Sequence record: NC_005066.1
From: Escherichia phage RB49
Strand: one strand, 5' to 3'
Length of the DNA: 64,000 nucleotides
In this document: one piece after another, positions 1-64,000 of the stretch
Position numbering within the stretch: position 1 is the stretch's first letter
How the letters are laid out: every line of letters begins with the position of its first letter
Program-made: the position numbers and the translations under genes
Notes under the pieces: generated by a model
What the model was told of the DNA's origin: nothing
Databases searched by the model: none
The model's input: the letters and a program-made list of their open reading frames with translations, nothing else

Positions 1-204
1 TTTATAGCTACCCGCATTTTCACTTGTTGCGTCTGCTACAGTTAGCGTAGCTGTGTTATTTTCATGTGGTTGGTCGTCTTTTGTCCATGTATATGTCAAA
101 TTGCTGGGTAATGGTTCGTCACCCGCTACAGTCGCTGTTAAGGTGAAACCATCTCCAGCAAGAAAACATCTTTTGTTAGATTGTATTGATACTGTGAAAG
201 CCAT
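1..204 (-). CDS. hoc: Hoc-like head outer capsid protein, N-terminal Ig-like domain (partial; ATG ~202-204, continues past window start)
   Basis: Minus-strand translation from 204: MAFTVSIQSNKRCFLAGDGFTLTATVAGDEPLPSNLTYTWTKDD... resembles T4 Hoc N-terminus (MTFTVDIT...); Ig-like motifs; position next to uvsW. Confidence 0.5.
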   Translation of the reverse strand, partial: MAFTVSIQSNKRCFLAGDGFTLTATVAGDEPLPSNLTYTWTKDDQPHENNTATLTVADATSENAGSYK

Positions 205-373
205 ATAAAGCCACTCCCATCGAAAATCCGAATTTAATTAATTGAAATAGTTGATTGTCATCAACCAGATAACCATTGCGAGATTCCAATACATGAGTAT
301 TAGAATAGTGATGCAACGAGGCCGAAATAGTATCGATCTCGTCTGGGTATTTGTTCTGTTTGATGTAATACAT
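176..373 (-). CDS. small protein (65 aa) with ESRNGY motif resembling the end of the T4 Hoc capsid-binding domain
   Basis: Track ORF, ATG start; motif KYPDEID...ESRNGY recalled from T4 Hoc C-terminus; weak RBS; may be a gene fragment. Confidence 0.35.
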   Translation of the reverse strand: MYYIKQNKYPDEIDTISASLHHYSNTHVLESRNGYLVDDNQLFQLIKFGFSMGVALYGFHSINTI

Positions 374-468
374 TGATTTTGTTAGACATGTAGTATCCTC
401 TTTTTAATTGCATAACGGAACTACAATTAAAATTATAACAAATATTTCACAACTTTTATCACCCAAAA

Positions 469-1197
469 TTACTTGAGTGTGTGGAATTGGCTATGTTTAG
501 TCTCTCGCACCTTGACAGACCCATCGCGTTTGATATAATAGATCAGTGACTTGAGGGTGTCGTGTACATACGCGTGCGGGAAACGCTCTGGATACTTCTT
601 CCAATCTGGAGTATTAACGATCCAGTCGAAAATCCACCACGGGCAGGAGTAGTAACCACGACCGCCACCGATCAAGCAAATGGTCGGACGGAAGCCAGTA
701 AGATCGCAAAATGAATCAGTGTCATGTGCTGGGGAACGATGTTCTGCTTCGTCAGAGAAAATGTTGGCTACCGGAGATTCCACTTTAACTTCCGGTACAT
801 CTACAACTTCAATTGTAACTGGTACTGTGTGTGGTTTGGCTTCTTCTACAACTTCAATTGTAATTGGTTCTTCTTTTTGTTCTGGTTCTTTCATTGCTTC
901 AACCAGAGACGGATCAACTTCGTCGAATACCACTTTATCATCTACGGTGTCTGCTGCCAGAATAAGATCGTTAATACTGGTTCCTTCTGCCGGAGTTTCT
1001 TCTTCCATTTCGGAAGCCAGTTTAGTTAATTCGGTTTCTACGAACTCGATCATGTTCTCTAGTGATAAAGTCTTTTTGACCTTAATATCAAATTGTTTTG
1101 CGTAGTCAGCTAATTCTGTTTTAGCTGTTTTCTGTGCTTCTTTGTCGTCGGACGCCGCAATAGCGCGGAGTTCTTCGAAATATTCTTTATCAAACAT
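469..1197 (-). CDS. acidic protein (242 aa) in the T4 inh position; C-terminus carries W/Y-rich motif (YYSCPWWIFDW) resembling Hoc capsid-binding domain
   Basis: Track ORF, ATG with AGGAGA RBS; synteny (hoc-inh-uvsW in T4); C-terminal motif similarity from memory only. Confidence 0.5.
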   Translation of the reverse strand: MFDKEYFEELRAIAASDDKEAQKTAKTELADYAKQFDIKVKKTLSLENMIEFVETELTKLASEMEEETPAEGTSINDLILAADTVDDKVVFDEVDPSLVEAMKEPEQKEEPITIEVVEEAKPHTVPVTIEVVDVPEVKVESPVANIFSDEAEHRSPAHDTDSFCDLTGFRPTICLIGGGRGYYSCPWWIFDWIVNTPDWKKYPERFPHAYVHDTLKSLIYYIKRDGSVKVRETKHSQFHTLK

Positions 1198-1223
1198 GTT
1201 ATTCTCCTGAATGGGGGTGTTTG

Positions 1224-1231
1224 TATAAATA
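1224..1231 (+). promoter_or_regulatory. T4-type late promoter TATAAATA upstream of uvsW
   Basis: Exact TATAAATA ~40 nt upstream of uvsW ATG. Confidence 0.55.
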
Positions 1232-1267
1232 TTTGTATACTGTATTTATTGAGTGAGGCTATTCGCT

Positions 1268-2770
1268 ATGCAAGATATTAAAATTCACTTTCTGAACTAC
1301 TCCCATGTTCAAATTGAATGTAGCGATTCAATTTTATTAGAAATGCGAGATTATTTTAGTTTTGAAGTCGAGGGAGCGCGGTTTCAAAAAAGATTTAAGT
1401 ATGGTGGATGGGATGGGCGTATTCGTCTTTTAGATTACAACGGAAAGCTGCCAATCGGCCTAACTAAAACCGTGGGAATCTTCGCTAAAAATATGGGCTA
1501 TAGCGTATGGGTAGATCCTCGCTTATTCGAAAAAGAACAAGTTACAGAAGAAGAAATTACAAAATGGTGTAATGACTTAGAATTATATTCCGGTGCTAAC
1601 AGGATCACCCCGCACTGGTATCAATCAAAGGCTGTCTTTGAAGGTATTCATCATAAACGCCGTATGTTAGTTTTGCCTACGTCCGCTGGTAAATCTGCGA
1701 TTGCTTGTATGTTGTCTCGTTGGTACTTAGAGAACTACGAAGGGAAAGTGCTGATCATCGTTCCTACCACGTCGCTAGTGCTGCAAATGCGTGATGATTT
1801 TGTTGATTATCGCCAGTTTCCGTATGAAGCAATTCATACTATCATGAGCGGTACTAGTAAACACGTAGGTGATCGCCTGATCGTTGTTAGTACGTGGCAA
1901 TCAGCATGTAAACAGCCGAGTGAATGGTTCCAGCAATTTGGGATGGTTATTGTTGATGAATGTCACAAGGCCACTGCTAAAAACCTGCTAAACATCGTTA
2001 CTGATATGGATCATTGCCAGTTTAAGATCGGTATGACTGGTTCCCCTCGTGACGGGAAAGCTAACATGATGCAGTATGTCGGTCTTTTCGGTGATATTTC
2101 TAAGATCGTGAGTATTGACCGCCTGATGGAAGAAGGTCAAGTGACGAAACTGAAAATCAACTGTCTTTTCCTTCGTTATACCGATGAGGAATGTAGCGCG
2201 GTTAAGGGTAGAGAATATGCGGAAGAGATCAAGTATATTACGTCTAACCCACGACGTAATAAGTTTGCTTGTAATTTGGCGCTAAAACTCGCTAAGAAGG
2301 GCGAAAACGTATTCCTGATGTTCCGCAATACTAAGCACGGAAAACTTATGTATGATGCGTTACAGAAGGTACACGACAAGGTTTATTATATTGACGGTGG
2401 AGTTAAGACAGAAGAACGTGATGAATTTAAGAAATTAGCGGAAGGGGAAACAGGGATCATTTGCGTTGCATCCTATGGTGTGTTCTCTACTGGTGTTTCA
2501 ATTAAGAACTTGCACCATGTTATTTTCGGTCATCCAGTGAAGGAATCAACTATCGTTCGTCAGAGTATCGGTCGTGCATTGCGTAAACATGGTTCTAAGG
2601 ATATTGCAACGGTCTGGGATCTTATAGATCATCTGGCGGTGAAGACAAAGAGCAAGAATGCTAAGAAACAGTTTAGCCACCTTAATTATGCTCTTAAACA
2701 TGCCCTTGAAAGAATAAAAATTTACAACACCGATCGATTCGAATATGTCACGAAAACCATCGAGATTTAA
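1268..2770 (+). CDS. uvsW: UvsW DNA/RNA helicase (SF2)
   Basis: Strong similarity to T4 UvsW N-terminus (MDIKVHF...); Walker A LPTSAGKS, DEAH-like VDECH; track ORF begins at upstream GTG, ATG at 1268 has GAGG RBS. Confidence 0.95.
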   Translation: MQDIKIHFLNYSHVQIECSDSILLEMRDYFSFEVEGARFQKRFKYGGWDGRIRLLDYNGKLPIGLTKTVGIFAKNMGYSVWVDPRLFEKEQVTEEEITKWCNDLELYSGANRITPHWYQSKAVFEGIHHKRRMLVLPTSAGKSAIACMLSRWYLENYEGKVLIIVPTTSLVLQMRDDFVDYRQFPYEAIHTIMSGTSKHVGDRLIVVSTWQSACKQPSEWFQQFGMVIVDECHKATAKNLLNIVTDMDHCQFKIGMTGSPRDGKANMMQYVGLFGDISKIVSIDRLMEEGQVTKLKINCLFLRYTDEECSAVKGREYAEEIKYITSNPRRNKFACNLALKLAKKGENVFLMFRNTKHGKLMYDALQKVHDKVYYIDGGVKTEERDEFKKLAEGETGIICVASYGVFSTGVSIKNLHHVIFGHPVKESTIVRQSIGRALRKHGSKDIATVWDLIDHLAVKTKSKNAKKQFSHLNYALKHALERIKIYNTDRFEYVTKTIEI

Positions 2771-2775
2771 TAAAT

Positions 2776-2800
2776 AGGGGCTTTAATGCCCCTTTATTCT
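2776..2800 (+). terminator. intrinsic terminator after uvsW
   Basis: Hairpin AGGGGC-tttaat-GCCCCT followed by T-rich run. Confidence 0.6.
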
Positions 2801-2813
2801 ACGGAGATTAAAA

Positions 2814-3050
2814 ATGATTAGCTTTAAACGTTTTTTGGTTGAGGCCGCTATTGACGGTTTCATGAGTAAGATTTATTCTTGTAATACTATCGAGGGATTA
2901 AATGAACTTGAGGCATATTATGAGAAGCGCAAGAAAGAAACAGAATTGAAACCTGCTGATGATATTTCGATCCGTGATGCCATCGCTGGACGCCGTAAGC
3001 AATTGGAAGCGGACAACGAGCCAGAAGAGGAGCCGGAAGAGGATTTTTAA
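2814..3050 (+). CDS. uvsW.1: UvsW.1-like small acidic protein
   Basis: Track ORF 78 aa directly downstream of uvsW, as in T4. Confidence 0.6.
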   Translation: MISFKRFLVEAAIDGFMSKIYSCNTIEGLNELEAYYEKRKKETELKPADDISIRDAIAGRRKQLEADNEPEEEPEEDF

Positions 3051-3055
3051 GATAT

Positions 3056-3082
3056 AAAAAAGCCCCATCATTGATGGGGCAA
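3056..3082 (-). terminator. intrinsic terminator for minus-strand 26-25-uvsY transcripts
   Basis: Hairpin GCCCCATC/GATGGGGC followed by T6 on minus strand. Confidence 0.65.
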
Positions 3083-3113
3083 AATAAACCAATTAAAATC
3101 GGTTATCAACAAA

Positions 3114-3290
3114 TTACATTAACAGCATTGTTTGCTCTACGAGTTGTTCTTGTTCTTCGCCGTTCGCATCTTCACTAATCGAACGTTCTGTTACTAGCTG
3201 TAAGCAGTAGCCAGTATGAACAACGCCGTTTTCTGTCTGGACGGATAACGCATCCTCGACAGGTTGTTTACAACAAATACAGATTTTCAT
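3114..3290 (-). CDS. small Cys-containing protein (58 aa) in uvsY.-1 position
   Basis: Hand-found ORF below track cutoff: MKICICCKQPVEDALSVQTENGVVHTGYC...; AGGAGG RBS 6 nt upstream of ATG. Confidence 0.55.
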   Translation of the reverse strand: MKICICCKQPVEDALSVQTENGVVHTGYCLQLVTERSISEDANGEEQEQLVEQTMLLM

Positions 3291-3311
3291 AAAAATTCCT
3301 CCTGCATGTAT

Positions 3312-3719
3312 TTAGCGACCAGATTCCAGCATACGCAATTCTATAGCATTCTTGATCGCAAAGCCACGAGATTTAACGATATCAAGTGCGCGACCAGCAA
3401 AATCCATTACCATCTGGTAATATGCAATTTTCGTATCAAGCGGTAAGATCTCGTCGTCTGCTGCCATGACAACTTTCAATTCTGATTTCTCATATTCAGC
3501 ACGACACCAGTCATCACTACGGTTAGTGTAAAAGTCAAGACGATTTTTCATAGCCTTTTTCTTTTTAGCCTCAAGAGCAATCGTCTCTCTTTTCGCCTCG
3601 CTGTAAATCCTTAACCACTTTGAGTATACTACCGGATTATTCAGCGCCTCCCATTGCAACTTAGTCGCATCGATCTTCATGTCAGCTTCTAATTGTTCTT
3701 TCAAATCGTTTAGGTCCAT
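3312..3719 (-). CDS. uvsY: UvsY recombination mediator
   Basis: Similarity to T4 UvsY (KSRGFAIK motif, size 135 aa), synteny. Confidence 0.9.
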   Translation of the reverse strand: MDLNDLKEQLEADMKIDATKLQWEALNNPVVYSKWLRIYSEAKRETIALEAKKKKAMKNRLDFYTNRSDDWCRAEYEKSELKVVMAADDEILPLDTKIAYYQMVMDFAGRALDIVKSRGFAIKNAIELRMLESGR

Positions 3720-3766
3720 AATATCCCCTTATTCACACTAAGACCTATATCATATCACACACAAAA

Positions 3767-4153
3767 TCACTTTGCAAGTCTTATGCGTAGTTGTTCAAGA
3801 TCATCTGGGTTGTCTATTACTGAAAAGTAGATTGATACTATGATTGAGTTATCGTCGTACTGCGGAGTTACTTCTACTGTCAGGTTTCGGACCCGTGGTT
3901 CATAGTTTCGGATCGCCTCATTGATGTTTTTTGATAAGGTATCCACCGTCAGTGGGTTCATGTTCTCAAACAAAGATTTATTGAGATCGCATCCAAACAG
4001 TGGATCAAATGGACGAGATCCCTTGCGAGTAGTCACGATCAGTAGAATAGAATCCTTAACCGCTTTAATCCCTATGTTCTTTTTAACGTCGTTATTCCAC
4101 GATCTGGATATATTGAGATCCAAATCAGTATACATCTGATTAATAGTTGCCAT
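3767..4153 (-). CDS. 25: gp25 baseplate wedge subunit
   Basis: Strong match to T4 gp25 (TTRKGSRPFDPLFGCDL, RNYEPR, FSVIDNPDD); start moved to ATG with GAGG RBS. Confidence 0.92.
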   Translation of the reverse strand: MATINQMYTDLDLNISRSWNNDVKKNIGIKAVKDSILLIVTTRKGSRPFDPLFGCDLNKSLFENMNPLTVDTLSKNINEAIRNYEPRVRNLTVEVTPQYDDNSIIVSIYFSVIDNPDDLEQLRIRLAK

Positions 4154-4161
4154 GTTATACC

Positions 4162-4791
4162 TCAAAGAATTTTAAGGAAACTGGATAGACCTGATAATGA
4201 ATATACACCAGATTCCCCGCATTCGCACTTGATCGGTACTGCCAGCGTGATTTGATTTCTTGTTAGCTCGTCGATCACTTCTTCCACTTTATCCGTGGTA
4301 AGCATATCCAGCACGCGGTCAAAGTCCTGTGCGTTCAGGTCGTCTATATTGAATTGCTGATCGCCGATCACGATATATTCGATACATGCAATTACCATCT
4401 GCATAATATCAACATCTTCTGTAAACTTAGGTTGACGAAACTTGATTTTTACTTGTCCTAAGTCCAGAATATACGGTTCAACTTCTGGTATCTGTGTGCG
4501 TGAAACATCAAGAGAGTATACTTTCTCTTTATTGCATACACCACACACCCAAGTAGCATCAAATTTCATCTTATTGAGGCTGTGACACCATAAGAGAAGA
4601 AAAATATATTCTGCTTCGCATTTCTCTAGCTCTAATGCATTGATCCCCGTACATTCATGTATGATCTCTATAACAACCTCTGACAGCTTGCCAGTCTCTT
4701 TTGCTGCTACCAGTTTTTGAAATTCGCCGAAGGTGAAAGCACGGGCGTGTATCAACTTTTCGCCTAATTGGATCTTGAAAAAGTATTGCAT
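4162..4791 (-). CDS. 26: gp26 baseplate hub subunit
   Basis: Size (209 aa vs 208 in T4) and position between 25 and 51. Confidence 0.65.
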   Translation of the reverse strand: MQYFFKIQLGEKLIHARAFTFGEFQKLVAAKETGKLSEVVIEIIHECTGINALELEKCEAEYIFLLLWCHSLNKMKFDATWVCGVCNKEKVYSLDVSRTQIPEVEPYILDLGQVKIKFRQPKFTEDVDIMQMVIACIEYIVIGDQQFNIDDLNAQDFDRVLDMLTTDKVEEVIDELTRNQITLAVPIKCECGESGVYSLSGLSSFLKIL

Positions 4792-4833
4792 AATAAAACA
4801 CCCTTTATAAACACATAGAATTATTTAGTATTT

Positions 4834-4841
4834 TATAAATA
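4834..4841 (+). promoter_or_regulatory. T4-type late promoter TATAAATA upstream of gene 51
   Basis: Exact TATAAATA ~20 nt upstream of ATG. Confidence 0.6.
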
Positions 4842-4861
4842 CCCGAAAGGGGGATTATACC

Positions 4862-5632
4862 ATGAATATTATCCGAATAAAACTACCGGAAGGTGTGCAG
4901 AGATTTAAACCGTTCACGGTAAAAGATTATAGAGATTTCCTTCTGGTGTCAACTGAAATTAAGATGAATCCAGAAGAAGAACAAACGATTCTTGATGAGC
5001 TATTAGAAGAAATATATCCAGACGTAGACCCGGCATTTCGTGAATATATTTTCCTGAATGTCTTTACTAGTTCAATTGGTAAAACTAAGATACCGCTTTG
5101 TTTTACTTGCCCGACTTGCAACAAAGAAAGAAAAATGTTGCTTAACTTACAGGTTGAAGCACTAAAACCAATCGTTCTAGAGGCCGCAGGGCTTAAAATA
5201 ACTTTCCGGTATGTTAAACCATCAACCGACTATGCAAAAACGTTTCTGGATGCGATAGAGCGTGTATCTGATGGTATTAATGATTATCTATGGACTGAAT
5301 TACCGGAAGAAGTTAGAGAACAGGTTATAGATTCAATCTCATTTGCTGAATTTGAAGAAGTTGTTAAGCAGATGCACACAATCAAGATCGAACAAAAGAT
5401 ATCTTGTTGTGAAAGTCATGACCTGAAATACATAGGTCTTCTTCCATTGTTCAAATTGTTGTTGAATCCAGATGAGTTATTCATCTTTTATCGAATAAAC
5501 CATCTATTGGCAAAATCAAATTATTCTATCAGTGATCTTATGGATATGTTACCGATTGAGAGAAACATTGCACTGACACTGGTCGAGAAAGACGTAAAAG
5601 AGGCAAATAATGCAAAGAACGGGGTTTCCTAA
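4862..5632 (+). CDS. 51: gp51 baseplate hub assembly protein
   Basis: Size and synteny (26/51 divergent, followed by 27). Confidence 0.65.
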   Translation: MNIIRIKLPEGVQRFKPFTVKDYRDFLLVSTEIKMNPEEEQTILDELLEEIYPDVDPAFREYIFLNVFTSSIGKTKIPLCFTCPTCNKERKMLLNLQVEALKPIVLEAAGLKITFRYVKPSTDYAKTFLDAIERVSDGINDYLWTELPEEVREQVIDSISFAEFEEVVKQMHTIKIEQKISCCESHDLKYIGLLPLFKLLLNPDELFIFYRINHLLAKSNYSISDLMDMLPIERNIALTLVEKDVKEANNAKNGVS

Positions 5633-6719
5633 TGTCTCAATAAAACTTTATCAGGATTATGAGGCATTTCTAAATCATCGCTTTATAGAGTTGGGTGCTA
5701 CCTTTGTTACAATGACTCTGCGTGATTCGATTCGTGGGGTGAACGAAGGATTGTTGCAATTCTATGATAATAAGGTGATGCATACAAAATTAAACGGGAG
5801 AGAGATCATTCAGATTTCGCTATCCACTGCTAATACAGATGAAGTGTTTAACCGAATCTATGGGATCTCTCATAGTAATGTAACAATTGACCAAAAATCC
5901 GACAATATTTTAACATTCCAGTTAAAGAGCTATCACGAAACATTAAACCTTAAATTTTCTCGCTCATTGACAAATAACGCGGTTAATAACGTAACTAGCA
6001 TGATTGATGCCATCTATAAGGAAGTTCCTTTATGGAAACCTACTATAAAGGGTGATAACGTTGTTATTCCTCGTTGTCCGTGGGTTAGTACCATAAATGA
6101 CTATATGGATTTTGTGAGGGCATACGGGCAAAGCGTAGAAACAGAGTCTTTCGTGTATTGCTGGGAAGATTTTGATGGTATAACGATCGCTGGACACGAT
6201 ACAATATTAAAAAATGAGCCAATACCAGCTATAATCTGTGAGCCTAGACTCATGGGGCAGTTTATTGATATGTCGCCTAATCTGATGGTTTTTAATTTCG
6301 AGTGGCAGACTAAGAGTAATGCTAAAGTTAAAAATTCATTTAGCAATGTGACATACACAACTATTGATTTTGTTACTAAGCAGTATAATAAAATTGTTGT
6401 TGGTAATGGGGATAATATTGCACACTTTGCTCATGGTGGCGCTTATGGTAATTTAACTTATAAGAATGCGTTTTTGGAAGGTTCTAAACTTGCCACAATA
6501 GAACAATATGATTCATATGCTACCGCCGTGTGTCACGGTAATTTTTCGTTGCGCCCCGGTATGGTTATTCGATTCTTTGATGAGAAACAACAAGCACGCA
6601 ATGATTTTATTGTTGACGAAGTTGTGCATGAAATTAGCCGAGAGCAATCATTAACTCACCTGTATATGATCGGTAACAGCGAAGAATTACAGGAAGTCAA
6701 ATTTGAAGGTAAGATATAA
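5610..6719 (+). CDS. 27: gp27 baseplate hub subunit
   Basis: N-terminus matches T4 gp27 (GFPNVSIKLY..., TMTLRDS, NEGLLQFYD). Confidence 0.9.
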   Translation: MQRTGFPNVSIKLYQDYEAFLNHRFIELGATFVTMTLRDSIRGVNEGLLQFYDNKVMHTKLNGREIIQISLSTANTDEVFNRIYGISHSNVTIDQKSDNILTFQLKSYHETLNLKFSRSLTNNAVNNVTSMIDAIYKEVPLWKPTIKGDNVVIPRCPWVSTINDYMDFVRAYGQSVETESFVYCWEDFDGITIAGHDTILKNEPIPAIICEPRLMGQFIDMSPNLMVFNFEWQTKSNAKVKNSFSNVTYTTIDFVTKQYNKIVVGNGDNIAHFAHGGAYGNLTYKNAFLEGSKLATIEQYDSYATAVCHGNFSLRPGMVIRFFDEKQQARNDFIVDEVVHEISREQSLTHLYMIGNSEELQEVKFEGKI

Positions 6720-7237
6720 TGACAGAAACTAAACCTATGTTAAAATTTGTTGTTCCTGTAAAAAAATTAGAGATAAACGGGAAACATATTAAGATCCCAA
6801 AAATGGGGATTAAGCAACATCGATTATTAAAAGATGTTCGTAGCTGTGATGAAACATTAAAGATTCTTCTTGATTCAATCTGTCCTGGGTTAAACGCTGC
6901 CGAGTCTGAATTGGTTATGCTTAACCTTTGTGCGTTTAATGGTAAGTGTCTGGAAGAAAAAGATGGTCTTAAGCTGTCTGATGTGTATATTTGTACAGAG
7001 ACCGAATTTACTTTAAATGGTAAAGTCTTTAAATTTAAAAATCCAATGTATACTTCTGACCCCATTATCGATGACGCTGATTTCTTGAGTCATCATTATC
7101 ACGATCCTAGCGTAGACTTCCATGATTTCCCAGCTTTTATTATGGATTGGGCTACAGGATTAAGAAAAACTATTGCACTGGATACACCGGAAGGTACTAT
7201 CTATGGTGGAATTAACATATTGGATCGCCTATCATGA
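6719..7237 (+). CDS. 28: gp28 baseplate hub distal subunit
   Basis: Size (172 aa) and synteny; coupled start/stop overlaps. Confidence 0.65.
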   Translation: MTETKPMLKFVVPVKKLEINGKHIKIPKMGIKQHRLLKDVRSCDETLKILLDSICPGLNAAESELVMLNLCAFNGKCLEEKDGLKLSDVYICTETEFTLNGKVFKFKNPMYTSDPIIDDADFLSHHYHDPSVDFHDFPAFIMDWATGLRKTIALDTPEGTIYGGINILDRLS

Positions 7238-8967
7238 ATGACGCATTAACATCATTTCGCGGGATGCGCAAGGAAGCGGAAGAAAACCCGATTGATAAAC
7301 TTAACAAATTAGATAAACTTGATTCTATTGATAATTTGCAAGCCGCTACCGAATTGGTGGCAGAGACAGTAGAACAAAAATCTAATGAAGTTGTTGGTGC
7401 GGTAGAGGATAACACCGCAGCCAATGAATTGACGGCCGAGAATACCCAATCTACCGCTGGCAATACCCAAAAAACTTATGAAGAATTGCAAAAACTCAAT
7501 AATTTCTCTTCTCAGATGAATGAGAAATTACGTGGTTTTGGTGTTATGATGGAACGTAGATTTGGTGTTGTCAGTAAAATGGCTAGCGGTATTGGTGCGA
7601 TTGAAGAAGCACTGAAAAAACCGGAACAACCGCAAACAATGCCATCACCTCAGCCATTTTTGCCTACTGTACCGGAACAGCCTAATAATGACAACTATCA
7701 AGGTCTTCCAAAGAAAAAACCGGATGTTGATGACCGAAAGAAAAAGAACGCCACAGATAAGCGTAATGCTGATTCTATGGAAAATCTTCTTAAAGTTGTT
7801 CGTGGAGGATTTAAAGAAACCATAGGTATCTCTAATAAGGTCTTAGGGATGTTATTTAAGATCACTTTGACCGCTATGGCAGAAGCCGCAAAATGGGGTG
7901 CTATTTTGATGGGTATTGTTTTTGTCATTGATACCCTGATGGTTCATTTCAGATATTGGAGTGATTTATTCGAAACAAAATTCAAGGAATTTATGGATAA
8001 GGCCGGAGGATGGGCTGGTCCTATTAGCGATATTTTAACTACTGTTCGTCAGGTTCGAGATTATTGGTCTAAAGGAGAATATAAAGAATTAATTAAATCT
8101 CTGGTTATGGGTATTGGTGATGCGTTCTATAAAACCTTTATCCAACTTGATCGAATTATCACTACTGGTATTGCTAAAATTCTTCGCATGATCCCTGGTA
8201 TGGGTGATTATGCCGATAATTTAGAATACGGTGCTTTAAAGTCTGCTGTTGCTAAAGGCTATAAGCCAAATGAAAGAGAACTCGAATTAATGGATAAGGT
8301 CGAGTCTGAACACGAAGAAGACAAATATGGAGAGCGCACAGGATGGACAGGAAAAGCCCGTGATATTGGCGAGGCCATAGGCGAATCTATTAAAGATAAA
8401 TTTAATGAAGGTCTTGTTAGTCTGGGCTGGAGAGATCAAAAGGATGTTGACGCAGAGAAACGACAAGAAGAATTAAAACGCGGGGAATACAAGTCTGTTT
8501 CTGCTGAACAACGATCTGCTAGTCGTAAACTTAAAATTAAAAGCGAGGGAGCGATCAATAATATTAATGAAGTTATGGAGAATTTGAGCGGTGACTATGA
8601 CAAAGAAAGAATGGAAGAGTTGAAAAAGGATATTGATGTTTACCGTGAACAAGTTCAAGATCCTACATTAGTTGAAAGTGATCGTTCTCAGTTAGAGCGT
8701 CTTATTGAAAAATTTGATGAGATGTATGCTGATAAAACTAATGGTGTGGTTCCAACTAACCCTGTTCCTGCAACTGAAACGGAAACAGCAAAACAAGCGG
8801 AACGTACTGAACAAATGCAGAAACAAGCTGCAATCCAGCAACAAACGACAAATCAGACCTCAAACGTAAATAATACACAAATTGTAACAAACAATAGAAC
8901 TATTAAACAGGGTGCACCAACAACTAGAATTGATGCCCCTGGTACAATTAATATGGGGAACTTTTAA
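7234..8967 (+). CDS. 29: gp29 baseplate hub/tail-length determinator
   Basis: Size (577 aa vs 590) and synteny. Confidence 0.7.
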   Translation: MNDALTSFRGMRKEAEENPIDKLNKLDKLDSIDNLQAATELVAETVEQKSNEVVGAVEDNTAANELTAENTQSTAGNTQKTYEELQKLNNFSSQMNEKLRGFGVMMERRFGVVSKMASGIGAIEEALKKPEQPQTMPSPQPFLPTVPEQPNNDNYQGLPKKKPDVDDRKKKNATDKRNADSMENLLKVVRGGFKETIGISNKVLGMLFKITLTAMAEAAKWGAILMGIVFVIDTLMVHFRYWSDLFETKFKEFMDKAGGWAGPISDILTTVRQVRDYWSKGEYKELIKSLVMGIGDAFYKTFIQLDRIITTGIAKILRMIPGMGDYADNLEYGALKSAVAKGYKPNERELELMDKVESEHEEDKYGERTGWTGKARDIGEAIGESIKDKFNEGLVSLGWRDQKDVDAEKRQEELKRGEYKSVSAEQRSASRKLKIKSEGAINNINEVMENLSGDYDKERMEELKKDIDVYREQVQDPTLVESDRSQLERLIEKFDEMYADKTNGVVPTNPVPATETETAKQAERTEQMQKQAAIQQQTTNQTSNVNNTQIVTNNRTIKQGAPTTRIDAPGTINMGNF

Positions 8968-10025
8968 TGAAAATTAGTGTTATCAATGATGCCGTTGATA
9001 GCTTTAAAGCGGGGGTTAAAACCTCCGCTGGTTTTACCTCAAAAAATAAAGGGAAAACATTAACCGCTCAATTCCCCGCTGAACGTGCTAGCGGTAATGA
9101 TGCTAGCGGTTATTATATCAACGACTTATATAATAATGGTCTGTTATTCACTGCATACGATTATACATCTCGTACTACCGGATCGTTGCGTGATTTCAGG
9201 AAAAAGAAAAATGTTGCTAGCGGTTTTGGTGGTAGCGTTAATATCGCTGGTTTTGATTTAAATTTGGGTGGGAGAAATGCTGCATTTGACCGAGAGGCAA
9301 TTGCTAATATTCTTCTTCCTCGTAGTCAATCTGACGTTGACGCTGCCAGCCATAAGTTTAATGATGTTGGTGAATCTGTTATTTCTCGCGGCGGTGGTAC
9401 TTTAGGCGGTGCTCTTTCTAATATGGCATCTACTGCCGTTTTTGGTGGTATCGAAAGTATTACTGGTGGATACCTTGCCGATCACGGTGAACAGATTTAT
9501 AATACTGCGCGAAGCATGTATGCGGGTGCTGACGCACGAACGAAAAACTACGTATGGCATCTAACCCCACGTAGTATTGAAGACCTTCGCAATATTCTGA
9601 TCATATACGAAACGTTTTTAGAATTGTCTTATGGTTCTAGTGGTATTTCCAGCACCGCAAAAGAATTAAAAGCGGAAGTTGATGCGTGGTATAAAAATAC
9701 ACTATTGAGAAAATCCACTCCAGAGGAAGCGAAGAGAAATGATACTCTGTTTGAAGGGATCACCGATTTTCTATCAAACGTAATTACTGTATCTAACCCG
9801 ACAATATGGATGATCTCTAACTTCGGCAAGCGTACATCGTTTGAAGGGCGTAGCGATGCATTTGGTCCCGCTCAGATCTCAAGTGTACGTCTGGACAAGT
9901 CGCCTGATGGTAAGTTTAATGGCCTTGCTATTTCTCCTAACTTGCCGAGTACCTTTGTTCTGGAAGTAACATTTAGAGAGATCTTGACACTTTCCCGTGG
10001 TACTATATTTGGGAGTGCGGCATAA
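8967..10025 (+). CDS. 48: gp48 baseplate tail tube cap
   Basis: Size and synteny. Confidence 0.7.
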   Translation: MKISVINDAVDSFKAGVKTSAGFTSKNKGKTLTAQFPAERASGNDASGYYINDLYNNGLLFTAYDYTSRTTGSLRDFRKKKNVASGFGGSVNIAGFDLNLGGRNAAFDREAIANILLPRSQSDVDAASHKFNDVGESVISRGGGTLGGALSNMASTAVFGGIESITGGYLADHGEQIYNTARSMYAGADARTKNYVWHLTPRSIEDLRNILIIYETFLELSYGSSGISSTAKELKAEVDAWYKNTLLRKSTPEEAKRNDTLFEGITDFLSNVITVSNPTIWMISNFGKRTSFEGRSDAFGPAQISSVRLDKSPDGKFNGLAISPNLPSTFVLEVTFREILTLSRGTIFGSAA

Positions 10026-10957
10026 TGTTTGATTTAAATGACTTTAACGAACAAGCCGCTAACCTTGACTTTCAGCGATCGAACTTATTCAGTGTGGCAT
10101 TTGCCACCACTCCAAGTAATAAGACACAAGCGATCCTAGAAAGTATGGGTGGTGCGGTATATGATATTATACCAAATGCATTAAATGACTATTTCGGGAT
10201 TACTCGTGGTGATTATACTGACGCATTAACAAATCTTGCTGTACAGGGTGTTAGGCGTGCTGTTGATTCATCTGGTGTCAAAAAGTATCTTTTAGGTGCA
10301 ATGTCATCCCGCGTAGTTCAATCTCTTCTGGGGCAATTTGATGTTGGTACGTATGCGCTTGACTGGTTCAATATGGCATATAAGACAAGCGGTCTTCTGG
10401 TGTATGCTGTTAAGGTTCCAGAAAACAGATTGAATTATGAAATGGACCGTAACCACAATGCGCCAAACATTCGAATTACCGGACGTGATTTTGATCCGCT
10501 TGTATTGAGCTTTAGAATGGACTCTAGCGCATCAAACTATAGAGCAATGCAGGATTGGGTTAACTCAGTAGAAGACCCCGTTACAGGGCTTCGTGCGCTT
10601 CCTGTTGACGTTGAAGCAGATATTCAGGTCAACTTACATAACCGAATGGGAGTTCCTCACACGATCATGATGTTTAATGGTTGTGTTCCTGTTGGTGTGA
10701 GTGCACCGGAATTAAACTATGAAAACAACAACGAAATCACAACATTCGATGTTACTTTTGCGTATAGGACTATGCAAACTGGTGCTGTAGGAGAGCAAGC
10801 CGCGCGAGAATGGATTGAGGATAAGGCAATAAACGCAATAACAAACACTTTCGGTAATAATTTACTTGATAGTGGGTTATCTGCTGCTGGTAATGCTTTA
10901 TCGCGTCTAAATGGCGTTGGTGGGCGTGTGGTGAATACTGTTACTAACTGGTTCTGA
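10025..10957 (+). CDS. 54: gp54 baseplate tail tube initiator
   Basis: Size and synteny. Confidence 0.7.
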   Translation: MFDLNDFNEQAANLDFQRSNLFSVAFATTPSNKTQAILESMGGAVYDIIPNALNDYFGITRGDYTDALTNLAVQGVRRAVDSSGVKKYLLGAMSSRVVQSLLGQFDVGTYALDWFNMAYKTSGLLVYAVKVPENRLNYEMDRNHNAPNIRITGRDFDPLVLSFRMDSSASNYRAMQDWVNSVEDPVTGLRALPVDVEADIQVNLHNRMGVPHTIMMFNGCVPVGVSAPELNYENNNEITTFDVTFAYRTMQTGAVGEQAAREWIEDKAINAITNTFGNNLLDSGLSAAGNALSRLNGVGGRVVNTVTNWF

Positions 10958-10965
10958 TAAGCGAA

Positions 10966-10995
10966 AGGCGGGGATAATCCCCGCCTTTTTATTTT
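10966..10995. terminator. intrinsic terminator after gene 54 (overlaps stop of convergent minus-strand gene)
   Basis: Hairpin GGCGGGGA-taat-CCCCGCC followed by T5. Confidence 0.7.
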
Positions 10996-11474
10996 GCTAA
11001 ATCATTGCAATATTTTAGTGCCTTAGTTTGAAATTCTGCGCTGTTAAGTTCTTCATAACGGTCATAATCACCGTTTAATGCTGCCTTTCTTGCTTCTTGC
11101 TCTATCTGCATGTCAGACATGATAATACAGCGATCCCGCGCTTTCATCTTCTCAAGTTGTATAGACTCTTCTTTCTGCTTGCGCAATTCTTCTTGACGCT
11201 TCTTTTCTTCTTGTGCTTTCTCTTCCCGCGCTTCTTTGATTGCATCCTTGAACATCTGCGTTTGTGGTGCTAAACCAACTTTAACTCGATCTACGTCTCG
11301 ACGTTCCATTTTAGAAATAAAGCATGATTCGATCTGATCATCACTTGCATATGCTGCTTTACATTCACGAAGCAAGAAAACCGGATCTGATTTAGCATTC
11401 ATCATAGCTTCCATGTTGGCACAACCAGTAAGCATGAATACAGCCGCAAGACCAATCAGTTTAATCATTTTCAT
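10989..11474 (-). CDS. putative lipoprotein with coiled-coil region
   Basis: Signal peptide with lipobox LTGC; KR/E-rich coiled-coil segment. Confidence 0.6.
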   Translation of the reverse strand: MKMIKLIGLAAVFMLTGCANMEAMMNAKSDPVFLLRECKAAYASDDQIESCFISKMERRDVDRVKVGLAPQTQMFKDAIKEAREEKAQEEKKRQEELRKQKEESIQLEKMKARDRCIIMSDMQIEQEARKAALNGDYDRYEELNSAEFQTKALKYCNDLAK

Positions 11475-12295
11475 TTAGTCACCTCACCGAAAATTGTAAA
11501 TTGTCTACGATTCTCATCGCCGAAAGATTCTACTACGTCGTTTACCTTGACGCAAGTCCCGCGCGGTAAAATTACTTCACATTCGCAAGGGTTCCATGCA
11601 ATGGACCCAACAACAAAACCTTTATGATCTTTTACGTCAATTACCCATGATACATTACAAGAATGTTGCATCTTTCCGGTCATTGATTCATATCGATTCT
11701 CACAATAAAGGCTAGTGCTGTTTGATAGCCATCCTCCAAAGATGATCGGTGTCATGCTGGTTGACACAAAGTTTTTAAAGGTAAATTCCTTATCTTCAAT
11801 AATACGCTCTATTGTCTGAATGTCAAGATGTTGACCGCGATAAAGAGTACCGTTTAACTTTTCGGTTTTATCCATGACGCAATCCATCAAATCAACAATC
11901 TCTGATATCTCATCGGTCATGTCTTCTTCCCCTAAGAGAGCACCATTTACCCATTCGTATTGCTCAGACACATAATCACAGATTGCATTATATTCTGCTG
12001 GTGTTATGTTGTTATGTTTGTAATGTTTGAATACATTATCTCCAAAGTCTTCGGAGTGTACTTCATACATCACATTAATGATTTTCTTGACAAATCCATA
12101 ATCTTGTGTCTCACGCTCAAGGAAGCGGATAACCTTCACATAATCATCAAAGTTAATCTGATCGCTGATCATCTCAGTGATCATGTAACCATTAATCCCC
12201 TCAATGTCATATGTTTCAATATAATTGTCCATACGTTCCATCATTGATTCGCGTGATTCTTCCGAAAGACGAAAATCCTGTAATTTCTTGAACAT
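11471..12295 (-). CDS. Alt-like ADP-ribosyltransferase paralog (274 aa)
   Basis: R-S-E triad motifs shared with adjacent Alt: LYRGQ, FKNFVSTSMTPIIFGGW, ECEVILPRG. Confidence 0.8.
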   Translation of the reverse strand: MFKKLQDFRLSEESRESMMERMDNYIETYDIEGINGYMITEMISDQINFDDYVKVIRFLERETQDYGFVKKIINVMYEVHSEDFGDNVFKHYKHNNITPAEYNAICDYVSEQYEWVNGALLGEEDMTDEISEIVDLMDCVMDKTEKLNGTLYRGQHLDIQTIERIIEDKEFTFKNFVSTSMTPIIFGGWLSNSTSLYCENRYESMTGKMQHSCNVSWVIDVKDHKGFVVGSIAWNPCECEVILPRGTCVKVNDVVESFGDENRRQFTIFGEVTK

Positions 12296-12372
12296 TTTAA
12301 ACCTCCCATATAACAGAAAACGGGGCTAGTATAAAACTAGTCCCCGTTTGAGTCAACCATTATTTCTTAAAA

Positions 12373-14424
12373 TTACATTTTAAATTTATCTGGCATTGCG
12401 TCTACAGATACCAGATCAGCGATAAGCTGACGTAGAGTTGCCTTATCTGCTTTCTTACGTTCGGTTTTAGCTTCGCTAATGAAGCTGGAGAAAGACAGGT
12501 CAGAAGCAGGTTTAACAACACCTTCACGGATGAATGCATCACCGTCCGCGATCATCTCGCCAGATTCTTGTAATGCTGCCAGTTCATTTTTGTTCATAAT
12601 ATGTGCCTCAATGTAATAAGTTTCTTGTGAATCCGTCGATGCCGTAGCACGAGTTACCGTATCAAAGGATAACACAACACCGCGAGGAAGTAAAATCTCG
12701 CATTCTTTGTAAGCAAATGCTTTGTTACCTACTGGCAAGACAGGGATGTTTTCCGCGCCAGCAATGGAGAAAGCAACATTGGCGCCACCTTCACCGCGAG
12801 AGCCAGCCATAGAATCAACACCAGCAACGGCACTAGCCACGTTTGCATTCCAGCCGCCAAAAATGTTAGGTGCAAGGGAAGTGCTCACATAGTTTTTAAA
12901 GTAAAACGCTTTTTGCTTACGTGCAGTTTCCCACATTTGCGACCGGAAGTCCATACCACGATACAGAATAGTACCCGGATCAAGTTTAACGCCATAGTTG
13001 GAGAAGGCATTATCCAGTGCATCGCACATCTTGACCAATTCTTCTGGATCTGATATGCCTTCAAACTCTTCCAGCTTGCGGTCGGTTAGGAAGTTGTTCA
13101 TATTGATGTATGCTGCATCGGCATATTCGCTCAACACAAAACCTTCCGCGCCTGGCAGATCAAGATCAATATCTGCCATCATTTCACCCATGTTGCTAGC
13201 AATTGCTTCAAACATACCGGAAGCAACATTACGTAGGGCATCGGTTTTAATCTGGGTGATATGACTACGCAGCATTTCAGCTTTTACATCTGCTGGCATA
13301 GACTGGTCTACTCGATCCATTGCCAGGGCGGTGATCTTGTTTTCGAATACTTCCTCGCTCATGATTTCTTTTAAGCGTTTGACCGAGGCTGCGATAACTT
13401 CCGCAGACAACGGATCATATTGATCCTGAACTTTTACCAGTTCGCTTACTGCGTATTTTGCATCGGCTTCGCTTTCAAAAATAGTACGCATGAAACCATA
13501 GCGAGTGATAATATCACTTGTCCAGTCATTCAGAGAACGGGCGGTTGAACGTTCTAAGGCTTGACGGTCAATCAGAGTATTAAACTGTTTCTTAGGTTCG
13601 GCTTCGGTGATATCTTCTTCCGGTTTAAGATTAATTTTTTCTGGATGATTCACATAGTCGCTGTTATAGGTCGCTTGAGTTTTCAGCATTTCTTCTTTAG
13701 TCAAACGAGATTTAGCCGCTACGCGTTGTTCTGCTTCCGCGTTTCGTTCTTCTTCTGACACAAGACTAGCCGCATACGCTTCATCTTTAGTCAGAGATTC
13801 ACCAGTAGCCTTAGATACCCAGCGATCACCTAAATCACTTTCTACTTTAGTGAACAAGGATTCATCAAGTTTAATCCCTTTAATCTTATCAATCGCCATC
13901 CCGCGACGCTTGACAACAACTAAAGCGATCTTTTTGCTGGTCATTACTTCCTGCTGGAATACTTCAAACTTCGGTGTACGACGCACCAAACGCTCTATAA
14001 CGCGCTTAACCAGTTCGGTCTTACCTTTCATGCGGGATACGTTAAAACGGAACATAACAGCGTCTAATTGCGATTTACGGGCTGTTTCCATAACCACATC
14101 AAAAGCACTTGCCATGACTGCAATCGGGTTATCGCCTAGACCATTTTTAAGCTGTACAATACGACCGCTTTTGTTCATTTCGCACAGTACAACATGTGCG
14201 GTCTTGTCACCCATACGAATGATTTTAGGTGTTTTGTTGGTGAAGTTACAAAGACGGACAATCACATCTTTATCGCGTGTCTGTACTGCAAAAAGCTGTT
14301 TAGGATTCTGCTTAGGCTTTAAGCACTGTACCGGAGCAATACTGCCAAAGTTTTCTTCCTCTTCCGTCAACAGCCATTTCTCGAAAGATTCAATCATTAG
14401 ATCGTCGATTTCTAAGTTAAACAT
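12373..14424 (-). CDS. alt: Alt RNA polymerase ADP-ribosyltransferase
   Basis: 683 aa (T4 Alt 682); YRGMDF, FKNYVSTSLAPNIFGGW, ECEILLPRG. Confidence 0.9.
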   Translation of the reverse strand: MFNLEIDDLMIESFEKWLLTEEEENFGSIAPVQCLKPKQNPKQLFAVQTRDKDVIVRLCNFTNKTPKIIRMGDKTAHVVLCEMNKSGRIVQLKNGLGDNPIAVMASAFDVVMETARKSQLDAVMFRFNVSRMKGKTELVKRVIERLVRRTPKFEVFQQEVMTSKKIALVVVKRRGMAIDKIKGIKLDESLFTKVESDLGDRWVSKATGESLTKDEAYAASLVSEEERNAEAEQRVAAKSRLTKEEMLKTQATYNSDYVNHPEKINLKPEEDITEAEPKKQFNTLIDRQALERSTARSLNDWTSDIITRYGFMRTIFESEADAKYAVSELVKVQDQYDPLSAEVIAASVKRLKEIMSEEVFENKITALAMDRVDQSMPADVKAEMLRSHITQIKTDALRNVASGMFEAIASNMGEMMADIDLDLPGAEGFVLSEYADAAYINMNNFLTDRKLEEFEGISDPEELVKMCDALDNAFSNYGVKLDPGTILYRGMDFRSQMWETARKQKAFYFKNYVSTSLAPNIFGGWNANVASAVAGVDSMAGSRGEGGANVAFSIAGAENIPVLPVGNKAFAYKECEILLPRGVVLSFDTVTRATASTDSQETYYIEAHIMNKNELAALQESGEMIADGDAFIREGVVKPASDLSFSSFISEAKTERKKADKATLRQLIADLVSVDAMPDKFKM

Positions 14425-14465
14425 TTTATATCCTCTAGTTGATAACCTATAAACCTATATTTATG

Positions 14466-14490
14466 AAAAGGGGGCTTAACGCCCCCTTTA
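14466..14490. terminator. hairpin terminator between small early gene and alt
   Basis: AAGGGGGC-ttaac-GCCCCCTT with flanking T/A runs. Confidence 0.5.
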
Positions 14491-14703
14491 TTATAATGCA
14501 CCATCGAGCAATTGCTCTAAGGTGTATCCTGAATAGTCTTTTTCAATCAGGGTATATTTTCCTACTCGTTTAATCCAGCCACGCATTTCAACGTATTCTG
14601 CGTAGTTGATGGTGCGAGTTGTTCCATCTTCTAGCAAAGCAGTACCGATTTCGTTAATGCGGTCATAAGTTACGTCGGTAATGATGATTTCGATGTTAGC
14701 CAT
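14491..14703 (-). CDS. small early protein (70 aa)
   Basis: Track ORF preceded by PeSL cassette with GGAG RBS. Confidence 0.6.
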   Translation of the reverse strand: MANIEIIITDVTYDRINEIGTALLEDGTTRTINYAEYVEMRGWIKRVGKYTLIEKDYSGYTLEQLLDGAL

Positions 14704-14774
14704 TTGATACTCCTTAGTAGTTCGTTTCGGTATGGGTGTATTATGATATACACCCTCTGTTATGTCAACAACTT
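14704..14774 (-). promoter_or_regulatory. PeSL-like early promoter cassette (-35 TTGACA, -10, 5' UTR with SD)
   Basis: Conserved tcgtttcggtatgggtgtattat...tgtcaacaactttt (plus-strand reading). Confidence 0.65.
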
Positions 14775-14954
14775 TTAGAACATTTTTGAAATTAATTCTG
14801 CTTTGATTTCGCAGAGAACATCTAAAGATTTCTCGTCACCTGCTTTTGCGGCTTCTGTTTGCATTTTTGAAATGGCTTCAATGTCAGTGCAATTATAAGC
14901 CGCTTGAACTTTAGCGATTGCGATGATTGCCGATTCGATGGTTAAGTGTTTCAT
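14775..14954 (-). CDS. small early protein (59 aa)
   Basis: Hand-translated ORF MKHLTIESAIIAIAKVQAAYNCTD... below track cutoff; preceded by PeSL. Confidence 0.5.
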   Translation of the reverse strand: MKHLTIESAIIAIAKVQAAYNCTDIEAISKMQTEAAKAGDEKSLDVLCEIKAELISKMF

Positions 14955-15022
14955 GTTTGATTCTCCTTTCGTTTCGGTATGGGTGCATTATAGGGGATCG
15001 GTGACCCCCTGTCAACAACTTT
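14955..15022 (-). promoter_or_regulatory. PeSL-like early promoter cassette with stem-loop
   Basis: gattctcc...gtttcggtatgggtgcattat AGGGGATCGGTGACCCCCT gtcaacaactttt. Confidence 0.65.
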
Positions 15023-15541
15023 TTAGTTATTTTTTAATTGTTCATCTTGCAATAATGCAATCACATGCTGGCGATGTTCTTCCGATTGAGACACACCGAA
15101 AAAGTTTGTTTTGTAGAAATACTCTAATCGGTCTTCTCGTGTGCTCTCTTCCATCATGATCGCGGGTAGTCCGAGATTTCGGAAACGTCGCTTTTCTGCT
15201 GGCGTAAAATCACTGTAATACAACATAGAATCATCATTACAAGCAATGCTAAACTCATCCTTCATAAAGGAGAATATTGCGTTTAAACGCTGTTTACCGT
15301 CCACGATTTCGATCTCATAGCGAGAGCCATCATCAATCTTAGCCATTGCGATAGCACCAACCGGAAAATCATTAATCAGGTTTTCGATAAACATACGTTT
15401 GTTTTCGGTGTCCCATACTAAAGGACGCTGATAATCTGGGTTCATGTTGATATAGCCATCTTCTAACCATGCTTCATAAACAGAGATAACAAAGTTTTTA
15501 GTATTGGTATAGTAACGGCGTTTAGGCGTTAAACGGTTCAT
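15023..15541 (-). CDS. DUF262 (ParB-like nuclease/NTPase domain) protein
   Basis: Motifs PDYQRPLVW, FPVGAIAM, VDGKQRLNAI; start placed at ATG with AGGAG RBS (track ORF begins at upstream TTG). Confidence 0.7.
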   Translation of the reverse strand: MNRLTPKRRYYTNTKNFVISVYEAWLEDGYINMNPDYQRPLVWDTENKRMFIENLINDFPVGAIAMAKIDDGSRYEIEIVDGKQRLNAIFSFMKDEFSIACNDDSMLYYSDFTPAEKRRFRNLGLPAIMMEESTREDRLEYFYKTNFFGVSQSEEHRQHVIALLQDEQLKNN

Positions 15542-15542
15542 G

Positions 15543-15872
15543 TTATAGTCTCCTGAATGGATCATCACGTAAATCAATATCTTTTAAGAACTCATCCCAT
15601 GAATGGCGGATATTGTTCTTAATTCTCCAGATAAGAGCAGGGATTGAACGCTCTCCCATCTGGAAGTATGGATCATATGATCCGTATGCCCAATATGCTA
15701 CTACAATTCCACAATCAGCGCAATAGTATTCTATTTCACTTGCTGGCGACCAAAGTCCATCAATATGATCGGTGATCTTGCTTTCGATGTTATGGCTATG
15801 ACAATCAGGGCAACGGATGCAATGACCTTGTTTATCGTAATTTGACGTTAGCGAATACTTAAACAATCTCAT
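15543..15872 (-). CDS. Zn-ribbon protein (109 aa)
   Basis: CIRCPDCHSH ... CADCG cysteine pairs; TAATG overlap with upstream gene. Confidence 0.6.
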   Translation of the reverse strand: MRLFKYSLTSNYDKQGHCIRCPDCHSHNIESKITDHIDGLWSPASEIEYYCADCGIVVAYWAYGSYDPYFQMGERSIPALIWRIKNNIRHSWDEFLKDIDLRDDPFRRL

Positions 15873-16588
15873 TATAGATCCTTATTTGCTTCAAATACTG
15901 CCTTTGCGAATCCTCGCGGGGTAAGTGACCTGATAGTCTTTGTTTTCGTTCCTTTCCCGCCTAGCTTAGAATGCTGTTTACTGTACCCTTTATTAATCTG
16001 CAAAGGTTTCTTTTCTGGCATTATAAAGCCTTGTCCGGTCCATAAGCAAGTCTTTTTCGGGTACATATCACGGGCGGCAATATACTCAGGAAAAGTAGGA
16101 TGTTTATCATCTTCCGGCAAATAACCGCCATATTCCCACGGATGGAACATATAATCAGGCTTACGCCACATGCTAGAGATAACGCTTACAGGATTCTCTA
16201 TCATGTAGGGAACTCCTATCCATTCACCCAAATAAGCGGTTATTTTAGCTGCCCTTACATCATGAACTTGAATCAATGGTCCTTGTTCTAGTTTCTTTCG
16301 TTCAAAGTGCGCAGCGCCACTAACAGCTAAATTGGTGCACGGTGGGAATGCAAAGATAATATCCGGTTTCCCCCATTCAAGGTCCATTGCTCTTTCCAGC
16401 CAGTTCAAATCAATCCAGGTGTTTACATAGGTAATGTTTGGATGTTCAAATCTGGTATTATATTTTTTGTATGTACCGTGGTCGCCATCGTCAGCATTAA
16501 AGCAGATCACCTTATGACCCGCTTTAGCCCATTCTAACCCCATTATCCCCGACCCGTCAAAGTTGCAGAATATTAATTTTTGTTTCAT
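15872..16588 (-). CDS. C5-cytosine DNA methyltransferase-like protein (238 aa, short)
   Basis: Motif I-like FCNFDGSGIMG..AG, motif IV-like FAFPPCTNLAVSGA, motif VI-like MIENPV. Confidence 0.55.
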   Translation of the reverse strand: MKQKLIFCNFDGSGIMGLEWAKAGHKVICFNADDGDHGTYKKYNTRFEHPNITYVNTWIDLNWLERAMDLEWGKPDIIFAFPPCTNLAVSGAAHFERKKLEQGPLIQVHDVRAAKITAYLGEWIGVPYMIENPVSVISSMWRKPDYMFHPWEYGGYLPEDDKHPTFPEYIAARDMYPKKTCLWTGQGFIMPEKKPLQINKGYSKQHSKLGGKGTKTKTIRSLTPRGFAKAVFEANKDL

Positions 16589-16830
16589 ATACGCCCCTTT
16601 AATCCAACACAGATTTTAGAAGGTTCTTTGCCGTGCCACATTAAGTAAAGTCCGTTAATGCGGCCTTGTTTTGTATATGATTCTTTTCTGATCTTCTTAT
16701 AGTGTCGTGTTTCCTCTACCGATTGTTTAGAATACCAATCATAAAGGAAGAGGAACAAAGGCCAACCATTAGCAACCTTAATGCAGTTATTCAAAAATTC
16801 CTTATTTCGTTTAATTAATTTTCTTTTCAC
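16585..16830 (-). CDS. small basic protein (81 aa), GTG start overlapping upstream stop
   Basis: Track ORF, 4-nt overlaps on both sides. Confidence 0.5.
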   Translation of the reverse strand: MKRKLIKRNKEFLNNCIKVANGWPLFLFLYDWYSKQSVEETRHYKKIRKESYTKQGRINGLYLMWHGKEPSKICVGLKGRI

Positions 16831-17078
16831 GCTGCCCCCATTGGTTTGATAGTAACAGAATCTAAAAGACCTTTGTTAGCCAGTTCGCGGCAAGTTTTCA
16901 GATCCGCAACTTCCCAGCCAGCCGCAATCAGGTTATCAATGAGGCTGTTAGCAACTTCTTCGCTCATGAAAGAGCACTGTTTGCCGATGGTGTAGCGTAC
17001 ACGCTGTAATTTCAGTTTACGGAAGCCTTTAACGTTCAGGTCTTTAGCGATTTTCTTTGCGGTTTCGATGTTAGCCAT
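16827..17078 (-). CDS. small protein (83 aa), first gene of 5-gene operon
   Basis: Track ORF, ATG preceded by PeSL with GGAG RBS. Confidence 0.6.
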   Translation of the reverse strand: MANIETAKKIAKDLNVKGFRKLKLQRVRYTIGKQCSFMSEEVANSLIDNLIAAGWEVADLKTCRELANKGLLDSVTIKPMGAA

Positions 17079-17158
17079 TGTTTGATTCTCCTAAGTGGTA
17101 TCTCGTCTTGATGGTTGTATTGTAGGGGAGTTATCCTCCCCTGTCAACACTTTTTATA
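17079..17158 (-). promoter_or_regulatory. PeSL-like early promoter cassette
   Basis: gattctcctaagtggtatctcgtcttgatgg...GGGGAGttatcCTCCCC tgtcaacac. Confidence 0.65.
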
Positions 17159-17161
17159 AAA

Positions 17162-17329
17162 TTATTTGTTAATTTCTGGTGCGTTGCTAGGATAGTAACC
17201 TTCTTTAACTCCGAGGTATTTCGCAACCATCCCTACAATCTTCTGTGCTACTACAATGTCAAATTTCAGATAATCTTCGCCGTGGGTTTCAACGATATAT
17301 GCTTCACATGCTGCTTTAGTCTCGAACAT
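17162..17329 (-). CDS. small protein (55 aa), paralog of 21488..21655
   Basis: MFETKAACEAYIVETHGEDYLKFDIVVAQKIVGMVAKYLGVKEGYYPSNAPEINK; ~85-90% nt identity to second copy. Confidence 0.65.
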   Translation of the reverse strand: MFETKAACEAYIVETHGEDYLKFDIVVAQKIVGMVAKYLGVKEGYYPSNAPEINK

Positions 17330-17400
17330 TTTGATTCTCCTATTTCGTTTCGGTATGTGTGTATTATAGGGGATCTCCCGATCCCCGTCAACAACTTTTT
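17330..17400 (-). promoter_or_regulatory. PeSL-like early promoter cassette
   Basis: ttgattctcc...tcgtttcggtatgtgtgtattat AGGGGATCtcccGATCCCC gtcaacaactttttt. Confidence 0.65.
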
Positions 17401-17404
17401 TAGA

Positions 17405-17881
17405 TTATTTGCACCACACTGTAATTTTCTTATCATGTTGGTAGTGAATCCATCGAATATCATCTTTATCAATCATGACAGTAACATACCCATTTACTAG
17501 TGATTTGTCAAAACGGTTATGTAACAGTGCAATATATTGAAAGAATGGTTCTTTTGTATTTGAATATATTCCCTTACCATCAAACGTCATGACATTTTTG
17601 TGAACTTTAAATTCATTACGAAGAACAGCCGTCATTGTCCCGTCTTCATTAGTTTTGAGTTTTAATTCGGATTCTTTGTAAAAATATGCGTCACGGGCTT
17701 TACTTTCTTCCCCGTCTTGTACTCTTACTTCACTAGCATAATCACACTGATAGGTCTTATCTACATTTTCGATCTTTTCTTGTGTCATATCAAAAAGCGG
17801 TGCGACCTTTTTCTTGGCCGCGTGTGCTACGTTGGTCATGGACAGTGCTGCAACAACCGCAATAGCAATAATCTTCTTCAT
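17405..17881 (-). CDS. secreted protein (158 aa) with signal peptide
   Basis: N-terminal MKKIIAIAVVAALSMTNVAHA signal sequence. Confidence 0.6.
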   Translation of the reverse strand: MKKIIAIAVVAALSMTNVAHAAKKKVAPLFDMTQEKIENVDKTYQCDYASEVRVQDGEESKARDAYFYKESELKLKTNEDGTMTAVLRNEFKVHKNVMTFDGKGIYSNTKEPFFQYIALLHNRFDKSLVNGYVTVMIDKDDIRWIHYQHDKKITVWCK

Positions 17882-17946
17882 AGTATTCTCCTTTTGTTTT
17901 GTGTTGGGAGTATCTTAGCGACACTCCCGTTATTTTTCAAATCTTT
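17882..17946 (-). promoter_or_regulatory. PeSL-like variant (stem-loop GGGAGTATCTTAGCGACACTCCC, no canonical TTGACA)
   Basis: SD-complement ggagaata plus hairpin in intergenic region. Confidence 0.35.
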
Positions 17947-18228
17947 TTATTCGTGATTAGTTTCGATGTTGTGCATTTTGCACCAGTTCAACCAATCGCC
18001 CAGATCTTGATAGTTGATGCTTTTATCTGCTGCCATCGTTTTTGTCTTGATACCCATATGTGCGTTATGAGTAAGCATTTTTACAGTGAACTCAATTTTA
18101 TCACCTTTAGCTTTAACATCAACCAGTTTGGTCCACTGGCTACCAGCGCCGCGAATGTTCATACCAACGATGTTTCCGATGTATGCTTCTTTGTTTTTCA
18201 GGATTTCGGTTGCTTTGATGAATTTCAT
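17947..18228 (-). CDS. small protein (93 aa)
   Basis: Track ORF preceded by PeSL. Confidence 0.55.
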   Translation of the reverse strand: MKFIKATEILKNKEAYIGNIVGMNIRGAGSQWTKLVDVKAKGDKIEFTVKMLTHNAHMGIKTKTMAADKSINYQDLGDWLNWCKMHNIETNHE

Positions 18229-18297
18229 TTTTGATTCTCCAGTTCGTTTCGGTATGGGTGTATTATGCTATGTTCTTACTTTGGTGTCAACAACTTT
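18229..18297 (-). promoter_or_regulatory. PeSL-like early promoter cassette
   Basis: tttgattctcc...gtttcggtatgggtgtattat...gtgtcaacaactttttt. Confidence 0.65.
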
Positions 18298-18567
18298 TTA
18301 GATATTTTCAGAAATAAATTTTAAAACTTGACGTAAATGTTTCTCATCTTTGATAGTCGCCGGAAGTTCTTCTTTTACTTCCTGTGCAAGATAGATATTT
18401 CCGTTCCAAGTGAAAGATCCGTCTTCGTTTACGCGATAGCTGAACATCCACTCGCAATCATTTTCGATTTCATATACACACAGAAGGGTGTAATCGTTAA
18501 AGCTAGTGATTTCAAGGTCGAAGCCGTGACGTTTTGCAAAGTTGGTAGTGGTTTTAGTCAGTGCCAT
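18298..18567 (-). CDS. small protein (89 aa)
   Basis: Track ORF preceded by PeSL. Confidence 0.55.
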   Translation of the reverse strand: MALTKTTTNFAKRHGFDLEITSFNDYTLLCVYEIENDCEWMFSYRVNEDGSFTWNGNIYLAQEVKEELPATIKDEKHLRQVLKFISENI

Positions 18568-18650
18568 TGTTTGATTCTCCTAAGTGGTATCTCGTCTTGA
18601 TGGGTGTATTATGCTATAGTCGTGATCTGGTGTCAACAACTTTTTTAAAT
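18568..18650 (-). promoter_or_regulatory. PeSL-like early promoter cassette
   Basis: Shares 31-nt gattctcctaagtggtatctcgtcttgatgg with cassette at 17079; tgtcaacaactttttt. Confidence 0.65.
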
Positions 18651-18658
18651 TTTTGGAA

Positions 18659-18689
18659 ATAAAAAAGCCGACACTAAGGTCGGCACATT
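18659..18689 (-). terminator. intrinsic terminator
   Basis: GCCGAC-actaag-GTCGGC hairpin; T6 on minus strand. Confidence 0.7.
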
Positions 18690-19001
18690 TTAAAAATTCT
18701 TGCTATATATGCAAGCCTCATAATCTAGAGGATGACCGCCAATCCTACCAGGCTTAATATTCCAACCGCATCGATATTTTCTGACCATGCTAACCGTTTC
18801 GGTTCTTAGAGCATTTCTTTGCAAATCATACCCCCTAAATTCTTGTCTATAAGGACAGTCCGCTTTGCAAGTTGGCGGTTCTACGTCATTTAGCGGGTCG
18901 GAAGCAGTTGGCTTTATTATCAATTCTTTGTTTGCAATAATCATAAGCACATCCCATTGAAGACAATTTAACATCTTCGCAATAAGTGTTGAATCCGTCA
19001 A
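18690..19001 (-). CDS. Cys-rich protein; overlaps upstream ORF by 116 nt, probably starts at internal ATG or is joined by frameshift
   Basis: Track ORF begins at TTG; internal ATGs at ~18974 and ~18944. Confidence 0.35.
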   Translation of the reverse strand: MTDSTLIAKMLNCLQWDVLMIIANKELIIKPTASDPLNDVEPPTCKADCPYRQEFRGYDLQRNALRTETVSMVRKYRCGWNIKPGRIGGHPLDYEACIYSKNF

Positions 19002-19077
19002 ATACGATCACTTCGTATTTGACTCCATCAGCGATAGCTTTTACTTTATACCATCCATGCTTGTATAAAATCTTCAT
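18886..19077 (-). CDS. small Cys-rich protein (63 aa)
   Basis: ATG with GAGGAAA RBS directly after PeSL. Confidence 0.5.
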   Translation of the reverse strand: MKILYKHGWYKVKAIADGVKYEVIVFDGFNTYCEDVKLSSMGCAYDYCKQRIDNKANCFRPAK

Positions 19078-19150
19078 CTTTATTTCCTCAATCTCGTTTC
19101 GATGGGTGTATTATGCTATAGGCTAGACCAGGTTGTCAACAACTTTTTTA
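19078..19150 (-). promoter_or_regulatory. PeSL-like early promoter cassette
   Basis: tcgtttcgatgggtgtattatgctat...ttgtcaacaactttttta. Confidence 0.65.
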
Positions 19151-19162
19151 ATTTTTTGGGAA

Positions 19163-19190
19163 ATAAAAAAGCCGACGCTAAGGTCGGCTA
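19163..19190 (-). terminator. intrinsic terminator
   Basis: GCCGACgctaagGTCGGC hairpin with T7 on minus strand. Confidence 0.7.
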
Positions 19191-19196
19191 ATAAAA

Positions 19197-19505
19197 TCAT
19201 TTGGACAAATAATCATTCTGTGCAATCCGGTCGGCGTATGCTGGTGTTATGTCAATCGCCAGCACTTTAACGCGTGCTTTCTTGCGACCTGGGTTTTCTC
19301 GTAACCAGTGCTCATGACCGTGAACATTTTTATACTTTGATGCTTCTTCAAATGTACGGATCGGACCTGGGTAATCAGCGTAAAGGATCTCTAGGTCTTC
19401 GGTGATGTAAAAATATACATCGTAATTACTGTTCTCTAGTTTAAGCAGAGAGTTGCGAAATTGTGGTAAATTCTCGCGGGTAAATTCAACTACAAGATTT
19501 TTCAT
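19197..19505 (-). CDS. H-x-H-W family small protein (member 1)
   Basis: HGHEHW ... VLAIDI motif shared with five neighbouring ORFs. Confidence 0.6.
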   Translation of the reverse strand: MKNLVVEFTRENLPQFRNSLLKLENSNYDVYFYITEDLEILYADYPGPIRTFEEASKYKNVHGHEHWLRENPGRKKARVKVLAIDITPAYADRIAQNDYLSK

Positions 19506-19529
19506 AGTGATATCCTCATTCAGATAGAT

Positions 19530-19552
19530 TAAAAGGGGCTTAACGCCCCCCG
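19530..19552 (-). terminator. intrinsic terminator
   Basis: GGGGC-ttaac-GCCCC hairpin followed by T4 on minus strand. Confidence 0.5.
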
Positions 19553-19556
19553 TATA

Positions 19557-19844
19557 TTAAAACAGTCCTTCCTGTACACCGTAGTAGAGTTCGTCACTGA
19601 TAATTTCATTAATGCGACGGTGTGCATATTCCTGATTTGCGAAGTTATCAGCAAGTTCTACTTTAGTTTCGCCGTCATGAGTCCATTTAGTGATAACTTT
19701 ACCATCTGCAAATTTGAAGTTGAACTCTTTAGCTACTGCATCGCGTACCAGACGTGCGAACTTGTTGTTACGGATGGCATTATCGGTTTCGTGTGCAGCG
19801 TGAGCGAATTTGTTAACTTTCAGAGTGATAGTAATGTATGCCAT
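19557..19844 (-). CDS. small protein (95 aa)
   Basis: Track ORF preceded by PeSL. Confidence 0.55.
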   Translation of the reverse strand: MAYITITLKVNKFAHAAHETDNAIRNNKFARLVRDAVAKEFNFKFADGKVITKWTHDGETKVELADNFANQEYAHRRINEIISDELYYGVQEGLF

Positions 19845-19925
19845 AATTTGATTCTCCTAGTTAGAAAGTGTATCTCGTTTCGATGGGGATATTATGCTAT
19901 ATCCCCGATCCGGTGTCAACACTTT
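19845..19925 (-). promoter_or_regulatory. PeSL-like early promoter cassette
   Basis: aatttgattctcc...tcgtttcgatggggatattat...GGGGATattatgctatATCCCC...gtgtcaacac. Confidence 0.65.
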
Positions 19926-20219
19926 TTATAAAATAATTTTTTGATATTTTTCTATGATGTTTGTGTAGGTCACGTCAACCGCTAGCACCGTTGCTTCGAA
20001 TCCACCGTTTAGCCAATGGCTATGATCATGATCGTGAAAGAAACCTAGACCAGTACGAAGACCTTCTTTATATTCTGCGCGTACATTCAGTTTGTCGTCG
20101 ATAAACAGATAAAACCATGAATTTTTACTAGGATTGATGATACAACCTTTCAGATTAGGAAGAATATCACGACTAAGAATAAACTTATCACCTACTTTGA
20201 ACATAATATTAGTCCTCAC
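19926..20219 (-). CDS. H-x-H-W family small protein (member 2)
   Basis: HDHDHSHW ... VLAVDV. Confidence 0.6.
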   Translation of the reverse strand: MRTNIMFKVGDKFILSRDILPNLKGCIINPSKNSWFYLFIDDKLNVRAEYKEGLRTGLGFFHDHDHSHWLNGGFEATVLAVDVTYTNIIEKYQKIIL

Positions 20220-20529
20220 TTATAAGGTCAAACCAATTGTTTTTCGCATAATGCTTAATGCGTGCTTGATCTGCTTCCGCTGGTGATAGATTCCATGCAA
20301 CCACTACAACTTCTGACGCATCGTCATCCGTTTCTGATACCCAATGATTGTGATTCATACAGTTATTTGCTATCGAGTGAGCAAATGATTTCATCACTGG
20401 AGACGTATAATCATAGTAACGGATTTTCAGATTTTCATCAACGTACAAGTAGATCGTATACGGCTTATATTCAGTAACCAGTAACAGACAGTTACGCAAT
20501 TCTGGGAAAATCTTTTTAGTTAATTTCAT
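20209..20529 (-). CDS. H-x-H-W family small protein (member 3)
   Basis: NHNHW motif; N-terminus parallels member 1; start at ATG with GAGGA RBS. Confidence 0.55.
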   Translation of the reverse strand: MKLTKKIFPELRNCLLLVTEYKPYTIYLYVDENLKIRYYDYTSPVMKSFAHSIANNCMNHNHWVSETDDDASEVVVVAWNLSPAEADQARIKHYAKNNWFDLISED

Positions 20530-20530
20530 T

Positions 20531-20749
20531 TTATAATCCTCGGTCTCGGCTATAGTACACGGTACGCCATACAATTTCATGTTTCGTGTCGCTCCAGCAC
20601 ACGATCTCATTTACTCTTAAATCTTTGTTATCAACAAAAGATGAACATTGTGACGCTTCTTTCATCATTTTATCTGCTGTTTTCTCATCAAATACAGCAC
20701 AGATTTCTTTATACACTCGATAATCTTTGAATTGACTCTGAATACCCAT
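20531..20749 (-). CDS. small protein, tandem paralog A (KMMKEASQC motif)
   Basis: FKDYRVYKEI...KMMKEASQCSSF parallels next ORF; start moved to internal ATG. Confidence 0.5.
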   Translation of the reverse strand: MGIQSQFKDYRVYKEICAVFDEKTADKMMKEASQCSSFVDNKDLRVNEIVCWSDTKHEIVWRTVYYSRDRGL

Positions 20750-20972
20750 AATTAACACCATTCCAACCAATTGTTTTTGAGAAAACGTTTATCCACTGTT
20801 GAGTGTAGCATGTTTCTTTCCATGATACAATACGAGTGGAATAATGGTTTTTGTTTCCAGAAAAGGACGGGCATTTTGATGCATCTTCCATCATCTTTTC
20901 GGCGAACTCTGGTGCGTATACTCGCAGGATCTGTTGATATGCTTTGTATTCTTTAAATTTGCTCATAATCAT
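20709..20972 (-). CDS. small protein, tandem paralog B (KMMEDASKC motif)
   Basis: KFKEYKAYQQIL...KMMEDASKCPSF. Confidence 0.5.
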   Translation of the reverse strand: MIMSKFKEYKAYQQILRVYAPEFAEKMMEDASKCPSFSGNKNHYSTRIVSWKETCYTQQWINVFSKTIGWNGVNYGYSESIQRLSSV

Positions 20973-21231
20973 TCACTACCTTATCAGCTTCTTTTGTTGT
21001 TTTTACATCAACTGCGATAACTCGTAAAGGTTCGTCATGGTTCCACCAGTGGTCATGAATATCAGCTTGTGATTTATCACCAAAGGAATCACGAATATCA
21101 TTTTTACATTTATAGCTAATGTGACCTTCATAGTCAACATAAAGGTAATTATCGAAAATCGGCGTTTTTAAGATCATACCGAAAAATCTTTCTTTGTGTG
21201 TCTTATCCAGCGTTGCAGTAATTCGCATCAT
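20953..21231 (-). CDS. H-x-H-W family small protein (member 4)
   Basis: DIHDHWW ... VIAVDV. Confidence 0.6.
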   Translation of the reverse strand: MMRITATLDKTHKERFFGMILKTPIFDNYLYVDYEGHISYKCKNDIRDSFGDKSQADIHDHWWNHDEPLRVIAVDVKTTKEADKVVNDYEQI

Positions 21232-21243
21232 AATATATTCCTC

Positions 21244-21423
21244 TTAGAAAGGGATGGTCATTTCTTGAGCTTGTACATTCTCGTTAGGATTAAACTTCAT
21301 CCAGCCGATATTGTCTACCAGCATATGCACATTTTTATCATATCCTACGTGAGTAGTCAACACTAAATGTGCTTTACCTTCAATGATGAGTTCCATGTAC
21401 TTCTGAACTTCGATAGCTTTCAT
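21244..21423 (-). CDS. small protein (59 aa)
   Basis: Hand-found ORF MKAIEVQKYMELIIEGKAHLVL... directly after PeSL. Confidence 0.5.
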   Translation of the reverse strand: MKAIEVQKYMELIIEGKAHLVLTTHVGYDKNVHMLVDNIGWMKFNPNENVQAQEMTIPF

Positions 21424-21487
21424 TTTGATTCTCCGTTTGTTGTCTTGATGGGAGTATCTTACTACTCCATTTAATCATTGTCAACTA
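21424..21487 (-). promoter_or_regulatory. PeSL-like early promoter cassette
   Basis: gattctccgtttgttgtcttgatgGGAGTAtcttacTACTCC...ttgtcaactat. Confidence 0.6.
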
Positions 21488-21655
21488 TTATTTGTTAATT
21501 TCTGGTGCGTTGCTCGGATAGTAACCTTCTTTAACACCTAGATATTTTGCAACCATTCCGGTGATCTTCTGTGCTACTACGATATCGAATTTCAGGTAGT
21601 CTTCACCGTGGTTTGCTACAATGTATGCTTCGCATTCTGCTTTAGTCTGGAACAT
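21488..21655 (-). CDS. small protein (55 aa), paralog of 17162..17329
   Basis: MFQTKAECEAYIVANHGEDYLKFDIVVAQKITGMVAKYLGVKEGYYPSNAPEINK; track ORF is extended into the PeSL. Confidence 0.65.
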   Translation of the reverse strand: MFQTKAECEAYIVANHGEDYLKFDIVVAQKITGMVAKYLGVKEGYYPSNAPEINK

Positions 21656-21723
21656 TTTTGATTCTCCTATATCTCGTTGGTATGTGTGCATTATAGGGGA
21701 TCACCGATCCCCTGTCAACAACT
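21656..21723 (-). promoter_or_regulatory. PeSL-like early promoter cassette
   Basis: tttgattctcc...AGGGGATCaccGATCCCCT gtcaacaacttt. Confidence 0.65.
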
Positions 21724-22017
21724 TTATAATGCTTTATATGCGTATTTCATAAATTTGTCTGCCACTTCATTGGCATGTTCAGATTCTACGCCTGATTCGA
21801 GAACAATAGCTAGGTCGGTTTCGTCATTCCCGCCGTACCAATGATTTGATGTTCGATTTTTTTCAATTGGAAATTGGTCACTTTTATCTGTGCGACAAAA
21901 TACATCTAAATGCTCGTCGATGTAAAAGATCCAATCTTCATAAAGAATAACGGTATTAGCAAGATTTTTATTGCCTTCAACGAAAGGTTCCGCGACAAAT
22001 AGCTTAGTTTGTTCCAT
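21724..22017 (-). CDS. H-x-H-W family small protein (member 5, divergent)
   Basis: NHWYGG...AIVLESG; start at ATG with GAGGAAA RBS. Confidence 0.5.
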   Translation of the reverse strand: MEQTKLFVAEPFVEGNKNLANTVILYEDWIFYIDEHLDVFCRTDKSDQFPIEKNRTSNHWYGGNDETDLAIVLESGVESEHANEVADKFMKYAYKAL

Positions 22018-22033
22018 AGTAATTTCCTCAAAA

Positions 22034-22225
22034 TTATACAGTTTCGTAAACTTCCCAATGTTCAGCGCCAACACGCTTAACGAAAAGGTTTTCTTTGATG
22101 TTATTCATAAACGTCTGGATGGATTTAATGCGGTTTGAAGGTTTCCATTCTTCGTTGGCATTGCGTCGATACATCATAACATTACCAGTTCGCTTATATT
22201 CAGCAACCATTTTAAGACCACACAT
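22034..22225 (-). CDS. small protein (63 aa)
   Basis: Track ORF, GAGGA RBS. Confidence 0.5.
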   Translation of the reverse strand: MCGLKMVAEYKRTGNVMMYRRNANEEWKPSNRIKSIQTFMNNIKENLFVKRVGAEHWEVYETV

Positions 22226-22282
22226 AATATTATCCTCAATTTGTGGGAGAGTATTACCCCTCCCAATGATTGTTATGTTATA

Positions 22283-22603
22283 TCACACAAAATGGCGTGT
22301 CAATGCTTCTTTTGCGGTTCCGCTAAGACTTTCAATCTCGCCTGGCATAACATCAACCGCCAGAACTTCTACAACATCCTCGGACCCTAACCAGTGAGTA
22401 TGGCCTTTGTAGAACTTGATAACCAGACCACCTTCCTCGTCCCATTTAACGCTATCGCTAGCCCACCACACATCACCGTCGATAAAGTTGATGTAAAGCA
22501 CACTACGCCACATTGAATTAATTACTTTCAATACTGCGCCTTTCATCTCTTCCACGGTATGGTCTTCCATTTTGAAGACCTCACCTACCTGAACTTTTGC
22601 CAT
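22283..22603 (-). CDS. H-x-H-W family small protein (member 6)
   Basis: GHTHWLGSEDVVEVLAVDV. Confidence 0.6.
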   Translation of the reverse strand: MAKVQVGEVFKMEDHTVEEMKGAVLKVINSMWRSVLYINFIDGDVWWASDSVKWDEEGGLVIKFYKGHTHWLGSEDVVEVLAVDVMPGEIESLSGTAKEALTRHFV

Positions 22604-22620
22604 TTAGTCACCTCTCTTTA

Positions 22621-22800
22621 TTACATAACAATCACGCCAGCCGTTGAAAGTTGATGTTTCAACTGAGCATTTTCTGCTACCGTCAAATCAATGATTTCTT
22701 GTGACGCTGCAATCATATAGCCATTGGTGATATTGTTTTGCATCAGTTCAATGGTTTCTTCGTTGTAGCGGATTTTAGCGATGATTTCGTTGAAGTTCAT
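22621..22800 (-). CDS. small protein (59 aa)
   Basis: MNFNEIIAKIRYNEE...; track ORF is extended into the PeSL. Confidence 0.55.
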   Translation of the reverse strand: MNFNEIIAKIRYNEETIELMQNNITNGYMIAASQEIIDLTVAENAQLKHQLSTAGVIVM

Positions 22801-22872
22801 AATTGATTCTCCTAGTTCGTTTCGGTATGTGTGTAGTATAGGGGATCGGTGATCCCCTGTCAACAACTTTTT
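22801..22872 (-). promoter_or_regulatory. PeSL-like early promoter cassette
   Basis: aattgattctcc...tcgtttcggtatgtgtgtagtat AGGGGATCggtGATCCCCT gtcaacaactttttt. Confidence 0.65.
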
Positions 22873-23202
22873 TTAAAGTTTTTCCATGATAACGGTCATA
22901 ATTACATCTTCTGCGCGAGCTGTCAGATTATCAGCGTCAGCATGTGGGCGGTTGGTTGTTACAGAGATAACACCGTTGCGCACTGGTTTGATATTGATAT
23001 CAAGATGATCCGCGAAACGTTCGTGATCCGCGAAACGTTCGCCAGTTACAGAATGAATTTTGGTGTTAAATTCTTTTGCCAGTGCCTTGCGAACTTCACG
23101 AATCAGGATAGCGTTTTTCAGTTGGTTCTCCGCGCTCATGGTCTTCTGGGTGTTCATGGTTCCGTCGAAGTCAATCATTGGCAGCGTTACGATGTATTTC
23201 AT
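22873..23202 (-). CDS. small protein (109 aa) containing in-frame duplication ERFADH-ERFADH
   Basis: Track ORF preceded by PeSL. Confidence 0.55.
   Translation of the reverse strand: MKYIVTLPMIDFDGTMNTQKTMSAENQLKNAILIREVRKALAKEFNTKIHSVTGERFADHERFADHLDINIKPVRNGVISVTTNRPHADADNLTARAEDVIMTVIMEKL
23007..23042. repeat. 18-bp perfect-to-near-perfect tandem duplication inside coding sequence
   Basis: gatccgcgaaacgttcgt / gatccgcgaaacgttcgc, adjacent. Confidence 0.8.
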
Positions 23203-23285
23203 TTTTGATTCTCCGTTTAAGAAAGTGTGTTTCGTTTTGATGTGTGTAGTATAGGGGATACGTGATCCCCTGTCAACAACTTTTT
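23203..23285 (-). promoter_or_regulatory. PeSL-like early promoter cassette
   Basis: ttttgattctcc...AGGGGATacgtGATCCCCT gtcaacaacttttttg. Confidence 0.65.
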
Positions 23286-23289
23286 TGAA

Positions 23290-23634
23290 TTATTTTTTCA
23301 TGAGCTTAATGGCTTCTTCCATAGCCAGCACATTTCGATAGTTAGGGTATCGTGTTAGATCGTCATACATTCGCTTAAGGGTGGAAACTTCCTCAAACTC
23401 TGGGTTTTCTAGATACAGTTGAACAAATTGTTTCTCTACCATCTCTGCTTTTAGCTTGTCTGCTTGTTCCTGTTCATATGATTTAGTTGGACCCAACACC
23501 AACAAAATGATAAAGGTGATCAACGGGCTAATGATCAACGATAGGAGAACATAACCGATAACGCTACGGTTTAAACGGCTTGCGTACATGCCTACTAGGA
23601 AAACAAAAAGGATATAGATAAACAGAAAGAACAT
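23290..23634 (-). CDS. small membrane protein (114 aa, two predicted TM helices)
   Basis: Hydrophobic N-terminal half MFFLFIYILFVFLVG...LLSLIISPLITFIILLVLG. Confidence 0.55.
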   Translation of the reverse strand: MFFLFIYILFVFLVGMYASRLNRSVIGYVLLSLIISPLITFIILLVLGPTKSYEQEQADKLKAEMVEKQFVQLYLENPEFEEVSTLKRMYDDLTRYPNYRNVLAMEEAIKLMKK

Positions 23635-23641
23635 ATAATGG

Positions 23642-24115
23642 TTACTCCTTATTTTCTCGCTCGTACTTTTCGAAATAAAATTCTACTGGCTGGTCATGAA
23701 TTGACAGCAAGCCAAAGCGTTTAGCCGCTCGCAATCCCATATTGCGCTGAATGTACTTCTGGAAGTTCTCGCGTATACACTTACGCCAGTATTCTAAGCC
23801 CATACAGCTTTTATAAAGATTGCATTGCACACACGCCGGATTCATGTTATCAAGTATATCATGTTCCGGTTTATGCATTCCTACAACCTTATACTTCCAC
23901 GATCCATCATCATTACGGGCAATTCGTCCATTTTCATCATAGACTACCTTTGAGCGTCGCAATACTGGTTTGATGTGGTCTGCGTGCCAGCGATCCCCTA
24001 GTTCCTCGCCACAATAGGCACAACGTCCACCATATTTCATTTTCAGGATCTGGCGTTGCTCTTTCTTTGACAATTTTTTAGGTTTAGGGGCTTTCGCCCC
24101 TTCATTATCACACAT
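23642..24115 (-). CDS. HNH endonuclease (157 aa)
   Basis: CAYCGEELGDRWHADHIKP ... NMNPACVQCN: CxxC-HxDH-N-CxxC HNH signature; overlaps 3' end of ligase gene. Confidence 0.75.
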   Translation of the reverse strand: MCDNEGAKAPKPKKLSKKEQRQILKMKYGGRCAYCGEELGDRWHADHIKPVLRRSKVVYDENGRIARNDDGSWKYKVVGMHKPEHDILDNMNPACVQCNLYKSCMGLEYWRKCIRENFQKYIQRNMGLRAAKRFGLLSIHDQPVEFYFEKYERENKE

Positions 24116-25604
24116 CGAATACCTCTTTTACTGTATTTGCAGTGGTCTTGTCGTAGCGAATACGTTTGATGATTGGGAGAAATAAAGAGAACTCCGGTTC
24201 ATCTTCTTTACGTGATTTGCTGCGGATATACCCGTTGCATGTCATCTCAATGACTTTTCCAATCAGGTTATGACGGTCAGTCCATAACATTTCTCGGTCG
24301 AGTTCATTTCGACGATCGAACGGAATTACACGTTCAGTACCATCATCACCTTTTTCGGTTGTAGTGTCGGTTAATCCCGATCCGGTGTTAGTCATCATTC
24401 GTCCGCACGCACTACGGACAGTAAAACCGCCTACCTTATTGGGGTCTTTACTATGCGGATATACATCAACAATTTCCGCGTCGAAGTCAATCACTTCTTT
24501 AAATTTAACCTGATCTTTACTACGGCGATCTTCAAATACACCATGTAAATTTTTAAGGATAATACCTTCTAAGCCCATGTTTACATAGCGATGATATACT
24601 TCGCGAGCTTCATCTATATTGTTAACTACAGTGTTTTCGATTATCTGAACACGAGGATCGTTAAGTTCTTCAACAATCTGTTTTAGTTCTTCGAATCGAT
24701 CTTTATATTGCTTCGTTGCTTTCTCATTTCCGTAATACACATCACGGTCGATAACATCCCAGACAGTATAAACAATACATTGGGCTTCTTCTTTTGGAAT
24801 AGTTCCTTTAAGTGATTTGTTGAGGATACCATTTCCAGTCTGACGGTCTGCAACAACGGATTCTTTCACTGCTTCCGCTACTGGCGTTAATGGCATTTCC
24901 TCTTCTTCAAATATCCATGACAGAGTACCATCATAAACGCTCTCAACGAAGTTCTGCGCTGGTGTTTGCGAAAGGGTAGGCATATATACCAATTCGCCAT
25001 CTAGAACAATTCCACGGCCTCGTAGACGCTCTAAAACCGCAAACAAATCATCAAGCCCTTGATAGGTATTACCTGAGCGGGTATAGATTGCTAATGTTTC
25101 CCCGTCAATATCAGCCATACCACGAGCGCCATCGCTTTTAAGTTGTGCATACGCCGGATATTTGATATTGGCAATGGTCTTATCAGAACATGACGATGCA
25201 AGGTGGCACGGCTGCTGGGGGATCAGTTTCTTCCATACCTTGTTTGCAGTGGTAGCGGAACAACCGCATTCCAGGTCACGATTCAGGACCATCATTGCAA
25301 CTTTAGCATCATCTTCTGACAAGCAAGTCAGAGTATCGGTAACTAGCTGTAATGCTGCATTACCAGTTACTTGACGTGTTGCAAGTTTATTTTTAAAGAC
25401 CTGCAATGCACCGGATAAAGACAATACAGACGAATAGCGAGACGGTTTATCGTATTTCTTTACGCCAAACGTAACCTGTTTGCAATATGCCAGATAAAAG
25501 CATTCTTTCAGCGTTTCATTGCTCGCGGATTCTTTCAGAATCTTTTCTTTCAGCGATGTTTTGTCTGTTGCTGCAAGCTGATTAATGATATTAAGAATTG
25601 ACAT
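24108..25604 (-). CDS. 30: gp30 ATP-dependent DNA ligase
   Basis: Collinear with T4 DNA ligase (KYPAYAQLKSDGAR adenylation motif, RDLECG); track ORF begins at upstream GTG. Confidence 0.95.
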   Translation of the reverse strand: MSILNIINQLAATDKTSLKEKILKESASNETLKECFYLAYCKQVTFGVKKYDKPSRYSSVLSLSGALQVFKNKLATRQVTGNAALQLVTDTLTCLSEDDAKVAMMVLNRDLECGCSATTANKVWKKLIPQQPCHLASSCSDKTIANIKYPAYAQLKSDGARGMADIDGETLAIYTRSGNTYQGLDDLFAVLERLRGRGIVLDGELVYMPTLSQTPAQNFVESVYDGTLSWIFEEEEMPLTPVAEAVKESVVADRQTGNGILNKSLKGTIPKEEAQCIVYTVWDVIDRDVYYGNEKATKQYKDRFEELKQIVEELNDPRVQIIENTVVNNIDEAREVYHRYVNMGLEGIILKNLHGVFEDRRSKDQVKFKEVIDFDAEIVDVYPHSKDPNKVGGFTVRSACGRMMTNTGSGLTDTTTEKGDDGTERVIPFDRRNELDREMLWTDRHNLIGKVIEMTCNGYIRSKSRKEDEPEFSLFLPIIKRIRYDKTTANTVKEVFDV

Positions 25605-26070
25605 TTTCACCTCGTTTTGTTAAACGTTCACGAATATCATTGAGGATACTACAAAATTCCGATTCAGTCAATATAGTCTTTAACGGATCAGTTCCACCTA
25701 TGCTATGACGTAATTTCTTATTTCCGGTCGCGAGTAATGCTTTACAAAATTCTGGGTTATTCCGTGCCATCGTAACAAATGCCAGATGTACCAGTCTGTA
25801 ATAATGCTCACTCATTCGATGAATCGGGCGACCCTGAAAATATAACATGTGATTCTCAATCTTTTCAGTTCTTCCGGTTCTTTTTGCTTTGCCGCCGTGC
25901 ATCAAAAAGATTTCTCTTTGTCTCTGAGGGTTCTTAAATCTTAGCCCCTGTAAAAATCCTTCTGTGCTGTTAATATCGCAACCAAATAGACGGAATGGTC
26001 TTTTATTGAAATTACTCAATTCACCCGATGGATAAGGTCCACCCGCATAGATATCAATTTCAGAAGTCAT
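25591..26070 (-). CDS. NADAR (YbiA/DUF1768)-like protein
   Basis: LSNF..., STEGFLQGLRF, LLATGNKKL..GG pattern consistent with NADAR domain (from memory of family consensus). Confidence 0.5.
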   Translation of the reverse strand: MTSEIDIYAGGPYPSGELSNFNKRPFRLFGCDINSTEGFLQGLRFKNPQRQREIFLMHGGKAKRTGRTEKIENHMLYFQGRPIHRMSEHYYRLVHLAFVTMARNNPEFCKALLATGNKKLRHSIGGTDPLKTILTESEFCSILNDIRERLTKRGENVNS

Positions 26071-26224
26071 TGAAACTAATCTCGCTAATCAGAGAGAACG
26101 GATCATAATCGTCATTAGGAATATCGATAGTAATCGAATGAGGATTTACCCATACACCAAACTGGTCTTCTTCGGTGAATACTTCGGTATGGATTTCGTG
26201 GATGTTTACATTCATAGTTTTCAT
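26060..26224 (-). CDS. small acidic protein (54 aa)
   Basis: Hand-found ORF MKTMNVNIHEIHTEVFTEEDQFGVWVNP...; AAGGAA RBS; stop overlaps next ATG. Confidence 0.45.
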   Translation of the reverse strand: MKTMNVNIHEIHTEVFTEEDQFGVWVNPHSITIDIPNDDYDPFSLISEISFNDF

Positions 26225-26276
26225 AATAAAATTCCTTAATAATCAATAACTTACAAAATCATATAGCCAAAATATA

Positions 26277-26300
26277 GGCGGGATTATTTCCCGCCGTTTA
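26277..26300 (-). terminator. hairpin terminator after gene 31
   Basis: GGCGGGA-ttattt-CCCGCC with T-rich tail on minus strand. Confidence 0.5.
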
Positions 26301-26306
26301 AAATAA

Positions 26307-26630
26307 TTAACCGTAAACTACCACAATATTCTGTTTGTGCGTTACAGTCCATTTCAGGTCGATCTCTTCTTCCTTCTTAACGCCGTTAATAACGTCTGGA
26401 TGAGGAACTTTATTCATCTTGCCATGTGGCAGTAAAACAGTTTTACCCAGCAATTCTTTATCTACCGTCTCGCCAATATCAATAATCTTACCTACCAGCG
26501 GAATCTCACCCATAGTGCGCTTTTGCTCAATAATGATCCCCATAGAGCTTTTTACTTCGGTCCCTGCGCTTTCTGCTTTAGCTTCGATAATTACATAATC
26601 ACCAAGTGCTTTAGGAGTTTTAACGGTCAT
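26307..26630 (-). CDS. 31: gp31 co-chaperonin (GroES-like)
   Basis: Similarity to T4 gp31 incl. VPHP motif, 107 aa. Confidence 0.85.
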   Translation of the reverse strand: MTVKTPKALGDYVIIEAKAESAGTEVKSSMGIIIEQKRTMGEIPLVGKIIDIGETVDKELLGKTVLLPHGKMNKVPHPDVINGVKKEEEIDLKWTVTHKQNIVVVYG

Positions 26631-26671
26631 AATTTTATTACCTCTTCAAATCAATACAGTTTAATGATGAA

Positions 26672-26992
26672 TTATTTATAAATTTCGACGATCTGCGCTG
26701 GAGTCAGCCCATCTACATTAATCAGACTATCAAGCCCAAAACTACGGAAACCTTCAACTGCAATTTCATATACTGGCAAAGATGTTTCTGATTCTTTACG
26801 CGGTTTTTCAACATTCGGAACTAACCACTTTTCGTATGTTTCAAACGGCATCAGTGCCGGATCTCGCGTGGCGATCATCTCGCGGACAGTACCATCTTTC
26901 TTAGTAAACTGCAAAGAGTGAGTACCGACCGAGAACATTTTCTTTAGTGCTTCACGAAGTGCGATATTATCAATTTGTTCAGTCATTATCAA
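26672..26992 (-). CDS. hypothetical protein (106 aa) between cd and 31
   Basis: Track ORF; position of T4 31.1/31.2. Confidence 0.5.
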   Translation of the reverse strand: MIMTEQIDNIALREALKKMFSVGTHSLQFTKKDGTVREMIATRDPALMPFETYEKWLVPNVEKPRKESETSLPVYEIAVEGFRSFGLDSLINVDGLTPAQIVEIYK

Positions 26993-27485
26993 TACCCTTC
27001 AAATCAGTCAATAATGCTTTTGGAATACGCGTAACCGTAATGTCGGCTTTATCCAAAATATCAGCCCAATCACGCCCACCGTTTCGGTCGTATGTATCGC
27101 AATAGTATAGATGTTTAATACCACTGTTTGCAATTGCTTTAGCGCAATCTGGACACGGTGAAGCAGTACACCACATACTAGCGCCTTCAATCGATACACC
27201 ATTACGGGCAGCAAACAAAATAGCATTTAATTCAGCGTGGATCTCGTTTTTCTGTGACCATGCACTATGTTCTGGTCGTTTTTCTGGGATCATTTTACCG
27301 TCATCATCCAGCCAACCGCTTTTATGTGCATGACAGCTACAATTTACTTGCCCTGCTGGAGTGCCGTTAAATCCAGTAGAAATGATTCGCCCGTCTTTTT
27401 CGATCAGTGCGCCTACCTTCCACGAAACACATTTAGAGTTCTTTGCGATCAGATAGGCGATCTGCATGTAAGTTTGTGACAACAT
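26979..27485 (-). CDS. cd: dCMP deaminase
   Basis: HAELNAI and PCPDCAKAI zinc-binding motifs of cytidine/dCMP deaminases. Confidence 0.9.
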   Translation of the reverse strand: MLSQTYMQIAYLIAKNSKCVSWKVGALIEKDGRIISTGFNGTPAGQVNCSCHAHKSGWLDDDGKMIPEKRPEHSAWSQKNEIHAELNAILFAARNGVSIEGASMWCTASPCPDCAKAIANSGIKHLYYCDTYDRNGGRDWADILDKADITVTRIPKALLTDLKGIDND

Positions 27486-27506
27486 AATATAATCCTCACA
27501 TAGTAA

Positions 27507-27710
27507 TTAACCGTATACGCGAAAGTATTCTACTGATCCGTCGCTATACTGTTTTACATTGAATGTATTCACACCATGATTATTTCTCATGATGACATAT
27601 ACACTGCGACGTTCATCGCTAAACGGCATAACTGGCGCTGGTTCAATATCAACACTAAAACCACGTTTAGCAAGTGCTTCGCCTAATTGCTTGAGTTTAT
27701 CGGTAAACAT
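27507..27710 (-). CDS. small protein (67 aa)
   Basis: Track ORF between pseT and cd. Confidence 0.5.
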   Translation of the reverse strand: MFTDKLKQLGEALAKRGFSVDIEPAPVMPFSDERRSVYVIMRNNHGVNTFNVKQYSDGSVEYFRVYG

Positions 27711-28588
27711 TAAAATTCTCCGTAGTTAACCTGAAAACATTCTACACCAATTGAGCGGTACATGTCAACCACTTGATCACGGTCATCTACCGCCAAAACA
27801 ACATGATAACGCGGTGCAATTTCAGAGAAGAAGATCTCTTTCTTCACTTCATGATCAGGACGACGATCATTAGTTTCACGTTGAAAGTGATCACTAGGTT
27901 CAATACCCTGTTCACGCAACCATTGCAGAGTATCTTCTTCGCAAACATCCTCACGCCCTGAGCATGTGATGATACGATAGCCATTATCACGATACAGTTT
28001 AAGCATTTCGACCACTTGCGGACGAGGTTTATCTTCTTTGACCTTTGTCCAGTCAAACGGATGACGACCGCCCTTATCCGCTAATGTTCCATCAATATCA
28101 AAGATCACTGCCTTTGGCAGCATAGTATTCGGTTTGTATACTTCTTGACCCATATATTCCTGCATCAGATAAAATTGGTTACGCAAATGAGAAAGTGGAA
28201 TTGCTTTCTCGCCGCGATAGAAATTACGTTTCTTTAGTGTCTCAAACGGTTCATTGAACACTTGTTCAGTATACACCGCGTTAAATTCTTTTGCAAGTTC
28301 TTTGTAGAATACACGATGTTTTTCTTTCAGATTAGTATCAGAGATAATGATACTTAATCCGCGTGATAGAGTCTCACGAGCAATCATTCTCTGAATAGAC
28401 TCTACCAGCTTTTCTTTTTCCTTAGTATACTTGTATTTCAAATGTGAGTCAACACCAAACAACATAAGACGAAGATCATCGCGATTCACATTACGATAAT
28501 TACTAAACCGTTTACATGTTTCCATCGCCCATGTAGTTTTACCGGACCCAGAACAACCAACGGTTAAAATCACTTCACATTTCGGCAT
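27710..28588 (-). CDS. pseT: polynucleotide 5'-kinase/3'-phosphatase
   Basis: Collinear with T4 Pnk: P-loop GCSGSGKTTWA, HAD motif VIFDIDGTLA, C-terminal RIGVECFQV. Confidence 0.93.
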   Translation of the reverse strand: MPKCEVILTVGCSGSGKTTWAMETCKRFSNYRNVNRDDLRLMLFGVDSHLKYKYTKEKEKLVESIQRMIARETLSRGLSIIISDTNLKEKHRVFYKELAKEFNAVYTEQVFNEPFETLKKRNFYRGEKAIPLSHLRNQFYLMQEYMGQEVYKPNTMLPKAVIFDIDGTLADKGGRHPFDWTKVKEDKPRPQVVEMLKLYRDNGYRIITCSGREDVCEEDTLQWLREQGIEPSDHFQRETNDRRPDHEVKKEIFFSEIAPRYHVVLAVDDRDQVVDMYRSIGVECFQVNYGEF

Positions 28589-29040
28589 TATTTCTCCTTC
28601 GGTTTGCACCGTTCCTCATTAAGTTCTTTTCGATAATAACACATGATCAACTTACTTTCAAGTGTATATCTCTTAATATCCGCAAGCCAGACTCTGAATT
28701 TTTGGGAGTCCTCCCACGACATAGAAACTCTAGGTTTACCGTCTATTGTATCCACTTTCAGGTTAATGTCAACTTTTTCTATTGGTGCTGGTAGTGGAGG
28801 ATGTAATTTCGGTTCCTGTGAATAATGGTCCATTGTACACGAAGAAAGAGCAAATACAATAGGCACAGCGAAGACATGGATTATGGCGGTCTGAAAATTC
28901 TTATGTGCTTTCTTAAACATCCAGTGTATCACGAAAATTGAAAACACCATCAGGATAATAATGCTTGCACCTATCCCCAGATAATCAACCAGATTAAAAT
29001 TGCTTATCTGCTCTTGTGTAGGCAATATTTCTATGCTCAT
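28588..29040 (-). CDS. membrane protein (150 aa)
   Basis: TM segment LGIGASIIILMVFSIFVIHWMF and second hydrophobic segment. Confidence 0.5.
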   Translation of the reverse strand: MSIEILPTQEQISNFNLVDYLGIGASIIILMVFSIFVIHWMFKKAHKNFQTAIIHVFAVPIVFALSSCTMDHYSQEPKLHPPLPAPIEKVDINLKVDTIDGKPRVSMSWEDSQKFRVWLADIKRYTLESKLIMCYYRKELNEERCKPKEK

Positions 29041-29360
29041 TTAGTAGCCTCCTTTAATTCTTCGGTAAACTCCTTAAATGAATCATTAAGCTGTTTCTCT
29101 ACCAACTTGGGTTTTTGTGCTACTACATAGCCTCGTGTAGCGTCTTTCATTGCTTTGTTTTGTTCTTCTGCAAACTTAGTTCTTATTCCGTACATCTCCT
29201 TTTGTAGCGAGTCTACAATCTTCATCTTATCATCTGTCTTTTTCTTATACTCTGTAAATTCCTGATTCAGTCGATCTACCTCCTTTTTATTTTCCCACCA
29301 CATATTGCCACCCACCCCCAGCAATACAGATATGATAACAATGTATATCAGCTTTGACAT
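29037..29360 (-). CDS. single-pass membrane/coiled-coil protein (~107 aa)
   Basis: MSKLIYIVIISVLLGVGG TM then charged coiled coil; start moved to internal ATG. Confidence 0.5.
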   Translation of the reverse strand: MSKLIYIVIISVLLGVGGNMWWENKKEVDRLNQEFTEYKKKTDDKMKIVDSLQKEMYGIRTKFAEEQNKAMKDATRGYVVAQKPKLVEKQLNDSFKEFTEELKEATK

Positions 29361-29375
29361 ATTACCCCCAACGAC

Positions 29376-29402
29376 AAAAGGCGGGGAACTAGCCCCGCTT
29401 AT
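29376..29402 (-). terminator. intrinsic terminator after rnlA
   Basis: GCGGGGCTAGTTCCCCGC hairpin followed by TTTTG on minus strand. Confidence 0.6.
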
Positions 29403-29404
29403 TA

Positions 29405-30574
29405 TTACCAATCAATCTTATCAGCCGGAATAAGTTTCTTATAATTCCGTAGATAGTAAGTTTTCATTGAATCCATAATACGGTCATAATCAAGACCATC
29501 AAATGCAATCATCAGACACATGAAAATATATGCGTGTGCATCACCGTGTTTACGTGATTCGATAGTCGCATTTGATGCATATGTCTTTCTGTCTTCTCCC
29601 GCGTGTGCGTTATAAAATTCTGTTGCTGTCGTGAAGGCATTGCGAAGAATAGACCTGAATGCTTCCTCGAATAGCTCGATTCGTTCCAGTGCTTCCGGTT
29701 CGCCTTCATATGCAGCACGCAAATCATCGGTTTCGCTTTCTACGACATAGTAGATCAGGTTATTAGGAAACATCGATGTGTTTTTAATGTTATGCACACC
29801 AATATACCATTCACTCTTCACCTTGAACATTTGACCGTCTTTAGTGCGTGCAACAATTCCTTCGATACCTTCTGCGATCCGAACTTCATCAAGAATATTG
29901 CTAAAACGCGCTGAATCAACCTGTAACGCATTTACCAGATGAGGACGTAGGATTGCGTCAGCAAATAGCATTTGATGCGGTACGTACTCTCCTGTGACGT
30001 TATGGCGTACATTCAGAAGTGTTAGCGACGGTTCAGAATATTCTACAACAATTCGGTTGCTGGGTGCTGTATATTCAAAGTTGAAAGTATAATCAGACCC
30101 AATATCAGCAATCTTAGCGCGTAGATCCGCATACTTCTCTGAATACAGAAGACCGTTTGCTCTCTCTGCCTGGCTTGAGTACAAGGCCGCTTTAGACTTC
30201 AACTGAACATAGCCATTATCAATGTATGTGCTTACTAGACTACCGTCCATTTTGTCCATGACCATTTCCACATCTTCCGGCTTAAAGCGAGCGCGATCAT
30301 TCTCACCCAAATTAAAAAACTTCTCCATAGGACGAGATGCAATGCGGACCGGACGACCTTTATCGTCAATTTCAAACATGATCCCGCGACACTCTAACGC
30401 ATCTGGTTTATTCCACATTTCCGGTTTGCTCAAGTACAGATAGCTAAAAATGCGCATACGGGTTTGCATCGCCGTAATTTCATCTTTGTAATAGAACGTA
30501 TCAGATCCGTCACATAGTGCCATCAGATTTTTGAACAATGCTAAAACTTTTTTGTTGTTTTCTTTTGTTGACAT
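29405..30574 (-). CDS. rnlA: RNA ligase 1
   Basis: Collinear with T4 RnlA (DALECRGIMFE, RIASRPMEKFFNLGEN, KMDGSL adenylation lysine, RKTYA). Confidence 0.93.
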   Translation of the reverse strand: MSTKENNKKVLALFKNLMALCDGSDTFYYKDEITAMQTRMRIFSYLYLSKPEMWNKPDALECRGIMFEIDDKGRPVRIASRPMEKFFNLGENDRARFKPEDVEMVMDKMDGSLVSTYIDNGYVQLKSKAALYSSQAERANGLLYSEKYADLRAKIADIGSDYTFNFEYTAPSNRIVVEYSEPSLTLLNVRHNVTGEYVPHQMLFADAILRPHLVNALQVDSARFSNILDEVRIAEGIEGIVARTKDGQMFKVKSEWYIGVHNIKNTSMFPNNLIYYVVESETDDLRAAYEGEPEALERIELFEEAFRSILRNAFTTATEFYNAHAGEDRKTYASNATIESRKHGDAHAYIFMCLMIAFDGLDYDRIMDSMKTYYLRNYKKLIPADKIDW

Positions 30575-30971
30575 AATTTGTGTTCCATTCTGGTTTAAAT
30601 TTGGTGATCAAAACAGGTTCTTCGATATCGGCAGTGCTTATAATATCCTTACCCGTTGGATTCTCGATGTACAACTCAAAGCACTGTCGGTAATAGAATG
30701 TTACTGTCTTACCTTCCTCTAGCGCCTTATGAATATTCTTACTCTTGCGAGTATCCGCTGTTGGTGTTTGTCTGTTAATGCTAGTCCGGTAATAATTGAT
30801 CCGCTTTCTGAGATTGACAGTCTGACCAATATATACCAGTTCATCATCAACAACAATAGCGTAAAGAACATTTAAACGGTTCTTCTGAGGCGGTAGAATC
30901 ACATCACCATCTTTACACTCTAAACATGAATATTTAACGAATCCATAGTTTTCTATTAGCTCATTAATCAT
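30510..30971 (-). CDS. denA: endonuclease II (GIY-YIG family)
   Basis: Collinear with T4 DenA: NVLYAIVVDDELVYIGQTVNLRKRINYYRT; C-terminal extension overlaps rnlA start. Confidence 0.88.
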   Translation of the reverse strand: MINELIENYGFVKYSCLECKDGDVILPPQKNRLNVLYAIVVDDELVYIGQTVNLRKRINYYRTSINRQTPTADTRKSKNIHKALEEGKTVTFYYRQCFELYIENPTGKDIISTADIEEPVLITKFKPEWNTNYVNKRKQQKSFSIVQKSDGTM

Positions 30972-31021
30972 TATCCTTTCCTCACGTCACAACAAAGGCG
31001 GGATTTCTCCCGCCCACCTTA

Positions 31022-31420
31022 TTAACTTTCCAGAATATCGCGAGCTTCGTTACGCTCCTTGATGATTTTCAGGACAAATTCCAGTTTTTCTTTGTTCAGC
31101 GTTCCATTTTCCATTGCTTCTTTGACGGTAAACACTCCGCCACCTTGCCCGTATACAGTGACAGTGATTTCACCTAACATCGTGGTATGAAAACCGCCAA
31201 TTTTCGGTGATTCGAAAGAAACAATTACCTCGCGGACAGTATTACCGTCGTTGATTTCTGAGAGGGTAATGTCGTTTTTGTAGGCGGTTGCTTTAACCAT
31301 ACGGATCAGCATAGTCTGATCTGGGGAGATGGTCATTTTGTCCATTGCATGTTGCAATGCAGCGTAACCGAAAACTTTAACGAAGTCCAGAACGTCTTTG
31401 CGAGTTTGAAATTTAATCAT
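31022..31420 (-). CDS. hypothetical protein (132 aa)
   Basis: Track ORF preceded by PeSL. Confidence 0.55.
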   Translation of the reverse strand: MIKFQTRKDVLDFVKVFGYAALQHAMDKMTISPDQTMLIRMVKATAYKNDITLSEINDGNTVREVIVSFESPKIGGFHTTMLGEITVTVYGQGGGVFTVKEAMENGTLNKEKLEFVLKIIKERNEARDILES

Positions 31421-31490
31421 CTTGATACTCCTTAGTTGTTTTGGTATGGGAGTATCTTACTACTCCCGTGATATGCTGTCAACTGCTTTT
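31421..31490 (-). promoter_or_regulatory. PeSL-like early promoter cassette
   Basis: cttgatactcc...GGGAGTAtcttacTACTCCC...gctgtcaactgctttttt. Confidence 0.6.
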
Positions 31491-31640
31491 TTATGCAACC
31501 GCAAACATCAACATTTGAACATTCTTGGCTGTCTGGCTTTCAAAGTTCTGACATTCTTTGATAATGTCCTCTACTTTCTCGCCGGAGATCTCCGCGTAAG
31601 TTTCGATTGCCATTTTCAGTACCGCGTCAAAGTTGTTCAT
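31491..31640 (-). CDS. small protein (49 aa)
   Basis: Hand-found ORF MNNFDAVLKMAIETYAEISGEKVEDIIKECQNF... flanked by PeSLs. Confidence 0.45.
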   Translation of the reverse strand: MNNFDAVLKMAIETYAEISGEKVEDIIKECQNFESQTAKNVQMLMFAVA

Positions 31641-31707
31641 TTGATTCTCCTTAAAGTGTATTTCGTTTCGATGGGGGTATATTACTACCCCCGTTTCATG
31701 CTGTCAA
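31641..31707 (-). promoter_or_regulatory. PeSL-like early promoter cassette
   Basis: ttgattctcc...GGGGGTAtattacTACCCCC...gctgtcaactacttttt. Confidence 0.6.
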
Positions 31708-31926
31708 CTACTTTTTAATGACAAGTTCGAATTTTGCTACCTTGCGTCCTCGTTTATTGAAAGCAACCCACGGACGGTTTTCAATGTAGAACAATTCTTC
31801 ACCAATAATGAATACTGGCTGATTGTAAAGGCGACCCATCAGGTCACGCTGGCGAATGGTAGTAGATTCGTATACTTCGCCTACTACAAAGTGTTTGCTG
31901 ATAGAGTCGGTGCAAGTAAATTTCAT
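31708..31926 (-). CDS. small protein (72 aa)
   Basis: Track ORF flanked by PeSLs. Confidence 0.5.
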   Translation of the reverse strand: MKFTCTDSISKHFVVGEVYESTTIRQRDLMGRLYNQPVFIIGEELFYIENRPWVAFNKRGRKVAKFELVIKK

Positions 31927-31995
31927 TTTGATTCTCCTTTGTTTCGTTTCGATGGGAGTATCTTACTACCCCCGTTATTCAGTGTCAACTACTTT
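31927..31995 (-). promoter_or_regulatory. PeSL-like early promoter cassette
   Basis: ttgattctcc...cgatgggagtatcttactaccccc...gtgtcaactacttttt. Confidence 0.6.
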
Positions 31996-32214
31996 TTACT
32001 TGTTGTATTCATTCCACCATTGGGTGAGCTTATCAATTATTTTTGTGTTTCTATCCAACTTCTCCCACCGTTTTCTAGGGTTTATCAACCGGAATAGGTA
32101 AGGTGTACTTGTTAAGTGGACTCGGTCAATGTAGTGATTGATGTACTGCTTTTCAATTCTAAGTTTCATCTTTTTACGATGAAAATATGCAATGACTTGT
32201 TCTTCTGTTTCCAT
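31996..32214 (-). CDS. small protein (72 aa)
   Basis: Track ORF flanked by PeSLs. Confidence 0.5.
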   Translation of the reverse strand: METEEQVIAYFHRKKMKLRIEKQYINHYIDRVHLTSTPYLFRLINPRKRWEKLDRNTKIIDKLTQWWNEYNK

Positions 32215-32272
32215 ATGTTCCTCCGTTTCGATGTGCGTATTATGCTATGGCAAGATCAGATTGTCAACACCC
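32215..32272 (-). promoter_or_regulatory. PeSL-like early promoter cassette
   Basis: ttcctccgtttcgatgtgcgtattatgctat...gattgtcaacac. Confidence 0.55.
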
Positions 32273-32282
32273 AATAACAAAA

Positions 32283-32312
32283 AAGTCGCCACTATGGGCG
32301 ACTTTGAACAAA
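32283..32312 (-). terminator. intrinsic terminator after HAD phosphatase gene
   Basis: GTCGCC-actatg-GGCGAC hairpin with T6 on minus strand. Confidence 0.7.
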
Positions 32313-32314
32313 CA

Positions 32315-32791
32315 TTAATCATGACCGTGATTTGCAATATCCGCTCGCGTCTTATCTTTGTGATTTCCTACGTCAAAGACACGATAACCATTTTCACGCA
32401 AAACTTTAATCACTTCTGGGTTATCCTCAAAGACTCCGACAACTTCATCTTTATCAAAGGATTTAATTACCTCTAATTTGATGTGATAGTCTTTACGGGA
32501 ATCGGTACGGCCTCTCATAAAGATTTTATCAAAACACACCCCGTTAGAAATTAACCAATCAATTGTTTCCATGTAAGCATGTGAACTTCGTCCGGTGAGG
32601 ATGTAAATCAAATGCCCGTTGTCGGAAAGAGCATTAATAACACGAATTACATCGTAAATGGGGGAATCTCCCCCACATGCCTTGTTATATTCGATCCATG
32701 ACTCAACTTTATCAAGATTTTCGGTTGGCATCTTTGCTAGTCGATGTGTTGGATCTGTGATCGTAAAATCTAAATCGACAAAATATATCAT
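32315..32791 (-). CDS. HAD-superfamily phosphatase (possible nucleotidase)
   Basis: N-terminal VDLDFTIT (DxDxT) motif; sits in nucleotide-metabolism cluster. Confidence 0.6.
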   Translation of the reverse strand: MIYFVDLDFTITDPTHRLAKMPTENLDKVESWIEYNKACGGDSPIYDVIRVINALSDNGHLIYILTGRSSHAYMETIDWLISNGVCFDKIFMRGRTDSRKDYHIKLEVIKSFDKDEVVGVFEDNPEVIKVLRENGYRVFDVGNHKDKTRADIANHGHD

Positions 32792-33948
32792 AGATATTTC
32801 CCGAATCGGTTGTAGTCTTCGTCTGTTAAATCGGTATTAACCTGAGATACCAGATACATAATCTCTACTTCCTGCGCTGCATTCTGTACTTCGTCAGAGT
32901 TCAACCATTTACGCATCCACGGTAACGGATGACGACGAACACTAAACGGGCTTTTCAGTCCGGCAGCGCGCATACGGGAATCTGCCAGGTATTCTACATA
33001 GGTTTTCAGAATTTCCGGTGACAGGTTAGGAATTGCCCCCATTGCGAATAAGTGGTCTACCCATTCTTTTTCTTGCTCGACAACATCCAGAAAGATTTTC
33101 GTTGCTTCGCCTTCAAGTTCTTCCGCAATCTGTTTCCACTCATCACCATCAACCCCCGTTTGCCATTGACGAATAATGTATTGTGTGCCTTTTAAGTGAA
33201 GTTGTTCATCACGCGCAATAAATTTCATGATCTTCGCGTTACCTTCCAGTAAACCACGTTCGGCAAAGCTGAAAGTACATGCAAAGGACACATAAAAACG
33301 GATTGCTTCCAGTGCATTTACGCAGTGTGCACACAGATAAATCGAAGCCATCAGATCTCGTTTTGTGTCTTCAAAAAATCTTCGCGCATCATCTAATGCT
33401 GTCTGGTCGTCTCGTTCTTCCCAATAGCGGAGATCTTCTTTTGCATTCTCATACTTACGAATCCAATAAAGAACATCATCATAATATTTCCCGATAGATT
33501 CCGCTCGCTTCATGATAGCAGGGTTATCGATGATCTGGTCGAACTCACTAGCCGGATCAATGAAACAGTTACGCATAATGTGTGTATAGCTTCGGCTATG
33601 AATCGTTTCGCTGAATGTCCATGTTTGCAACCATGTATCGAGAGTTGGATCAGATACAATTGGACCAAATGCTGCGGACGGTGCGCGACCTTGAATAGAA
33701 TCAAGTAATGTCTGATACTTCAAGTTTTCAGTAAAGAAACGCTTTTCAACGTCACCCATATTAAGATATTGAATACGGTCGGTTGCAAGTGAAATTTCTT
33801 CTGGACGCCAGAAAAATGACAATTGCTTTTCGATCAGTTCTTCAAATACTTGATGACGCTGAATATCATAGCGAGCGATACCCAACCCACTACCCAGAAA
33901 CATTGGTTCGTTCATAATATCAACATGTTCGCGGTTAAATACGCTCAT
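32788..33948 (-). CDS. nrdB: ribonucleotide reductase class Ia small subunit
   Basis: 386 aa; di-iron/tyrosyl radical family features (ExxH motifs), adjacent to nrdA. Confidence 0.85.
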   Translation of the reverse strand: MSVFNREHVDIMNEPMFLGSGLGIARYDIQRHQVFEELIEKQLSFFWRPEEISLATDRIQYLNMGDVEKRFFTENLKYQTLLDSIQGRAPSAAFGPIVSDPTLDTWLQTWTFSETIHSRSYTHIMRNCFIDPASEFDQIIDNPAIMKRAESIGKYYDDVLYWIRKYENAKEDLRYWEERDDQTALDDARRFFEDTKRDLMASIYLCAHCVNALEAIRFYVSFACTFSFAERGLLEGNAKIMKFIARDEQLHLKGTQYIIRQWQTGVDGDEWKQIAEELEGEATKIFLDVVEQEKEWVDHLFAMGAIPNLSPEILKTYVEYLADSRMRAAGLKSPFSVRRHPLPWMRKWLNSDEVQNAAQEVEIMYLVSQVNTDLTDEDYNRFGKYL

Positions 33949-33963
33949 TAATTCACCTCACTA

Positions 33964-34131
33964 TCACTTTTTAACACAAAAGAACTTAGTATTTCTGTTT
34001 ATTTCGCTATCCTGCTGCAATTCCTGCACAGCTTCAAAACAATTTTGATATGATGAAAACTCTACGCTGGTAACAGTTCCTTTATTATATACGCCGACGC
34101 TAACGGAAAGCAATAACCATAATGTAGCCAT
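33964..34131 (-). CDS. small hydrophobic-N-terminus protein (55 aa), paralog 1
   Basis: MATLWLLLSVSVGVYNKGTVTSVEF...; TAATG junction with upstream ORF; SD before nrdB follows. Confidence 0.45.
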   Translation of the reverse strand: MATLWLLLSVSVGVYNKGTVTSVEFSSYQNCFEAVQELQQDSEINRNTKFFCVKK

Positions 34132-34304
34132 TAGTTCACCTTTTGTTTTTCAACGCAATATAGATTCATAAAGCGTTTATTGTCTTCGCGGATAATCTCG
34201 CGAGCTTTAACGCAATCCTGCTTTGTTGCAAACTCAATGCTTGACATATTTCCGTAATTATACATTGAATTGCTTATTGCAATCAATAACCATACAGTAG
34301 CCAT
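34131..34304 (-). CDS. small hydrophobic-N-terminus protein (57 aa), paralog 2
   Basis: MATVWLLIAISNSMYNYGNMSSIEF...; TAATG junctions. Confidence 0.45.
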   Translation of the reverse strand: MATVWLLIAISNSMYNYGNMSSIEFATKQDCVKAREIIREDNKRFMNLYCVEKQKVN

Positions 34305-34471
34305 TATCCGACAACCTCAAAACATTTATCATCAGGAAGAATCGCCCATTCTACACCGTATTCATCCTCGACGTAGTAGCAAGTCCCATCATGTCGAGCA
34401 TCATATTCATCACCAACAACAAAGCTATCAGCTAGTTCAAAATCTACAGCAACACATTTTAATTTGGTCAT
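34304..34471 (-). CDS. small acidic protein (55 aa)
   Basis: MTKLKCVAVDFELADSF...; track ORF is extended into the PeSL. Confidence 0.5.
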   Translation of the reverse strand: MTKLKCVAVDFELADSFVVGDEYDARHDGTCYYVEDEYGVEWAILPDDKCFEVVG

Positions 34472-34539
34472 AATAAAATCCTCACTTGTTTTTGATGGTT
34501 GTATTATAGCGGGGATTTCTCCCCGCGTCAACACTTATT
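34472..34539 (-). promoter_or_regulatory. PeSL-like early promoter cassette (abuts nrdA stop)
   Basis: aatcctcac...ttgtattat aGCGGGGAtttcTCCCCGC gtcaacactt. Confidence 0.6.
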
Positions 34540-36783
34540 TTACAGCTTGCAAGATGAGCACTCGCTAGCGTCTTCCGTACCATCAGCACCATCACGCACG
34601 TTAGCGTAATACAGGGTTTTCAGACCGTAATATTGAGCAAACAGCATATCATCTAACACATCAGCAATATCGACTTTACCAGTCTTATAAGTGCTTGGAT
34701 CGTATGATGTATTGGAACTAATCGCCTGATCCACAAACTTCTGCATGATCGCTGCCAGTGTCAGATAAGGCTTGTTACCTTTCTTGATCAGTGTCCAAAG
34801 CAGGTCAATAACATCAGCATTATTCTCTACGTTCGGAATAACCTGATTAAATTGCCCTTCTTTCGATCCTTTAACCGATACAATCCCGCGAGGCGGTTCA
34901 ATACCATTTGTGCTGTTAGACACCTGAGAGGACGACTCACAAGGCATCAGCGCCGACAGTGTACTGTTACGAATGCCATATTTTTTCAGGTCTTTGCGCA
35001 GTTCTTCCCAATCCATCTCATACACCGGATCAACCAGTTCATCTACTGTCTTTTTGTACCAGTCGATAGGCAGTTCACCGCGTCCATAACGTGTTTCGTG
35101 CATCAGTTCGCAAGCACCCTTCTCTTTAGCCAGTTGCACACTAGCCTTAATCAGAGCATATTGCAAGCGTTCAAACGTTTTATGCGTAAACTCGTTAGCG
35201 TCTTCATATGTGAAGAAATTATCCGCTAGATATGACGCAAAGTTAGTCACACCAACACCCAGAGAGCGACGTTTTTTGGCTGTTAGAGCTTGTTCTACAG
35301 GATAATCCTGATAATCTAACAGGTTGTCCAGTGCACGCACCATAACCATAGCAATGCGTTCTACTTCTTCCATATTTTCGATATCGAAATTACCTAAAAC
35401 ATATGCTGCCAAAGTACATAGGCTAATTTCTGAATCATCACGACCCATCGGTTTAGTAGGCAGTGCAATTTCACAACACAGGTTAGATTGTTTAATCGGT
35501 GCTACATTACGAATAAACGCCCCGTGATTGTTCATGTTGTCTGTGAACGTTGGGTAGATTCGACCAGTGTTAAAACGTTCAATTGCCACCGCTAAAAACA
35601 GGTCTTCGGCTTTAACACGAGTTTTACGAACACTCGGATCTTTTTCCAGTTTTTCGTAAAGCTGGCGGAAACCTTCCTCATCTCGGAAGTATAGATCCCA
35701 CAACAAGCCACCCGCAACATCTGGACTAAACAGAGTAATGTAATCCCGTTTAAGGAATCGCTCTACCATCAGGTTATTAATCTGTACGCCGTAATCAAGA
35801 TGACGAATGCGGTTATCTTCCACCCCCTTATTGTTCTTTAACACAATCAGACTTTCAAACTCTAAATGCCACATTGGGTAATAGAGAGTCGCCGCCCCGC
35901 CACGAATACCGCCTTGTGAGCATGACTTAACGGCAGTCTGAAAATGTTTCCAGAATGGGATAACGCCAGTATGACGAACTTCACCATGCCCGATCTTAGA
36001 TCCTTCCGCGCGAATCATACCAGCGTTGATACCGATGCCAGCACGCTTGCTAATATACTTGATGATTGCATTTGCTGTTTCGTTGATGCCCTGCAATGAG
36101 TCATCACTTTCAATCACCACGCACGAACTAAATTGTCGTGTTGGAGTACGCACACCCGCCATAATCGGAGTAGGCAGAGAGATTTGCTTATTCGCAACAG
36201 CATTATAAAAATCAATCACATGTTCAAGTCTATTTTCTGTCTCTTCTTGATGTAAGCACATACCGATCAGCATATACGCAAATTGCGGTGTTTCGATGAT
36301 TTTCTTAGTGCTGCGATCCTGAACAAGATATTTCTCTTTTAACTGCATCGCACCAGCATAGGTCATTTTAAAATCAAGTTTATGGTCGATGAATTTCTCC
36401 AGATATTCCACTTCTTCACGGGAATACTTTTGCAGAATTTCGCGATCATATTTTCCGGTTGCAATATTACGCTCAATATGGCTGTAAAAATCAATCGGTT
36501 GGAATTGACCGTATACTGATTTGCGAAGCGCGAACATTGCAAGGTTACTTGCTACATATTGATAATCGGGCGTTTCTACCGTGATGTTATCTGCGGCGAC
36601 CTTAATCAATACTTTCTGGATATCATTGGTAGACATACCTTCTGTCAGAAGTGGTTCAACCATATCAAACAATTCATATGGATCAACGTTATGACCTTCG
36701 GCTGCCGCTTCCAGAATTTTCATTACTTTTTCTTTTTCAAACGGAACAGTCAGACCGGAAGACTTAACAACATTTTTAATCAT
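34540..36783 (-). CDS. nrdA: ribonucleotide reductase class Ia large subunit
   Basis: 747 aa; NLCCEIALP active-site motif; C-terminal Cys pair (CSSCKL). Confidence 0.9.
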   Translation of the reverse strand: MIKNVVKSSGLTVPFEKEKVMKILEAAAEGHNVDPYELFDMVEPLLTEGMSTNDIQKVLIKVAADNITVETPDYQYVASNLAMFALRKSVYGQFQPIDFYSHIERNIATGKYDREILQKYSREEVEYLEKFIDHKLDFKMTYAGAMQLKEKYLVQDRSTKKIIETPQFAYMLIGMCLHQEETENRLEHVIDFYNAVANKQISLPTPIMAGVRTPTRQFSSCVVIESDDSLQGINETANAIIKYISKRAGIGINAGMIRAEGSKIGHGEVRHTGVIPFWKHFQTAVKSCSQGGIRGGAATLYYPMWHLEFESLIVLKNNKGVEDNRIRHLDYGVQINNLMVERFLKRDYITLFSPDVAGGLLWDLYFRDEEGFRQLYEKLEKDPSVRKTRVKAEDLFLAVAIERFNTGRIYPTFTDNMNNHGAFIRNVAPIKQSNLCCEIALPTKPMGRDDSEISLCTLAAYVLGNFDIENMEEVERIAMVMVRALDNLLDYQDYPVEQALTAKKRRSLGVGVTNFASYLADNFFTYEDANEFTHKTFERLQYALIKASVQLAKEKGACELMHETRYGRGELPIDWYKKTVDELVDPVYEMDWEELRKDLKKYGIRNSTLSALMPCESSSQVSNSTNGIEPPRGIVSVKGSKEGQFNQVIPNVENNADVIDLLWTLIKKGNKPYLTLAAIMQKFVDQAISSNTSYDPSTYKTGKVDIADVLDDMLFAQYYGLKTLYYANVRDGADGTEDASECSSCKL

Positions 36784-36851
36784 ATTACCTCACTTCATAT
36801 TTTAGCAGGAACAAGTTTATCCTCCATATTGGGGGCTTTCGCCCCCTTTGT

Positions 36852-38084
36852 TTATACTGCCATTTGAGCGGTGATTGCTGGATGGCTTTGATAGTTGTGA
36901 ATTTTAAAATCTTTCGGAGTCTTTGTCAATACCTCATCTAAAGATTTAAATTCCGGCAACTCAATTGTTGGTTTATCAAACGGAACACGGCTTAACTGTT
37001 CCATAACTTGATCAAAATGGTTTTTGTAAATGTGAGTATCTCCACCAGAGAAAATCAGTTCTCCTACCTCAAGATCACACATTTTCGCTATGATGTGAGT
37101 TAACAGCGCATAGCTGGCGACGTTAAAGGGCAAGCCCAAAAAGCTGTCTACGCTTCGCTGAAACCACATACAAGACAGTTTACCTTCATTGACGTAGAAT
37201 TGTACGAACGGATGACATACACCCAACACAGCATTATGTGTTCCTTGTACGTTCCATGAGTCAATAATGATCCGGCGATCCGTTGGATTGTTTTTAATTT
37301 GTTCAATCACGTTTTGTAACTGGTCTTCCCAAATCTTCGGGCGATAGACATATTCTTCATCGTCTTTAGTGCTCGATGTGTCTACGTCCATACTAGCAAA
37401 GATCGTGGTATCTGGTGCTAAAATATCCCCACCCAGATAATCACTATCAAGCAGATAACCGAAATAACCATCATCTACCCATTCCTGGAATCCCCACAAG
37501 CAATATGCATCATTAACAAAATTAGATTGAGTCTTCCAGTGGTCTGCTACTAAGAATAGATTATACTCAGAATCAAACTCTTCATAACGCATACCACGCC
37601 AGATAGCACATAAACGGTCTTCTGTTTCATTGGTTGGCGTAAAGTCTTCTACCCACGGGTGTTTAAATGTATGTGTATATTTGCTCTTAACGCGCTTAAT
37701 TTTGATTTCACCGTGTGGATGAATCGGTTTGCGTCGCCATGCCATACCATACATATTACCGACATTATAACCATTGAATCGCAAAGGATTCTTTTCTTTC
37801 ATATCAAGACAGTTGCCGCGCCAAATATCAAAGGCTTCCTCGTCAAACTTACCGCGTGTAATTTCCTGTAAGCGACGGCGGTCAAGTGATCCCTCCATAA
37901 ACCATAGCAACTCGCCAATTACAGAGGCTGTAGCCATCTTTTTAGTGGTCAGTAAGGGGAAACCCTTGCTTAAATCAATTCGCATCTCTGCGCCGAATTT
38001 AGAGAGCGTACCTACCCCCGTGCGGTCTTCACGAGGCCAACCATTATCAAGAACATCACGCAATAGTTTCAAATATTCTTTCAT
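36852..38084 (-). CDS. td: thymidylate synthase with ~125-aa internal insertion
   Basis: Collinear with E. coli ThyA at both ends (RTGVGTLS..., DRRIIIDSWN, CHPFVQFYV..KLSC.W.QRS.D.FLGLPFN.ASYALLTH, GDTHIY, AITAQMAV); extra segment residues ~125-252. Confidence 0.9.
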   Translation of the reverse strand: MKEYLKLLRDVLDNGWPREDRTGVGTLSKFGAEMRIDLSKGFPLLTTKKMATASVIGELLWFMEGSLDRRRLQEITRGKFDEEAFDIWRGNCLDMKEKNPLRFNGYNVGNMYGMAWRRKPIHPHGEIKIKRVKSKYTHTFKHPWVEDFTPTNETEDRLCAIWRGMRYEEFDSEYNLFLVADHWKTQSNFVNDAYCLWGFQEWVDDGYFGYLLDSDYLGGDILAPDTTIFASMDVDTSSTKDDEEYVYRPKIWEDQLQNVIEQIKNNPTDRRIIIDSWNVQGTHNAVLGVCHPFVQFYVNEGKLSCMWFQRSVDSFLGLPFNVASYALLTHIIAKMCDLEVGELIFSGGDTHIYKNHFDQVMEQLSRVPFDKPTIELPEFKSLDEVLTKTPKDFKIHNYQSHPAITAQMAV

Positions 38085-38325
38085 CCCACATCACCTTTTT
38101 CTTGTTGATTGCTTTCTTACGCAGTTTTGCTACTGTCTCGTCAATATCGATAAAGACAACGCCACGGTCGAATACAGTAGCAGGTCTTGAAATGTCGCTA
38201 TTTTCCTGTACTGGAAGCCATGATGCGCTCGCTTCATCATAGAGATATTGTAAACCATAATAATCTACGGCTACTGCGTAGTTTTCACTGGTAGCCGTCC
38301 ATAATTGAATAATACCGACTTTCAT
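38056..38325 (-). CDS. small protein (~90 aa) between frd and td
   Basis: Track ORF (begins at GTG); start uncertain. Confidence 0.4.
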   Translation of the reverse strand: MKVGIIQLWTATSENYAVAVDYYGLQYLYDEASASWLPVQENSDISRPATVFDRGVVFIDIDETVAKLRKKAINKKKVMWDERIFETIA

Positions 38326-38418
38326 TATTGTTCCCGTCCGCAATGTAAGCACCGACTACCAGCAAACATCAAAGATTCACCACAATGTTTGCACTCATAA
38401 TCTGTAAGAATTTTCATG

Positions 38419-38988
38419 TTACGCCTTCTTACGTTCTAAGATTTGTTCGCTGATCAGGTAATCATCAAGGAAGTAATTATGTTCTTCTTTTGTTGCAAAG
38501 TCAAAATATAATTCCTGAATCATTTCCTTAGAAATACCAACATCATATTCAAATGGATCGTTGATTCCTGAACGTTGAACATACGTTAACACAATACGGT
38601 CCGCAAAGTCAACTGCTTTTTCAATCAGGGAAGGTCCACCAATAACACTTACCAAACCTTGCGTTTTCTCCAGGACTTTTAACAGATCCTTTAATTCAAT
38701 TCCAGTATACACATTAGGCTGGTCGCCGTTTTTGGCTTTCGGTGTCGGCTTGCTGGCATCGGTACTAATAACCACATTAAGACGACCTTCCAGTGCTTTA
38801 GGCAGACTTTCAAAGGTATTACGTCCCATTACAACCGCCGCAAGTTCAACATCTCCCATAGTGCGCATTTTAAAGTTTTCCATGTCCTTTTTGATTGGAC
38901 GACCCCACGGTAAACCGCCTTTAAAACCAAAAGCCCAATTTTCATCTGACATTTTAGTGTCACCAATCGCAAATACACATTGAATCAT
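38419..38988 (-). CDS. frd: dihydrofolate reductase
   Basis: GGLPWG motif, size 189 aa, adjacent to td. Confidence 0.85.
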   Translation of the reverse strand: MIQCVFAIGDTKMSDENWAFGFKGGLPWGRPIKKDMENFKMRTMGDVELAAVVMGRNTFESLPKALEGRLNVVISTDASKPTPKAKNGDQPNVYTGIELKDLLKVLEKTQGLVSVIGGPSLIEKAVDFADRIVLTYVQRSGINDPFEYDVGISKEMIQELYFDFATKEEHNYFLDDYLISEQILERKKA

Positions 38989-39003
38989 AATATAAATCTC
39001 CCA

Positions 39004-39333
39004 TCAAATCAGTTTGAAATAGTTTTCGTTTACATTTTCTTCTGTGATTGCGGTCTTAAATTCTTGACCGTTATCCGGTGTGATGAAATAACGGTCAGAA
39101 TAATCACGAAAACGTTTTAAGTGAGATACCCCAACATTAACACCATTTTCCCAGAAACGAAAGGTAATCATTTTTGGTTCATATCGATAGTCGCTGGTTA
39201 ACACAGTACCATCACCGCGACGGGCTTCATAAACCGTAATACATTCACGATTAGCGGCTTTTAGGCATTCTTCAATAGTGCCACATGAGATAATACTTAC
39301 TTTTTCATCTACGATTTGTTCTACAGTCCACAT
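39004..39333 (-). CDS. hypothetical protein (109 aa)
   Basis: Track ORF preceded by PeSL. Confidence 0.5.
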   Translation of the reverse strand: MWTVEQIVDEKVSIISCGTIEECLKAANRECITVYEARRGDGTVLTSDYRYEPKMITFRFWENGVNVGVSHLKRFRDYSDRYFITPDNGQEFKTAITEENVNENYFKLI

Positions 39334-39400
39334 AATATAGTCCTCACTTTGATTCGATGTTTGTATTATACACTGTTGCGTTACGCTGTCAACTCTTTTT
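39334..39400 (-). promoter_or_regulatory. PeSL-like early promoter cassette
   Basis: agtcctcac...cgatgtttgtattatacac...gctgtcaactcttttt. Confidence 0.6.
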
Positions 39401-40838
39401 CAAAAGATTTTACGATATACATGATAGTGCTCAATTCAGACGGCGCTACTGTCTCTGTCCAACCATCCGGCATATCTTCTTTCGAGATATAGGAAGTTTT
39501 ACCTTTCATCGCTTCCTTGATCTTGTTCTCTAAGTCTAAGATCTTTTGACCGTCTTGTAAAGTCAGTTCATAAAAGATCTCGTGGTCGAATTTAGAAACG
39601 TTAGATTGCTGTTTCATTCTTTCTTGTGTTGTTTTATTTGTTATACCAAATTTAATTCCCACCAAGAAAGAATCTTTAATTATTTTCTGTATATACAATA
39701 CGCCTTTTTTGGATGGTCTAAATCCATAATGTGCACAATTCGGACATCCTTTACCAGATAAAAAATTTTGTGCGGATGTTGTATATTCTCCACAATTAGA
39801 ACACAACAATTTTAGATTTTTTACTTTTCCTCCTTTATAACCAGAATCAAAGCATACAAATGTTATATTATCACGGTCTTTAGATTCTTTAATAATATCG
39901 AGCATGGCTTCTTCTTCGGTTTTTAATCCAACCCCAGCACATTTAGCACACCCGTTTCTTCCATTTTTAATAGAATTTAATGATGTTGTATACTCACCGT
40001 GTCGGTGACAACTAACTACCAAATTTTTTGTGTTTATATTTTTATAGCCATCAATAAAACCAACAACAGTTAAACCGAGTTGATCTGCACACTCTTTTGC
40101 AAAATTAATAGCGTCTTCTTCTGAAAATGTTCTCTTAGACACTGCTTTATTTTTACTACATATAGGACAGCCACGACCCAACCTACAGAAATTGTAATAA
40201 CTGGTTTTAAATTCACCATGAATAAAACATTCAACAATTAAATTTCTCTCATTGTTTTTTACATACCCACCTTCAAATCCGACAACTACACAATTTCCTA
40301 GTATATTTGCACGTTCGACCGCTTCTAGTGTAACAATGTTTATGTCATATTTTGGTGTTCCTTTGCATTTAGGACAACCACGCCCTTGCATATATTTGTT
40401 ATGCGAAGTTTTATATTCTCCATGATGTTTACAGTTCACTATAAGATTTCTGTATGCGCTTGTTTTATATCCACCGTCGAATCCTATAATATCTTCGGTT
40501 TCTCTTTTCTGAGACTCCATCAAAACATCGGCAAGTGCTTTATTAGTTGAGTTTCTTCTGATTTCAGCAACTCTATTGGTTGCACATTTTTTACAGCCAT
40601 AGTTTTTTTCGTAATTTCCGATATTTGACGTGAAGATGTTTTTACATTTGCATAATATACATGCTTTTGTTTTAACAGAATTCCATTCACCAATAAAGCC
40701 AAGATATATATGTTTTTTGGATAATGATATTTTAATAAATCTTTTCTCATATTCCATAGGAGAAATAGCACTAGATGTTTTTCCAGTCCATTGAATGTCT
40801 TTAGCATATCTAAGAATTGTCATTGATTTAATTTTCAT
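39381..40838 (-). CDS. large protein with five tandem Zn-ribbon modules and C-terminal GIY-YIG/T5orf172-like segment
   Basis: Repeats C-x2-[HC]GE[YF]xTS...G.GCPxC x5, each followed by GF.GGY; C-terminal GVLYIQKII...GIKFGITNKTTQER. Confidence 0.7.
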   Translation of the reverse strand: MKIKSMTILRYAKDIQWTGKTSSAISPMEYEKRFIKISLSKKHIYLGFIGEWNSVKTKACILCKCKNIFTSNIGNYEKNYGCKKCATNRVAEIRRNSTNKALADVLMESQKRETEDIIGFDGGYKTSAYRNLIVNCKHHGEYKTSHNKYMQGRGCPKCKGTPKYDINIVTLEAVERANILGNCVVVGFEGGYVKNNERNLIVECFIHGEFKTSYYNFCRLGRGCPICSKNKAVSKRTFSEEDAINFAKECADQLGLTVVGFIDGYKNINTKNLVVSCHRHGEYTTSLNSIKNGRNGCAKCAGVGLKTEEEAMLDIIKESKDRDNITFVCFDSGYKGGKVKNLKLLCSNCGEYTTSAQNFLSGKGCPNCAHYGFRPSKKGVLYIQKIIKDSFLVGIKFGITNKTTQERMKQQSNVSKFDHEIFYELTLQDGQKILDLENKIKEAMKGKTSYISKEDMPDGWTETVAPSELSTIMYIVKSFEKELTA

Positions 40839-40905
40839 ATTTTATCCTCCGTTGTTTCGATGTTTGTATTATACATTACCACATAGTCATGTCAACACCT
40901 TTTTC
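40839..40905 (-). promoter_or_regulatory. PeSL-like early promoter cassette
   Basis: tatcctccgttgtttcgatgtttgtattatac...catgtcaacaccttttt. Confidence 0.6.
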
Positions 40906-40919
40906 ATAAATTTTTAGGC

Positions 40920-40948
40920 AATAAAAAAGCCTCCCCGAAGGGAGGCTG
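40920..40948 (-). terminator. intrinsic terminator after gene 32
   Basis: GCCTCCC-cgaa-GGGAGGC hairpin with T6 on minus strand. Confidence 0.7.
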
Positions 40949-40957
40949 TAAAATTCA

Positions 40958-41926
40958 TTACATCGCTAACAGAGAGTCCAGGTCATCCAGATCAGAAGCG
41001 GAGGAAGTACCGCCACCCAGATCCAGTGATGCCATCAGGTCATCAGCAGAAGAATCTGCCGCCGTGCTAGCTGCGTTAATACCAACTACAGTGCTAGCTG
41101 CGGCAATACCAGAATCGAATGCATTTAAAGCAGCGTCAAAATCGTCAAGCTGGCTGTTAATCGCTGCCGCAGCACTGGAAGCCGCAGCACCAGCTACCAT
41201 AGAAACGCCCATAGTTTTCTTAAATTTGGTTTCCAGTTCATCGAACGGTTTAAACTGGCTAGGCGCTACAATCTCACTCAGATCAACCATGTTTTCCATC
41301 AGATATTTCTGATATGCTTCGTCTTCAATTTTCGGAAGCTGTGATTGCTGCATGAAACGAGAATCATCATAGTTCTGGTGTTTATCAACCTTCTTAGCTT
41401 TCAGGAGGAAGTTAGCACCGGAGAACACACAAGTTACATCTACCGGAACTTCGCCCATGTCGGTATTCACGTTCACCATTGCAACGATCTTATCATAAAT
41501 TTTCTGACCGAAGCGGAATTTGAATACCTTACCTTCATTTTCTGGTGCTTGAGGATCTTTCAGTACCAGAATATTTGCGTAGTAAGAGGCTTTACGCTTA
41601 ATCAGTTGCCATTCTGTTTTATCGGTATTGTACAGATCTTTTTCGTTAATATATTTGCACACAGGGCAAGAATCAAAATCACCGTGGGTGCTGGAGCAGT
41701 TTTCCCAATACCATTTACCATTAACTTTGAAGGAATGGTTTACCAGTTTCACAATCGGCAGACCGTCTTCTGTCTTAGACGGCAGGAAGCGAATCAGGGC
41801 TTCACCGTTACCTGCTGCATCAGTCTTAATCTTCCACTCTTTCGGATCTTCTTTGGAGAAACCGTTGCCACCTTTCAGTGCGGCCAGTTGAGCTTGCAGT
41901 TTGGAAGAATCTTGGCGTTTAAACAT
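40958..41926 (-). CDS. 32: gp32 single-stranded DNA-binding protein
   Basis: Collinear with T4 gp32 (MFKR..., IRFLPSK, zinc-site [14 protein letters not shown]), acidic C-terminus. Confidence 0.95.
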
Positions 41927-42000
41927 ATTCACTATTCCTTCTTTTGATTAATTTACTAGACTATTATACAGATTTAAATTTACTTGTCAACTATTTGTTT
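41927..42000 (-). promoter_or_regulatory. promoter region upstream of gene 32 with TTGACA-type -35
   Basis: tacttgtcaactatttg and tattatac motifs between 59 and 32. Confidence 0.45.
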
Positions 42001-42667
42001 CGACTTTTAATTGAGATATTTCTTTACACTCTTTAACTACTTTAACAAATAATGCTCTTGCTTTTGCGGCGTCAATAACAAGTAGTTTCTTATACGCCTT
42101 CATTTTAACACTATAAGTTTGCCAAATCAAGTCTTTGGCTACCTTGTCGTGTTCGTCGATTATATTTAGAAAGCTATCTAACAACATAAACGACTCAAAC
42201 GATATAATCCGATTTTGCAGTAGTTTAAAGATACCGCTAGTTTCGGTTGCGGGATTGTATGTAATTAGCTCTTTAAGAGTAACCCCGCGTTTCTCGGAGA
42301 AGTATACCAGACTTTTAATGTCATCGTCAAATCGTGTTGCCGCATCAGTGATTTTACCGATGTACTCCATGTAAAACCCGTATGCGTCAACATCGGTGAT
42401 TTCACCTACCCATGCATCGGTATTAGCTACCAGATTGCTTAGGAATAGGAAGTATAATTCTCTTAGATTGTACTTTTCCGCTAATTTTGCGAAATAATAC
42501 TTATCTCTGCGTTTATTGAATGCGGCATCAGACAACCGCATCCTCCAATTGTATTTTACGCAATCATAACGCCCGTTCATATGAGCTTTCATCATGCAAT
42601 ATAACATATACACAGATTTAGCATTAATTCGCATATCTGGATCTGGAGGAAGACGGTTTCTGATCAT
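41987..42667 (-). CDS. 59: gp59 helicase loader
   Basis: Collinear with T4 gp59 (KSVYMLYCMMKAHMNGRYDCVKYNW, ISFESFMLLDSFLNIIDEHD). Confidence 0.93.
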   Translation of the reverse strand: MIRNRLPPDPDMRINAKSVYMLYCMMKAHMNGRYDCVKYNWRMRLSDAAFNKRRDKYYFAKLAEKYNLRELYFLFLSNLVANTDAWVGEITDVDAYGFYMEYIGKITDAATRFDDDIKSLVYFSEKRGVTLKELITYNPATETSGIFKLLQNRIISFESFMLLDSFLNIIDEHDKVAKDLIWQTYSVKMKAYKKLLVIDAAKARALFVKVVKECKEISQLKVETNS

Positions 42668-42676
42668 ACATACCCC

Positions 42677-42946
42677 TTAAATATCGAGAGTGTTGGTCGG
42701 TTCGTCGATCACTCCCTTCCTGAGCGTTCTATTTACTATACATTCTTGTGTGATCTTGTCAATAATGGACACCGGAATATACTTCTGATAGTGACCATAT
42801 TCTATAGAGTTTTCCTCTACAAACTGAGTGGTCGCTTCAAGATAAGTCAATCCCTCTTCAACAACCAGTTTTTCGATTGCAAGACCGTTTGCTGTTTTGT
42901 TCGCGGCTTTTACCGCATGTTCATTAAGCATTGAACACCCGATCAT
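42677..42946 (-). CDS. small protein in gp33 position (late transcription co-activator?)
   Basis: Synteny only (59-33-dsbA-rnh in T4). Confidence 0.3.
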   Translation of the reverse strand: MIGCSMLNEHAVKAANKTANGLAIEKLVVEEGLTYLEATTQFVEENSIEYGHYQKYIPVSIIDKITQECIVNRTLRKGVIDEPTNTLDI

Positions 42947-43199
42947 AGAGTTCTACCGCTTCATCGCGTTCTGCTTCGAAGGTTTCGCGCTGTTGCTGGT
43001 GATACAGTTTAAACAGAATGCCCCACATTTTACCATCTACGCCTAATTCTTCTTTAGCACGCTGTTTGATCTCTTTGATCTTATCGCCATATGCTTCTTG
43101 AATGGTTTTCTGATCGCTGGCTTCTTTAATCAGTTGTGCCAGGGTATTTCCGTGCACTGCTTCGTCAAATACTACTTTTTCTTTTTTCTGTTCAGTCAT
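42924..43199 (-). CDS. small protein in DsbA position (dsDNA-binding late transcription enhancer?)
   Basis: Synteny and size (91 aa vs 89) only. Confidence 0.3.
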   Translation of the reverse strand: MTEQKKEKVVFDEAVHGNTLAQLIKEASDQKTIQEAYGDKIKEIKQRAKEELGVDGKMWGILFKLYHQQQRETFEAERDEAVELYDRVFNA

Positions 43200-43203
43200 A
43201 ATA

Positions 43204-43800
43204 TTAACCCTCTTTAGTCATTAATTGAAAACCACGTTCAGCTTTTGAGATTTCGCTAGGACTTAAATCGTCACCCACATATTCTAGCATCATTTCTCGG
43301 ATAATGTCAAGTGCTTTTTCATCACCTGATTTTAACTCGAACTCAAGTTCATAGTGAGCATCTCCCATTACTTCGCCGACTTTGCAATAATAGAAAGTGT
43401 CTTTGCACATTTCCACTATAGCACCCTCAAGGTCAATTGTCAATGACTTGCGGTATGTCATTACTTGAAGTAAAGGAACGATAAGGTCGGAGTTTACGCC
43501 TAGACTATCAACATAATGATAGAAATCATCCATTGTTGAAAAAGTAATTTCTTCTCGGTTGAAGAGTCCAGATTCACTATCACCTATTTTGACCATGATC
43601 AATGATCTATTAACGTCAAGTCGAGCATAAATTCCTTTTCGACGCAGTGCATGATCTTCGGTATCATAATAAAATTCGTGTTTTAGAGTGTTAGCACGAT
43701 CTACTAGATTGTACCCGTCATACATTGCTACCCACAAATCACAGATTGTTTCGACGCCAATTTGTGAGTGTGCATAGTATTTTAATTCAAGTTCTTTCAT
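43204..43800 (-). CDS. CYTH-like (triphosphate tunnel metalloenzyme) protein
   Basis: N-terminal ELELK (ExExK) motif, C-terminal ELEFELK acidic strand; 198 aa. Confidence 0.5.
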   Translation of the reverse strand: MKELELKYYAHSQIGVETICDLWVAMYDGYNLVDRANTLKHEFYYDTEDHALRRKGIYARLDVNRSLIMVKIGDSESGLFNREEITFSTMDDFYHYVDSLGVNSDLIVPLLQVMTYRKSLTIDLEGAIVEMCKDTFYYCKVGEVMGDAHYELEFELKSGDEKALDIIREMMLEYVGDDLSPSEISKAERGFQLMTKEG

Positions 43801-43810
43801 ATGTCAACCC

Positions 43811-44758
43811 TTAGAACTCACCAATTTTCTGCAACATTTTAACTAACGCATTTGTTACAAAATAGTTATAAATTTTACCGCGTGGTGCTGGTTTAGATTT
43901 TTCCCATGACTCCAGAATCTGATTCTGAATATCATCTGGGATGTAATCGAAATCAATAAGTTCGCGGTTTTCGTCAAATCGTCGTGCTTCTTCCTCTGTC
44001 ATCAAAGACTTTGGGTCTTCGGCATCGAAAATTTGCTCTAACCATTTGGTTGCAACTGGTTTAGCTCGTTCCCCTTCCAGTCGAGAGATAATGAAATCAC
44101 TACGACACTTGACAGAAGCCACACCGTCTTTTGCGTCACCCTTAACACATTTTACCATAAGGTCTTTGTAAGGGCTACCATATTTGCATTTCTTCCATGC
44201 TTTCTGTACTGGCGCCCACTGTTTCACGTTTTTGTATTTGTGCAACTGTGTGTAGTCTCCATCACCGGAGTTGATCAGCACCTGGCGACCTTCTACAGAA
44301 AACTTTTTAGTTAACACAGCGATTATATCATCCGCTTCAACTTTGTCAACCTTAATAACGTGATAGGGCATATTCTCTTTAAACTCTTCGGTGATCTTAT
44401 TGATCGCAGCAAAGATCATCTCCCAATCACGCGGATCTGCGTCTCGCTTTTCCTTACGGTTGCGTTTATAGTAAGGTGCGATATCACGTCGCCAGTAACC
44501 TTTGCTTGAATCAAAAGCAAGTACCGTAATAGGGTATTGCTCTTTGAATTTTGTCATATTATAACGCATGGTGTCAAGAATAAGATGACGGATCATGCCT
44601 TCATTAATAGGATCTTCCGGTTTAAAGGTATGCGAGATAGTAGCAATCATAAGCTGCGACATATCAATCAAATGCACACCTTCCGGCAGTTTATCTTCTG
44701 GATCATCAAAGAAATCATTAAGTGTAGCGGTAGTTTTTGTAAACGGGTTATACGTCAT
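43811..44758 (-). CDS. rnh: RNase H / 5'-3' exonuclease (FEN)
   Basis: Size 315 aa, conserved acidic clusters (DGD, EADD), synteny upstream of gene 34. Confidence 0.85.
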   Translation of the reverse strand: MTYNPFTKTTATLNDFFDDPEDKLPEGVHLIDMSQLMIATISHTFKPEDPINEGMIRHLILDTMRYNMTKFKEQYPITVLAFDSSKGYWRRDIAPYYKRNRKEKRDADPRDWEMIFAAINKITEEFKENMPYHVIKVDKVEADDIIAVLTKKFSVEGRQVLINSGDGDYTQLHKYKNVKQWAPVQKAWKKCKYGSPYKDLMVKCVKGDAKDGVASVKCRSDFIISRLEGERAKPVATKWLEQIFDAEDPKSLMTEEEARRFDENRELIDFDYIPDDIQNQILESWEKSKPAPRGKIYNYFVTNALVKMLQKIGEF

Positions 44759-44760
44759 AA

Positions 44761-44946
44761 TTAAGTTCTCTCCACTCTCACAACAACATATTCGCCAAAC
44801 GAGTTAGATACTTCACGATCATACCCATATTTCTCCATAACTCGCAGAATTGCATTGTTTAATTCGGCGCGGAAATAATTGTAATCCTTATCAGGGATTC
44901 TGTCAACTACCCATTTTGCACCTTCTGACAAATCAACTTTAACCAT
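44761..44946 (-). CDS. small protein (61 aa)
   Basis: Track ORF. Confidence 0.45.
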   Translation of the reverse strand: MVKVDLSEGAKWVVDRIPDKDYNYFRAELNNAILRVMEKYGYDREVSNSFGEYVVVRVERT

Positions 44947-44984
44947 AATATATCATCCTCTTTTGTTTCTATCAAGCCTTATTT

Positions 44985-44992
44985 TATAAATA
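44985..44992 (+). promoter_or_regulatory. T4-type late promoter TATAAATA upstream of gene 34
   Basis: Exact TATAAATA ~28 nt upstream of ATG. Confidence 0.6.
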
Positions 44993-45020
44993 TGAACATA
45001 CTATAAAAGGAGACCCAATA

Positions 45021-48000
45021 ATGGCAGATTTTTCTCAACATTTCAAGGCCACATTTGGCTTTGACGCTGGTAATGAAAAGGTCGTCAATGTAGCATTGGC
45101 TGATAAGAATGTCAACACCGATGCGGTCAACGTTGAATTTTTCAATTACCATAATGGCATTACTCAGTATGACACAACTCGCGGTTATGATCAATACGGA
45201 ACTACAATTTATCAAAACCGTCCATATTATGCAAAAGAAGATATCACAAAGCCAGCAGGTGATTTTGACCCGACTAAATGGCAAGCACTGCGCACGGACC
45301 CACGTTGGGATTATATTGCAGCAACTTCCGGTGATACTCCTTTAAAGTCTGGTGATTATATCGCAGCAGATGGTCAATTTGCAAACTTGACTTTCTCTAT
45401 GCCAACTAAACCAGCAGAGGGAGACACTATAACAGTAAAAGATATCGGTGGCAAGTGTGGTGTTAACGAATTATCGTTCTTGAGTTCAGGACATGAGTTT
45501 TACCATAACGGTAATGTGTATAACCGAAAATGGTATTGCACTACCCCGTATGCAATGAACTATTTCATCTTTGTTCGGAATCGTTGGCATGTTTATCAGA
45601 CGGGAACAGAGCCGCGCGGTGTGTACGCACAGCCAGCGATTGATGCTATTCAAATGCAGAATGGTGATCAGGTATTTCGTCGTAGTTCGTTGGGTAATAT
45701 TACCTTAGTGCTTCCTAAGTTTGCCAACAATGGCGACATGATCCAGACTACAGACCTTGACGGATTAACCGCAACCAACCACGTTACGGTTAAAGTTCAT
45801 GAGCACGCAGAAGAACAATCAATTGGCACGTCCGGTCTAAAAGAGATTATCGGTAAGCGTAGCGGTCATGGTGTATTCATCTTTGACAAACCGGAAAACT
45901 TATGGCGTTTGTGGGATGGTGATCAGTCTGTTCGTCTTAAACCGATCATCGATGACACTCGCTTGCAACCTAATAGCTATGTTGCTGTATTTGGTGATCG
46001 TGATGTTACTCTGACTCTACCGACCAATGTTGAGCCGGGTGATCGTATTCAAGTTTCTATGCAGTATATGCACGGAAACCAGAATTGCCGTATTATCACC
46101 GCCACAGAGGATACAAAAATCCTTATGTCGAAAAACATGGTTCAGTTTCCGAAGCGTAGCGAGTACCCATTCAACGGGACCGACACATGGAAGGAAGTGT
46201 CTGAATTGTCGTTCAATGCGGCTAGTGATTATGTACCTTATCTGGAGTTCTCTTATTCAGAAGGTGATGATGGTAAGAAACATTGGCTGGTAGCACACTC
46301 TCATCCGATCGTCGAACGAGTAGACCCTACTCGTAAAGATCGTGTTGGTGTAATTGCACTGGCTACCCAGACTGAAACGAATAAAAACCATGAAGAGAAT
46401 CCTAGCGACGAAGTTGCGGTAACACCAAAAATGCTGGCTAATAAAACCGCCAACGAAACTCGACGCGGTATTGCTCGCATTGCGACTCAAGCGGAAACGC
46501 ATCAAGATACTGGTTCCAACTTCCTGGATGATGTTATCGTTACGCCTAAAAAGTTAAATGATTGTGTTGCTACCGAAGCCCGTCGTGGCGTGATGGAAAT
46601 TGCAACCCAGCACGAAACCAATGAAGGTTTAGACGATACCCGCGCTATTACACCTAAGAAATTAGAAGAACGTCGCGCTTCCGAAGATCTCGCTGGTATT
46701 GCTGAAATTGTTCAGGCTGGCGGTAGTGCTGCCGCTCGACGTGGCGAAGCTGGTACAGGGATCTATAACATCAACGACCATGTTAAAATTGTTACGCCAC
46801 AAAACATCAACGAAGTCAAGGCGACCGAAACTTCCCGTGGTGTTGGCTATCTGGCAACTGACGCGGAAGTGCAAGGGGCTACAGAATCAACCCCGCAAGA
46901 TGCTTTACTAATCACGACTCGCACGCTAACGAAACGTACTGCTACCGAATCGCGCACTGGTATCGCTGAAATTGCAACTCAGGAAGAAACAAACTTAGGT
47001 CAAAGTGATAACCATATCATCACGCCTAAAAAGCTGCATACTCGCCGCGCAACGGAAACTTTACACGGTTTAGCAGAAATTGCAACTCAGCCGGAATTTG
47101 ACGCAGGTCTTGACGATGCTCGCATTTCTACCCCATTGAAGATTAAAACCTTCTTTGAGAATGCACAGCGTTTGAAAGTAGATCCGACTCAGGGGCTTAA
47201 CCTTACTGGTGATTTGTGGCAAGGTATCATGATCAGCGGTCTGGATGCAACCGAAGACACAAAGGGTGTCGCTAAAGTTGCTACTACTCAGCTTACGGAT
47301 GCTGGTCAAGATGATACTACAATCATCACGCCTAAAAAGCTGCAAGGCAAAAAAGCCACCGAAGGTAAAGAAGGTATTATCCGCGTTGGTACTCAAGCCG
47401 AAACCGTGGCTGGTACACTGGCTAATGTAGCAATTTCTCCGAAGAACTTCAAATATGTTGTTCAGACAGAGGATACATGGAAAGCAACCGAAGCGCGTCG
47501 TGGATTCTTGAAAGTTGCTACTCAGGAAAACTGTTTTGTTGGTGATAATCTGCAAGGTTCTACTCAAGAACTAGGAAACTACCAGCATGACGGAATTGCT
47601 GTTACTCCGAAAGGATTAAACTACGCACTTGCTAATTTCTTACCTAAGATGGCAACCGCTCAGAATAGTTTGAAATTGGGTAACGTAGAGGCCGCTAAAT
47701 GGGCGCGTAGAGACATTGACCAGACCATAGAGAGCAATTACACGTTTAATAAAAACGTTAACGTGAAGGGCGATTTAGAGTGCTTAAAATCTGGTTCCTT
47801 TGAAACTCTGTCTGTGACTAAGAACTCAACCGATGATCCGAGTAATGGTCATCTGGTGTTGGGTGAGCGTGGAGTTGACGGTCACACCGGAATTACTCTG
47901 CATGGCACAACCGCATCGGAAGGCATGAAAAACTCGTGGTCTATTATCGTTGGTGGTACTGGAACAGCGCAAGTTGTTGATAGTGATGCTATCGCTTTCG

Positions 48001-48761
48001 GTAAAATCAATGATGGTGGAGTCGTCGAGCATTACGCCTTTGCTATGAAACACAATGGCGACGCGACAGCATATAGAGACTTTATTGCAGGTCGCAACCT
48101 GTATGCGAAACAAGGCGGTTTATACATTGTTGACCAGTCTAATCCGGCAATGACTCGTTCCCCAGATGGTATGCTGAATATCGGTCACGGTGGAAGTGTT
48201 AACATCAAGGCAGGTCATCAAACGTTAACTACAGAGATCGCCGGACAGAAATATCAGATCGTACACGCAGGAAACGCTGACGAAGTTCTTAACCGTCAGT
48301 TTGTTAAGAATGCTGGCGATACAATGGTCGGTAAGCTGACTATGGATAATGCGCCTATTGTTTCTGTTAAGCATGAAGCTAGCGCGGCAACCGCTCCAGC
48401 AATCGGTAACATCGGTTTCTGGAATATGCGAGTTACTACCCAGAACATCAAAGAAACTTATCCAGAGAAGAAAAACGGTACTCTGATGCAATGGGGTACT
48501 GACGCGGACGGGCTTACCCAGCTTTGGTCCCCTGATGGTACTCATAAACATTATATCCGTTCCGGTACTGGTGGTCAATGGACCGCATGGGGTGAAATTT
48601 ACACCAAACAGAACAAACCTACCGCCCAGGAAATCGGGGCAGTGGTTGCAGAAGGTGGTTTAATGAACTCTATGACGGTTCGTGATTGGATCAAAGTTGG
48701 TAATGTTAAAATCATCGCCAATAATCTGACTCGTACCGTAGACTTTATCTGGGAAGACTAA
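45021..48761 (+). CDS. 34: gp34 long tail fibre proximal subunit
   Basis: 1246 aa; conserved repeats TETRRGIARIATQAE, ISTPLKIKT as in T4 gp34. Confidence 0.93.
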   Translation: MADFSQHFKATFGFDAGNEKVVNVALADKNVNTDAVNVEFFNYHNGITQYDTTRGYDQYGTTIYQNRPYYAKEDITKPAGDFDPTKWQALRTDPRWDYIAATSGDTPLKSGDYIAADGQFANLTFSMPTKPAEGDTITVKDIGGKCGVNELSFLSSGHEFYHNGNVYNRKWYCTTPYAMNYFIFVRNRWHVYQTGTEPRGVYAQPAIDAIQMQNGDQVFRRSSLGNITLVLPKFANNGDMIQTTDLDGLTATNHVTVKVHEHAEEQSIGTSGLKEIIGKRSGHGVFIFDKPENLWRLWDGDQSVRLKPIIDDTRLQPNSYVAVFGDRDVTLTLPTNVEPGDRIQVSMQYMHGNQNCRIITATEDTKILMSKNMVQFPKRSEYPFNGTDTWKEVSELSFNAASDYVPYLEFSYSEGDDGKKHWLVAHSHPIVERVDPTRKDRVGVIALATQTETNKNHEENPSDEVAVTPKMLANKTANETRRGIARIATQAETHQDTGSNFLDDVIVTPKKLNDCVATEARRGVMEIATQHETNEGLDDTRAITPKKLEERRASEDLAGIAEIVQAGGSAAARRGEAGTGIYNINDHVKIVTPQNINEVKATETSRGVGYLATDAEVQGATESTPQDALLITTRTLTKRTATESRTGIAEIATQEETNLGQSDNHIITPKKLHTRRATETLHGLAEIATQPEFDAGLDDARISTPLKIKTFFENAQRLKVDPTQGLNLTGDLWQGIMISGLDATEDTKGVAKVATTQLTDAGQDDTTIITPKKLQGKKATEGKEGIIRVGTQAETVAGTLANVAISPKNFKYVVQTEDTWKATEARRGFLKVATQENCFVGDNLQGSTQELGNYQHDGIAVTPKGLNYALANFLPKMATAQNSLKLGNVEAAKWARRDIDQTIESNYTFNKNVNVKGDLECLKSGSFETLSVTKNSTDDPSNGHLVLGERGVDGHTGITLHGTTASEGMKNSWSIIVGGTGTAQVVDSDAIAFGKINDGGVVEHYAFAMKHNGDATAYRDFIAGRNLYAKQGGLYIVDQSNPAMTRSPDGMLNIGHGGSVNIKAGHQTLTTEIAGQKYQIVHAGNADEVLNRQFVKNAGDTMVGKLTMDNAPIVSVKHEASAATAPAIGNIGFWNMRVTTQNIKETYPEKKNGTLMQWGTDADGLTQLWSPDGTHKHYIRSGTGGQWTAWGEIYTKQNKPTAQEIGAVVAEGGLMNSMTVRDWIKVGNVKIIANNLTRTVDFIWED

Positions 48762-48794
48762 TTAAAGGGGGCGAAAGCCCCCTATGGGGTTATT

Positions 48795-49934
48795 ATGACA
48801 CAAGATATAGAATTACGCAACACTGGAATTAGGTTTGCGCATTTCGACGAAGACTCTGCGACATTTACCAGCATTTCAGAAAATAACTCTGTGATGTATA
48901 AGCTGGAAGTGCGCGGATCTAATGCGGATTCTACCAAACCAGCAAGAATTCGATTTAATGGAGTGGAGATCGTTGGCACTGGCTATGAAAATGGCCTAAA
49001 TTTTAAAGTTCTTACTCCAACTGGACAACTACACGAAGAAAAGGTATTCTATGGTCGCGGTGCTGTTTTGGCAATGCGTGATTATCTTTCTTTGCTGAAA
49101 GGTGATTATATCATTGCGATGGCAACTCATGGAGAATTGTTTGCAGATCCGATAAGTGATGTTGTATTTTCTAAGATGGGATCTGTATCATTCCCGAATC
49201 ACATTTTGTTACAGCAAATGCCTCGTGTATCATATGCAGCAATTTATTCTACTAAAATGGGTAAAATTGTGTGCGAAGGGATGCAAGCAACTCACGGGGA
49301 AGGACAAGATTCATCTATACAAATTGAGAAAGTCTATGATACTATAGATGATCTTGCTATAACAGGAACACCACAACGATTTTTAGATTATCCGGTTGAG
49401 TATGTTAGCGAAGATGCCGAACATTTCGAGCTAATACAATGGCCTCATGATGAGATCAGCGCACCACTTGAATATTTTAACATAAAGGCAGGTGACAAAC
49501 TATCATTATCATTTGAATTGTTCCGTGATAGTGCCGCAGCCGCAGCCAACGTAACAGCGCGTTTCTATCACAACTATTTTACTGATGGACAATACAAAAC
49601 TGGCGTTCGATACAATGCCAGCAAAAAAGATCAATGGGAAAAGTTTGAAGCCGTCTATACCGTGCCGGAAGGTGTCGATAGTGTAGTAACTGGTTGTATC
49701 AGATATCCAACCAACTCAAATGAAGGTATTGTTAAAATTAGAAACATACTAATAACGCCGATCAGTGGAGTCGTCAAAACTACTGGTCCTACTTCATTTG
49801 GTGTTAATGGTGTTAGAACAACTCATATTCAGGATAACGGTGATTTTACTAACCCTGTAATGAGTCTTCTTAAACTTCCTAGAGATAATAAACACATCAC
49901 ATCCAACAACTTTAAAGAGTTCGATGTTGATTAA
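48795..49934 (+). CDS. 35: gp35 long tail fibre hinge
   Basis: Size (379 aa vs 372) and synteny. Confidence 0.75.
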   Translation: MTQDIELRNTGIRFAHFDEDSATFTSISENNSVMYKLEVRGSNADSTKPARIRFNGVEIVGTGYENGLNFKVLTPTGQLHEEKVFYGRGAVLAMRDYLSLLKGDYIIAMATHGELFADPISDVVFSKMGSVSFPNHILLQQMPRVSYAAIYSTKMGKIVCEGMQATHGEGQDSSIQIEKVYDTIDDLAITGTPQRFLDYPVEYVSEDAEHFELIQWPHDEISAPLEYFNIKAGDKLSLSFELFRDSAAAAANVTARFYHNYFTDGQYKTGVRYNASKKDQWEKFEAVYTVPEGVDSVVTGCIRYPTNSNEGIVKIRNILITPISGVVKTTGPTSFGVNGVRTTHIQDNGDFTNPVMSLLKLPRDNKHITSNNFKEFDVD

Positions 49935-49945
49935 CATTTTTAACA

Positions 49946-49977
49946 AGCCGATCCATGTGGTCGGCTTTATTTTTTAT
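49946..49977 (+). terminator. intrinsic terminator after gene 35
   Basis: AGCCGATC-catgtg-GTCGGCT followed by TTATTTTTT. Confidence 0.7.
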
Positions 49978-50096
49978 ACAGTTGGTTAAAATGTAACCAA
50001 AACGAAGAAAGATCTTTAGAATAATAGAAAATTTGTTTCGGTTAAAAATTAGTCAGTGCCTACGGCACGTCGCGAAGCGATATTTTGTTAACATTC

Positions 50097-50104
50097 TATA
50101 AATA
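50097..50104 (+). promoter_or_regulatory. T4-type late promoter TATAAATA upstream of gene 36
   Basis: Exact TATAAATA ~33 nt upstream of ATG. Confidence 0.6.
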
Positions 50105-50137
50105 CTCGGAACTATAACTAATTTTTGAGGTTACTTT

Positions 50138-51628
50138 ATGGCAGATTTGAAACATGGATCTACTGTAGGCGGATCTCCCATTTGGACGCAAGGAAACTTG
50201 ACGATCCAGCCAGCGGGGGATCAGCTTTTCTACAAAGGTCATAAAATCTATACCGCTTTTGATAGACCTTCGGCTACCGATTTTGATGCTGTTAGTGCAT
50301 CCGAAGGTGGAACATTTCAAAAGCAAGTTCATTTCGAGGAAGGTTTAAGCGTAGGTAGCGCATCGGCTGGAGAAACCAAAAAGAATGGTATCTTTAAAGG
50401 CCAGAGTGATGCTGCTAATTTTGACGGCGTAAGCTGGGGTTTGCATTCATGGAAGTCAATCGGCTTTGTTAATGCCCGTGATGGCGTTATTATGGCTTAT
50501 ATTGACACCACAACGGGCGAATTTAAGTCTAAAGGGACTATCGAAGGGACAACCATTAAAGATACAGGTCAACGCGTCTATAGCCCTGTTAATAAACCAA
50601 CGAATAATGATTTAGATTTGGTGTCTCGTCGCGGTGATACCCTAACAGGAACATATAATTTAAACACTGTCACAGTTAAACTATCGGTTGATTCGAAATT
50701 AATTGCAAGGGAACGTGATTTAATTAATTTTGATGCGACTAAGATCTATTATGGTAACGTTCTTGATACGTTGGTATTCCGAAGTAAAGATGAGCCTACC
50801 ATTTTTGTTAATGGCAAAGAAGGTCGTTTTTATCACACCAACAATAAACCGACTAAAGCCGATGTTGGACTAGGCAATGTCACCAATGATGCACAGGTTA
50901 AACGTGCTGGTGATATTATGGAAGGTAACTTGCAAGCGCCTAGAATGTTGGCGACAAACGATCCTGCTGGTCCTAATGAATTGGTTCGTTTGAGCTACTT
51001 TGAGAGAAAATCAATGGTAGCAAATCCAACCATCATTGGAAACGTTGATTGGAACACTCTTATTAATCGCGGTATCTATCGTGTGGAAAATGCTGGGTCG
51101 GGCACTAATAAACCGTCTGATAGCTATTATAATGGCGTTTTGATGGTATATCGCCCAGAAGATGCGGTCGGTACTCGTCGAATTGTTCAGGTGTATTATC
51201 CTGAATCTATTGACCATCCGATGTGCTGGCGTTCGTGTTCTAATGAATCATGGACTGCATGGAACTATGTAGATCACCGTAAATTAGCCGATATTCGCTA
51301 TGTTAACGTAACTGGCGATACCATGACAGGACCGTTAACTGTTCCGGCTGCAAACGGTGTTAGAACAGCTAAAACTAACTATAACGGGGATAACTGTTAT
51401 GCGGCGTTAAGCGGTGCTGATGGTACTGCTATGATTCACCGCATTAGTGATATTAAAGGGACCGAAAAGCTGGGGATCACCCACGACTCAAAGGTCGTGT
51501 TTTTCCGTTCTAGAAACAATACTCAAACCGTGGACCGCTATCAGCTTTATCATGAAGGTAATAAACCTACTCCGGCTGATGTTGGAGCGGTTCCACTTAA
51601 TGCGGTGATTGATTTTGGTACTTTCTAA
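50138..51628 (+). CDS. 36: gp36 long tail fibre distal-proximal connector (expanded, 496 aa)
   Basis: N-terminus matches T4 gp36 (MADLK.GST.GGS.IW.QGN); much longer than T4 (221 aa). Confidence 0.8.
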   Translation: MADLKHGSTVGGSPIWTQGNLTIQPAGDQLFYKGHKIYTAFDRPSATDFDAVSASEGGTFQKQVHFEEGLSVGSASAGETKKNGIFKGQSDAANFDGVSWGLHSWKSIGFVNARDGVIMAYIDTTTGEFKSKGTIEGTTIKDTGQRVYSPVNKPTNNDLDLVSRRGDTLTGTYNLNTVTVKLSVDSKLIARERDLINFDATKIYYGNVLDTLVFRSKDEPTIFVNGKEGRFYHTNNKPTKADVGLGNVTNDAQVKRAGDIMEGNLQAPRMLATNDPAGPNELVRLSYFERKSMVANPTIIGNVDWNTLINRGIYRVENAGSGTNKPSDSYYNGVLMVYRPEDAVGTRRIVQVYYPESIDHPMCWRSCSNESWTAWNYVDHRKLADIRYVNVTGDTMTGPLTVPAANGVRTAKTNYNGDNCYAALSGADGTAMIHRISDIKGTEKLGITHDSKVVFFRSRNNTQTVDRYQLYHEGNKPTPADVGAVPLNAVIDFGTF

Positions 51629-51632
51629 TTTT

Positions 51633-51658
51633 AGCGGGGATTATCTCCCCGCTTTTCT
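51633..51658 (+). terminator. hairpin terminator/attenuator after gene 36
   Basis: AGCGGGGA-ttatc-TCCCCGCT followed by TTTTCT. Confidence 0.6.
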
Positions 51659-51698
51659 AAATAATATTATTCTAATAACCGTTTAAGGATTTTATAAA

Positions 51699-54638
51699 AT
51701 GGCAGATTTAAGCAGAATCCAATTTAAACGCACTAGCACTAAAGGTCGTCGACCTGATGCTGGTACGATGAATCCGGGGGAATTGGCAATCAACCTTGCG
51801 GATCAATATCTTCTTACTAAAAATGATTTCGGTGCTATTATCAATTTAAGTTGTCCTCCGGTTTATGACCGCGATGTTACAATGGCAGGTAAGGTTAAAG
51901 GTAATAATTATATCTTAAGTAAAACCGCTAACTATCTGGAAGATCAGACAGCGCGAGATCTTAATTACTTTGGTGCTTTCCGTACCAATGGTCTTGATGG
52001 TCTTCTCGAACTCACGCTAAACGTTCCTCATTCTTCTGGTGTTCAGCATGGTCGAGGATTTACTTTCCAGTATGGACATACTGGATCACGAGTAGAAACC
52101 TATGGCTATAATAGAGAAGGTCAAAAAGCATTTAGTTATAAAATGTATCACGAAGGCGATAAACCTACACCATCGGAATTGAACGTTTACAGCAAACAAG
52201 AAATTGACCGTATGTTTGTTAAGAACGTTAAAATGGTTGTTCCTTCTGGTGGTGCAACCCGTGGTTATTTTAAAATTGCATCCGCAATGATCCCGCAGAG
52301 TGGTCGGATGGTGTTTCTGCGAATCTATGATGGTAATGGATATAATGTAAACTCATATGATCAAGTTGATTTTCTTGAAATTGTTATTCGTAGTGGTAAT
52401 AATAACCCTAAAGGTGTTAGTATTGCTGCTTATCGTCGAAATGCTCTGAACGTTCATCAAGTATTTGCGGTTAATACTTCCGGTGATAACTACGATATCT
52501 ACGTTAACTACGGTCGTTACACCGATAACGTTATTGTCGAATACGGTAAAACTAATGATGTTACTCTGACAGTACATGATGTTCCTGAATTAACTCTCGT
52601 TAAACCTTCTGTTGGTGTTACCGATGCTCGTGTTATTACAATGTTCAACACCGAAAACAAAGCCGGAACGTTGATGTTTGATAATAACCCGCAAGGGACT
52701 TACGATATTATCAGTTTGAGTAATGCTGCTGATAATAATAGAAATTATCTGCGTAAATTCCGAAGCAAAGCTAGTGAAATGGTTTGGCATGAAACCGTTC
52801 AGGGTGCTGTATATCGTCTTGCTACTGGTGCTACAGATTCTACAGAAGTTATTAGAATTGATTCTAATAGTGCAATACCGGGTAATTATAAAGGATATGT
52901 AATTACTGGTAAAATGGAATTGCACGGTAGTGGTAATGCGATGACTTTACATCGACAGACTGGTCAAGCTGCATATATGGCGTGGTGGGATCGTCGTGAT
53001 GGTAAAAACCAACGTAGTGGTTATATCGGTCATGCGGATGGTACTAGTGATGGTTTTGTGTGGCGTAATGATGTTGGTGCTAACTCATTTGATTTGGAAG
53101 GTAGTGGACAAGTAAATTTGACTACAGGAAAAACAAAAATTGTATATACCAATGGTCAATATTATTCCGCTAACGCCGATGCATACCGTATGATCTTTGG
53201 TAATTACGGTGCATTCTGGCGTAATGACGGCACTAAAGTTTATCTTCTGTCTACTGCTGAAAATGATAAGTATGGTGGATGGAATGCCTATCGTCCATTC
53301 ATTTATGATTTAACTTCCGGTAACGTTCAATTAGGCGGTGATGGTAACGAAGAAGCATTAACGTTAGAACGTGCTTCTCGTGCCGCTCGCTTTAGTAATG
53401 ACGTTTACATTAAGAAAGGGCATTTGACTTTCGACGCTGGGCGATTAAATTCCCGCGATTACTTCCGGTTTAACCATTGGGGTGATAGTAATAATGCTCG
53501 TGATAACATCTTACAGCTTGACGATAGCAAGGGTGCTCATTTTACCACTGAACGTACTTTAGCAACTGGTGCAATTAAAACTAAATTCTTCGGTGATTTG
53601 GAATCTGCTGGTCAAATTAAATGGGGTAAAGGGACCGCCACATCTACGTTTACTCTACGTGTATGGGGTAACGATAGTCGTAAACAAATATTTGAATGCG
53701 GCGATGAAAGCGGGTGGCATTGGTATACCCAACGAGCGGGGGGTCCTGGTACAAATGAGATTATATTCAATGTTAACGGGAAATTTCAATCTCGGGATTT
53801 TGAGACTTCCGGTAATATTAAGATAACTGGTCCAGACATTGAGTTTCGTCGCACTGGTAATAAGCACATCTGGTTTAGAGATCCGAACGGTTTAGAATTA
53901 GGTTTGATGTACTGCGATGATGCTGGTGCTATTCGCTTCCGTGGTCAGAAACAAGCCCAGACGTGGAAACTTGCGGATAAGATGATTCATCTTGAGGCGG
54001 GGACTGTCGGCGGATCTGATAAAGGTTTGATTCGTGGTAGTGTTGCTGGTGGTAGCTGGGCTAGCTGGCGTGATCGTTCTGCCGGAATCCTCGTAGACTG
54101 TCCTCAATCAACCGATTCCGCTCATAACATCTGGAAAGCGACTCATTGGGGAAAATATCATATTGCGGCAATGGGTGTACACGTTCCTGGCGGCACTATA
54201 GGTAATGCTATAGCACGCCTAAACGTTAATGACGCAAACTTTGAATTTAGCGCCTCCGGTGACATGTCGGCAGGACGTAACGGTAGCTTTAACGATGTGT
54301 ATATTCGTTCTGATGCTCGACTTAAAATCAATAAGGAAGAGTATAAAGAGAATGCCACCGATAAAGTTAATCGCTTGACTGTATACACCTATGATAAGGT
54401 TAAATCTTTAACCGACCGTACTGTCATTGCCCACGAAGTTGGTATTATTGCACAGGATCTTGAGAAAGAATTGCCGGAAGCAGTAACAACTTCTAAGGTT
54501 GGCGATCCTGATAAGCCAGAAGAAATCTTAACAATTTCTAACTCTGCTGTCAACGCTCTTTTAATTAAGGCGTTCCAGGAAATGAGCGAAGAACTTAAAG
54601 CCGTTAAAGCTGAACTAGAGGAACTTAAAAAGAATTAA
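51699..54638 (+). CDS. 37: gp37 long tail fibre distal subunit (receptor-binding) with C-terminal chaperone domain
   Basis: N-terminus matches T4 gp37 (IQFKR....G.RP.A......GELAINL.D); 979 aa. Confidence 0.9.
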   Translation: MADLSRIQFKRTSTKGRRPDAGTMNPGELAINLADQYLLTKNDFGAIINLSCPPVYDRDVTMAGKVKGNNYILSKTANYLEDQTARDLNYFGAFRTNGLDGLLELTLNVPHSSGVQHGRGFTFQYGHTGSRVETYGYNREGQKAFSYKMYHEGDKPTPSELNVYSKQEIDRMFVKNVKMVVPSGGATRGYFKIASAMIPQSGRMVFLRIYDGNGYNVNSYDQVDFLEIVIRSGNNNPKGVSIAAYRRNALNVHQVFAVNTSGDNYDIYVNYGRYTDNVIVEYGKTNDVTLTVHDVPELTLVKPSVGVTDARVITMFNTENKAGTLMFDNNPQGTYDIISLSNAADNNRNYLRKFRSKASEMVWHETVQGAVYRLATGATDSTEVIRIDSNSAIPGNYKGYVITGKMELHGSGNAMTLHRQTGQAAYMAWWDRRDGKNQRSGYIGHADGTSDGFVWRNDVGANSFDLEGSGQVNLTTGKTKIVYTNGQYYSANADAYRMIFGNYGAFWRNDGTKVYLLSTAENDKYGGWNAYRPFIYDLTSGNVQLGGDGNEEALTLERASRAARFSNDVYIKKGHLTFDAGRLNSRDYFRFNHWGDSNNARDNILQLDDSKGAHFTTERTLATGAIKTKFFGDLESAGQIKWGKGTATSTFTLRVWGNDSRKQIFECGDESGWHWYTQRAGGPGTNEIIFNVNGKFQSRDFETSGNIKITGPDIEFRRTGNKHIWFRDPNGLELGLMYCDDAGAIRFRGQKQAQTWKLADKMIHLEAGTVGGSDKGLIRGSVAGGSWASWRDRSAGILVDCPQSTDSAHNIWKATHWGKYHIAAMGVHVPGGTIGNAIARLNVNDANFEFSASGDMSAGRNGSFNDVYIRSDARLKINKEEYKENATDKVNRLTVYTYDKVKSLTDRTVIAHEVGIIAQDLEKELPEAVTTSKVGDPDKPEEILTISNSAVNALLIKAFQEMSEELKAVKAELEELKKN
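54309..54635 (+). other. intramolecular chaperone (peptidase S74-like) domain; predicted autocleavage before Ser of SDARLK
   Basis: YIR|SDARLKINKEEY... matches the SDARLK cleavage motif of phage fibre/endosialidase chaperone domains. Confidence 0.7.
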
Positions 54639-54680
54639 GGAAAATTCCCAGGGAAGGGAAACTACTAAGGAGAAACGGCT

Positions 54681-54920
54681 GTGGTCTATAATATCATCAT
54701 TGGTGCTTTGTCTAATTTCGGAATGAAATTATTGTCAAAGTTAATTAGTGAAAAGATGCTCACTAAAATTTTCTTCTATTGCGCTCGTCGTCTTGCGGCT
54801 TATACCAATACGCCAATTGATGATCGTTTTGTGGAAGAACTTTATAAGGAGTTTAATAAAGATCAGTCAGAAGATAGTAACGAGCAAGATAAACCTAGTG
54901 ATAGTCAACTACCTAAATAA
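54681..54920 (+). CDS. small protein (79 aa) with hydrophobic N-terminus
   Basis: Track ORF between 37 and t (position of gene 38 in T4, no similarity). Confidence 0.45.
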   Translation: MVYNIIIGALSNFGMKLLSKLISEKMLTKIFFYCARRLAAYTNTPIDDRFVEELYKEFNKDQSEDSNEQDKPSDSQLPK

Positions 54921-54953
54921 GAGTACACTGTCATAGTTATCTTAGGGCATTAT

Positions 54954-55610
54954 ATGCAAGTTTCTGAAAAAGGGAAAGACTTTGCTATCTCAAATGTCCT
55001 GCGCGCTATTTTCACAACTAAAAGCACGGAGTTGCTCGTACTTCGTGTTTTTGCTGCCGTCGTGTTGTCCATATTAGCATTTGTCGTTTATAGTAAAAAC
55101 GAGTTATTTGCGCTTTATAAAGAGACTCGTTATGAGACTTATGCTCACATTCTCCAGGTAGAGAAAGACCGCAATTTTGATAATGCAGCACAGGAGCAGT
55201 TACAGATAGTTCATGTGTCGGCTGATGCCGATTTTTCTGCTGTTTTTAGTTTTCGTCCGAAAAACCTAAACTATTTTGTTGATTTGGTGGCATATGAAGG
55301 AAAGCTACCGCACACAATCGATGAAAAAAATTTAGGCGGATTCCCTATCAATAAAACGAGTGAAGAATATCGTAGGCATCTTTTAGGTAAATCCTATTTT
55401 ACCGATAAAGATTTCCAGTATATTCCATCAAGAGAAAAGAAATTAGAGAATATCGATATAGGTTTCATGTATTCTTGTCCTATATTCAATCTCGATAATG
55501 TCTATTCTGGTAGTATCGCCATTTCATGGAAGAATAAACCGGATATTGACATTGAGAATTTAGATACTCTTTGCAATCAATCTGCCAGAATCCTCGGAAG
55601 GATTAGATAA
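54954..55610 (+). CDS. t: holin
   Basis: 218 aa, collinear with T4 T (QLQIVHVSADADFSAVFSFRPKNLNYFVD..AYEGKLP, MYSCPIFNLDN, ARILGR). Confidence 0.95.
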   Translation: MQVSEKGKDFAISNVLRAIFTTKSTELLVLRVFAAVVLSILAFVVYSKNELFALYKETRYETYAHILQVEKDRNFDNAAQEQLQIVHVSADADFSAVFSFRPKNLNYFVDLVAYEGKLPHTIDEKNLGGFPINKTSEEYRRHLLGKSYFTDKDFQYIPSREKKLENIDIGFMYSCPIFNLDNVYSGSIAISWKNKPDIDIENLDTLCNQSARILGRIR

Positions 55611-55614
55611 CTTA

Positions 55615-55650
55615 AAGGGGAAGCCTTTCGGCCTCCCCTTCTTTTTATTG
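55615..55650. terminator. hairpin terminator after t (convergent genes)
   Basis: GGGGAAGCC-tttc-GGCCTCCCC followed by TTCTTTTTATT. Confidence 0.6.
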
Positions 55651-55893
55651 GCGCATAGAAGCCCCTGAATCGCATTTTGACGCTGTATGATGAAAACAGG
55701 TAGCGTACCAGTCATCGGCTTGTTTGTCTTCGTCAGAAAACGCGTAATTTCGTTGTATGCCGTTTTCTACTTTGACAAGTGCAATAGCTGTTTCTGGAAG
55801 ATCAATCAATCGGACAAAATCACCATCTTCCCACTCTACACGAGCAATATCATAGCCCATCTCAAAGTATACAATCGCTTGTTCTAATTTCAT
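55645..55893 (-). CDS. small protein (82 aa)
   Basis: Track ORF. Confidence 0.45.
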   Translation of the reverse strand: MKLEQAIVYFEMGYDIARVEWEDGDFVRLIDLPETAIALVKVENGIQRNYAFSDEDKQADDWYATCFHHTASKCDSGASMRQ

Positions 55894-56219
55894 TCTGGAA
55901 ACTTCCCGTAAACATTCTCTGCCAGCTTACGTGCATCTTTTACAATATCTTTCATATAATGACTATAATTTTTAGCTAGATCAATGATGCAATCAACAAA
56001 GAAGTAATAGCGTCGCAGTGCTACCAGCTCAACATCTTCAAGATGACCATTTTCTCCAATCGCTGAAATATGTTTAAATTCCTTTCGGATCGCGTCCATC
56101 GCTACATTAACTTCTTTTATAATATCTTTCGTATTATATGCACCTCGACTAATCAAAATTTTGGTTAGGTCTTCTGCTTTTTCATGAAAGTTGTCAATTT
56201 CAAACTCGATCATAATCAC
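55890..56219 (-). CDS. small protein (109 aa), paralog of 56328..56660
   Basis: Shared C-terminus ...DARKLAENVYGKF vs ...EARIMTENIFGKF. Confidence 0.55.
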   Translation of the reverse strand: MIMIEFEIDNFHEKAEDLTKILISRGAYNTKDIIKEVNVAMDAIRKEFKHISAIGENGHLEDVELVALRRYYFFVDCIIDLAKNYSHYMKDIVKDARKLAENVYGKFPE

Positions 56220-56262
56220 CTCTCATAGTTTCACGCTGTTGTGTCAACATTTTTTCGTGGTT
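56220..56262 (-). promoter_or_regulatory. early promoter-like element (TTGACA -35)
   Basis: gttgtgtcaacatttttt upstream of gene start. Confidence 0.4.
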
Positions 56263-56327
56263 TACTAATTCTATACATTGTAATAGCATAACCAGTGAAA
56301 TTTTCAATGATTCATCATCTTTCATAA

Positions 56328-56660
56328 TCAAAATTTACCGAAAATATTCTCTGTCATAATTCTTGCTTCGTCGATTATTTTCGTCATGTTCATGGTGTAG
56401 TTATGACCATTTAGTGCCTTAATAACAACGAGCAAGGAATCTAAAAACACTCGATACCGGGTATATTCTACGCTATTTGTGAATACCGATGTTTTCTCTA
56501 CTTTATCGATCAGATAGCCTAAAGCCGATAGCGCCTCGTTTACTTCCCTTGTTACTTTATCGGCGCTAAACAACACCGGATAAAGACGCGGTGTGATTAA
56601 CCGCGCTGCCTCTTTCAATTCGGTCGCTTTCCATGATTCATATTTGTCATAGTTAAACAT
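56328..56660 (-). CDS. small protein (110 aa), paralog of 55890..56219
   Basis: See paralog. Confidence 0.55.
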   Translation of the reverse strand: MFNYDKYESWKATELKEAARLITPRLYPVLFSADKVTREVNEALSALGYLIDKVEKTSVFTNSVEYTRYRVFLDSLLVVIKALNGHNYTMNMTKIIDEARIMTENIFGKF

Positions 56661-56672
56661 TGTATAGTCCCC

Positions 56673-57005
56673 TTACAGATGAAAACCTGTTACGATCACC
56701 GCATCGATCATACCGCTAGGAATAAACGGTTCACCCTCTTTTATTTCAACTTTGAATTGATGCCATTTCGCTAATACTTCTTCCGGTACACCCAGCGATT
56801 CGGCGTCTGCTTTAGTTTCATCCATAATCCAACTAGGCTGCATGAGAGCATAGTTTACATAGTCCATTTCTGGGGTCATGTCATCAATGTTAATATATTT
56901 GCAGTTGACGCGTTTCAGAATTTCAAATTCTTTATTGTCAACCTGTACCATGTATAATTCAGTAGTTTCTGGAATCAGTTCCCACACAATCAGTACATTT
57001 TTCAT
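56673..57005 (-). CDS. small protein (110 aa)
   Basis: Track ORF. Confidence 0.5.
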   Translation of the reverse strand: MKNVLIVWELIPETTELYMVQVDNKEFEILKRVNCKYINIDDMTPEMDYVNYALMQPSWIMDETKADAESLGVPEEVLAKWHQFKVEIKEGEPFIPSGMIDAVIVTGFHL

Positions 57006-57013
57006 AGTTCACC

Positions 57014-57382
57014 TCACTTAACAAAGATTTTCTTTAATGCTTTCAGGATCGTTGCTTCCGGCGCTTCTTCCGGTGGAGGAAGCAATTCTACCACTTCCTC
57101 TTCCAACTCGATATAGTCTACCAGATATTCTACATAGAATGCAAGTGCTTCCATGAAATTAGATGCTACATCCGATTCACCACAAGCGCCTACATGCATT
57201 GTATAAACATCACTGCGATCAAGTTTGTGGATGCTTCCCAGATAGTTTCGGTTATACCAGACTTCCCACACTTTCAACTTTCCGGTTTTTGTTGATGTTT
57301 TATAATCGGTTTCGTAATGATGCAATTGACGTTGCAGATCATTGATAATAACACATTTTTCGTAATTGTTTTGAATTTCCAT
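57014..57382 (-). CDS. small protein (122 aa)
   Basis: Track ORF. Confidence 0.5.
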   Translation of the reverse strand: MEIQNNYEKCVIINDLQRQLHHYETDYKTSTKTGKLKVWEVWYNRNYLGSIHKLDRSDVYTMHVGACGESDVASNFMEALAFYVEYLVDYIELEEEVVELLPPPEEAPEATILKALKKIFVK

Positions 57383-57392
57383 GATGCAATCC

Positions 57393-57584
57393 TCACTTAT
57401 CGTTCAGAAGTTCTAAAACTTTCTGTCGTACTTTGTCAATATTAGTTGATTCAAAAACTGTACGGTATCCCCAGCTTTGACCGTATGATCGCGAGCAATC
57501 CCCATATCCCCATTGTTCAATCTGATAGTATTCAAGGAATGGGTGCTGCCGAACTATGATACCATCGCGATTAAAAATTACCAT
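57393..57584 (-). CDS. small protein (63 aa)
   Basis: Track ORF. Confidence 0.45.
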   Translation of the reverse strand: MVIFNRDGIIVRQHPFLEYYQIEQWGYGDCSRSYGQSWGYRTVFESTNIDKVRQKVLELLNDK

Positions 57585-57610
57585 AATATAATCCTCACGT
57601 CAACAACTTA
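57585..57610 (-). promoter_or_regulatory. compact early promoter-like element
   Basis: cctcacgtcaacaacttatttt. Confidence 0.35.
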
Positions 57611-57895
57611 TTTTCGGTTGTGGTCACGATATGTTTTAAAATATCCCTCGTACCACGGTAAAATATCTGGATTTTTACCACTATACAGACCTTTAACCAT
57701 CATGTCAATAAGGCCATCTGGTGTTTGATAGTTTCCAGCTTTTATAAGCTCTCTGATTAAAATCTCTCTGTATATGTCTTTCGGATCTTCGTAATCAACT
57801 TGTATTGTGGTTGTGGTCTCATTCAATTTGGTTTCTGGAGTATCTCGCATCGCATCCCACCAATCTTTTGTGATCTTCATGTTATTGAATTGCAT
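57608..57895 (-). CDS. small protein (95 aa)
   Basis: Track ORF. Confidence 0.5.
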   Translation of the reverse strand: MQFNNMKITKDWWDAMRDTPETKLNETTTTIQVDYEDPKDIYREILIRELIKAGNYQTPDGLIDMMVKGLYSGKNPDILPWYEGYFKTYRDHNRK

Positions 57896-57906
57896 AATTT
57901 AACCTC

Positions 57907-58665
57907 TTACTTGCAAACGTATTGATCTACATCAATTGCGCCACCGAATGTAGGATGACGTTTTTCGAATCGAATAGTTCCGTCGTTTGGTTCGAAAACG
58001 GAGTATTCATATAGATCTTTCTTGCCAACATTCTTATAAAACCCGCCTTTAGTCATAACGGTTTCTTGTACGTTTGCTTTGTGTACGTTGTATTCATCAA
58101 TGTATACAAAATCAACCATCTTCCCATTTTTAATGGTTACTTTAAGATCTCCTGGTTGGTTTCCATATTTTGCATACAGTGGAGCTTCTTTAATTTTGGT
58201 GGAAATTCCATCTTTCATACTCCACTCATAACGAACGGTGCATTGATAGGTAAAAGTTTCGACCTTCGGTTCTTCCACCACTTTTTCTTCCTGTTTCGGT
58301 TGTTCTTCTTCAACCTTCGCAGAAGTCTCTGAATCGCTTTCTGACGCGGTTTCTTCTTTAGGTAATACATTCATCAAGTTTTGGATTTGAGCGTTGTATA
58401 CAGCCTCCAGTGGCTGAATCTGCCCGATATTGATCATTGTATCACGAACAGTTTTATTCCAGTTGCGTTGCTCTTGTTTAAGCGACGGGTCAATCTTAAC
58501 AGCCTTAACATATACTTCATGAAGTTTAGAATCAAGTGCGGAGATAGACTCATTAGCACAAATAAACTTCTCTGATTTGGTAGTAGCTTTAGCGCAATCA
58601 AAGGACGCAGCGTTAGCACCGAAAGCAGTAGCAGAAAGAACGATAGCAGCGATAATGTTTTTCAT
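57907..58665 (-). CDS. secreted DUF1311/LprI-like protein (252 aa)
   Basis: Signal peptide MKNIIAAIVLSATAFGANA; FDCAKATTKSEKFICANESISALDSKLHEVY resembles DUF1311 N-terminal motif. Confidence 0.5.
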   Translation of the reverse strand: MKNIIAAIVLSATAFGANAASFDCAKATTKSEKFICANESISALDSKLHEVYVKAVKIDPSLKQEQRNWNKTVRDTMINIGQIQPLEAVYNAQIQNLMNVLPKEETASESDSETSAKVEEEQPKQEEKVVEEPKVETFTYQCTVRYEWSMKDGISTKIKEAPLYAKYGNQPGDLKVTIKNGKMVDFVYIDEYNVHKANVQETVMTKGGFYKNVGKKDLYEYSVFEPNDGTIRFEKRHPTFGGAIDVDQYVCK

Positions 58666-58735
58666 AATATATTCCTCATTGTTTTGTCTTGATGGGAGTA
58701 TCTTACTACTCCCTTAATCCGGTGTCAACTACTTT
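58666..58735 (-). promoter_or_regulatory. PeSL-like early promoter cassette
   Basis: tattcctcattgttttgtcttgatGGGAGTAtcttacTACTCCC...ggtgtcaactacttttt. Confidence 0.6.
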
Positions 58736-58891
58736 TTAAATTTCTTCTACAGTAAAGTCTTCAATGTTGTTGTGCTCGGCGAACGTTGCCAGACCAGCAT
58801 TCCATGCATCATCCTCAGAGAAGAATACACCGTAACGTTCATATCCTTTAGCGCCTTCAAATTTAACCATTAATTTGTGAGTATGTTTCAT
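58736..58891 (-). CDS. small protein (51 aa)
   Basis: MKHTHKLMVKFEGAKGYERYGVFF...; track ORF is extended into the PeSL. Confidence 0.5.
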   Translation of the reverse strand: MKHTHKLMVKFEGAKGYERYGVFFSEDDAWNAGLATFAEHNNIEDFTVEEI

Positions 58892-58961
58892 TTTGATTCT
58901 CCTTCGTTGTCTTGATGAGTTTAGTATAGGGGATCGCCGATCCCCTGTCAACAACTATTTT
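58892..58961 (-). promoter_or_regulatory. PeSL-like early promoter cassette
   Basis: ttttgattctcc...AGGGGATCgccGATCCCCT gtcaacaactatttttt. Confidence 0.65.
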
Positions 58962-59174
58962 TTAATTTTTACCCGCTCGTGCATTAATACGCATTTTCTG
59001 CATAGCCATGATCTGGTTTACTGCTTCTTCTTTACGTTCTTGCGTGATAACGTGACCAGATTCCGCAAACTCTCCCGCAACTTCTTCTACGATCTCGCGA
59101 ACTTGAGAACGTCCAAAGATGCGGTTTCCTTCGTAGCTCATAAATTCAGTCACTACTTGCTCGATAGATTTCAT
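58962..59174 (-). CDS. small protein (70 aa)
   Basis: MKSIEQVVTEFMSYEGNRIF...; start moved to ATG after PeSL. Confidence 0.5.
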   Translation of the reverse strand: MKSIEQVVTEFMSYEGNRIFGRSQVREIVEEVAGEFAESGHVITQERKEEAVNQIMAMQKMRINARAGKN

Positions 59175-59238
59175 GTGATTCTCCTTCTTTCGTTTGGTAT
59201 GGGAGTATAATACTACTCCCATTTCTTTACGTCAACAA
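59175..59238 (-). promoter_or_regulatory. PeSL-like early promoter cassette
   Basis: gtgattctcc...GGGAGTAtaatacTACTCCC...acgtcaacaactatttt. Confidence 0.6.
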
Positions 59239-59400
59239 CTATTTTAAATTATTTTCGACCTTCACCCATTCCGCGTATTCTTGCGCGGCTACTTTCGGAT
59301 TTAGTCCGTCTTCGTACATTGCATCAAGTAATTCTTTGTCGGTGGGCTTATACCCTAGATAAGCCTCCACCTGATTTTTCCAAATTTTATACCAGTTCAT
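59239..59400 (-). CDS. small protein (53 aa)
   Basis: MNWYKIWKNQVEAYLGYKPTD...; start moved to internal ATG. Confidence 0.45.
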   Translation of the reverse strand: MNWYKIWKNQVEAYLGYKPTDKELLDAMYEDGLNPKVAAQEYAEWVKVENNLK

Positions 59401-59404
59401 ATTA

Positions 59405-59677
59405 TCACCAGTCAAGAGCGCGTGTCTCTGCGTCTTCCCATGCTTGATCCATAACAGCCTTGAAAACATATTCTAAAGTATCATCTTTAGAGAATCCGAA
59501 GACCTTAGACGGAATATCTTCAATTGCTACTCCCGCAACTTCTGCATTACGCGCTTGGCAATAATGCAACTCTAAGTTATCGAGATAGCGACCGCCTAAT
59601 TTCTCCATATCATCCCAGCATTTCCAGTAGCCTACTTTATCTGCAATTGCTAACACTTTGCTGTTTTTGTTGCTCAT
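59405..59677 (-). CDS. small protein (90 aa)
   Basis: MSNKNSKVLAIADKVGYWKCWDD...; ATG directly after PeSL. Confidence 0.5.
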   Translation of the reverse strand: MSNKNSKVLAIADKVGYWKCWDDMEKLGGRYLDNLELHYCQARNAEVAGVAIEDIPSKVFGFSKDDTLEYVFKAVMDQAWEDAETRALDW

Positions 59678-59748
59678 CTTTGATTCTCCTTTTGTCTGGT
59701 ATGGGTGTATTATGTAGTGTTGGATTCTGTAAGTCAACAACTTTTTAA
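59678..59748 (-). promoter_or_regulatory. PeSL-like early promoter cassette
   Basis: tctttgattctcc...tctggtatgggtgtattat...aagtcaacaactttttaaa. Confidence 0.65.
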
Positions 59749-59778
59749 AATAAAAAGCCGACCACAAGGATCGGCTTA
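59749..59778 (-). terminator. intrinsic terminator
   Basis: GCCGACC-acaagga-TCGGC hairpin with T-run on minus strand. Confidence 0.6.
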
Positions 59779-59786
59779 ATAATCAG

Positions 59787-60182
59787 TTACTTACTAAATT
59801 TCTTTTTGGCTTCGTCTACCGCATGAGATGCCAGTACCGCAGCCGCATGTGCACTTTTATCTGTGTTGCAGAGAACGCCCAGATAAACATCACGCCAAAG
59901 TTTAATCATCTCGTAGATCATATCAATATCATTTTCTTGTTTGTTGGCGATGCTATTCGTCGTTATCTGGTAAGGTAACGGCTTGATCTGTACTGGTTCC
60001 GCCATCGGGCTAATAGGTTTCGGATCTGTCATAATAGGTGCTGTTGTGGGCGGTGTTTTCCATACACCATTATTCCACGGTTTAATCGTTGTGTCGTAAA
60101 GTTTATAAGGATTTTTGTCTGGGTCAACCATCCATGCATGATGAGTACCCAAACCATTTGAAGTGATGCGTCGTTCAGTCAT
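59787..60182 (-). CDS. hypothetical protein (131 aa)
   Basis: Track ORF. Confidence 0.5.
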   Translation of the reverse strand: MTERRITSNGLGTHHAWMVDPDKNPYKLYDTTIKPWNNGVWKTPPTTAPIMTDPKPISPMAEPVQIKPLPYQITTNSIANKQENDIDMIYEMIKLWRDVYLGVLCNTDKSAHAAAVLASHAVDEAKKKFSK

Positions 60183-60185
60183 AAT

Positions 60186-60389
60186 TTATTTCCTCTCTGA
60201 AAATTCTTTCATCAAGCTGTCGATCTTTGCTCTGTGTTCTGGCGTGTTTGTCATCTCTGCTAATTTGCTCAGAGATTCACTGGTGATCCGGTTGGATTCT
60301 TCCAGTGTTTCAACGACCATTGGCACAATCTTTTTATTGTTGTACACAAATGCAATATAACCGCCTTCTGGATATTCTTTCATAATCAA
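60186..60389 (-). CDS. small protein (67 aa)
   Basis: Track ORF, coupled to gene 52. Confidence 0.5.
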   Translation of the reverse strand: MIMKEYPEGGYIAFVYNNKKIVPMVVETLEESNRITSESLSKLAEMTNTPEHRAKIDSLMKEFSERK

Positions 60390-61765
60390 CCCTTCTTAAG
60401 TTCTTTAAGATCTTTCTTATATTCCTTCATTGCGGTCGTCTTTGTCCAATACTCATATTCACTATGATGTTTATCGGCATCTTTGACCAGTCGATCATAC
60501 TCTTCTTGAGTAACGCTATACAATGGCATAGAAACTAGCTTATCGGCGTATGGACGCAGTTTTTCATGTCCATTGATGGATTGCATTACCTCGGACTTTT
60601 TCTTGCCCTGTAGCTCGATTTCGCCCTTAATTACGCGATCGATAAATTCGGCTTTAGCCATTGCATAATTGTATGCTTCCAGCGTTTCCGCTTGCATCAA
60701 TTCAATGCGTTTATCGACATACCCTAATCGGATTTCGACGAATCGACGGATCAGATCGCTCGCTTTCTCGAATACTTCTACTAAACCACGTTCGTTAACT
60801 ACTACGATATTCTGGGCTACTAACTGCGTTAGTTTAAAATCCTTCATGATTTGCTCATGTCGAGCGGATTCATCTTCGCTTTTGAAATAATCGCGTTTCA
60901 GTGTTACTTCAAATCTGAATCCGTCCTTAGAGCAACGGTCATTATACGATACAATCAGATCTTTTTCTTCCAGTGCATCCAGTACCGCTACATATTCTTC
61001 ACGGTCGAACTTATAAGGAACTTCTGATATTGTCAGTTTAGTCTTGCCGTTTAGTTCATATGTACCCTCAAGAATCACACCATCGCGATCATCTCGCGGG
61101 ATAACTTTACCTGTGAATTTCGGGAATTGAACACTAGGTTCTTTATCCAGTTTTCCGGCAAGTGCTAGCTCTGTGCATTCAATAAGGCTTTCCAGTGAAT
61201 GCGGTAAAATGTCAGTTTTATACCCTGTAGCAATACCACTAATACCATTAGCCAATACCATTGGCACAACTGGCAAGTAGAACGCTGGCGGGATGTGTTC
61301 CAGATCTTCGTGCTTAGGTGCGCAATTCATATCTTTATAGATTTTAAAGAAGTTTTCATGCACACGAGCAAAGATATAACGTGCCGCACCTGCTTTCTGG
61401 ACTAAACGCGATCCGAAGTTACCTTGACCGTCAAGCAGTGGAGTATTATTGCTCCATGTATTCGCCATGAGTGATCCGGCTTCTACGGCATTAGTTTCCC
61501 CGTGGTGATAACCCAACTCAGCAACACCAGATCCAATATCTGCCATCTTACGGAATTTCTTACGGTCGCCTTTACTCTTTTGCAAAGCACATTCCATAAC
61601 AAAGCGTTGCACTGGTTTAAGCCCATCCACTAATTGAGGAATCCCGCGTTCCTCAGCAGAATAGATCGCATATTCCTTAGCTTCATTATGTACAATGCTT
61701 TCAAGGCTGCGGTAAGTAAATGTGTTTACAATTTGACTAATTTTATCCATCTTCACCTCATACAC
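60386..61765 (-). CDS. 52: gp52 DNA topoisomerase II medium subunit (GyrA-like)
   Basis: RGIPQLVDGLKPVQRFVM matches GyrA/ParC N-terminal motif; 459 aa. Confidence 0.88.
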   Translation of the reverse strand: MYEVKMDKISQIVNTFTYRSLESIVHNEAKEYAIYSAEERGIPQLVDGLKPVQRFVMECALQKSKGDRKKFRKMADIGSGVAELGYHHGETNAVEAGSLMANTWSNNTPLLDGQGNFGSRLVQKAGAARYIFARVHENFFKIYKDMNCAPKHEDLEHIPPAFYLPVVPMVLANGISGIATGYKTDILPHSLESLIECTELALAGKLDKEPSVQFPKFTGKVIPRDDRDGVILEGTYELNGKTKLTISEVPYKFDREEYVAVLDALEEKDLIVSYNDRCSKDGFRFEVTLKRDYFKSEDESARHEQIMKDFKLTQLVAQNIVVVNERGLVEVFEKASDLIRRFVEIRLGYVDKRIELMQAETLEAYNYAMAKAEFIDRVIKGEIELQGKKKSEVMQSINGHEKLRPYADKLVSMPLYSVTQEEYDRLVKDADKHHSEYEYWTKTTAMKEYKKDLKELKKG

Positions 61766-62120
61766 GCTTACAAATCACATTCTTTACTTTATCAGATTTA
61801 TCAGCCCAATCCAATAGCCATTTTAACGGAAGGATTGACACAATAAACGGGGCAGCAATCAAAGCAAACATGATACACCTGATAATCAGGAAAACGCAAG
61901 TGACAAAACTAGCGATAGTGATCCCGACAAAACAAAATACCATAGAAAACAGAGTAATGATATAGAAAGGCCAGAATACCCACTCCCGCATCTTAACTCC
62001 TTTGTATTCTCTGAATTGCTTAAAATCTACAAACAACTCTCGGATAGACGCGTACAGGACCGAAAAATCATCTTTCATTGCTCTGAATGAGCAATCTTCT
62101 ATTTTAGAGTGACCTAGCAT
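61758..62120 (-). CDS. membrane protein (120 aa)
   Basis: Two long hydrophobic segments. Confidence 0.5.
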   Translation of the reverse strand: MLGHSKIEDCSFRAMKDDFSVLYASIRELFVDFKQFREYKGVKMREWVFWPFYIITLFSMVFCFVGITIASFVTCVFLIIRCIMFALIAAPFIVSILPLKWLLDWADKSDKVKNVICKRV

Positions 62121-62122
62121 TA

Positions 62123-62416
62123 TTAACCGCCTTTCATCATTGATACTGGAATCGTTTTCTGATTGGTGTATAATTGGCCTACTTCAATTTTTTCTTGAAT
62201 CACCACGACGTTACAATATCCACTGTCTTTAAGTTTTCTGATAATGACTCTCTTTTGTTCGTCGGTGATAGGATTGACTGTTCTCACCAATTCACCGCAA
62301 ATAATAGCACCATCTTTACAATTACCAGTAACTTTCATGCTACGACCGTGAACAACAACCACGTCACCGTAAATCACATTTTCGTCGTCGTATTTGGTAA
62401 TAACCGTGACCGTCAT
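62123..62416 (-). CDS. small protein (97 aa)
   Basis: Track ORF. Confidence 0.45.
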   Translation of the reverse strand: MTVTVITKYDDENVIYGDVVVVHGRSMKVTGNCKDGAIICGELVRTVNPITDEQKRVIIRKLKDSGYCNVVVIQEKIEVGQLYTNQKTIPVSMMKGG

Positions 62417-62461
62417 AATGTATACCCTCTAAGAAAGGCCGCGCAAAGCGGCCTATGTTGA

Positions 62462-62788
62462 TTATTGTTCTACAGTATAGCCGTTGTTTTCAAGCCATGC
62501 AATAACAATCTTTTCGCCAATTTCATCGAGCATTTCATCATAGCCATATTCTTTGATGAAAATCGATGGATCGTTATTGCTTACTACGTGCTGGATCACA
62601 ACATGTTCAGGAATTGCGTCTAGCAGTTCGCTATGATCATACTCATTAACGATATCTTCAACACTAACATTATTAACCAAATCAACATCATCCATAGTCA
62701 CAGTAACGCGACCGGACGGACGCAATGAATATTGACTACTTTCAACTTCAACATGTGCACTTTCGCAAGTAACTTTCATATCAACCAT
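62462..62788 (-). CDS. small acidic protein (108 aa)
   Basis: Track ORF. Confidence 0.45.
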   Translation of the reverse strand: MVDMKVTCESAHVEVESSQYSLRPSGRVTVTMDDVDLVNNVSVEDIVNEYDHSELLDAIPEHVVIQHVVSNNDPSIFIKEYGYDEMLDEIGEKIVIAWLENNGYTVEQ

Positions 62789-62802
62789 AATTAATTCCTC
62801 TG

Positions 62803-63804
62803 TTAGTAATGGCTAAAACCTTCGGTCACATCTTCAACCACATAGTAACGATGACAGCGCATTTTGGCATTCGCATAATCTTTCGGGATACTTACAACGT
62901 GACGCGGATCAACTTTACATTTAATGATTCGGCCTCGTCCACCGCCATAGTGCGGAATATAGTGTTTCGCTGCAACGTGGAGGCCATTAGAGCAAGTGCG
63001 ATCATCATCTGGGTCCACGTCTTTACGCTTCATTTTAACCGTGCGCCCTGGGCTATTATCAAACGTATGCGTAAAGAAATCTTTATAATCAACATCAACA
63101 CGTTTCCATGCATAGAAACAACCATCTTCCCCGATCTCAATGTCGTTGTGCTCTAAGAAGTCAAACAGACGATCTACGGCCTTACGGCTAGGGTTTTTCT
63201 TGCACTTCTCAAAGAAGTTCAGATAGTGCGTATATGGCTTATTCTCTTTAATCGACTCCACAACTCGACGAGTCAGATTATTATCAAGAACAATATTATG
63301 ATAATACACAATACCATTTTCGATACGGAAAGCTCCGTGATAATATACTTCAACCGCTTTCTTAATGTCAATCAGCGTAATTGCTTTAATGAAATCATTC
63401 TGTTTAACTGCTTCCAGTGCTTCCTTAAAGTTAACATGTGATGGATCGGCAGTATAAACAATGTCACCACATGTAATAGTAATAAACTTAGTTGAGGCTA
63501 TGGCTACGATTTTTGAGGAAGTAGTCACGGGCTTTTTTGCGCGTTCACCGCCTTTTCCTTTACTGGTTTTACGGCGTGCTTTACGTTTTTCTAGTGCCTT
63601 GCGACCTTCCGCTACTGCGTCTTTCTGAATCAGTAATACGCGGGAAGCAGTACGACGAGATACACCAAATGCTGCCGCAAGTGCTTCGCGGGTAGTAAAC
63701 TTACCTTCGCCCCACTGTTTAGCCAGTTTGATTTGTTTTTCAGAATCCAGGCATTGAACGTTACGGTCAGAGACGGTGATTTTTGCTTTAGTCATAGTAT
63801 TCAT
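62803..63804 (-). CDS. rIIB: rIIB protector from prophage-induced early lysis
   Basis: Matches remembered T4 rIIB segments (KAVDRLFDFL, EDGCFYAWK, TFDNSPGRTVKM, HPRHVVSIP, KMR..YYVVEDVTE); N-terminal HTH. Confidence 0.8.
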   Translation of the reverse strand: MNTMTKAKITVSDRNVQCLDSEKQIKLAKQWGEGKFTTREALAAAFGVSRRTASRVLLIQKDAVAEGRKALEKRKARRKTSKGKGGERAKKPVTTSSKIVAIASTKFITITCGDIVYTADPSHVNFKEALEAVKQNDFIKAITLIDIKKAVEVYYHGAFRIENGIVYYHNIVLDNNLTRRVVESIKENKPYTHYLNFFEKCKKNPSRKAVDRLFDFLEHNDIEIGEDGCFYAWKRVDVDYKDFFTHTFDNSPGRTVKMKRKDVDPDDDRTCSNGLHVAAKHYIPHYGGGRGRIIKCKVDPRHVVSIPKDYANAKMRCHRYYVVEDVTEGFSHY

Positions 63805-63857
63805 TCCTCTATTAGTTGGGCGACTATCGCCGCCCGATTCACATCATTATACCAGAA

Positions 63858-63998
63858 TTATTTTGCTTCTACAACCTTGCGGATTGTGCGGTCTGATACA
63901 TTATAGATTCGTGCCAGTTCGCCTTTAGTCAAGCCGCGAGCGTATTGTTTACGGATGGTTTCTTTCTGGATAGCGGTCAGTTTAGTCATAATATCACC
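63858..63998 (-). CDS. rIIA: rIIA C-terminal end (partial, continues beyond window end)
   Basis: Open frame to window edge ending ...RGLTKGELARIYNVSDRTIRKVVEAK*; synteny upstream of rIIB. Confidence 0.5.
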   Translation of the reverse strand, partial: GDIMTKLTAIQKETIRKQYARGLTKGELARIYNVSDRTIRKVVEAK

Positions 63999-64000
63999 TC

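Follow-up and report, generated by a model that had tools for sequence, protein, structure and literature searches.

Two open reading frames (ORFs) upstream of hoc both carry motifs of the Hoc capsid-binding domain, which raises the question of whether they are parts of one gene. They lie in the window, a stretch of 64,000 nucleotides that is 98.8% identical to RB49 and comes from an RB49-type Krischvirus. As the initial annotation described, a 242-aa acidic ORF at 1197..469 (-) is followed, after a gap of 95 nt (468..374), by a 65-aa ORF (referred to as ORF65) at 373..176 (-) in another frame. The quoted peptide motifs are present in both ORFs, and the ribosome-binding site of ORF65 is indeed poor, as its ATG is not preceded by a Shine-Dalgarno sequence. 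The arrangement had been interpreted as an inh-like gene whose Hoc-type module was disrupted by a short insertion or a frameshift, or is recoded. We arrive at a different answer. With strong confidence, 468..205 (-) is the decayed remainder of a second, long hoc gene, next to which inh, judged from its sequence, is a separate and intact gene. The features, as we assign them, are as follows.

469..1197 (-), inh, an intact 242-aa gene, inhibitor of prohead protease by orthology, Pfam Phage_Inh_N and Phage_Inh_C
472..663 (-), Inh residues 179-242, probable complete homologue of the Hoc capsid-binding domain (hhalign)
528..540 (-), 13-mer tattatatcaaac, which encodes YYIK in the frame of inh
390..468 (-), conserved spacer between inh and long hoc, ending in the long-hoc ribosome-binding site AAGAGGA
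354..389 (-), 5' relic of long hoc, with the ATG at 389..387 and codons for MSNKINVLHQT, ending in the CAGAA junction at 358..354
358..370 (-), 13-mer tattacatcaaac, the second 'YYIK junction' of the initial annotation, within long-hoc codons 6-11 in the other frame
300..389 (-), 29-aa frame-shifted ORF MSNKINVLHQTEQIPRRDRYYFGLVASLF, read from the retained long-hoc start codon
245..352 (-), 3' relic of long hoc KYPDEIDTISASLHHYSNTHVLESRNGYLVDDNQLF, the last 36 codons in the native frame, with the ESRNG loop codons at 286..272
242..244 (-), former long-hoc stop codon, TAA mutated to CAA
205..241 (-), degraded spacer between long hoc and hoc, terminator hairpin lost
176..373 (-), ORF65, identical to RB49 ORF168.2, a mechanical ORF composed of an out-of-frame ATG, the 3' relic and read-through into hoc
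1..204 (-), 5' end of hoc, which encodes the short 404-aa Hoc, starts at 204 and is cut by the window start

The 242-aa ORF aligns end to end with T4 Inh (residues 1-242 with 1-226, E=2e-55, 45% identity), and the two proteins have the C-terminal ...TLK* in common. It also covers the phrog_1051 profile over its whole length (1-229/229, E=7.5e-76), and its close relatives contain PF26097 and PF26098. A Pfam scan of both ORFs gave nothing useful with the model set used, which was without the Phage_Inh models. The 120 homologues listed by a word-index search are all close (86-96% identity), and the diversity came from an exhaustive search of representatives, in which 88/88 representatives of the Inh C-terminal-domain family terminate at the identical C-terminus. 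The top PDB match to Inh in phmmer, a flagellin hook IN-motif repeat protein, covers the acidic linker only and was dismissed as compositional. Inhibition of the gp21 prohead protease is a putative function, assigned to the ORF by orthology to T4 inh alone. On the opposite strand of inh, a perfect sigma-70 promoter sequence is present at 512..539 (+), a candidate antisense promoter. As inh is intact, the locus would be a case of common gene decay, with no splitting or recoding of a gene.

We then inspected the C-terminal region of Inh. Residues 179-242 contain the motifs PWWIFDWI, DWK, and VRETKHS, and cover the entire Hoc domain, WW motif and ESRNG-equivalent loop included. This loop reads RETKHS in the window and RETRNS in the Inh family consensus, and the Hoc counterpart is QESRNG. 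Alignment of the Inh profile with the Hoc C-terminal profile by hhalign has a probability of 96.5% and E=9.3e-10 over 61 columns. An independent run agrees, with a score of 54.1, whereas 40 column shuffles reached at most 15.9 and the reversed alignment scored 10.6. For the Hoc profile, C-termini were gathered from IMG/VR; a word-index search with the 80-aa long-Hoc C-terminus gave only 2 candidates. The profiles were needed, as BLASTP of Inh and T4 Hoc yielded a weak 36-column match (E=0.003), phmmer with Inh returned no Hoc among 88 matches, and phmmer of Inh versus PDB sequences returned no Hoc chain at E<=10. The AlphaFold2 model of Inh has block-mean pLDDT values of 95-98 for residues 161-242, in which a strand (182-185), two helices (187-195 and 209-225) and two further strands (228-232 and 237-241) are predicted with pLDDT >95. 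When the model was searched against 350,542 PDB chains, the top match was the Hoc C-terminal domain (8t1x_X) with a probability of 0.92 and an rmsd of 2.6 Å over 63 columns, but with E=0.41 and a target-normalised TM-score of 0.48. Hence, it is very likely that the C-terminal 64 residues of Inh are, family-wide, a complete, diverged homologue of the Hoc capsid-binding domain, and this homology would account for the Hoc-like motifs in Inh.

The positions WW, Asp, and Glu-Thr/Ser-Arg-Asn, which are aligned to the gp23-contacting residues of Hoc, are conserved across the Inh family. This conservation suggests a possible docking of Inh at the centres of gp23 hexamers. We tentatively propose that, through its Hoc-type domain, Inh could attach to the gp23 lattice at the Hoc site or close to it, possibly in the prohead. 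In that case, a single capsid-binding module would have given rise to both of the adjacent genes inh and hoc, and the shared domain provides a testable idea of where Inh, a poorly studied minor head protein, sits. No link between Inh and Hoc is present in the Pfam precomputed matches or in the available sections of Fokine et al. 2023 (PMC10385173), and neither such a link nor the relic interpretation was found in the literature searched.

Residues 7-45 of ORF65 align without gaps to residues 349-387 of RB49-type Hoc (E=4e-8). ORF65 also aligns to T4 Hoc, to the Hoc PHROG profiles (E=1.6e-6) and to phrog_32100 (65/65 match), and YPDEIDTISASLHHYSNTHVLESR is a peptide within the predicted product of 373..176. 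It retains the conserved Hoc loop ESRNG as residues 30-34 (286..272). Only the distal 36 residues of the capsid-binding domain are present, the half with YVHPxPxR and GWWVxDEI being deleted. ORF65 has no Pfam match and no Ig-like domain; the Ig-like domains of the intact gene fall in the deleted segment. Similarity to the Hoc C-terminus is significant for each ORF, in the case of Inh at the profile level. The suggestion that the two jointly resemble the Hoc domain is thus borne out insofar as each is homologous to it, but Inh 179-242 is already the whole domain and ORF65 is its distal half; the pieces overlap and therefore do not concatenate into one domain. Direct BLASTP of ORF65 and Inh detected no similarity (E=7.5), so the two 'YYIK' pieces are not paralogous at the protein level.

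Two details of the initial annotation need revision. The likeness of KYPDEID to DYPEVDV of T4 is out of register, as the gap-free alignment places KYPDEIDT opposite KYYLHRYT of T4. The two 13-mers at the YYIK positions do lie 170 nt apart and are identical at 12 of 13 positions, but the match is at chance level: 1.15 kb of sequence contain 10 short two-copy repeats of a comparable kind, this pair included. Furthermore, the 'MYYIK' of ORF65 arises when the long-hoc codons AAT GTA TTA CAT CAA ACA (NVLHQT) are read in another frame. On these comparisons, the sharing of YYIK is a coincidence.

ORF65 does not belong to inh; its counterpart is a long Hoc paralog that is intact in other genomes. In JK32, Brandy, SSG23, G2248, and UPWr_E1, we read an intact long Hoc of 846-847 aa between inh and hoc. 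By tblastn coverage, the intact records are six, namely these five and SFHK24, and the gene is also intact in one IMG/VR contig and one Logan contig. [quoted passage not shown] The ordinary short Hoc of Krischvirus relatives has 404-410 aa, and the hoc translation in the window, MAFTVSIQSNKRCFLAGDGF..., equals the N-terminus of kaaroe Hoc. The relatives thus place the two parts of the presumed single gene in separately conserved genes, which contradicts the one-gene reading. The locus types comprise 39 RB49-type, 12 Phi1-type, and 6 intact records; 11 relic sequences were read base by base, and the remaining records were classed by tblastn coverage alone. A scan of viral contigs with ORF65 found only 2 loci. 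The available sections of Fokine et al. 2023 (PMC10385173), including the passages on RB49, contain no mention of a Krischvirus long Hoc or its relic.

Comparison with these relatives locates both edges of the lesion. The sequence at 458..358 shares 92% identity with JK32 L005:10-111, and that at 360..150 shares 86% with JK32 L005:2502-2724. The spacer at 390..468 (-) is 92% identical to the JK32 sequence 5' of the intact long hoc, the 5' relic aligns to the beginning of the intact 846/847-aa genes in UPWr_E1, L011, and JK32, and the 3' relic aligns to the 3' end of intact long hoc genes. In total, the lineage of the window has lost about 2.4 kb of long hoc, a deletion in place of the short insertion that had been suggested. 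With UPWr_E1 as the reference, this loss breaks down into a deletion of 2312 nt, which is not a multiple of three, a 9-nt repeat slip, and a deletion of 75 nt bounded by two CAGAA repeats. At its 5' end, long hoc has kept its ribosome-binding site, its ATG, and 11 codons; these run, out of frame, into its last 36 codons, which include ESRNG. The idea of a disrupted inh-like gene with a Hoc module was accordingly right in that Inh has such a module and that some gene was disrupted with a change of frame, but the disrupted gene is not inh.

The 3' side has decayed further. The former stop is TAA in 6/6 intact sequences and CAA in 11/11 relics. In the spacer between long hoc and hoc, JK32 carries GCCGACCTTCGGGTCGGCTTTT and G2248 has an annotated terminator; window 205..241 has a gap of about 15 nt and no hairpin, and no minus-strand terminator-like site was found there. 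As a result of read-through of the former stop, the former spacer and the hoc start, ORF65 acquires its last 22 residues and overlaps the first 29 nt of hoc. ORF65 owes its existence solely to an out-of-frame ATG in the 5' relic that, with the 75 nt deleted, happens to share the phase of the 3' relic. The Phi1-type relic keeps 75 nt more than the RB49-type, i.e. 35 codons of the first Ig domain; it has no ATG for ORF65, and none in its native frame. The 29-aa ORF is annotated as a hypothetical protein in JSE, and its Phi1 counterpart is the 54-aa ORF168.1.

Polymorphism indicates relaxed constraint on the relic. In its native frame, the 11 relics have 1 synonymous and 10 nonsynonymous segregating sites, versus 23:4 in the intact genes (n=6; Fisher p=2e-5), and pN/pS is 3.5 for relics versus 0.10 for intact genes. 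Even the loop is altered in JSE, where ESRNG has become EYRNG. In the frame of the 29-aa ORF, 4/7 segregating sites are synonymous by our own classification, a share that is not significant and is weakly compatible with selection on that frame. The nucleotide diversity of the spacer 390..468 is 0.002 among the 11 relic-bearing genomes versus 0.04-0.06 in inh. As far as nucleotide comparison goes, the retained ribosome-binding site and the highly conserved spacer show that something in the stretch is still constrained.

Other explanations of the two ORFs have to be weighed against these data. If inh had once been longer, and a short insertion or a frameshift had broken its Hoc-type module into two ORFs, the 242-aa one and ORF65, one would understand why both ORFs have Hoc-like motifs and lie adjacent on the same strand. 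Yet Inh matches T4 Inh to the last residue, its C-terminal domain runs to the protein C-terminus in all 88 representatives, the whole Hoc domain including the ESRNG-equivalent loop is already inside Inh 179-242, and ORF65 aligns to the 3' end of another gene that is intact in relatives; we regard the chance of such a split as practically nil. A programmed frameshift could instead link Inh, or the 11-codon long-hoc start, to the KYPDEID...ESRNGY frame and produce a small capsid-binding product. A good ribosome-binding site and ATG (389) lie 37 nt 5' of the native-frame relic at a frame offset of one nucleotide, and the frame relation is equal in RB49-type and Phi1-type genomes, as 75 nt, the length of the deletion that distinguishes them, is a multiple of three. 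This is extremely unlikely, however, as a stop codon interrupts the frame of ORF65 11 codons 5' of its ATG; translation coming from Inh would need two recoding events to enter ORF65, a single frameshift being insufficient. The Inh stop is followed by the 95-nt gap, leaving no two overlapping open frames; our own reading recognised no slippery heptamer at the junction; there is no Rfam match, and the fold of the spacer is marginal (z=-1.96). The recoding proposed by the initial annotation also conflicts with the missing ATG of Phi1-type genomes and with the 10:1 excess of nonsynonymous sites in the target frame, where the JSE change hits the ESRNG loop itself.

A very unlikely, though conceivable, alternative is that ORF65 (ORF168.2) is a real small gene for a 'mini-Hoc' peptide whose role is to bind the Hoc site of gp23 hexamers or to mask it. 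About 39/57 records have the ORF open; it has its own PHROG family (phrog_32100) and retains the ESRNG loop, in which mutations are reported to affect capsid binding of Hoc (Fokine et al. 2023, PMC10385173, citing earlier work). On the other hand, the ORF has no Shine-Dalgarno sequence, its ATG is missing in the 12 Phi1-type records, its polymorphism is mostly nonsynonymous, and its last 22 residues are mere read-through. The product would also be without Arg300, Trp306, Trp310, and Asp313 (T4 numbering) of the proximal half, which contact gp23 or hold the loop in the solved complex, according to the same paper (PMC10385173).

We therefore favor decay of a long hoc gene. Like the Krischvirus relatives that encode a long Hoc of 846-847 aa, the lineage of the window would once have had such a gene between inh and short hoc. 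The 2312-nt deletion, the 9-nt slip, and the 75-nt deletion between CAGAA repeats would have removed about 2.4 kb and joined the retained ATG and 11 codons out of frame to the last 36 codons, and further decay would have converted the stop from TAA to CAA and eliminated the downstream terminator hairpin. Ribosomes starting at the retained site would presumably yield a 29-aa nonsense peptide, and the relic probably makes no functional protein. With its terminator lost, the stretch would now be only a transcribed spacer between inh and hoc. From the agreement of the lost stop, lost terminator, half domain, and relaxed constraint, and not from a rooted phylogeny, we infer that the direction was deletion and not gene growth.

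Some pipelines label this stretch "Hoc-like head decoration" or "capsid and scaffold". We suggest that RB49 ORF168.2, phi1 ORFan168.1, and phrog_32100 be relabeled as relics of a long hoc pseudogene instead of hypothetical proteins. The locus would make a neat case from nature: within one phage genus, some members carry both a long and a short Hoc decoration protein, and the long one has disappeared from most. The RB49 Hoc crystal structure is the reference, so the finding is relevant to work on Hoc display and mucus adherence with RB49-type phages. Arbiol et al. 2010 (Genome Biol Evol 2:140, PMC2839356) listed ORF168.1 and ORF168.2 among ORFans that had no known function and lay close to the variable hoc, in a text from which the words 'remnant' and 'pseudogene' are absent. 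In terms of that study, RB49 ORF168.2 is ORF65, and phi1 ORFan168.1 is the 54-aa product from the retained long-hoc start. At the time, an intact long hoc gene was not yet available for comparison from any genome.

Compared with T4, the 242-aa ORF is a full-length orthologue of Inh in the same slot between uvsW and hoc, and differs in its acidic linker, which is longer and includes a tandem duplication of 45 nt. In T4, hoc directly follows inh, with neither a long hoc gene nor a relic there. With respect to the T4 Hoc domain (281-376; PDB 8t1x, 8t9r), residues 8-43 of ORF65 are homologous to the distal half, including Glu355-Ser356-Arg357-Asn358-Gly359 and the flanking strands, but ORF65 is without the proximal half (YVHPxPxR ... 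GWWVxDEI ... DW), Ig-like domains, a start or stop codon of its own, and purifying selection. Phages with two Hocs include Serratia phage Muldoon (1174 aa and 314 aa) and Enterobacter phage PG7 (Fokine et al. 2023, Viruses 15:1517, PMC10385173). Similarly, JK32, Brandy, SSG23, G2248, and UPWr_E1 carry an adjacent 846-847-aa multi-Ig Hoc and 408-410-aa Hoc, and the conserved capsid-binding domain, ESRNG loop included, forms the C-terminus of both. Different from these two-Hoc phages, the window has the long copy shrunk to a scar of about 150 nt, and its phage therefore has the short Hoc only.

Over nucleotides 1-1300, the window shares 98.8% identity with RB49, and its identity to 57 Krischvirus records is in the range of 90-99%. 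The features of this region are as follows:

1253..2770, + strand: uvsW
1197..469, - strand: inh, 242 aa
between 469 and 373, - strand: gap of 95 nt between inh and ORF65
373..176, - strand: ORF65, a 65-aa ORF (RB49 ORF168.2)
start at 204, - strand: hoc, continuing beyond the window start

The initial annotation had suggested that inh and ORF65 were one inh-like gene whose Hoc-like module was split or recoded. Both ORFs, the quoted motifs, the frame change, and the gap were found where it had placed them, and so were its two 13-mers (540..528 and 370..358), which share 12 of 13 positions. The similarity to the Hoc capsid-binding domain claimed for both pieces is real for ORF65 as well as for the Inh C-terminus. 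Specifically, a gap-free alignment places ORF65 residues 7-45 on RB49-type Hoc 349-387 (E=4e-8), and this segment also matches T4 Hoc and Hoc PHROG profiles (E=1.6e-6). This 1.15 kb contains ten comparable short repeats in two copies, the 13-mer pair among them; one-mismatch 13-mer matches are expected at ~0.3 per 64 kb. The observation is partly confirmed, and the interpretation is wrong: Inh is complete, and ORF65 is a piece of a second hoc gene. The ORF65 stretch is very probably the pseudogene scar of that gene.

The tblastn matches of ORF65 are confined to Krischvirus (57 records), the six most divergent (74-82% identity) being JK32, Brandy, SSG23, SFHK24, G2248, and UPWr_E1. Five of these six records were read, and in each of them ORF65 matches the C-terminal end of an intact 846-847-aa gene, referred to as long hoc, which sits between inh and an ordinary hoc of 408-410 aa. 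Its product is annotated in JK32 as "head outer capsid protein", and the same gene was found in one IMG/VR contig and one Logan contig. Long Hoc has multiple Ig-like domains. It starts with MSDKINILHQT or MSNKINVLHQT downstream of the ribosome-binding site AAGAGGA, and its C-terminal end, RYVHPIPWRRTSFQYQGYWVLDEIDRCNREGLNWLEDFEHTKYPDEIETIAASLHHYSNTHVLESRNGYLVDGTQLF followed by the stop, aligns gap-free to T4 Hoc 293-366 (E=4e-12). JK32 also has an extra 361-aa gene without a Pfam match between uvsW and uvsW.1 (L050:2294-3379), which is absent from the window, kaaroe, Phi1, and JSE.

Window 458..358 is 92% identical to the upstream region and first 11 codons of JK32 long hoc, and 360..150 is 86% identical to its last 40 codons and the hoc start. 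Between these two blocks, ~2.39 kb is missing. We used UPWr_E1 as the junction reference, as its 5' end is nearest to the relic, i.e. the remains of long hoc. Compared with UPWr_E1, Phi1-type genomes keep 35 long-hoc codons (MSNKINVLHQTEDPVYGSVGHPLLLKIVVSTADFIAE), which include a 9-nt slip in a GATTTTA repeat and directly abut C-AAA-TAC-CCA. The large deletion comprises 2312 nt (L009:194-2505, UPWr_E1). This is not a multiple of three, and hence the 3' relic is out of frame with the retained start. RB49-type genomes, the window included, have lost an additional 75 nt between two CAGAA repeats, whereby A-ATG-TAT-TAC-ATC-AAA is brought into register with the native reading frame of the 3' relic. 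The string represents the long-hoc codons AAT GTA TTA CAT CAA ACA read one base off. The "MYYIK..." start and ORF65 itself are created by this phase coincidence. As the YYIK of ORF65 stems from misframed long-hoc codons, it is not homologous to that of Inh, and the two do not form the shared junction once proposed. We suggest a two-step history, in which a 2312-nt deletion in long hoc would have put the 3' relic out of frame, and a further 75-nt loss between the CAGAA repeats would have aligned an out-of-frame ATG with it to give ORF65. The type of event is routine deletion and decay of an accessory gene.

In each of the 11 relic sequences examined, CAA stands in place of the former long-hoc stop TAA, so ORF65 is lengthened by 22 codons through the former spacer into hoc. 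The intact gene is followed by a terminator hairpin (GCCGACCTTCGGGTCGGCTTTT in JK32; a terminator is annotated in G2248), which is replaced in the relic by a shorter, hairpin-less sequence. In 12 Phi1-type records, TAG precedes the native frame, which contains no ATG and only an internal TTG. Over the 36 native codons, the ratio of synonymous to nonsynonymous segregating sites is 1:10 in relics (n=11) versus 23:4 in intact genes (n=6; Fisher p=2e-5), and pN/pS is 3.5 and 0.10, respectively. The nonsynonymous sites include the change of ESRNG to EYRNG in the JSE relic. The relic is devoid of the proximal half of the Hoc capsid-binding domain, which in the solved T4 complex supplies Arg300, Trp306, Trp310, and Asp313, with the ESRNG loop held by Asp313 (Fokine et al., 2023, PMC10385173). 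The 18 nt encoding this loop (TGGAATCTCGCAATGGTT) are identical in the relic (271..288, -) and short hoc (L002:4782-4799) despite ~36% overall identity of the two domains; the Arg codon is CGC in both and CGT in intact long hoc. This identity could be due to a small gene conversion or chance.

We then considered whether Inh is truncated. Inh 1-242 aligns end to end with T4 Inh 1-226 (45% identity, E=2e-55), both share the terminal TLK followed by a stop, and Inh covers phrog_1051 from 1 to 229 of 229. An exhaustive HMMER search with Inh 151-242 returned 88 representative proteins of 118-279 aa, none of them Hoc-like; in the full-length homologues, the match reaches the C-terminal end. Truncation is thereby ruled out. 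Since Inh is collinear with its family to the C-terminus, no C-terminal piece is missing for ORF65 to supply. Recoding fares no better, as a stop lies in the ORF65 frame 11 codons 5' of its ATG and a single frameshift from Inh cannot reach ORF65; the spacer has no Rfam match, and its fold is only marginally more stable than those of shuffled sequences (z=-1.96). A 29-aa frame-shifted peptide (MSNKINVLHQTEQIPRRDRYYFGLVASLF) would be read from the ATG at 389, which is retained together with its ribosome-binding site; this ORF is annotated in JSE and has a longer equivalent in Phi1 ORF168.1. By our own classification, 4/7 segregating sites in this frame are synonymous, numbers too small for any conclusion. 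The spacer between inh and long hoc (390..468, -) is far more strongly conserved than its flanking genes (diversity 0.002 vs 0.04-0.06 in inh; 92% identity to JK32), and carries a 9-bp inverted repeat (TTTTAATTG ... CAATTAAAA) immediately 5' of the ribosome-binding site. The acidic linker of inh contains a 45-nt tandem duplication (800..889; 78% identity) encoding PITIEVVEEAKPHTV then PVTIEVVDVPEVKVE, and a weak PDB match of Inh to the repeat protein 6xi1 stems from this low-complexity linker. The TB34 record (L013) gives inh as two CDSs (380-517 and 523-1104) and likewise has a split uvsW, a pattern suggestive of sequencing errors or frameshifts in the assembly and a caution that split Krischvirus genes can be assembly artefacts.

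The Inh C-terminus matches T4 Hoc pairwise (E=0.003) and PHROG (E=0.04) only weakly, and profile comparison was therefore used. Hhalign of a profile of 83 Inh sequences against one of 16 diverse Hoc C-termini gave a probability of 96.5% (E=9.3e-10). An independent run scored 54.1; 40 controls with shuffled columns reached at most 15.9, and the reversed alignment 10.6. Inh 179-242 (472..663, -) aligns to T4 Hoc ~301-365, the Hoc numbers being our own mapping onto a template sequence that begins near residue 288. WW (Hoc W309/W310), D313 (the Asp of DEI), and DW are among the aligned positions, and R-E-T-R-N-S of Inh lies opposite Q-E-S-R-N-G of Hoc. In the AlphaFold2 model, Inh residues 161-242 have block-mean pLDDT of 95-98, with a conserved loop between the last two strands; the top PDB match of the fold search, 8t1x (E=0.41), is by itself not significant. 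Inh bears the Hoc capsid-binding domain in complete, diverged form, and this domain is a property of the whole Inh family, including T4 (Inh L004:3328-4008). Pfam models it as Phage_Inh_C, which is not recorded among the precomputed Pfam matches on Hoc proteins. No statement of the link was found in the searchable literature, and Fokine et al. (2023) make no mention of Inh.

The 3' end of inh harbors a perfect sigma-70 promoter at 512..539 (+) (TTGACA, 16 nt, TG, TATAAT; 12/12), built from the codons for YYIKRDGSVK, antisense to inh and directed toward uvsW. It is the only one on the + strand among seven perfect TTGACA-N16-18-TATAAT sites in the 64-kb window. The promoter is kept in every Krischvirus locus examined, with one synonymous spacer change in the intact-gene lineage, whereas T4-type inh is without it. 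It could act early in infection, either as an 'anti-late' promoter or to drive uvsW. In two other perfect sigma-70 promoters, at 15015 and 21718 (-), the hexamers flank a GC-rich palindrome (TTGACAGGGGATCGGTGATCCCCTATAAT and a near copy), an arrangement resembling the promoter-early stem-loop (PeSL) cassettes that Arbiol et al. (2010) reportedly described for RB49 and phi1.

Of most use are the corrected annotation of the ORF65 stretch and the Inh/Hoc domain link. Arbiol et al. (2010, PMC2839356) added ORF168.2 to RB49 and listed ORFan168.1 as phi1-only near the "variable" hoc gene, giving an origin for neither; the reading of both as relics was not found in print. Long Hoc of Krischvirus is already annotated in several records, and phages with both a long and a short Hoc are known, e.g. 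Muldoon and PG7 (Fokine et al., 2023, PMC10385173). The gene order uvsW / inh / hoc in the window is that of T4.

Follow-up and report, generated by a model that had tools for sequence, protein, structure and literature searches.

The gene directly downstream of alt in an RB49-like phage genome probably encodes a functional, stand-alone Alt-type ADP-ribosyltransferase domain that is made early in infection, from a promoter of its own inside the alt terminator, with a late, packaged Alt alongside it. The DNA analysed here, referred to as the window, is a 64-kb segment of the genome of a Krischvirus (RB49-like), a T4-like coliphage. The gene for the short Alt-like ADP-ribosyltransferase (short ART) is real but already known: Nolan et al. 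(2006) grouped RB49ORF183c with T4 alt.-1 and alt.-2 as alt paralogs, PHROGs and RefSeq name the protein an ADP-ribosyltransferase, and this annotation is found in many records. What is new is limited to the conservation data and to the reading of the regulatory signals, by which the protein would be early and not packaged. We found no published expression, proteomic or biochemical data on short ART in the searchable literature on any Krischvirus, and no Krischvirus virion proteome.

Short ART is an R-S-E clade ADP-ribosyltransferase

Both open reading frames lie on the minus strand where the earlier note had placed them, alt at 12373–14424 (683 aa) and short ART at 11471–12295 (ORF call, 274 aa). 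Short ART matched RB49p183/ORF183c of RB49 at every residue (100% identity); for the RB49 comparisons the unannotated RB49 assembly OZ035808.1 was used. The protein matched PHROG 15144 (E 2.6e-198), and its remaining PHROG matches were 802, 26651 and 9935 only. The Pfam family PF03496 (ADPrib_exo_Tox) was matched with 59.3 bits (E 4.3e-16, gathering score 23.4) over residues 82–266, corresponding to profile positions 2–187 of 196, while searches against the PADLOC and NCBIfam libraries gave no matches. The first 39 residues are unique to short ART; they are followed by a helical part (residues ~40–95) homologous to Alt ~360–420 and by the R-S-E catalytic domain (~96–274), in which the catalytic signature occurs in the order R153 (YRG), S178-T179-S180 and E238-C-E240 (ExE).

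An AF2 model of short ART was of moderate confidence (pLDDT 68, pTM 0.62), with residues 182–210 and 231–237, the latter adjoining the ARTT loop, below pLDDT 50. When this model was searched with Foldseek, the structures retrieved were C3bot2 (1r45), Vis (4xzj), Certhrax, CDTa and iota Ia (E ~1e-9, probability 1.00). A profile search of the PDB returned SpvB and Vis, the latter a NAD+–arginine ADP-ribosyltransferase. The family HMM, the order of the motifs and the fold agree, and short ART is a member of the R-S-E clade of ADP-ribosyltransferases (C3/VIP2-like). It has the fold and catalytic motifs of the bacterial R-S-E toxins (C3-like, VIP2-iota-CDTa, Vis, SpvB), and its ExE resembles that of the arginine-specific enzymes iota, CDTa, Vis and SpvB. 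Unlike these toxins, to which it is 14–21% identical, it is phage-encoded and intracellular and has no secretion or translocation component. These similarities suggest that short ART would act as an NAD+-dependent, arginine-specific mono-ADP-ribosyltransferase.

Short ART retains the catalytic domain of Alt and lacks its other parts

Full-length Alt matched PHROG 802 over its entire length (E 7e-180) and was 99.7% identical to RB49 Alt; its orthologues bear the name alt in the GEC-3S, JSE and Phi1 records. Alt has three parts, an Alt-specific region at the N-terminus, the catalytic domain (~420–612) and a conserved C-terminal tail, and it also passes PF03496 (37.7 bits against the gathering score of 23.4, residues 425–610). 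The motifs quoted in the earlier note were found in both proteins, LYRGQ, FKNFVSTSMTPIIFGGW and ECEVILPRG in short ART and LYRGMDF, FKNYVSTSLAPNIFGGW and ECEILLPRG in Alt. The pairwise alignment that the note had called for gave 37% identity by BLASTP between short ART 151–257 and Alt 487–593 (E 1e-16), and the R-S-E residues of short ART aligned with the same residues of four Alt proteins, so that the claim of a full triad held. Profile–profile alignment with hhalign extended the homology, placing short ART 40–273 on Alt 360–612 over 231 columns (probability 100%, E 1.3e-42).

The N-terminal region of Alt is indeed absent from short ART, as had been noticed, although hhalign put its size at ~360 aa and not at the ~400 aa first given. 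Short ART also lacks the conserved C-terminal tail of Alt (~70 aa, ...YDGD...MPxKF; ...DGD...MPDKFKM in the window). This tail was present in all four aligned Alts, and the short ARTs stop right after the last core strand. In L009, a divergent relative, the family PF26846 (Tevenvirinae_ADPRT) is recorded for the 668-aa Alt and not for the adjoining 275-aa protein. Across the catalytic domains the identity of short ART to Alt was ~30–37%, and the substrate-recognition (ARTT) region differs between them. These comparisons support the second gene as an intact paralog of the Alt catalytic domain with the full R-S-E(xE) signature.

The same relationship holds for T4. The T4 Alt protein (gpAlt) and its Krischvirus orthologue have a homologous catalytic domain with the R-S-ExE arrangement, short ART carries the Alt-type signature YRG...FxNxVSTSxxPxIFGG(W)...ECEhhLPRG, and the locus, between the early genes on the gene 30 side and gene 54, is the same. 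Short ART departs from the T4 Alt type in its unique 39-aa N-terminus and in having a predicted sigma-70 promoter of its own instead of a late one. The position after alt and before gene 54 is also that of the second Alt copy of the T2/RB51 type and of T4 alt.-1/alt.-2. The score of short ART was marginally higher with the T2 second copy (81.6–92 bits) than with its own Alt (66.6–87 bits). In T2 this copy is complete (685 aa) and begins with the same N-terminus as Alt, and the T4 copies are fragments, whereas the Krischvirus copy is compact and conserved and comprises the catalytic domain only.

Short ART is under purifying selection in a conserved gene order

We compared six family members that were 42–83% identical. 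R153, STS178–180 and E238/E240 were invariant, and the Alt-type signature FxNxxSTSxxPIxFGGW was kept in all six. The dN/dS ratio was 0.096 overall and ~0.08–0.09 for each half of the gene over a dS of 1.17, which demonstrates purifying selection. The homologues were 272–288 aa long and had a strong SD. In cultured phages, short ART was 97–100% conserved in 57 of 57 Krischvirus records. Cultured homologues at 60–90% identity were a candidate that fell away, as at E <= 1e-40 only these 57 records remained; the diverged family members were metagenomic only. For one short homologue, P0017 (264 aa), the phage collection that was searched yielded no hit at E <= 1e-30. L009, whose proteins are only ~45% identical, retains the gene order alt, short ART, lipoprotein gene and genes 54/48/29. 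The possibility that the paralog is a decayed copy, raised in the earlier note, did not survive these data, as far as sequence can tell.

A composite terminator–promoter cassette separates alt from short ART

The 77 nt between the two genes (12296–12372, minus strand) form a composite terminator–promoter cassette, delineated by promoter scan, RNA folding and alignment. An A-rich upstream stretch is followed by a predicted sigma-70 promoter (scan score 10/12 = consensus match) with a -35 box TTGACT at 12356–12351 and a -10 box TATACT at 12333–12328, spaced by 17 nt. A hairpin with a 1-nt bulge (12348–12319) precedes TTTTCT, and an SD, GGGAGG, lies at 12307–12302. The RNA fold of the cassette had an energy of -20.9 kcal/mol (z = -2.4), and the GEC-3S record annotates a promoter at this position. 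Across five lineages, with proteins 42–83% identical, the -35 and -10 boxes and the G4/C4 stem were invariant, and the variable stem positions of the hairpin showed compensatory changes in the alignment.

The cassette has the features of the PeSL type, namely a sigma-70 promoter with an AT-rich stretch, a Gn-loop-Cn stem-loop and an SD/ATG directly downstream, in common with the PeSL cassettes of RB49 and phi1 (Arbiol 2010; Comeau 2014), in which the AT-rich stretch, the sigma-70 consensus promoter, the Gn-loop-Cn and the SD are likewise found. Similar promoter and stem-loop cassettes of RB49/phi1 were shown both to promote and to terminate transcription (PMC2839356). As with PeSLs, the cassette is far more conserved than the genes that flank it and divergence steps up across it: dS rises from 0.30 to 1.17, a sign of modular exchange at the locus. 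In the canonical PeSLs of the window, however, the stem-loop lies wholly inside the -35/-10 spacer (GGGGATCnnnGATCCCC), whereas the hairpin of the cassette extends across the -10 box and has a T-run behind it, which gives it the look of a classical intrinsic terminator.

The signals in front of alt are of a different kind. A late-promoter-like ATAAATA (cATAAATA) was detected by motif scan at 14458–14464 on the minus strand, 33 nt upstream of the alt ATG. Such sites were rarer in the window than expected (8 observed vs 24 expected), and one of them precedes alt; the scan of the 64-kb window detected no ATAAATA between the alt start and short ART. In L009 the same motif (aATAAATA) lies 31 nt before the alt ATG, and position -13 is known to vary among RB49-type late promoters (Nolan 2006). 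Further upstream, at 14466–14489 on the minus strand, an intrinsic terminator, AAAGGGGGC-gttaa-GCCCCCTTTT, can be read from the sequence; it is annotated in GEC-3S and TB34, and L009 has an equivalent hairpin. This terminator would shield alt from upstream early transcription. The alt gene is thus flanked by two terminators and stands behind a late-promoter motif.

A variable, predicted lipoprotein gene probably belongs to the short ART unit

The gene after short ART (10989–11474, minus strand; ORF call, 161 aa, RB49p182) encodes a predicted lipoprotein with the lipobox LTGC in its translation. Its product matched PHROG 16112, a family without assigned function, and is called 'putative lipoprotein' in the W115 record. 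This hypervariable gene adjoins short ART and follows it in L009, L013, L014 and L016. The start codon of this gene and the short ART stop codon share an ATGA, and the two genes are therefore probably on one early transcript, with translational coupling probable. A hairpin at 10963–10989, between the lipoprotein gene and the convergent gene 54, scanned as a terminator (12 pairs, 7 G-C) and is annotated as such on both strands in GEC-3S; it probably ends the short ART/lipoprotein transcript. We also considered a toxin/immunity pairing of the two products, which is unlikely because the lipoprotein signal peptide would place the partner in the envelope, apart from the ART in the cytoplasm.

Early synthesis is favoured over packaging

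The earlier note had left open whether the paralog is a packaged or an early effector. The conserved sigma-70 promoter of its own, the absence of a late motif and the loss of both non-catalytic regions of Alt favour an early one; packaging is not favoured. Host sigma-70 RNA polymerase would transcribe short ART de novo early in infection, from the promoter embedded in the terminator at which late transcription of alt would end. Initiation is predicted to take place within the 3' arm of the hairpin; a transcript begun there would escape termination, and alt transcripts would stop at the hairpin. Full-length Alt would be a late protein, packaged and injected by analogy with T4 Alt, and short ART would most likely use NAD+ to modify host proteins. 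Short ART would then be ModA/ModB-like in role, as a post-injection ART, and Alt-like in descent. It resembles T4 ModA and ModB in being a small, single-domain R-S-E protein that is predicted to be early and not packaged. It stands outside the Mod family, with no PHROG 832 match and a BLASTP E of 0.45 against the RB49 Mod homologue, and the locus differs, the Krischvirus Mod homologue lying elsewhere, beside dda.

That short ART is instead a second injected effector, made late by transcription that passes the alt terminator and enclosed in the capsid like Alt, appears unlikely. The gene does lie directly downstream of late alt on the same strand; T2 and other T-even phages have two full-length tandem Alts that share the N-terminus MELITELFD and are both plausibly packaged, and Iyer/Aravind argued that many phage ARTs of the Alt/VIP2 family are head-delivered (PMC9503650). 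Late transcripts from the alt promoter may also run on into short ART, since intrinsic terminators are often leaky in phages of the T4 type. Yet a conserved terminator separates the genes, short ART has its own conserved promoter and it is not preceded by ATAAATA. The missing ~360 N-terminal residues and C-terminal tail are no more than suggestive, and may point away from packaging. T4 internal proteins carry the targeting sequence MKTYQEFIAE. The short ART N-terminus, MFKKLQDFRLSE, is superficially like it, but a shared signal found no support: in a scan of every RB49 ORF with 50 aa or more, such N-termini occurred only in short ART and in one unrelated 195-aa ORF. No other RB49 ORF shares the N-terminal sequence, and nothing thus points to a capsid-targeting peptide held in common. 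Least probable, and in our view hardly tenable, is that short ART is a non-functional relic left by tandem duplication of alt. T4 has fragmented alt paralogs at the same locus (Nolan 2006), and in comparison with Alt the Krischvirus copy is missing sequence at both ends, but the low dN/dS over a dS of 1.17, the invariant catalytic residues in six lineages, the conserved length, SD and synteny and the near-identity among cultured Krischvirus records all argue against decay.

Two further proposals concern the target of an early short ART. As a special case of the early model, it might substitute for T4 ModA and complete the ADP-ribosylation of Arg265 of the RNA polymerase alpha subunit, a residue among the known targets of Alt (PMC3014915). 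Besides Alt and short ART, the RB49 genome encodes only one Mod homologue, which is closer to ModB (E 9e-10) than to ModA (1.5e-5), and the predicted early timing and the paralogy with the catalytic domain of Alt would fit. This argues from gene count only, however, and the single Mod could be ModA-like in function; with ~30–37% identity to the Alt domain and a different ARTT region, the substitution is improbable. Much less probable still is an active ART whose substrate is other than an arginine of the host's transcription or translation machinery, such as a host immunity protein in counter-defence or, as in ModB-like RNAylation, NAD-capped RNA. Phage ARTs with such roles exist, namely AcrIF11 (PMC12421852) and the RNAylating ModB (10.1101/2021.06.04.446905), and a modular-exchange locus beside a hypervariable lipoprotein gene is a pattern typical of host-interaction genes, but the sequence indicates no particular target and neither PADLOC nor NCBIfam gave a match. 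Taking the early model further, we offer only tentatively that the job of Alt may have been split in the Krischviruses, a group with a single gene of the Mod family: late Alt would be injected, and the early copy of its catalytic domain might take a ModA-type role in a second round of alpha modification or turn to a new host target, the cassette serving as the recombination joint for the short ART/lipoprotein module.

Work such as that on ModB RNAylation, on anti-CRISPR ARTs and on defence based on NAD has brought phage ARTs under re-examination. Compact, conserved and probably early, the short Alt domain would offer a convenient and tractable enzyme for the study of substrate choice in Alt-type ARTs. 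Outside the T-even group the set of ARTs would comprise Alt, a short Alt and one Mod, as compared with Alt, ModA and ModB, a difference that bears on how these phages reprogram their host.

The short ART is an Alt-like gene under conservation

The alt gene of RB49 (window 12373–14424, minus strand), a 683-aa entry in the ORF list, is followed after a gap of 77 nt by a 274-aa ORF (11471–12295, minus strand; here the short ART), whose stop codon overlaps (ATGA) the ATG of a 161-aa ORF (10989–11474, minus strand) encoding a predicted lipoprotein. The three minus-strand genes are followed by genes 54 and 48 (baseplate/tail-tube), which run convergently. The earlier note described the short ART as a tandem paralog of Alt without its ~400-aa N-terminal region, and the tandem arrangement and each of the quoted motifs were indeed present in the ORFs. 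In BLASTP the two catalytic domains were 37% identical over 109 residues (E 1e-16), and both proteins scored above the gathering score of Pfam PF03496. Profile-profile comparison of 6 short-family members with 19 full-length Alts aligned residues 40–273 of the short ART with residues 360–612 of Alt (probability 100%, E 1.3e-42). The similarity is far beyond chance. From this alignment the short ART consists of the Alt catalytic domain and ~55 preceding residues of the helical region, and the Alt region that is absent measures about 360 residues rather than 400. The first 39 residues are unique to the short ART, and the ~70-residue C-terminal tail conserved in full-length Alts (YDGD...MPxKF) is missing.

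A megablast search with window 10900–14800 matched 57 phage records over the full length at 98–99% identity, every one of them from Krischvirus (RB49, phi1, JSE, GEC-3S and relatives), the T4-like coliphages once named pseudo-T-even; the window itself corresponds to ~15.6–77.8 kb of RB49 record OZ035808.1. The short ART protein was 97–100% identical across all 57 of these cultured Krischvirus records, and metagenomic homologues of the same length (272–288 aa) showed 83, 63, 46, 45 and 42% identity. In the 6 aligned short-family sequences R153, S178-T179-S180, E238 and E240 were invariant, so the catalytic triad claimed previously is kept, and the Alt-type block F-x-N-x-x-STS-x-x-P-I-x-FGGW was likewise unchanged in 6/6. 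Between the window and the contig of the 83% identical relative, L016, dS was 1.17, dN 0.11 and dN/dS 0.096, with similar ratios in the N-terminal (0.09) and catalytic (0.08) parts. The conservation, the length-matched homologues, the invariant catalytic residues and this dN/dS make a decayed copy very unlikely: the sequences indicate that the short ART is a live, intact Alt-like ART gene.

Gene order was also preserved. In L009, a 20-kb metagenomic contig whose proteins share only ~45% identity with their counterparts in the window, alt (668 aa) is followed by a short ART (275 aa), a 159-aa lipoprotein and genes 54, 48 and 29, as in the window, and three further contigs (L013, L014 and L016) showed the same alt/short ART/lipoprotein arrangement to their limits. 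In relatives the lipoprotein gene invariably comes after the short ART. Its product has a lipobox (LTGC), four further conserved Cys and a charged, coiled-coil-like middle, and belongs to PHROG 16112, a family without known function; between the window and L016 it was 31% identical, compared with 83% for the short ART and >95% for Alt. A role in superinfection exclusion or receptor masking is speculation. Two more ORFs are found in the early region that precedes alt: one of 184 aa (15023–15577, minus strand) resembles DUF262/ParB (putative; …NPDYQRPLVWD…DGKQRL…), and a 238-aa ORF (15872–16588, minus strand) is a DNA methyltransferase according to the GEC-3S annotation.

An AlphaFold model built from 6 sequences was of moderate confidence (pLDDT 68, pTM 0.62) and matched C3bot2, Vis, Certhrax, CDTa and iota Ia in Foldseek (E ~1e-9); a profile search against PDB sequences matched SpvB and the arginine-specific Vis toxin. 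In the R-S-E clade, Glu-x-Glu marks arginine-specific enzymes and Gln-x-Glu the C3-type, asparagine-specific ones. We infer that the short ART is probably an active, arginine-specific enzyme.

A predicted promoter-terminator cassette separating alt from the short ART

The 77-nt spacer contains AAGAAATAATGG-TTGACT-17 nt-TATACT, which scored 10/12 in a promoter scan, and a promoter is annotated at this position in the GEC-3S record. It can also fold (−20.9 kcal/mol, z = −2.4) into a hairpin, AACGGGG(A)CUAGU/ACUAGCCCCGUU, ahead of UUUUCU, and the −10 box occupies the loop and the upper end of the 3′ arm. When the cassettes of 5 lineages, whose short ARTs are 42–83% identical, were aligned, no change was seen in the A-rich stretch, TTGAC, TATACT, G4/C4 stem or T-run; variable stem positions carry compensatory changes, and a 1-nt bulge is kept in 5/5. 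PeSL promoter-terminator cassettes are known in RB49/phi1, and some have been shown to be active as promoters and terminators (PMC2839356; PMC4122927). PeSLs of the canonical form, which have GGGGATCnnnGATCCCC in their spacer, were abundant in the window; the alt/short ART cassette follows the same logic as a positional variant. A repeated early-promoter cassette, aaaaagttgTTGACA-GGGGATCnnnGATCCCC-TATAAT...aggagaatcaaaATG, occurs on the minus strand with −35 starts at 15015, 17147, 17391, 21718, 22863, 23276, 34531 and 58951, and corresponds to the PeSL elements that Arbiol 2010 reported from RB49/phi1.

When window 11419–14186 was compared with L016, divergence stepped at the cassette: dS was 0.30 for alt and 1.17 for the short ART, whereas the 77 nt hardly differed. 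The cassette may thus be a site of recombination, in line with the shuffling of modules through PeSLs that has been proposed.

Upstream of alt a terminator-like hairpin (G+C, T-run; 14489–14466, minus strand) is directly followed by cATAAATA (14464–14458, minus strand), 33 nt before the alt ATG; in L009 a hairpin is likewise followed by the motif (aATAAATA), here 31 nt ahead of alt. T4-type late promoters have ATAAATA as their core. The motif is strongly depleted in the window (8 sites against 24 ± 5 expected; all shuffles gave at least 8), a pattern that selection against spurious late promoters could explain, and its occurrence before alt is therefore meaningful. In RB49-type late promoters position −13 is variable (Nolan et al. 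2006, PMC1524935).

The short ART had been proposed to be packaged or early. The conserved sigma-70 promoter predicted for it, and a window scan that found no ATAAATA from the alt start to the short gene, favour early over packaged, and early timing is our prediction. alt would be a late gene shielded by a terminator on either side, and the short ART would be transcribed from its own promoter. With its predicted start (~12321) inside the hairpin's 3′ arm, the early transcript would be unable to form the terminator that halts alt transcripts. The literature searched yielded no transcript or virion-proteome data bearing on this timing.

Origin and possible role of the short ART

The short ART was ~30–37% identical to all Alts, at about equal distance, with the second copy of phage T2 scoring slightly best, which argues for an old duplication and against a recent local event. 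At the same locus T2 (L003 650–4804) has two full-length Alts in tandem, which measure 697 and 685 aa and share 41% identity, whereas the T4 copies, alt.-1 and alt.-2, are fragments (Nolan 2006, PMC1524935). Both T2 Alts begin with MELITELFD and so plausibly share an N-terminal signal for processing or packaging. Nolan et al. (2006, Virol J 3:30; PMC1524935) wrote that RB49ORF183c (the short ART), 44RRORF188c and T4 alt.-1/alt.-2 'appear to be paralogous duplications' of alt. PHROG 15144, named 'ADP-ribosyltransferase', covers the ORF end to end (E 2.6e-198), and the same annotation is found in RefSeq (GEC-3S, JSE, Phi1, ECD7, KFS-EC) and many GenBank records. The short ART is thus real but already known; we found no functional study of it in the literature searched.

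When a profile of 6 short-ART sequences was searched against 1.84 billion cluster representatives, only 4 matches fell below 1e-30, all short-family members; Alt-like proteins of 600–700 aa and giant multidomain phage proteins ranked next. Krischvirus is the only group of cultured phages in which the short form occurs.

With T4 ModA and ModB (from NC_000866) as tblastn queries, a single Mod-family gene was detected in the whole RB49 genome, and no second one. This 167–182-aa ORF (OZ035808.1 86698–87246, minus strand) adjoins dda outside the window, matches PHROG 832, carries LYRGV...SFT...ERE and resembles ModB (E 9e-10) more than ModA (1.5e-5). Krischvirus thus encodes Alt, a short Alt-like protein and one Mod, whereas T4 has Alt, ModA and ModB, which makes a ModA-like role for the short ART a reasonable idea. 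A possible but rather unlikely reading is that the short ART, as an Alt catalytic domain made early and on its own, would replace ModA or act on a new target, and that the promoter within the terminator from which it is expressed would also serve as a joint for recombination.

Follow-up and report, generated by a model that had tools for sequence, protein, structure and literature searches.

PeSL cassettes between alt and the DNA ligase gene of an RB49-like coliphage genome

Introduction

Promoter-early stem-loop (PeSL) elements were defined in phages RB49 and phi1 (Arbiol et al., 2010; PMC2839356), and their generality in other T4-like phages has been addressed (PMC4122927). Three of them, PeSL193/192, PeSL206/205 and PeSL211/210, all within the same hyperplastic region, were assayed experimentally; PeSL promoter activity was demonstrated with a lacZ reporter, and one stem-loop showed terminator activity in an RB49/phi1 reporter assay (PMC2839356). 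Sequencing of excised mini-circles from RB49/phi1 revealed chimeric cassettes, their crossovers lying between the -10 and the ATG (in one RB49 mini-circle, in the hairpin loop), and Arbiol et al. speculated that a dedicated protein might act in exchange at the stem-loop (PMC2839356). For RB49 early promoters, the consensus is in line with mapped 5' ends (PMC1524935). Here we analyze a 64,000-nucleotide stretch of phage DNA (the window), in which repeated elements of ~80 bp are PeSL cassettes, real and already published for RB49-type (Krischvirus) coliphages.

Results

The window belongs to Krischvirus (RB49-like), with 95-97% megablast identity to RB49-species genomes, TB34, MIZ6 and others. 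The block of interest is bounded downstream by a gene that the MIZ6, phi1 and kvi annotations call Alt, and upstream by the ligase gene (phi1p213, annotated gp30); Pfam matches bear out the alt and DNA ligase flanks named in the sequence-only reading.

12373..14424, minus strand: Alt-like RNA polymerase ADP-ribosyltransferase gene, 683 aa (PF03496, E=1.8e-9)
14466..14490, minus strand: canonical terminator, GGGGGCGTTAAGCCCCC + TTTT, between a 70-aa gene and alt (sequence; annotated as terminator in TB34 and G37-3)
23290..23634, minus strand: 114-aa gene of the variable 'ORF211 slot' (found in 20 Krischvirus records of the phage collection)
23642..24115, minus strand: HNH endonuclease gene, 157 aa (PF01844; annotated HNH endonuclease in relatives)
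24108..25604, minus strand: gp30 ATP-dependent DNA ligase gene (PF01068, E=2.8e-22)

The HNH endonuclease gene adjoins the 'ORF211 slot'. The module order of the block is colinear with phi1 ORF185-ORF212, and the whole block drew matches from 62 phage-collection records. Judged by its sequence, the block is the hyperplastic region between alt and gene 30, colinear with the region where PeSLs were first defined.

A search for AAAAGTTGTTGACA with at most three mismatches gave 35 matches, 29 of them on the minus strand, versus 13.3 +/- 3.7 in shuffled sequence. When sites that match the sigma-70 consensus at 11 or 12 of the 12 hexamer positions are counted, the minus strand of the whole window has 31 and the plus strand one (11 and 0 in the block alone); first-order Markov simulations averaged 2.3 such sites and never exceeded 5. 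A profile HMM detected 12 strong copies within 14703-23292 (39.9-61.3 bits) and 11 outside it (35-54 bits), all on the minus strand; trained on these same 23 aligned copies, it rules out further copies rather than lending independent support. The next match, at just 8.6 bits, is a degenerate thirteenth copy in the alt-to-ligase interval, which agrees with the earlier count of at least 13 there. The 12 or more copies claimed elsewhere come down to 11 strong ones, accompanied by weaker promoter-only relatives (e.g., 12323-12370, 27769 and 41990).

A stable hairpin is present in 16 of the 23 strong copies, either within the promoter spacer (class A) or across the -10 and the discriminator (class B); the other seven have no internal hairpin (class C). 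The cassettes of the block, with nhmmer score, folding energy and the genes that they lead into, are as follows.

14703..14784, minus strand: cassette 1, class B (47.0 bits; -12.1 kcal/mol, z=-3.55); hairpin GGGTGTAT/ATACACCC spans the -10 (CATAAT); 70-aa gene 14491-14703 (phi1 ORF185 orthologue), then terminator 14466-14490, then alt
14952..15030, minus strand: cassette 2, class A (57.4 bits; -12.2 kcal/mol, z=-1.59); TTGACA-17-TATAAT, spacer hairpin GGGGGTC-ACC-GATCCCC; 59-aa gene 14775-14954 (module B, ORF186)
17077..17164, minus strand: cassette 3, class A, GGGGAG-GATAA-CTCCCC (50.2 bits; -13.6 kcal/mol, z=-3.66); five genes, 15023-17078, among them a DNA methyltransferase (15872-16588) and a GmrSD_N/DUF262 protein (15023-15541) by Pfam and PHROG
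17329..17407, minus strand: cassette 4, class A, GGGGATC-GGGA-GATCCCC (55.1 bits; -13.9 kcal/mol, z=-3.50); 55-aa gene 17162-17329 (module D, ORF191)
17882..17946, minus strand: degenerate thirteenth cassette (promoter scan 9/12; leader-only nhmmer match, 8.6 bits; sequence); TTGAAA (17940-17935), 17-nt spacer, TAAGAT (17917-17912), hairpin GGGAGT/ACTCCC, GGAGAA Shine-Dalgarno (SD); 158-aa secreted ORFan 17405-17881 ('ORF192 slot')
18226..18305, minus strand: cassette 5, class C, without hairpin or upstream terminator (50.5 bits; 0 kcal/mol); 93-aa gene 17947-18228 (ORF193)
18566..18652, minus strand: cassette 6, class C (58.5 bits); canonical terminator 18667-18684 (GCCGACCTTAGTGTCGGC + T6) immediately upstream; 89-aa gene 18298-18567 (ORF194)
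19075..19153, minus strand: cassette 7, class C (47.9 bits); canonical terminator 19170-19189 immediately upstream; module G (63-aa gene 18886-19077)
19846..19935, minus strand: cassette 8, class B (55.8 bits; -12.4 kcal/mol, z=-2.35); hairpin GGGGATAT/ATATCCCC spans CATAAT; 95-aa and 102-aa genes (module H) with terminator 19534-19551 between them
21423..21498, minus strand: cassette 9, class B, GGAGTA/TACTCC spanning TAAGAT (39.9 bits; -7.9 kcal/mol, z=-2.70); five genes, 19926-21423 (module I)
21653..21732, minus strand: cassette 10, class A, GGGGATC-GGT-GATCCCC (51.1 bits; -12.8 kcal/mol); perfect TTGACA-17-TATAAT; 55-aa gene 21488-21655 (module J, ORF205)
22798..22879, minus strand: cassette 11, class A, GGGGATC-ACC-GATCCCC (61.3 bits; -12.8 kcal/mol, z=-4.77); four genes, 21724-22800 (module K, ORF206-209)
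23200..23292, minus strand: cassette 12, class A, GGGGAT-CACGT-ATCCCC (56.2 bits; -10.1 kcal/mol, z=-2.68); 109-aa gene 22873-23202 (module L, ORF210)

The strong copies elsewhere in the window, located with the profile HMM, are as follows.

31421..32282, minus strand: second cluster, four cassettes
31421-31495, 31640-31723 and 31926-31999, minus strand: its class B cassettes
32197-32282, minus strand: its class C cassette, with an upstream terminator
34469..34546, minus strand: lone class A cassette, GCGGGGA-GAAA-TCCCCGC (36.6 bits; -15.1 kcal/mol, z=-5.26)
39331-39409, minus strand: class C cassette
40836-40911, minus strand: class C cassette, upstream terminator GCCTCCCTTCGGGGAGGC + T6
58663..59752, minus strand: third cluster, four cassettes
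58663-58741 and 59174-59251, minus strand: its class B cassettes
58891-58967, minus strand: its class A cassette
59675-59752, minus strand: its class C cassette, with an upstream terminator

The number of genes per cassette ranges from one to five, wider than the 'one to a few' first proposed. Modules D and J are paralogous (~86% identical in DNA), each with its own cassette. The suspicion that open reading frames had been extended artefactually into cassettes holds for mechanical calls that start at a TTG inside AAGTTGTTGACA; for example, 22621-22866 (81 aa) was called, but the gene itself is 22621-22800 (59 aa, with its ATG after GGAGAATC).

Each cassette begins with an A-tract and a TTGACA -35; a spacer of 17-18 nt separates the latter from a TATAAT-like -10, which is followed by an ACAcCC discriminator, an A-rich leader, GGAGAATC and the ATG. 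The copies align well past the SD sequence, as had been anticipated, with the consensus aAAaAgttGTTGACA-N17-tAtaATACaCcCAT-(ac)CgAaACgA...GgAGAATcAAa-ATG. Eleven of the 12 strong block cassettes match at least 11 of 12 promoter consensus positions, the exception (21423-21498) matching 10. The leader is A-rich, unstructured and 18-40 nt long, and ends in GGAG(AATC), 6-9 nt 5' of the ATG. Were these simply ordinary strong early promoters with ribosome-binding sites, similar by convergence on sigma-70 and SD consensus and with no causal role in recombination, conservation would be expected to peak where it does, at the functional promoter and SD elements. However, it reaches past the promoter into the discriminator and the 12-35 nt leader, which a promoter can dispense with, and there takes the form of discrete mosaic variants shared by cassettes with different spacers: a 34-nt leader is common to the cassettes at 17148 and 18637, and ACACTTT to those at 19920, 23277 and 31708.

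The 16 hairpin cassettes fold at -7.9 to -15.1 kcal/mol (z -1.6 to -5.3), and the class C cassettes folded (n=4) at about 0 to -2 kcal/mol (z>0). Placing the palindromes in the spacer was right for class A; GGGAGTA..TACTCCC instead spans the -10, its 3' arm being the discriminator. Hairpins are kept by compensatory changes: a cassette's own arms pair better than arms swapped among copies (permutation p=0.003 in class A and 0.006 in class B), and relatives add further arm variants (e.g., GCGGTTAT/ATAACCGC), with loops free to vary. Alternatively, the palindromes could be not RNA structures but operators at which a dimeric DNA-binding repressor turns the early promoters off; eight cassettes have perfect 7+3+7 palindromes exactly in the spacer, a classic operator position. 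We consider this the least probable of the readings weighed here. The arms come in seven or more different sequences, at two positions and in several registers, with complementarity always kept and loops variable, and all three internal non-Watson-Crick pairs are G-T on the sense strand, as in RNA, though three cases make a weak argument. Nor is regulation through Dam sites supported, GATC not being enriched in cassettes (13 observed, 9.9 expected).

The distribution of terminators also argues against operators, as an RNA terminator upstream replaces the missing hairpin in hairpin-less cassettes. A canonical upstream terminator accompanies none of the 16 hairpin cassettes versus 5 of the 7 hairpin-less ones (Fisher p=6e-4), and just 2 of the 23 cassettes (18226-18305 and 39331-39409) have neither. 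The block has four canonical hairpin + T-run terminators (14466-14490, 18667-18684, 19170-19189 and 19534-19551), so the initial statement that cassette genes are often followed by a terminator was too strong. The cassette hairpins themselves have no U-run (the bases that follow are AUAAU/AUACU in class A and AUACC/AUCGAAAC in class B), and a terminator scan of the transcribed strand does not call those of class A or B; for these reasons efficient termination is not evident from their sequence. A terminator role is suggested by a single reporter construct, published for a related phage.

Whether cassette boundaries coincide with indel boundaries was set beforehand as a test, and a gene-content comparison with 11 relatives showed that they do. 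Six whole-module indels (B, B+C+D, D, G, E-J and L) have cassettes at both ends, and each leaves one junction cassette that is a chimera of the two flanking window cassettes. Module B is missing in RB49, G37-3 and Cognac (again with a chimeric junction), modules D and L in Brandy, and module G in G37-3, LF73P4, kvi and phi1. None of the 12 endpoints is more than ~10 bp from a cassette and the majority fall inside one, although cassettes cover just ~11.5% of the block. The crossover zone varies by event (leader, -10/discriminator, A-tract/-35 or SD/ATG), in each case being a stretch that matches both parental cassettes, with 22-97 bp common to the junction and both parents. For the E-J deletion the crossover zones differ between Cognac and FL04; hence this deletion arose twice independently.

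Other indels have a strong cassette at one end only. The degenerate cassette and its 158-aa gene are missing in 9 of 11 relatives; MIZ6 has a divergent allele of this gene, and FL04 lacks the stretch and has ~1.1 kb of other sequence in its place. The 114-aa gene indel has breakpoints at 23297 and 23655, one end lying at the upstream edge of cassette 12. Non-cassette indels are +172 bp at 15541 in FL04 and, in G37-3, a replacement of 22036-22223 and +261 bp at 22606. Viability selection alone would enrich intergenic breakpoints.

That some indels in the region end at plain gene boundaries is what ordinary promoters, with intergenic breakpoints filtered by survival, would lead one to expect. 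Against this stand the clean chimerism of the junction cassettes, the position of all 12 endpoints, the pair of cassettes that recombined twice and the chimeric-cassette circles sequenced in RB49/phi1 (PMC2839356), which together make ordinary promoters a very unlikely explanation. We give slightly less credence still to an integron-like, site-specific system, in which exchange would be catalysed or stimulated by a dedicated phage protein that recognises the GGGG...CCCC stem-loop in the form of a DNA hairpin or cruciform. G4/C4 runs are ~5-fold enriched in cassettes (25 versus 5.1 expected), and the compensatory changes, the HNH gene beside one variable slot and the published crossover in a hairpin loop would suit such a system. 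However, the crossovers of nine junctions spread from A-tract to ATG, tracking sequence identity, and none is confined to the stem-loop; the module G deletion lies between two class C cassettes; and hairpins that differ in position and sequence by class fit a single recognition site poorly. Domain scans of the block's 10 largest proteins turned up no integrase or recombinase. The indel pattern fits homologous recombination between cassettes, as published.

Discussion

We put at roughly 0.9 the probability that these are the PeSL cassettes of Krischvirus acting as self-contained expression units and recombined as direct repeats by general homologous recombination. The scheme starts from what was observed directly: the anatomy, the stability and compensation of the hairpins, their complementarity with terminators, and the cassette-bounded indels with chimeric junctions. 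The A-rich UP-like tract and near-consensus -35/17 bp/-10 would recruit host sigma-70 RNA polymerase immediately after infection, transcription most likely starting 7 nt past the -10, at the A of an invariant CAT. The leader with GGAG(AATC) would then allow efficient translation of one to five small, mostly orphan genes. The hairpin lies 5' of the cassette's own start site and is therefore present in RNA only on read-through from the preceding module, where its most likely role would be to insulate modules, whether as a terminator, an attenuator or a 3'-end hairpin; in class C a canonical terminator immediately upstream usually takes its place. As direct repeats of ~80-100 bp across the region, the cassettes are probably exchanged by the phage's general homologous recombination machinery. 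Such exchange would delete modules and, presumably, duplicate and insert them, with the transcription unit still intact and a single chimeric cassette left after every event.

The PeSL reading is thus supported and was already known from the RB49/phi1 literature. The genome is of the RB49/phi1 lineage, the region is the same, and all sequence-level hallmarks of published PeSLs are present: a sigma-70 promoter, an AT-rich upstream tract, a variably placed stem-loop and a 3' SD with ATG. Cassette 10 is the positional orthologue of the published PeSL206/205 (phi1 gene numbering), and cassette 12 that of PeSL211/210.

Copies and promoter quality of the cassette

Matches to the minus-strand motif AAAAGTTGTTGACA (at most three mismatches) numbered 35 in the window, 29 of them on the minus strand, compared with 13.3 ± 3.7 in dinucleotide shuffles, and extraction of GTTGAC sites across the window gave 23 that sit in a long common context. 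Alignment of these copies with MAFFT produced the consensus aAAaAgttGTTGACA-N17-tAtaATACaCcCAT-(ac)CgAaACgA...GgAGAATcAAa-ATG. Since this consensus runs from the A-tract to the ATG, the copies align far past the Shine-Dalgarno (SD) sequence, and the possibility raised by a sequence-only reading, that they might not, does not hold. A profile HMM detected 12 strong copies within 14703-23292 and 11 elsewhere in the window, 23/23 on the minus strand; strong copies scored at least 35 bits, the next best match only 8.6 bits, and nothing lay between, which, as the profile was trained on the same copies, shows the absence of further copies and lends no independent support to those found. The motif excess and the alignment beyond the SD establish the repeats proposed in that reading as real.

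The 8.6-bit match is a degenerate thirteenth cassette (TTGAAA-17-TAAGAT, hairpin GGGAGT/ACTCCC, SD GGAGAA), with which the block reaches the "at least 13" copies initially counted. Outside the block there are indeed many further copies, but 11 strong ones rather than 12 or more. The strong copies form four clusters plus single copies, and the block, degenerate copy included, packs 13 into 8.6 kb. Flanking gene identities agree with its placement between alt and DNA ligase.

The alt-ligase block and its flanks
12373-14424: Alt-like ADP-ribosyltransferase gene
14703-23292, minus strand: 12 strong cassettes, which divide the block into 13 gene modules (A-M)
17882-17946: degenerate thirteenth cassette
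24108-25604: ATP-dependent DNA ligase gene

With 11 or more of 12 positions matching, the window has 31 near-consensus sigma-70 sites on its minus strand and 1 on its plus strand; Markov simulations averaged 2.3 and never exceeded 5. In the block, 11 of the 12 strong cassettes reach this level with a 17-18 bp spacer; the remaining one matches 10 positions. Only this class is informative, as a scan at 9 or more of 12 positions gave 48 sites versus 40.7 ± 6.4, not above chance. Promoter-like sites outside cassettes are also strongly strand-biased over the whole window (15 minus, 1 plus). Six near-consensus TTGACA-16/18-TATAAT-like sites without the PeSL (promoter-early stem-loop) leader lie within 2.2 kb at 42762-44906 (minus strand), several apparently within coding sequence.

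An A-tract (aAAaAg) immediately precedes GTTGACA in nearly all copies, and stop codons occur 5-70 nt upstream. GGAG or GAGG is found 6-9 nt before the ATG in 23/23 copies (GGAG in 19/23), and leaders are 18-40 nt long, with 50% A and 15% U. Discrete leader variants are common to cassettes with differing spacers, a mosaic that points to exchange within cassettes. Mechanical ORF calls extend into the cassettes, as had been noticed, by starting at the TTG of AAGTTGTTGACA (for example 22621-22866 for a real gene at 22621-22800). The cassettes do drive small genes, from one to five each rather than "one to a few".

Hairpins and terminators

The strong cassettes fall into three classes by their hairpins.

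Hairpin classes of the 23 strong cassettes
Class A, 8 copies: 7-8 bp hairpin filling the spacer, closed by an A-T pair of the last base of TTGACA and the first of TATAAT; arms such as GGGGATC-NNN-GATCCCC, GGGGAG/CTCCCC and GCGGGGA/TCCCCGC
Class B, 8 copies: 6-9 bp hairpin whose loop contains the -10 hexamer; the discriminator ATAC(N)CCC forms the 3' arm, with co-varying 5' arms GGGTGTAT, GGGGATAT, GGGAGTA and GGGGGTA
Class C, 7 copies: no hairpin

By stem-loop position, 8 copies carry it between the boxes, 8 spanning the -10 box and 5 as an upstream hairpin terminator; 2 are without any. The palindromes first assigned to the spacer are thus found there in class A, but the GGGAGTA/TACTCCC pair spans the -10 box. 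Folding energies of the 16 hairpins in classes A and B range from -7.9 to -15.1 kcal/mol (z -1.6 to -5.3), and those of four class C cores from about 0 to -2. When arms were swapped between copies, folding weakened in class A (own, -12.9; chimeric, -11.0 kcal/mol; p=0.003) and in class B (own, -11.8; chimeric, -8.9 kcal/mol; p=0.006), so the conserved feature is structure and not one specific sequence: the hairpins are maintained by compensatory change. Relatives show additional arm pairs, for example GCGGTTAT/ATAACCGC, and loops are free to vary. Internal stem mismatches counted by eye, as bearing on an RNA-level versus a DNA-level role, were three G-T and no A-C, very small counts. The class A palindrome GGGGATC...GATCCCC also brought Dam/GATC regulation into consideration; this was rejected, as the window shows no GATC depletion (340 sites for an expected 331) and the 13 sites in cassettes, against 9.9, are no significant enrichment.

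A canonical hairpin with a T-run lies 15-30 nt upstream of the -35 box in 5/7 class C cassettes and 0/16 hairpin cassettes (Fisher p=6e-4). This complementarity argues that internal hairpin and upstream terminator serve the same job. Neither internal class is a canonical intrinsic terminator (G+C-rich hairpin plus U-run): their hairpins are followed 3' by AUAAU or AUACC/AUCGAAAC, with no U-run, and a terminator scan was silent on them on the transcribed strand. The canonical feature is confined to the terminators upstream of class C cassettes and to four separate ones in the block; hence the expectation that cassettes are often followed by a terminator holds in just those four cases. The invariant CAT 7 nt after the -10 box places the likely +1 downstream of the hairpin, which would then be present in RNA only on transcripts from the preceding module. 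Termination by the internal hairpins is the weakest step of the mechanism; the activity comes from one published reporter construct.

Terminators are themselves repeated in two minus-strand pairs. Those at 14466-14490 and 19534-19551 have GGGGG(G)CGTTAAGCCCC in common, and those at 18667-18684 and 19170-19189 have GCCGACCTTAG(T/C)GTCGGC in common; with the latter pair, the homology around module G, counting terminator and cassette, reaches ~95 bp. Immediately after the alt stop, at 12323-12370 (minus strand), a hairpin AAACGGGGACTAG...CTAGCCCCGTTT (-18.3 kcal/mol) covers the spacer and -10 box of a promoter-like TTGACT-17-TATACT and is followed by a T-run and the GGGAGG-ATG of the next gene. 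It is a combined terminator and promoter, a PeSL subclass more extreme than those of the array. No Rfam family was found in the whole window at the gathering threshold, leaders and hairpins included, and no tRNA.

Indels among relatives and their junction cassettes

Eleven relatives were mapped: RB49-species OZ035808, MIZ6, TB34, G37-3, MIZ4, LF73P4, kvi, FL04, Cognac, Brandy and phi1. For Cognac and FL04, in which repeats confounded simple BLAST chaining, a module map was used instead. Six whole-module indels were found, each with both ends in cassettes and exactly one cassette kept at the junction.

Whole-module indels and switch points in the junction cassette
Module B, missing from RB49, G37-3 and Cognac: leader
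Modules B+C+D, missing from MIZ4: leader
Module D, missing from Brandy: -10/discriminator
Module G, missing from G37-3, LF73P4, kvi and phi1: leader
Modules E-J, missing from FL04 and Cognac: A-tract/-35 to loop in FL04, SD/ATG in Cognac
Module L, missing from Brandy: A-tract/-35 to loop

In three-way alignments the junction cassette is a chimera, with its upstream part derived from the upstream cassette and its downstream part from the downstream one, and the switch point differs by event. As those of the E-J deletion differ between Cognac and FL04, the two losses were independent. Indel boundaries thus coincide with cassettes for all six events, as the proposed shuffling by cassettes had anticipated.

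Other indels behave differently. The indel of a 158-aa gene together with its degenerate cassette meets a strong cassette at just one of its ends, as does that of a 114-aa gene in the variable ORF211 slot, which stops 13 nt within the 3' terminus of the HNH endonuclease gene (breakpoint ~23655). Non-cassette changes are 172 additional bp in FL04 at 15541 and two changes within module K of G37-3. In LF73P4 (OZ035795), colinearity with the window breaks inside cassette 12 (window 23200-23292; L006 11192-11282; L012 4915-5003); it resumes with the 114-aa gene, HNH and ligase some 45 kb off on the other strand, again starting with a cassette 12 copy. Either cassettes mediated a large rearrangement here or the repeat was mis-assembled.

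Modules D (17162-17329) and J (21488-21655) are duplicates, ~86% identical in DNA, and both have a cassette of their own. Genes from different modules share a PHROG in two more cases, phrog_7474 and phrog_9345: 19557-19844 with 22873-23202, and 19197-19505 with 20209-20610, all on the minus strand. Such paralogous cargo indicates module duplication within the array.

Cargo and neighboring genes

Most cassette cargo belongs to PHROGs of unknown function or has no match whatever.

Cargo and neighboring genes
15023-16588, minus strand: module C, with a DNA methyltransferase (238 aa, phrog_757; Dcm/C5-methylase in relatives) and a 172-aa protein whose match to GmrSD-type restriction enzymes is limited to their N-terminal domain (DUF262/GmrSD_N)
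17405-17881, minus strand: 158-aa ORFan with a clear N-terminal signal peptide, MKKIIAIAVVAALSMTNVAHA/AKKK, served by the degenerate cassette
23642-24115, minus strand: HNH endonuclease gene adjoining the ORF211 slot, with an 8-nt overlap with the ligase 3' end

The methyltransferase, the GmrSD_N protein and depletion of CCWGG and GGCC across the window (0.41-0.48 of expectation) suggest an anti-restriction or counter-defense theme for module C. The 158-aa ORFan has no Pfam or PHROG match. Its homologs occur in only 5 of 50,697 phage records, all RB49-like Escherichia phages, at ~57% amino-acid identity; in the mapped one, MIZ6, the gene is found at the equivalent position, flanked by the orthologs of ORF191 and ORF193. 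It has the look of a seldom-carried, rapidly evolving cargo gene with a secreted product.

Lineage and correspondence to published PeSLs

Megablast of the block returned 62 phage records, all from coliphages or phages of close enterobacterial hosts, at 93-97% identity and 50% to 96% coverage; every matching record whose classification was examined is a Krischvirus (RB49-like). Gene order in the phi1 record is the same as in the window.

Gene order shared by phi1 and the window
ORF184: alt
ORF185-191: modules A-D
ORF193 and ORF194: E' and F
ORF197-198: module H
ORF199-204: module I
ORF205: module J
ORF206-209: module K
ORF210: module L
ORF212: HNH endonuclease
ORF213: gp30 ligase

By this order, the cassette at 21653-21732 would correspond to the published PeSL206/205 and that at 23200-23292 to PeSL211/210. 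PeSLs were defined in RB49 and phi1, ~52 per genome (Arbiol, Comeau, Kutateladze, Adamia and Krisch, 2010, Genome Biol Evol 2:140; PMC2839356), as a sigma-70 consensus promoter preceded by AT-rich sequence and combined with a stem-loop, an SD and a start codon. The stem-loop, often polyG...polyC, takes five positions (between the boxes, over the -35, over the -10, in the upstream AT-rich tract or downstream of the -10), and most elements precede orphan genes in hyperplastic regions (PMC2839356). In lacZ fusions PeSL206/205 had promoter activity and the PeSL211/210 stem-loop terminator-like activity (PMC2839356). Mapped 5' ends of early transcripts are stated to fit the early promoter consensus of RB49 (Nolan et al., 2006; PMC1524935). 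PeSL-PeSL recombination was proposed; excised mini-circles were sequenced for ORF192 and ORF210 of RB49/phi1, with crossovers located either from the -10 to the ATG or at or close to the stem-loop (PMC2839356). Every defining feature that can be read at the sequence level is present in the window cassettes, in the same lineage and at the same locus, which bears out their first assignment to the promoter-early stem-loop type.

Proposed mechanism

The published PeSL model is the best-supported reading of the window cassettes. Each would act as a strong early promoter for the host polymerase and an efficient translation start, and its hairpin or terminator would shield it from upstream transcription. 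As direct repeats of ~80-100 bp, cassettes would undergo homologous recombination, and exchange between them by the general recombination of the phage may remove, duplicate or insert whole expression-competent modules. The scattered crossover zones and the hairpin-less partners of the G deletion argue that exchange is driven by homology and is not site-specific.

Arbiol et al. speculated about a recombination protein that binds the stem-loop (PMC2839356). The hairpins could actively raise recombination, as DNA hairpins or cruciforms or as polymerase-pausing RNA on the next promoter, for example via a structure-specific or HNH nuclease; the array would then be a recombinase-independent, structure-stimulated, integron-like gene-capture system. 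We consider this improbable; exchanges are seen between hairpin-less cassettes as well, and at scattered positions. The near-universal GGAG with its A-rich spacer may also lend itself to cleavage by a RegB-type endonuclease; a divergent RegB has been reported from RB49 (PMC3014915).

The elements are already known in this very lineage and locus, and the PeSL interpretation is supported. Our analysis adds four points: the published two-genome model is confirmed over 12 genomes, statistics show internal hairpins to be complementary to upstream terminators, compensatory change maintains the hairpins, and one deletion (E-J) recurred independently. Few concrete mechanisms have been put forward by which large virulent phages could shuffle accessory genes with transcription units intact, and PeSLs are among them; this has practical bearing on how stable therapeutic Krischvirus phages are and how their host range evolves. 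For the window the result is mainly an aid to annotation (true starts of ~13 small genes, 13 exchangeable modules); it is incremental and opens no new question.

Comparison with known systems

Like the "linkers" of Botstein-Campbell and the "morons" of Hendrix, the cassettes are short conserved flanks of exchangeable modules, and added genes bring their own promoter and terminator. Morons are thought to insert by illegitimate recombination and lack conserved flanks, whereas in the window the regulatory repeat itself provides the homology. Integron cassettes (attC hairpins with IntI) offer another parallel: small promoter-served cassettes, hairpin-forming boundary repeats and circular excised intermediates, the last reported for RB49/phi1. 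Unlike in integrons, the exchange points are scattered over the repeat and not fixed, and each cassette has its own promoter. A site-specific system of the integron type, with a dedicated tyrosine recombinase and a fixed crossover site inside the hairpin repeat, is unlikely, as no integrase or recombinase domain was found in the 10 largest proteins of the block and crossovers spread from the A-tract to the ATG.

Comeau, Arbiol and Krisch (2014) widened the PeSL concept to T4/PST and KVP40/nt-1 (PMC4122927), whose composite repeats of early promoter and stem-loop likewise lie in hyperplastic regions at indel boundaries. According to the authors these are analogs built on each phage's own early-promoter consensus, and T-even stems are weaker and AT-rich; the window cassettes differ in their RB49-type TTGACA/TATAAT consensus and GGGG/CCCC stems. 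The closest match is to the PeSLs of RB49 and phi1 themselves, which share with the window elements the genus, the hyperplastic region, orthologous intergenic positions, composition and the links to orphan genes and to indels between relatives. The crossover zones between the window and its relatives also match those of the mini-circles (-10 to ATG; in or near the stem-loop). Nothing essential separates the two sets, and the window is distinguished by its module set, which combines B, G, a divergent gene in the variable ORF192 slot and a gene in the ORF211 slot.
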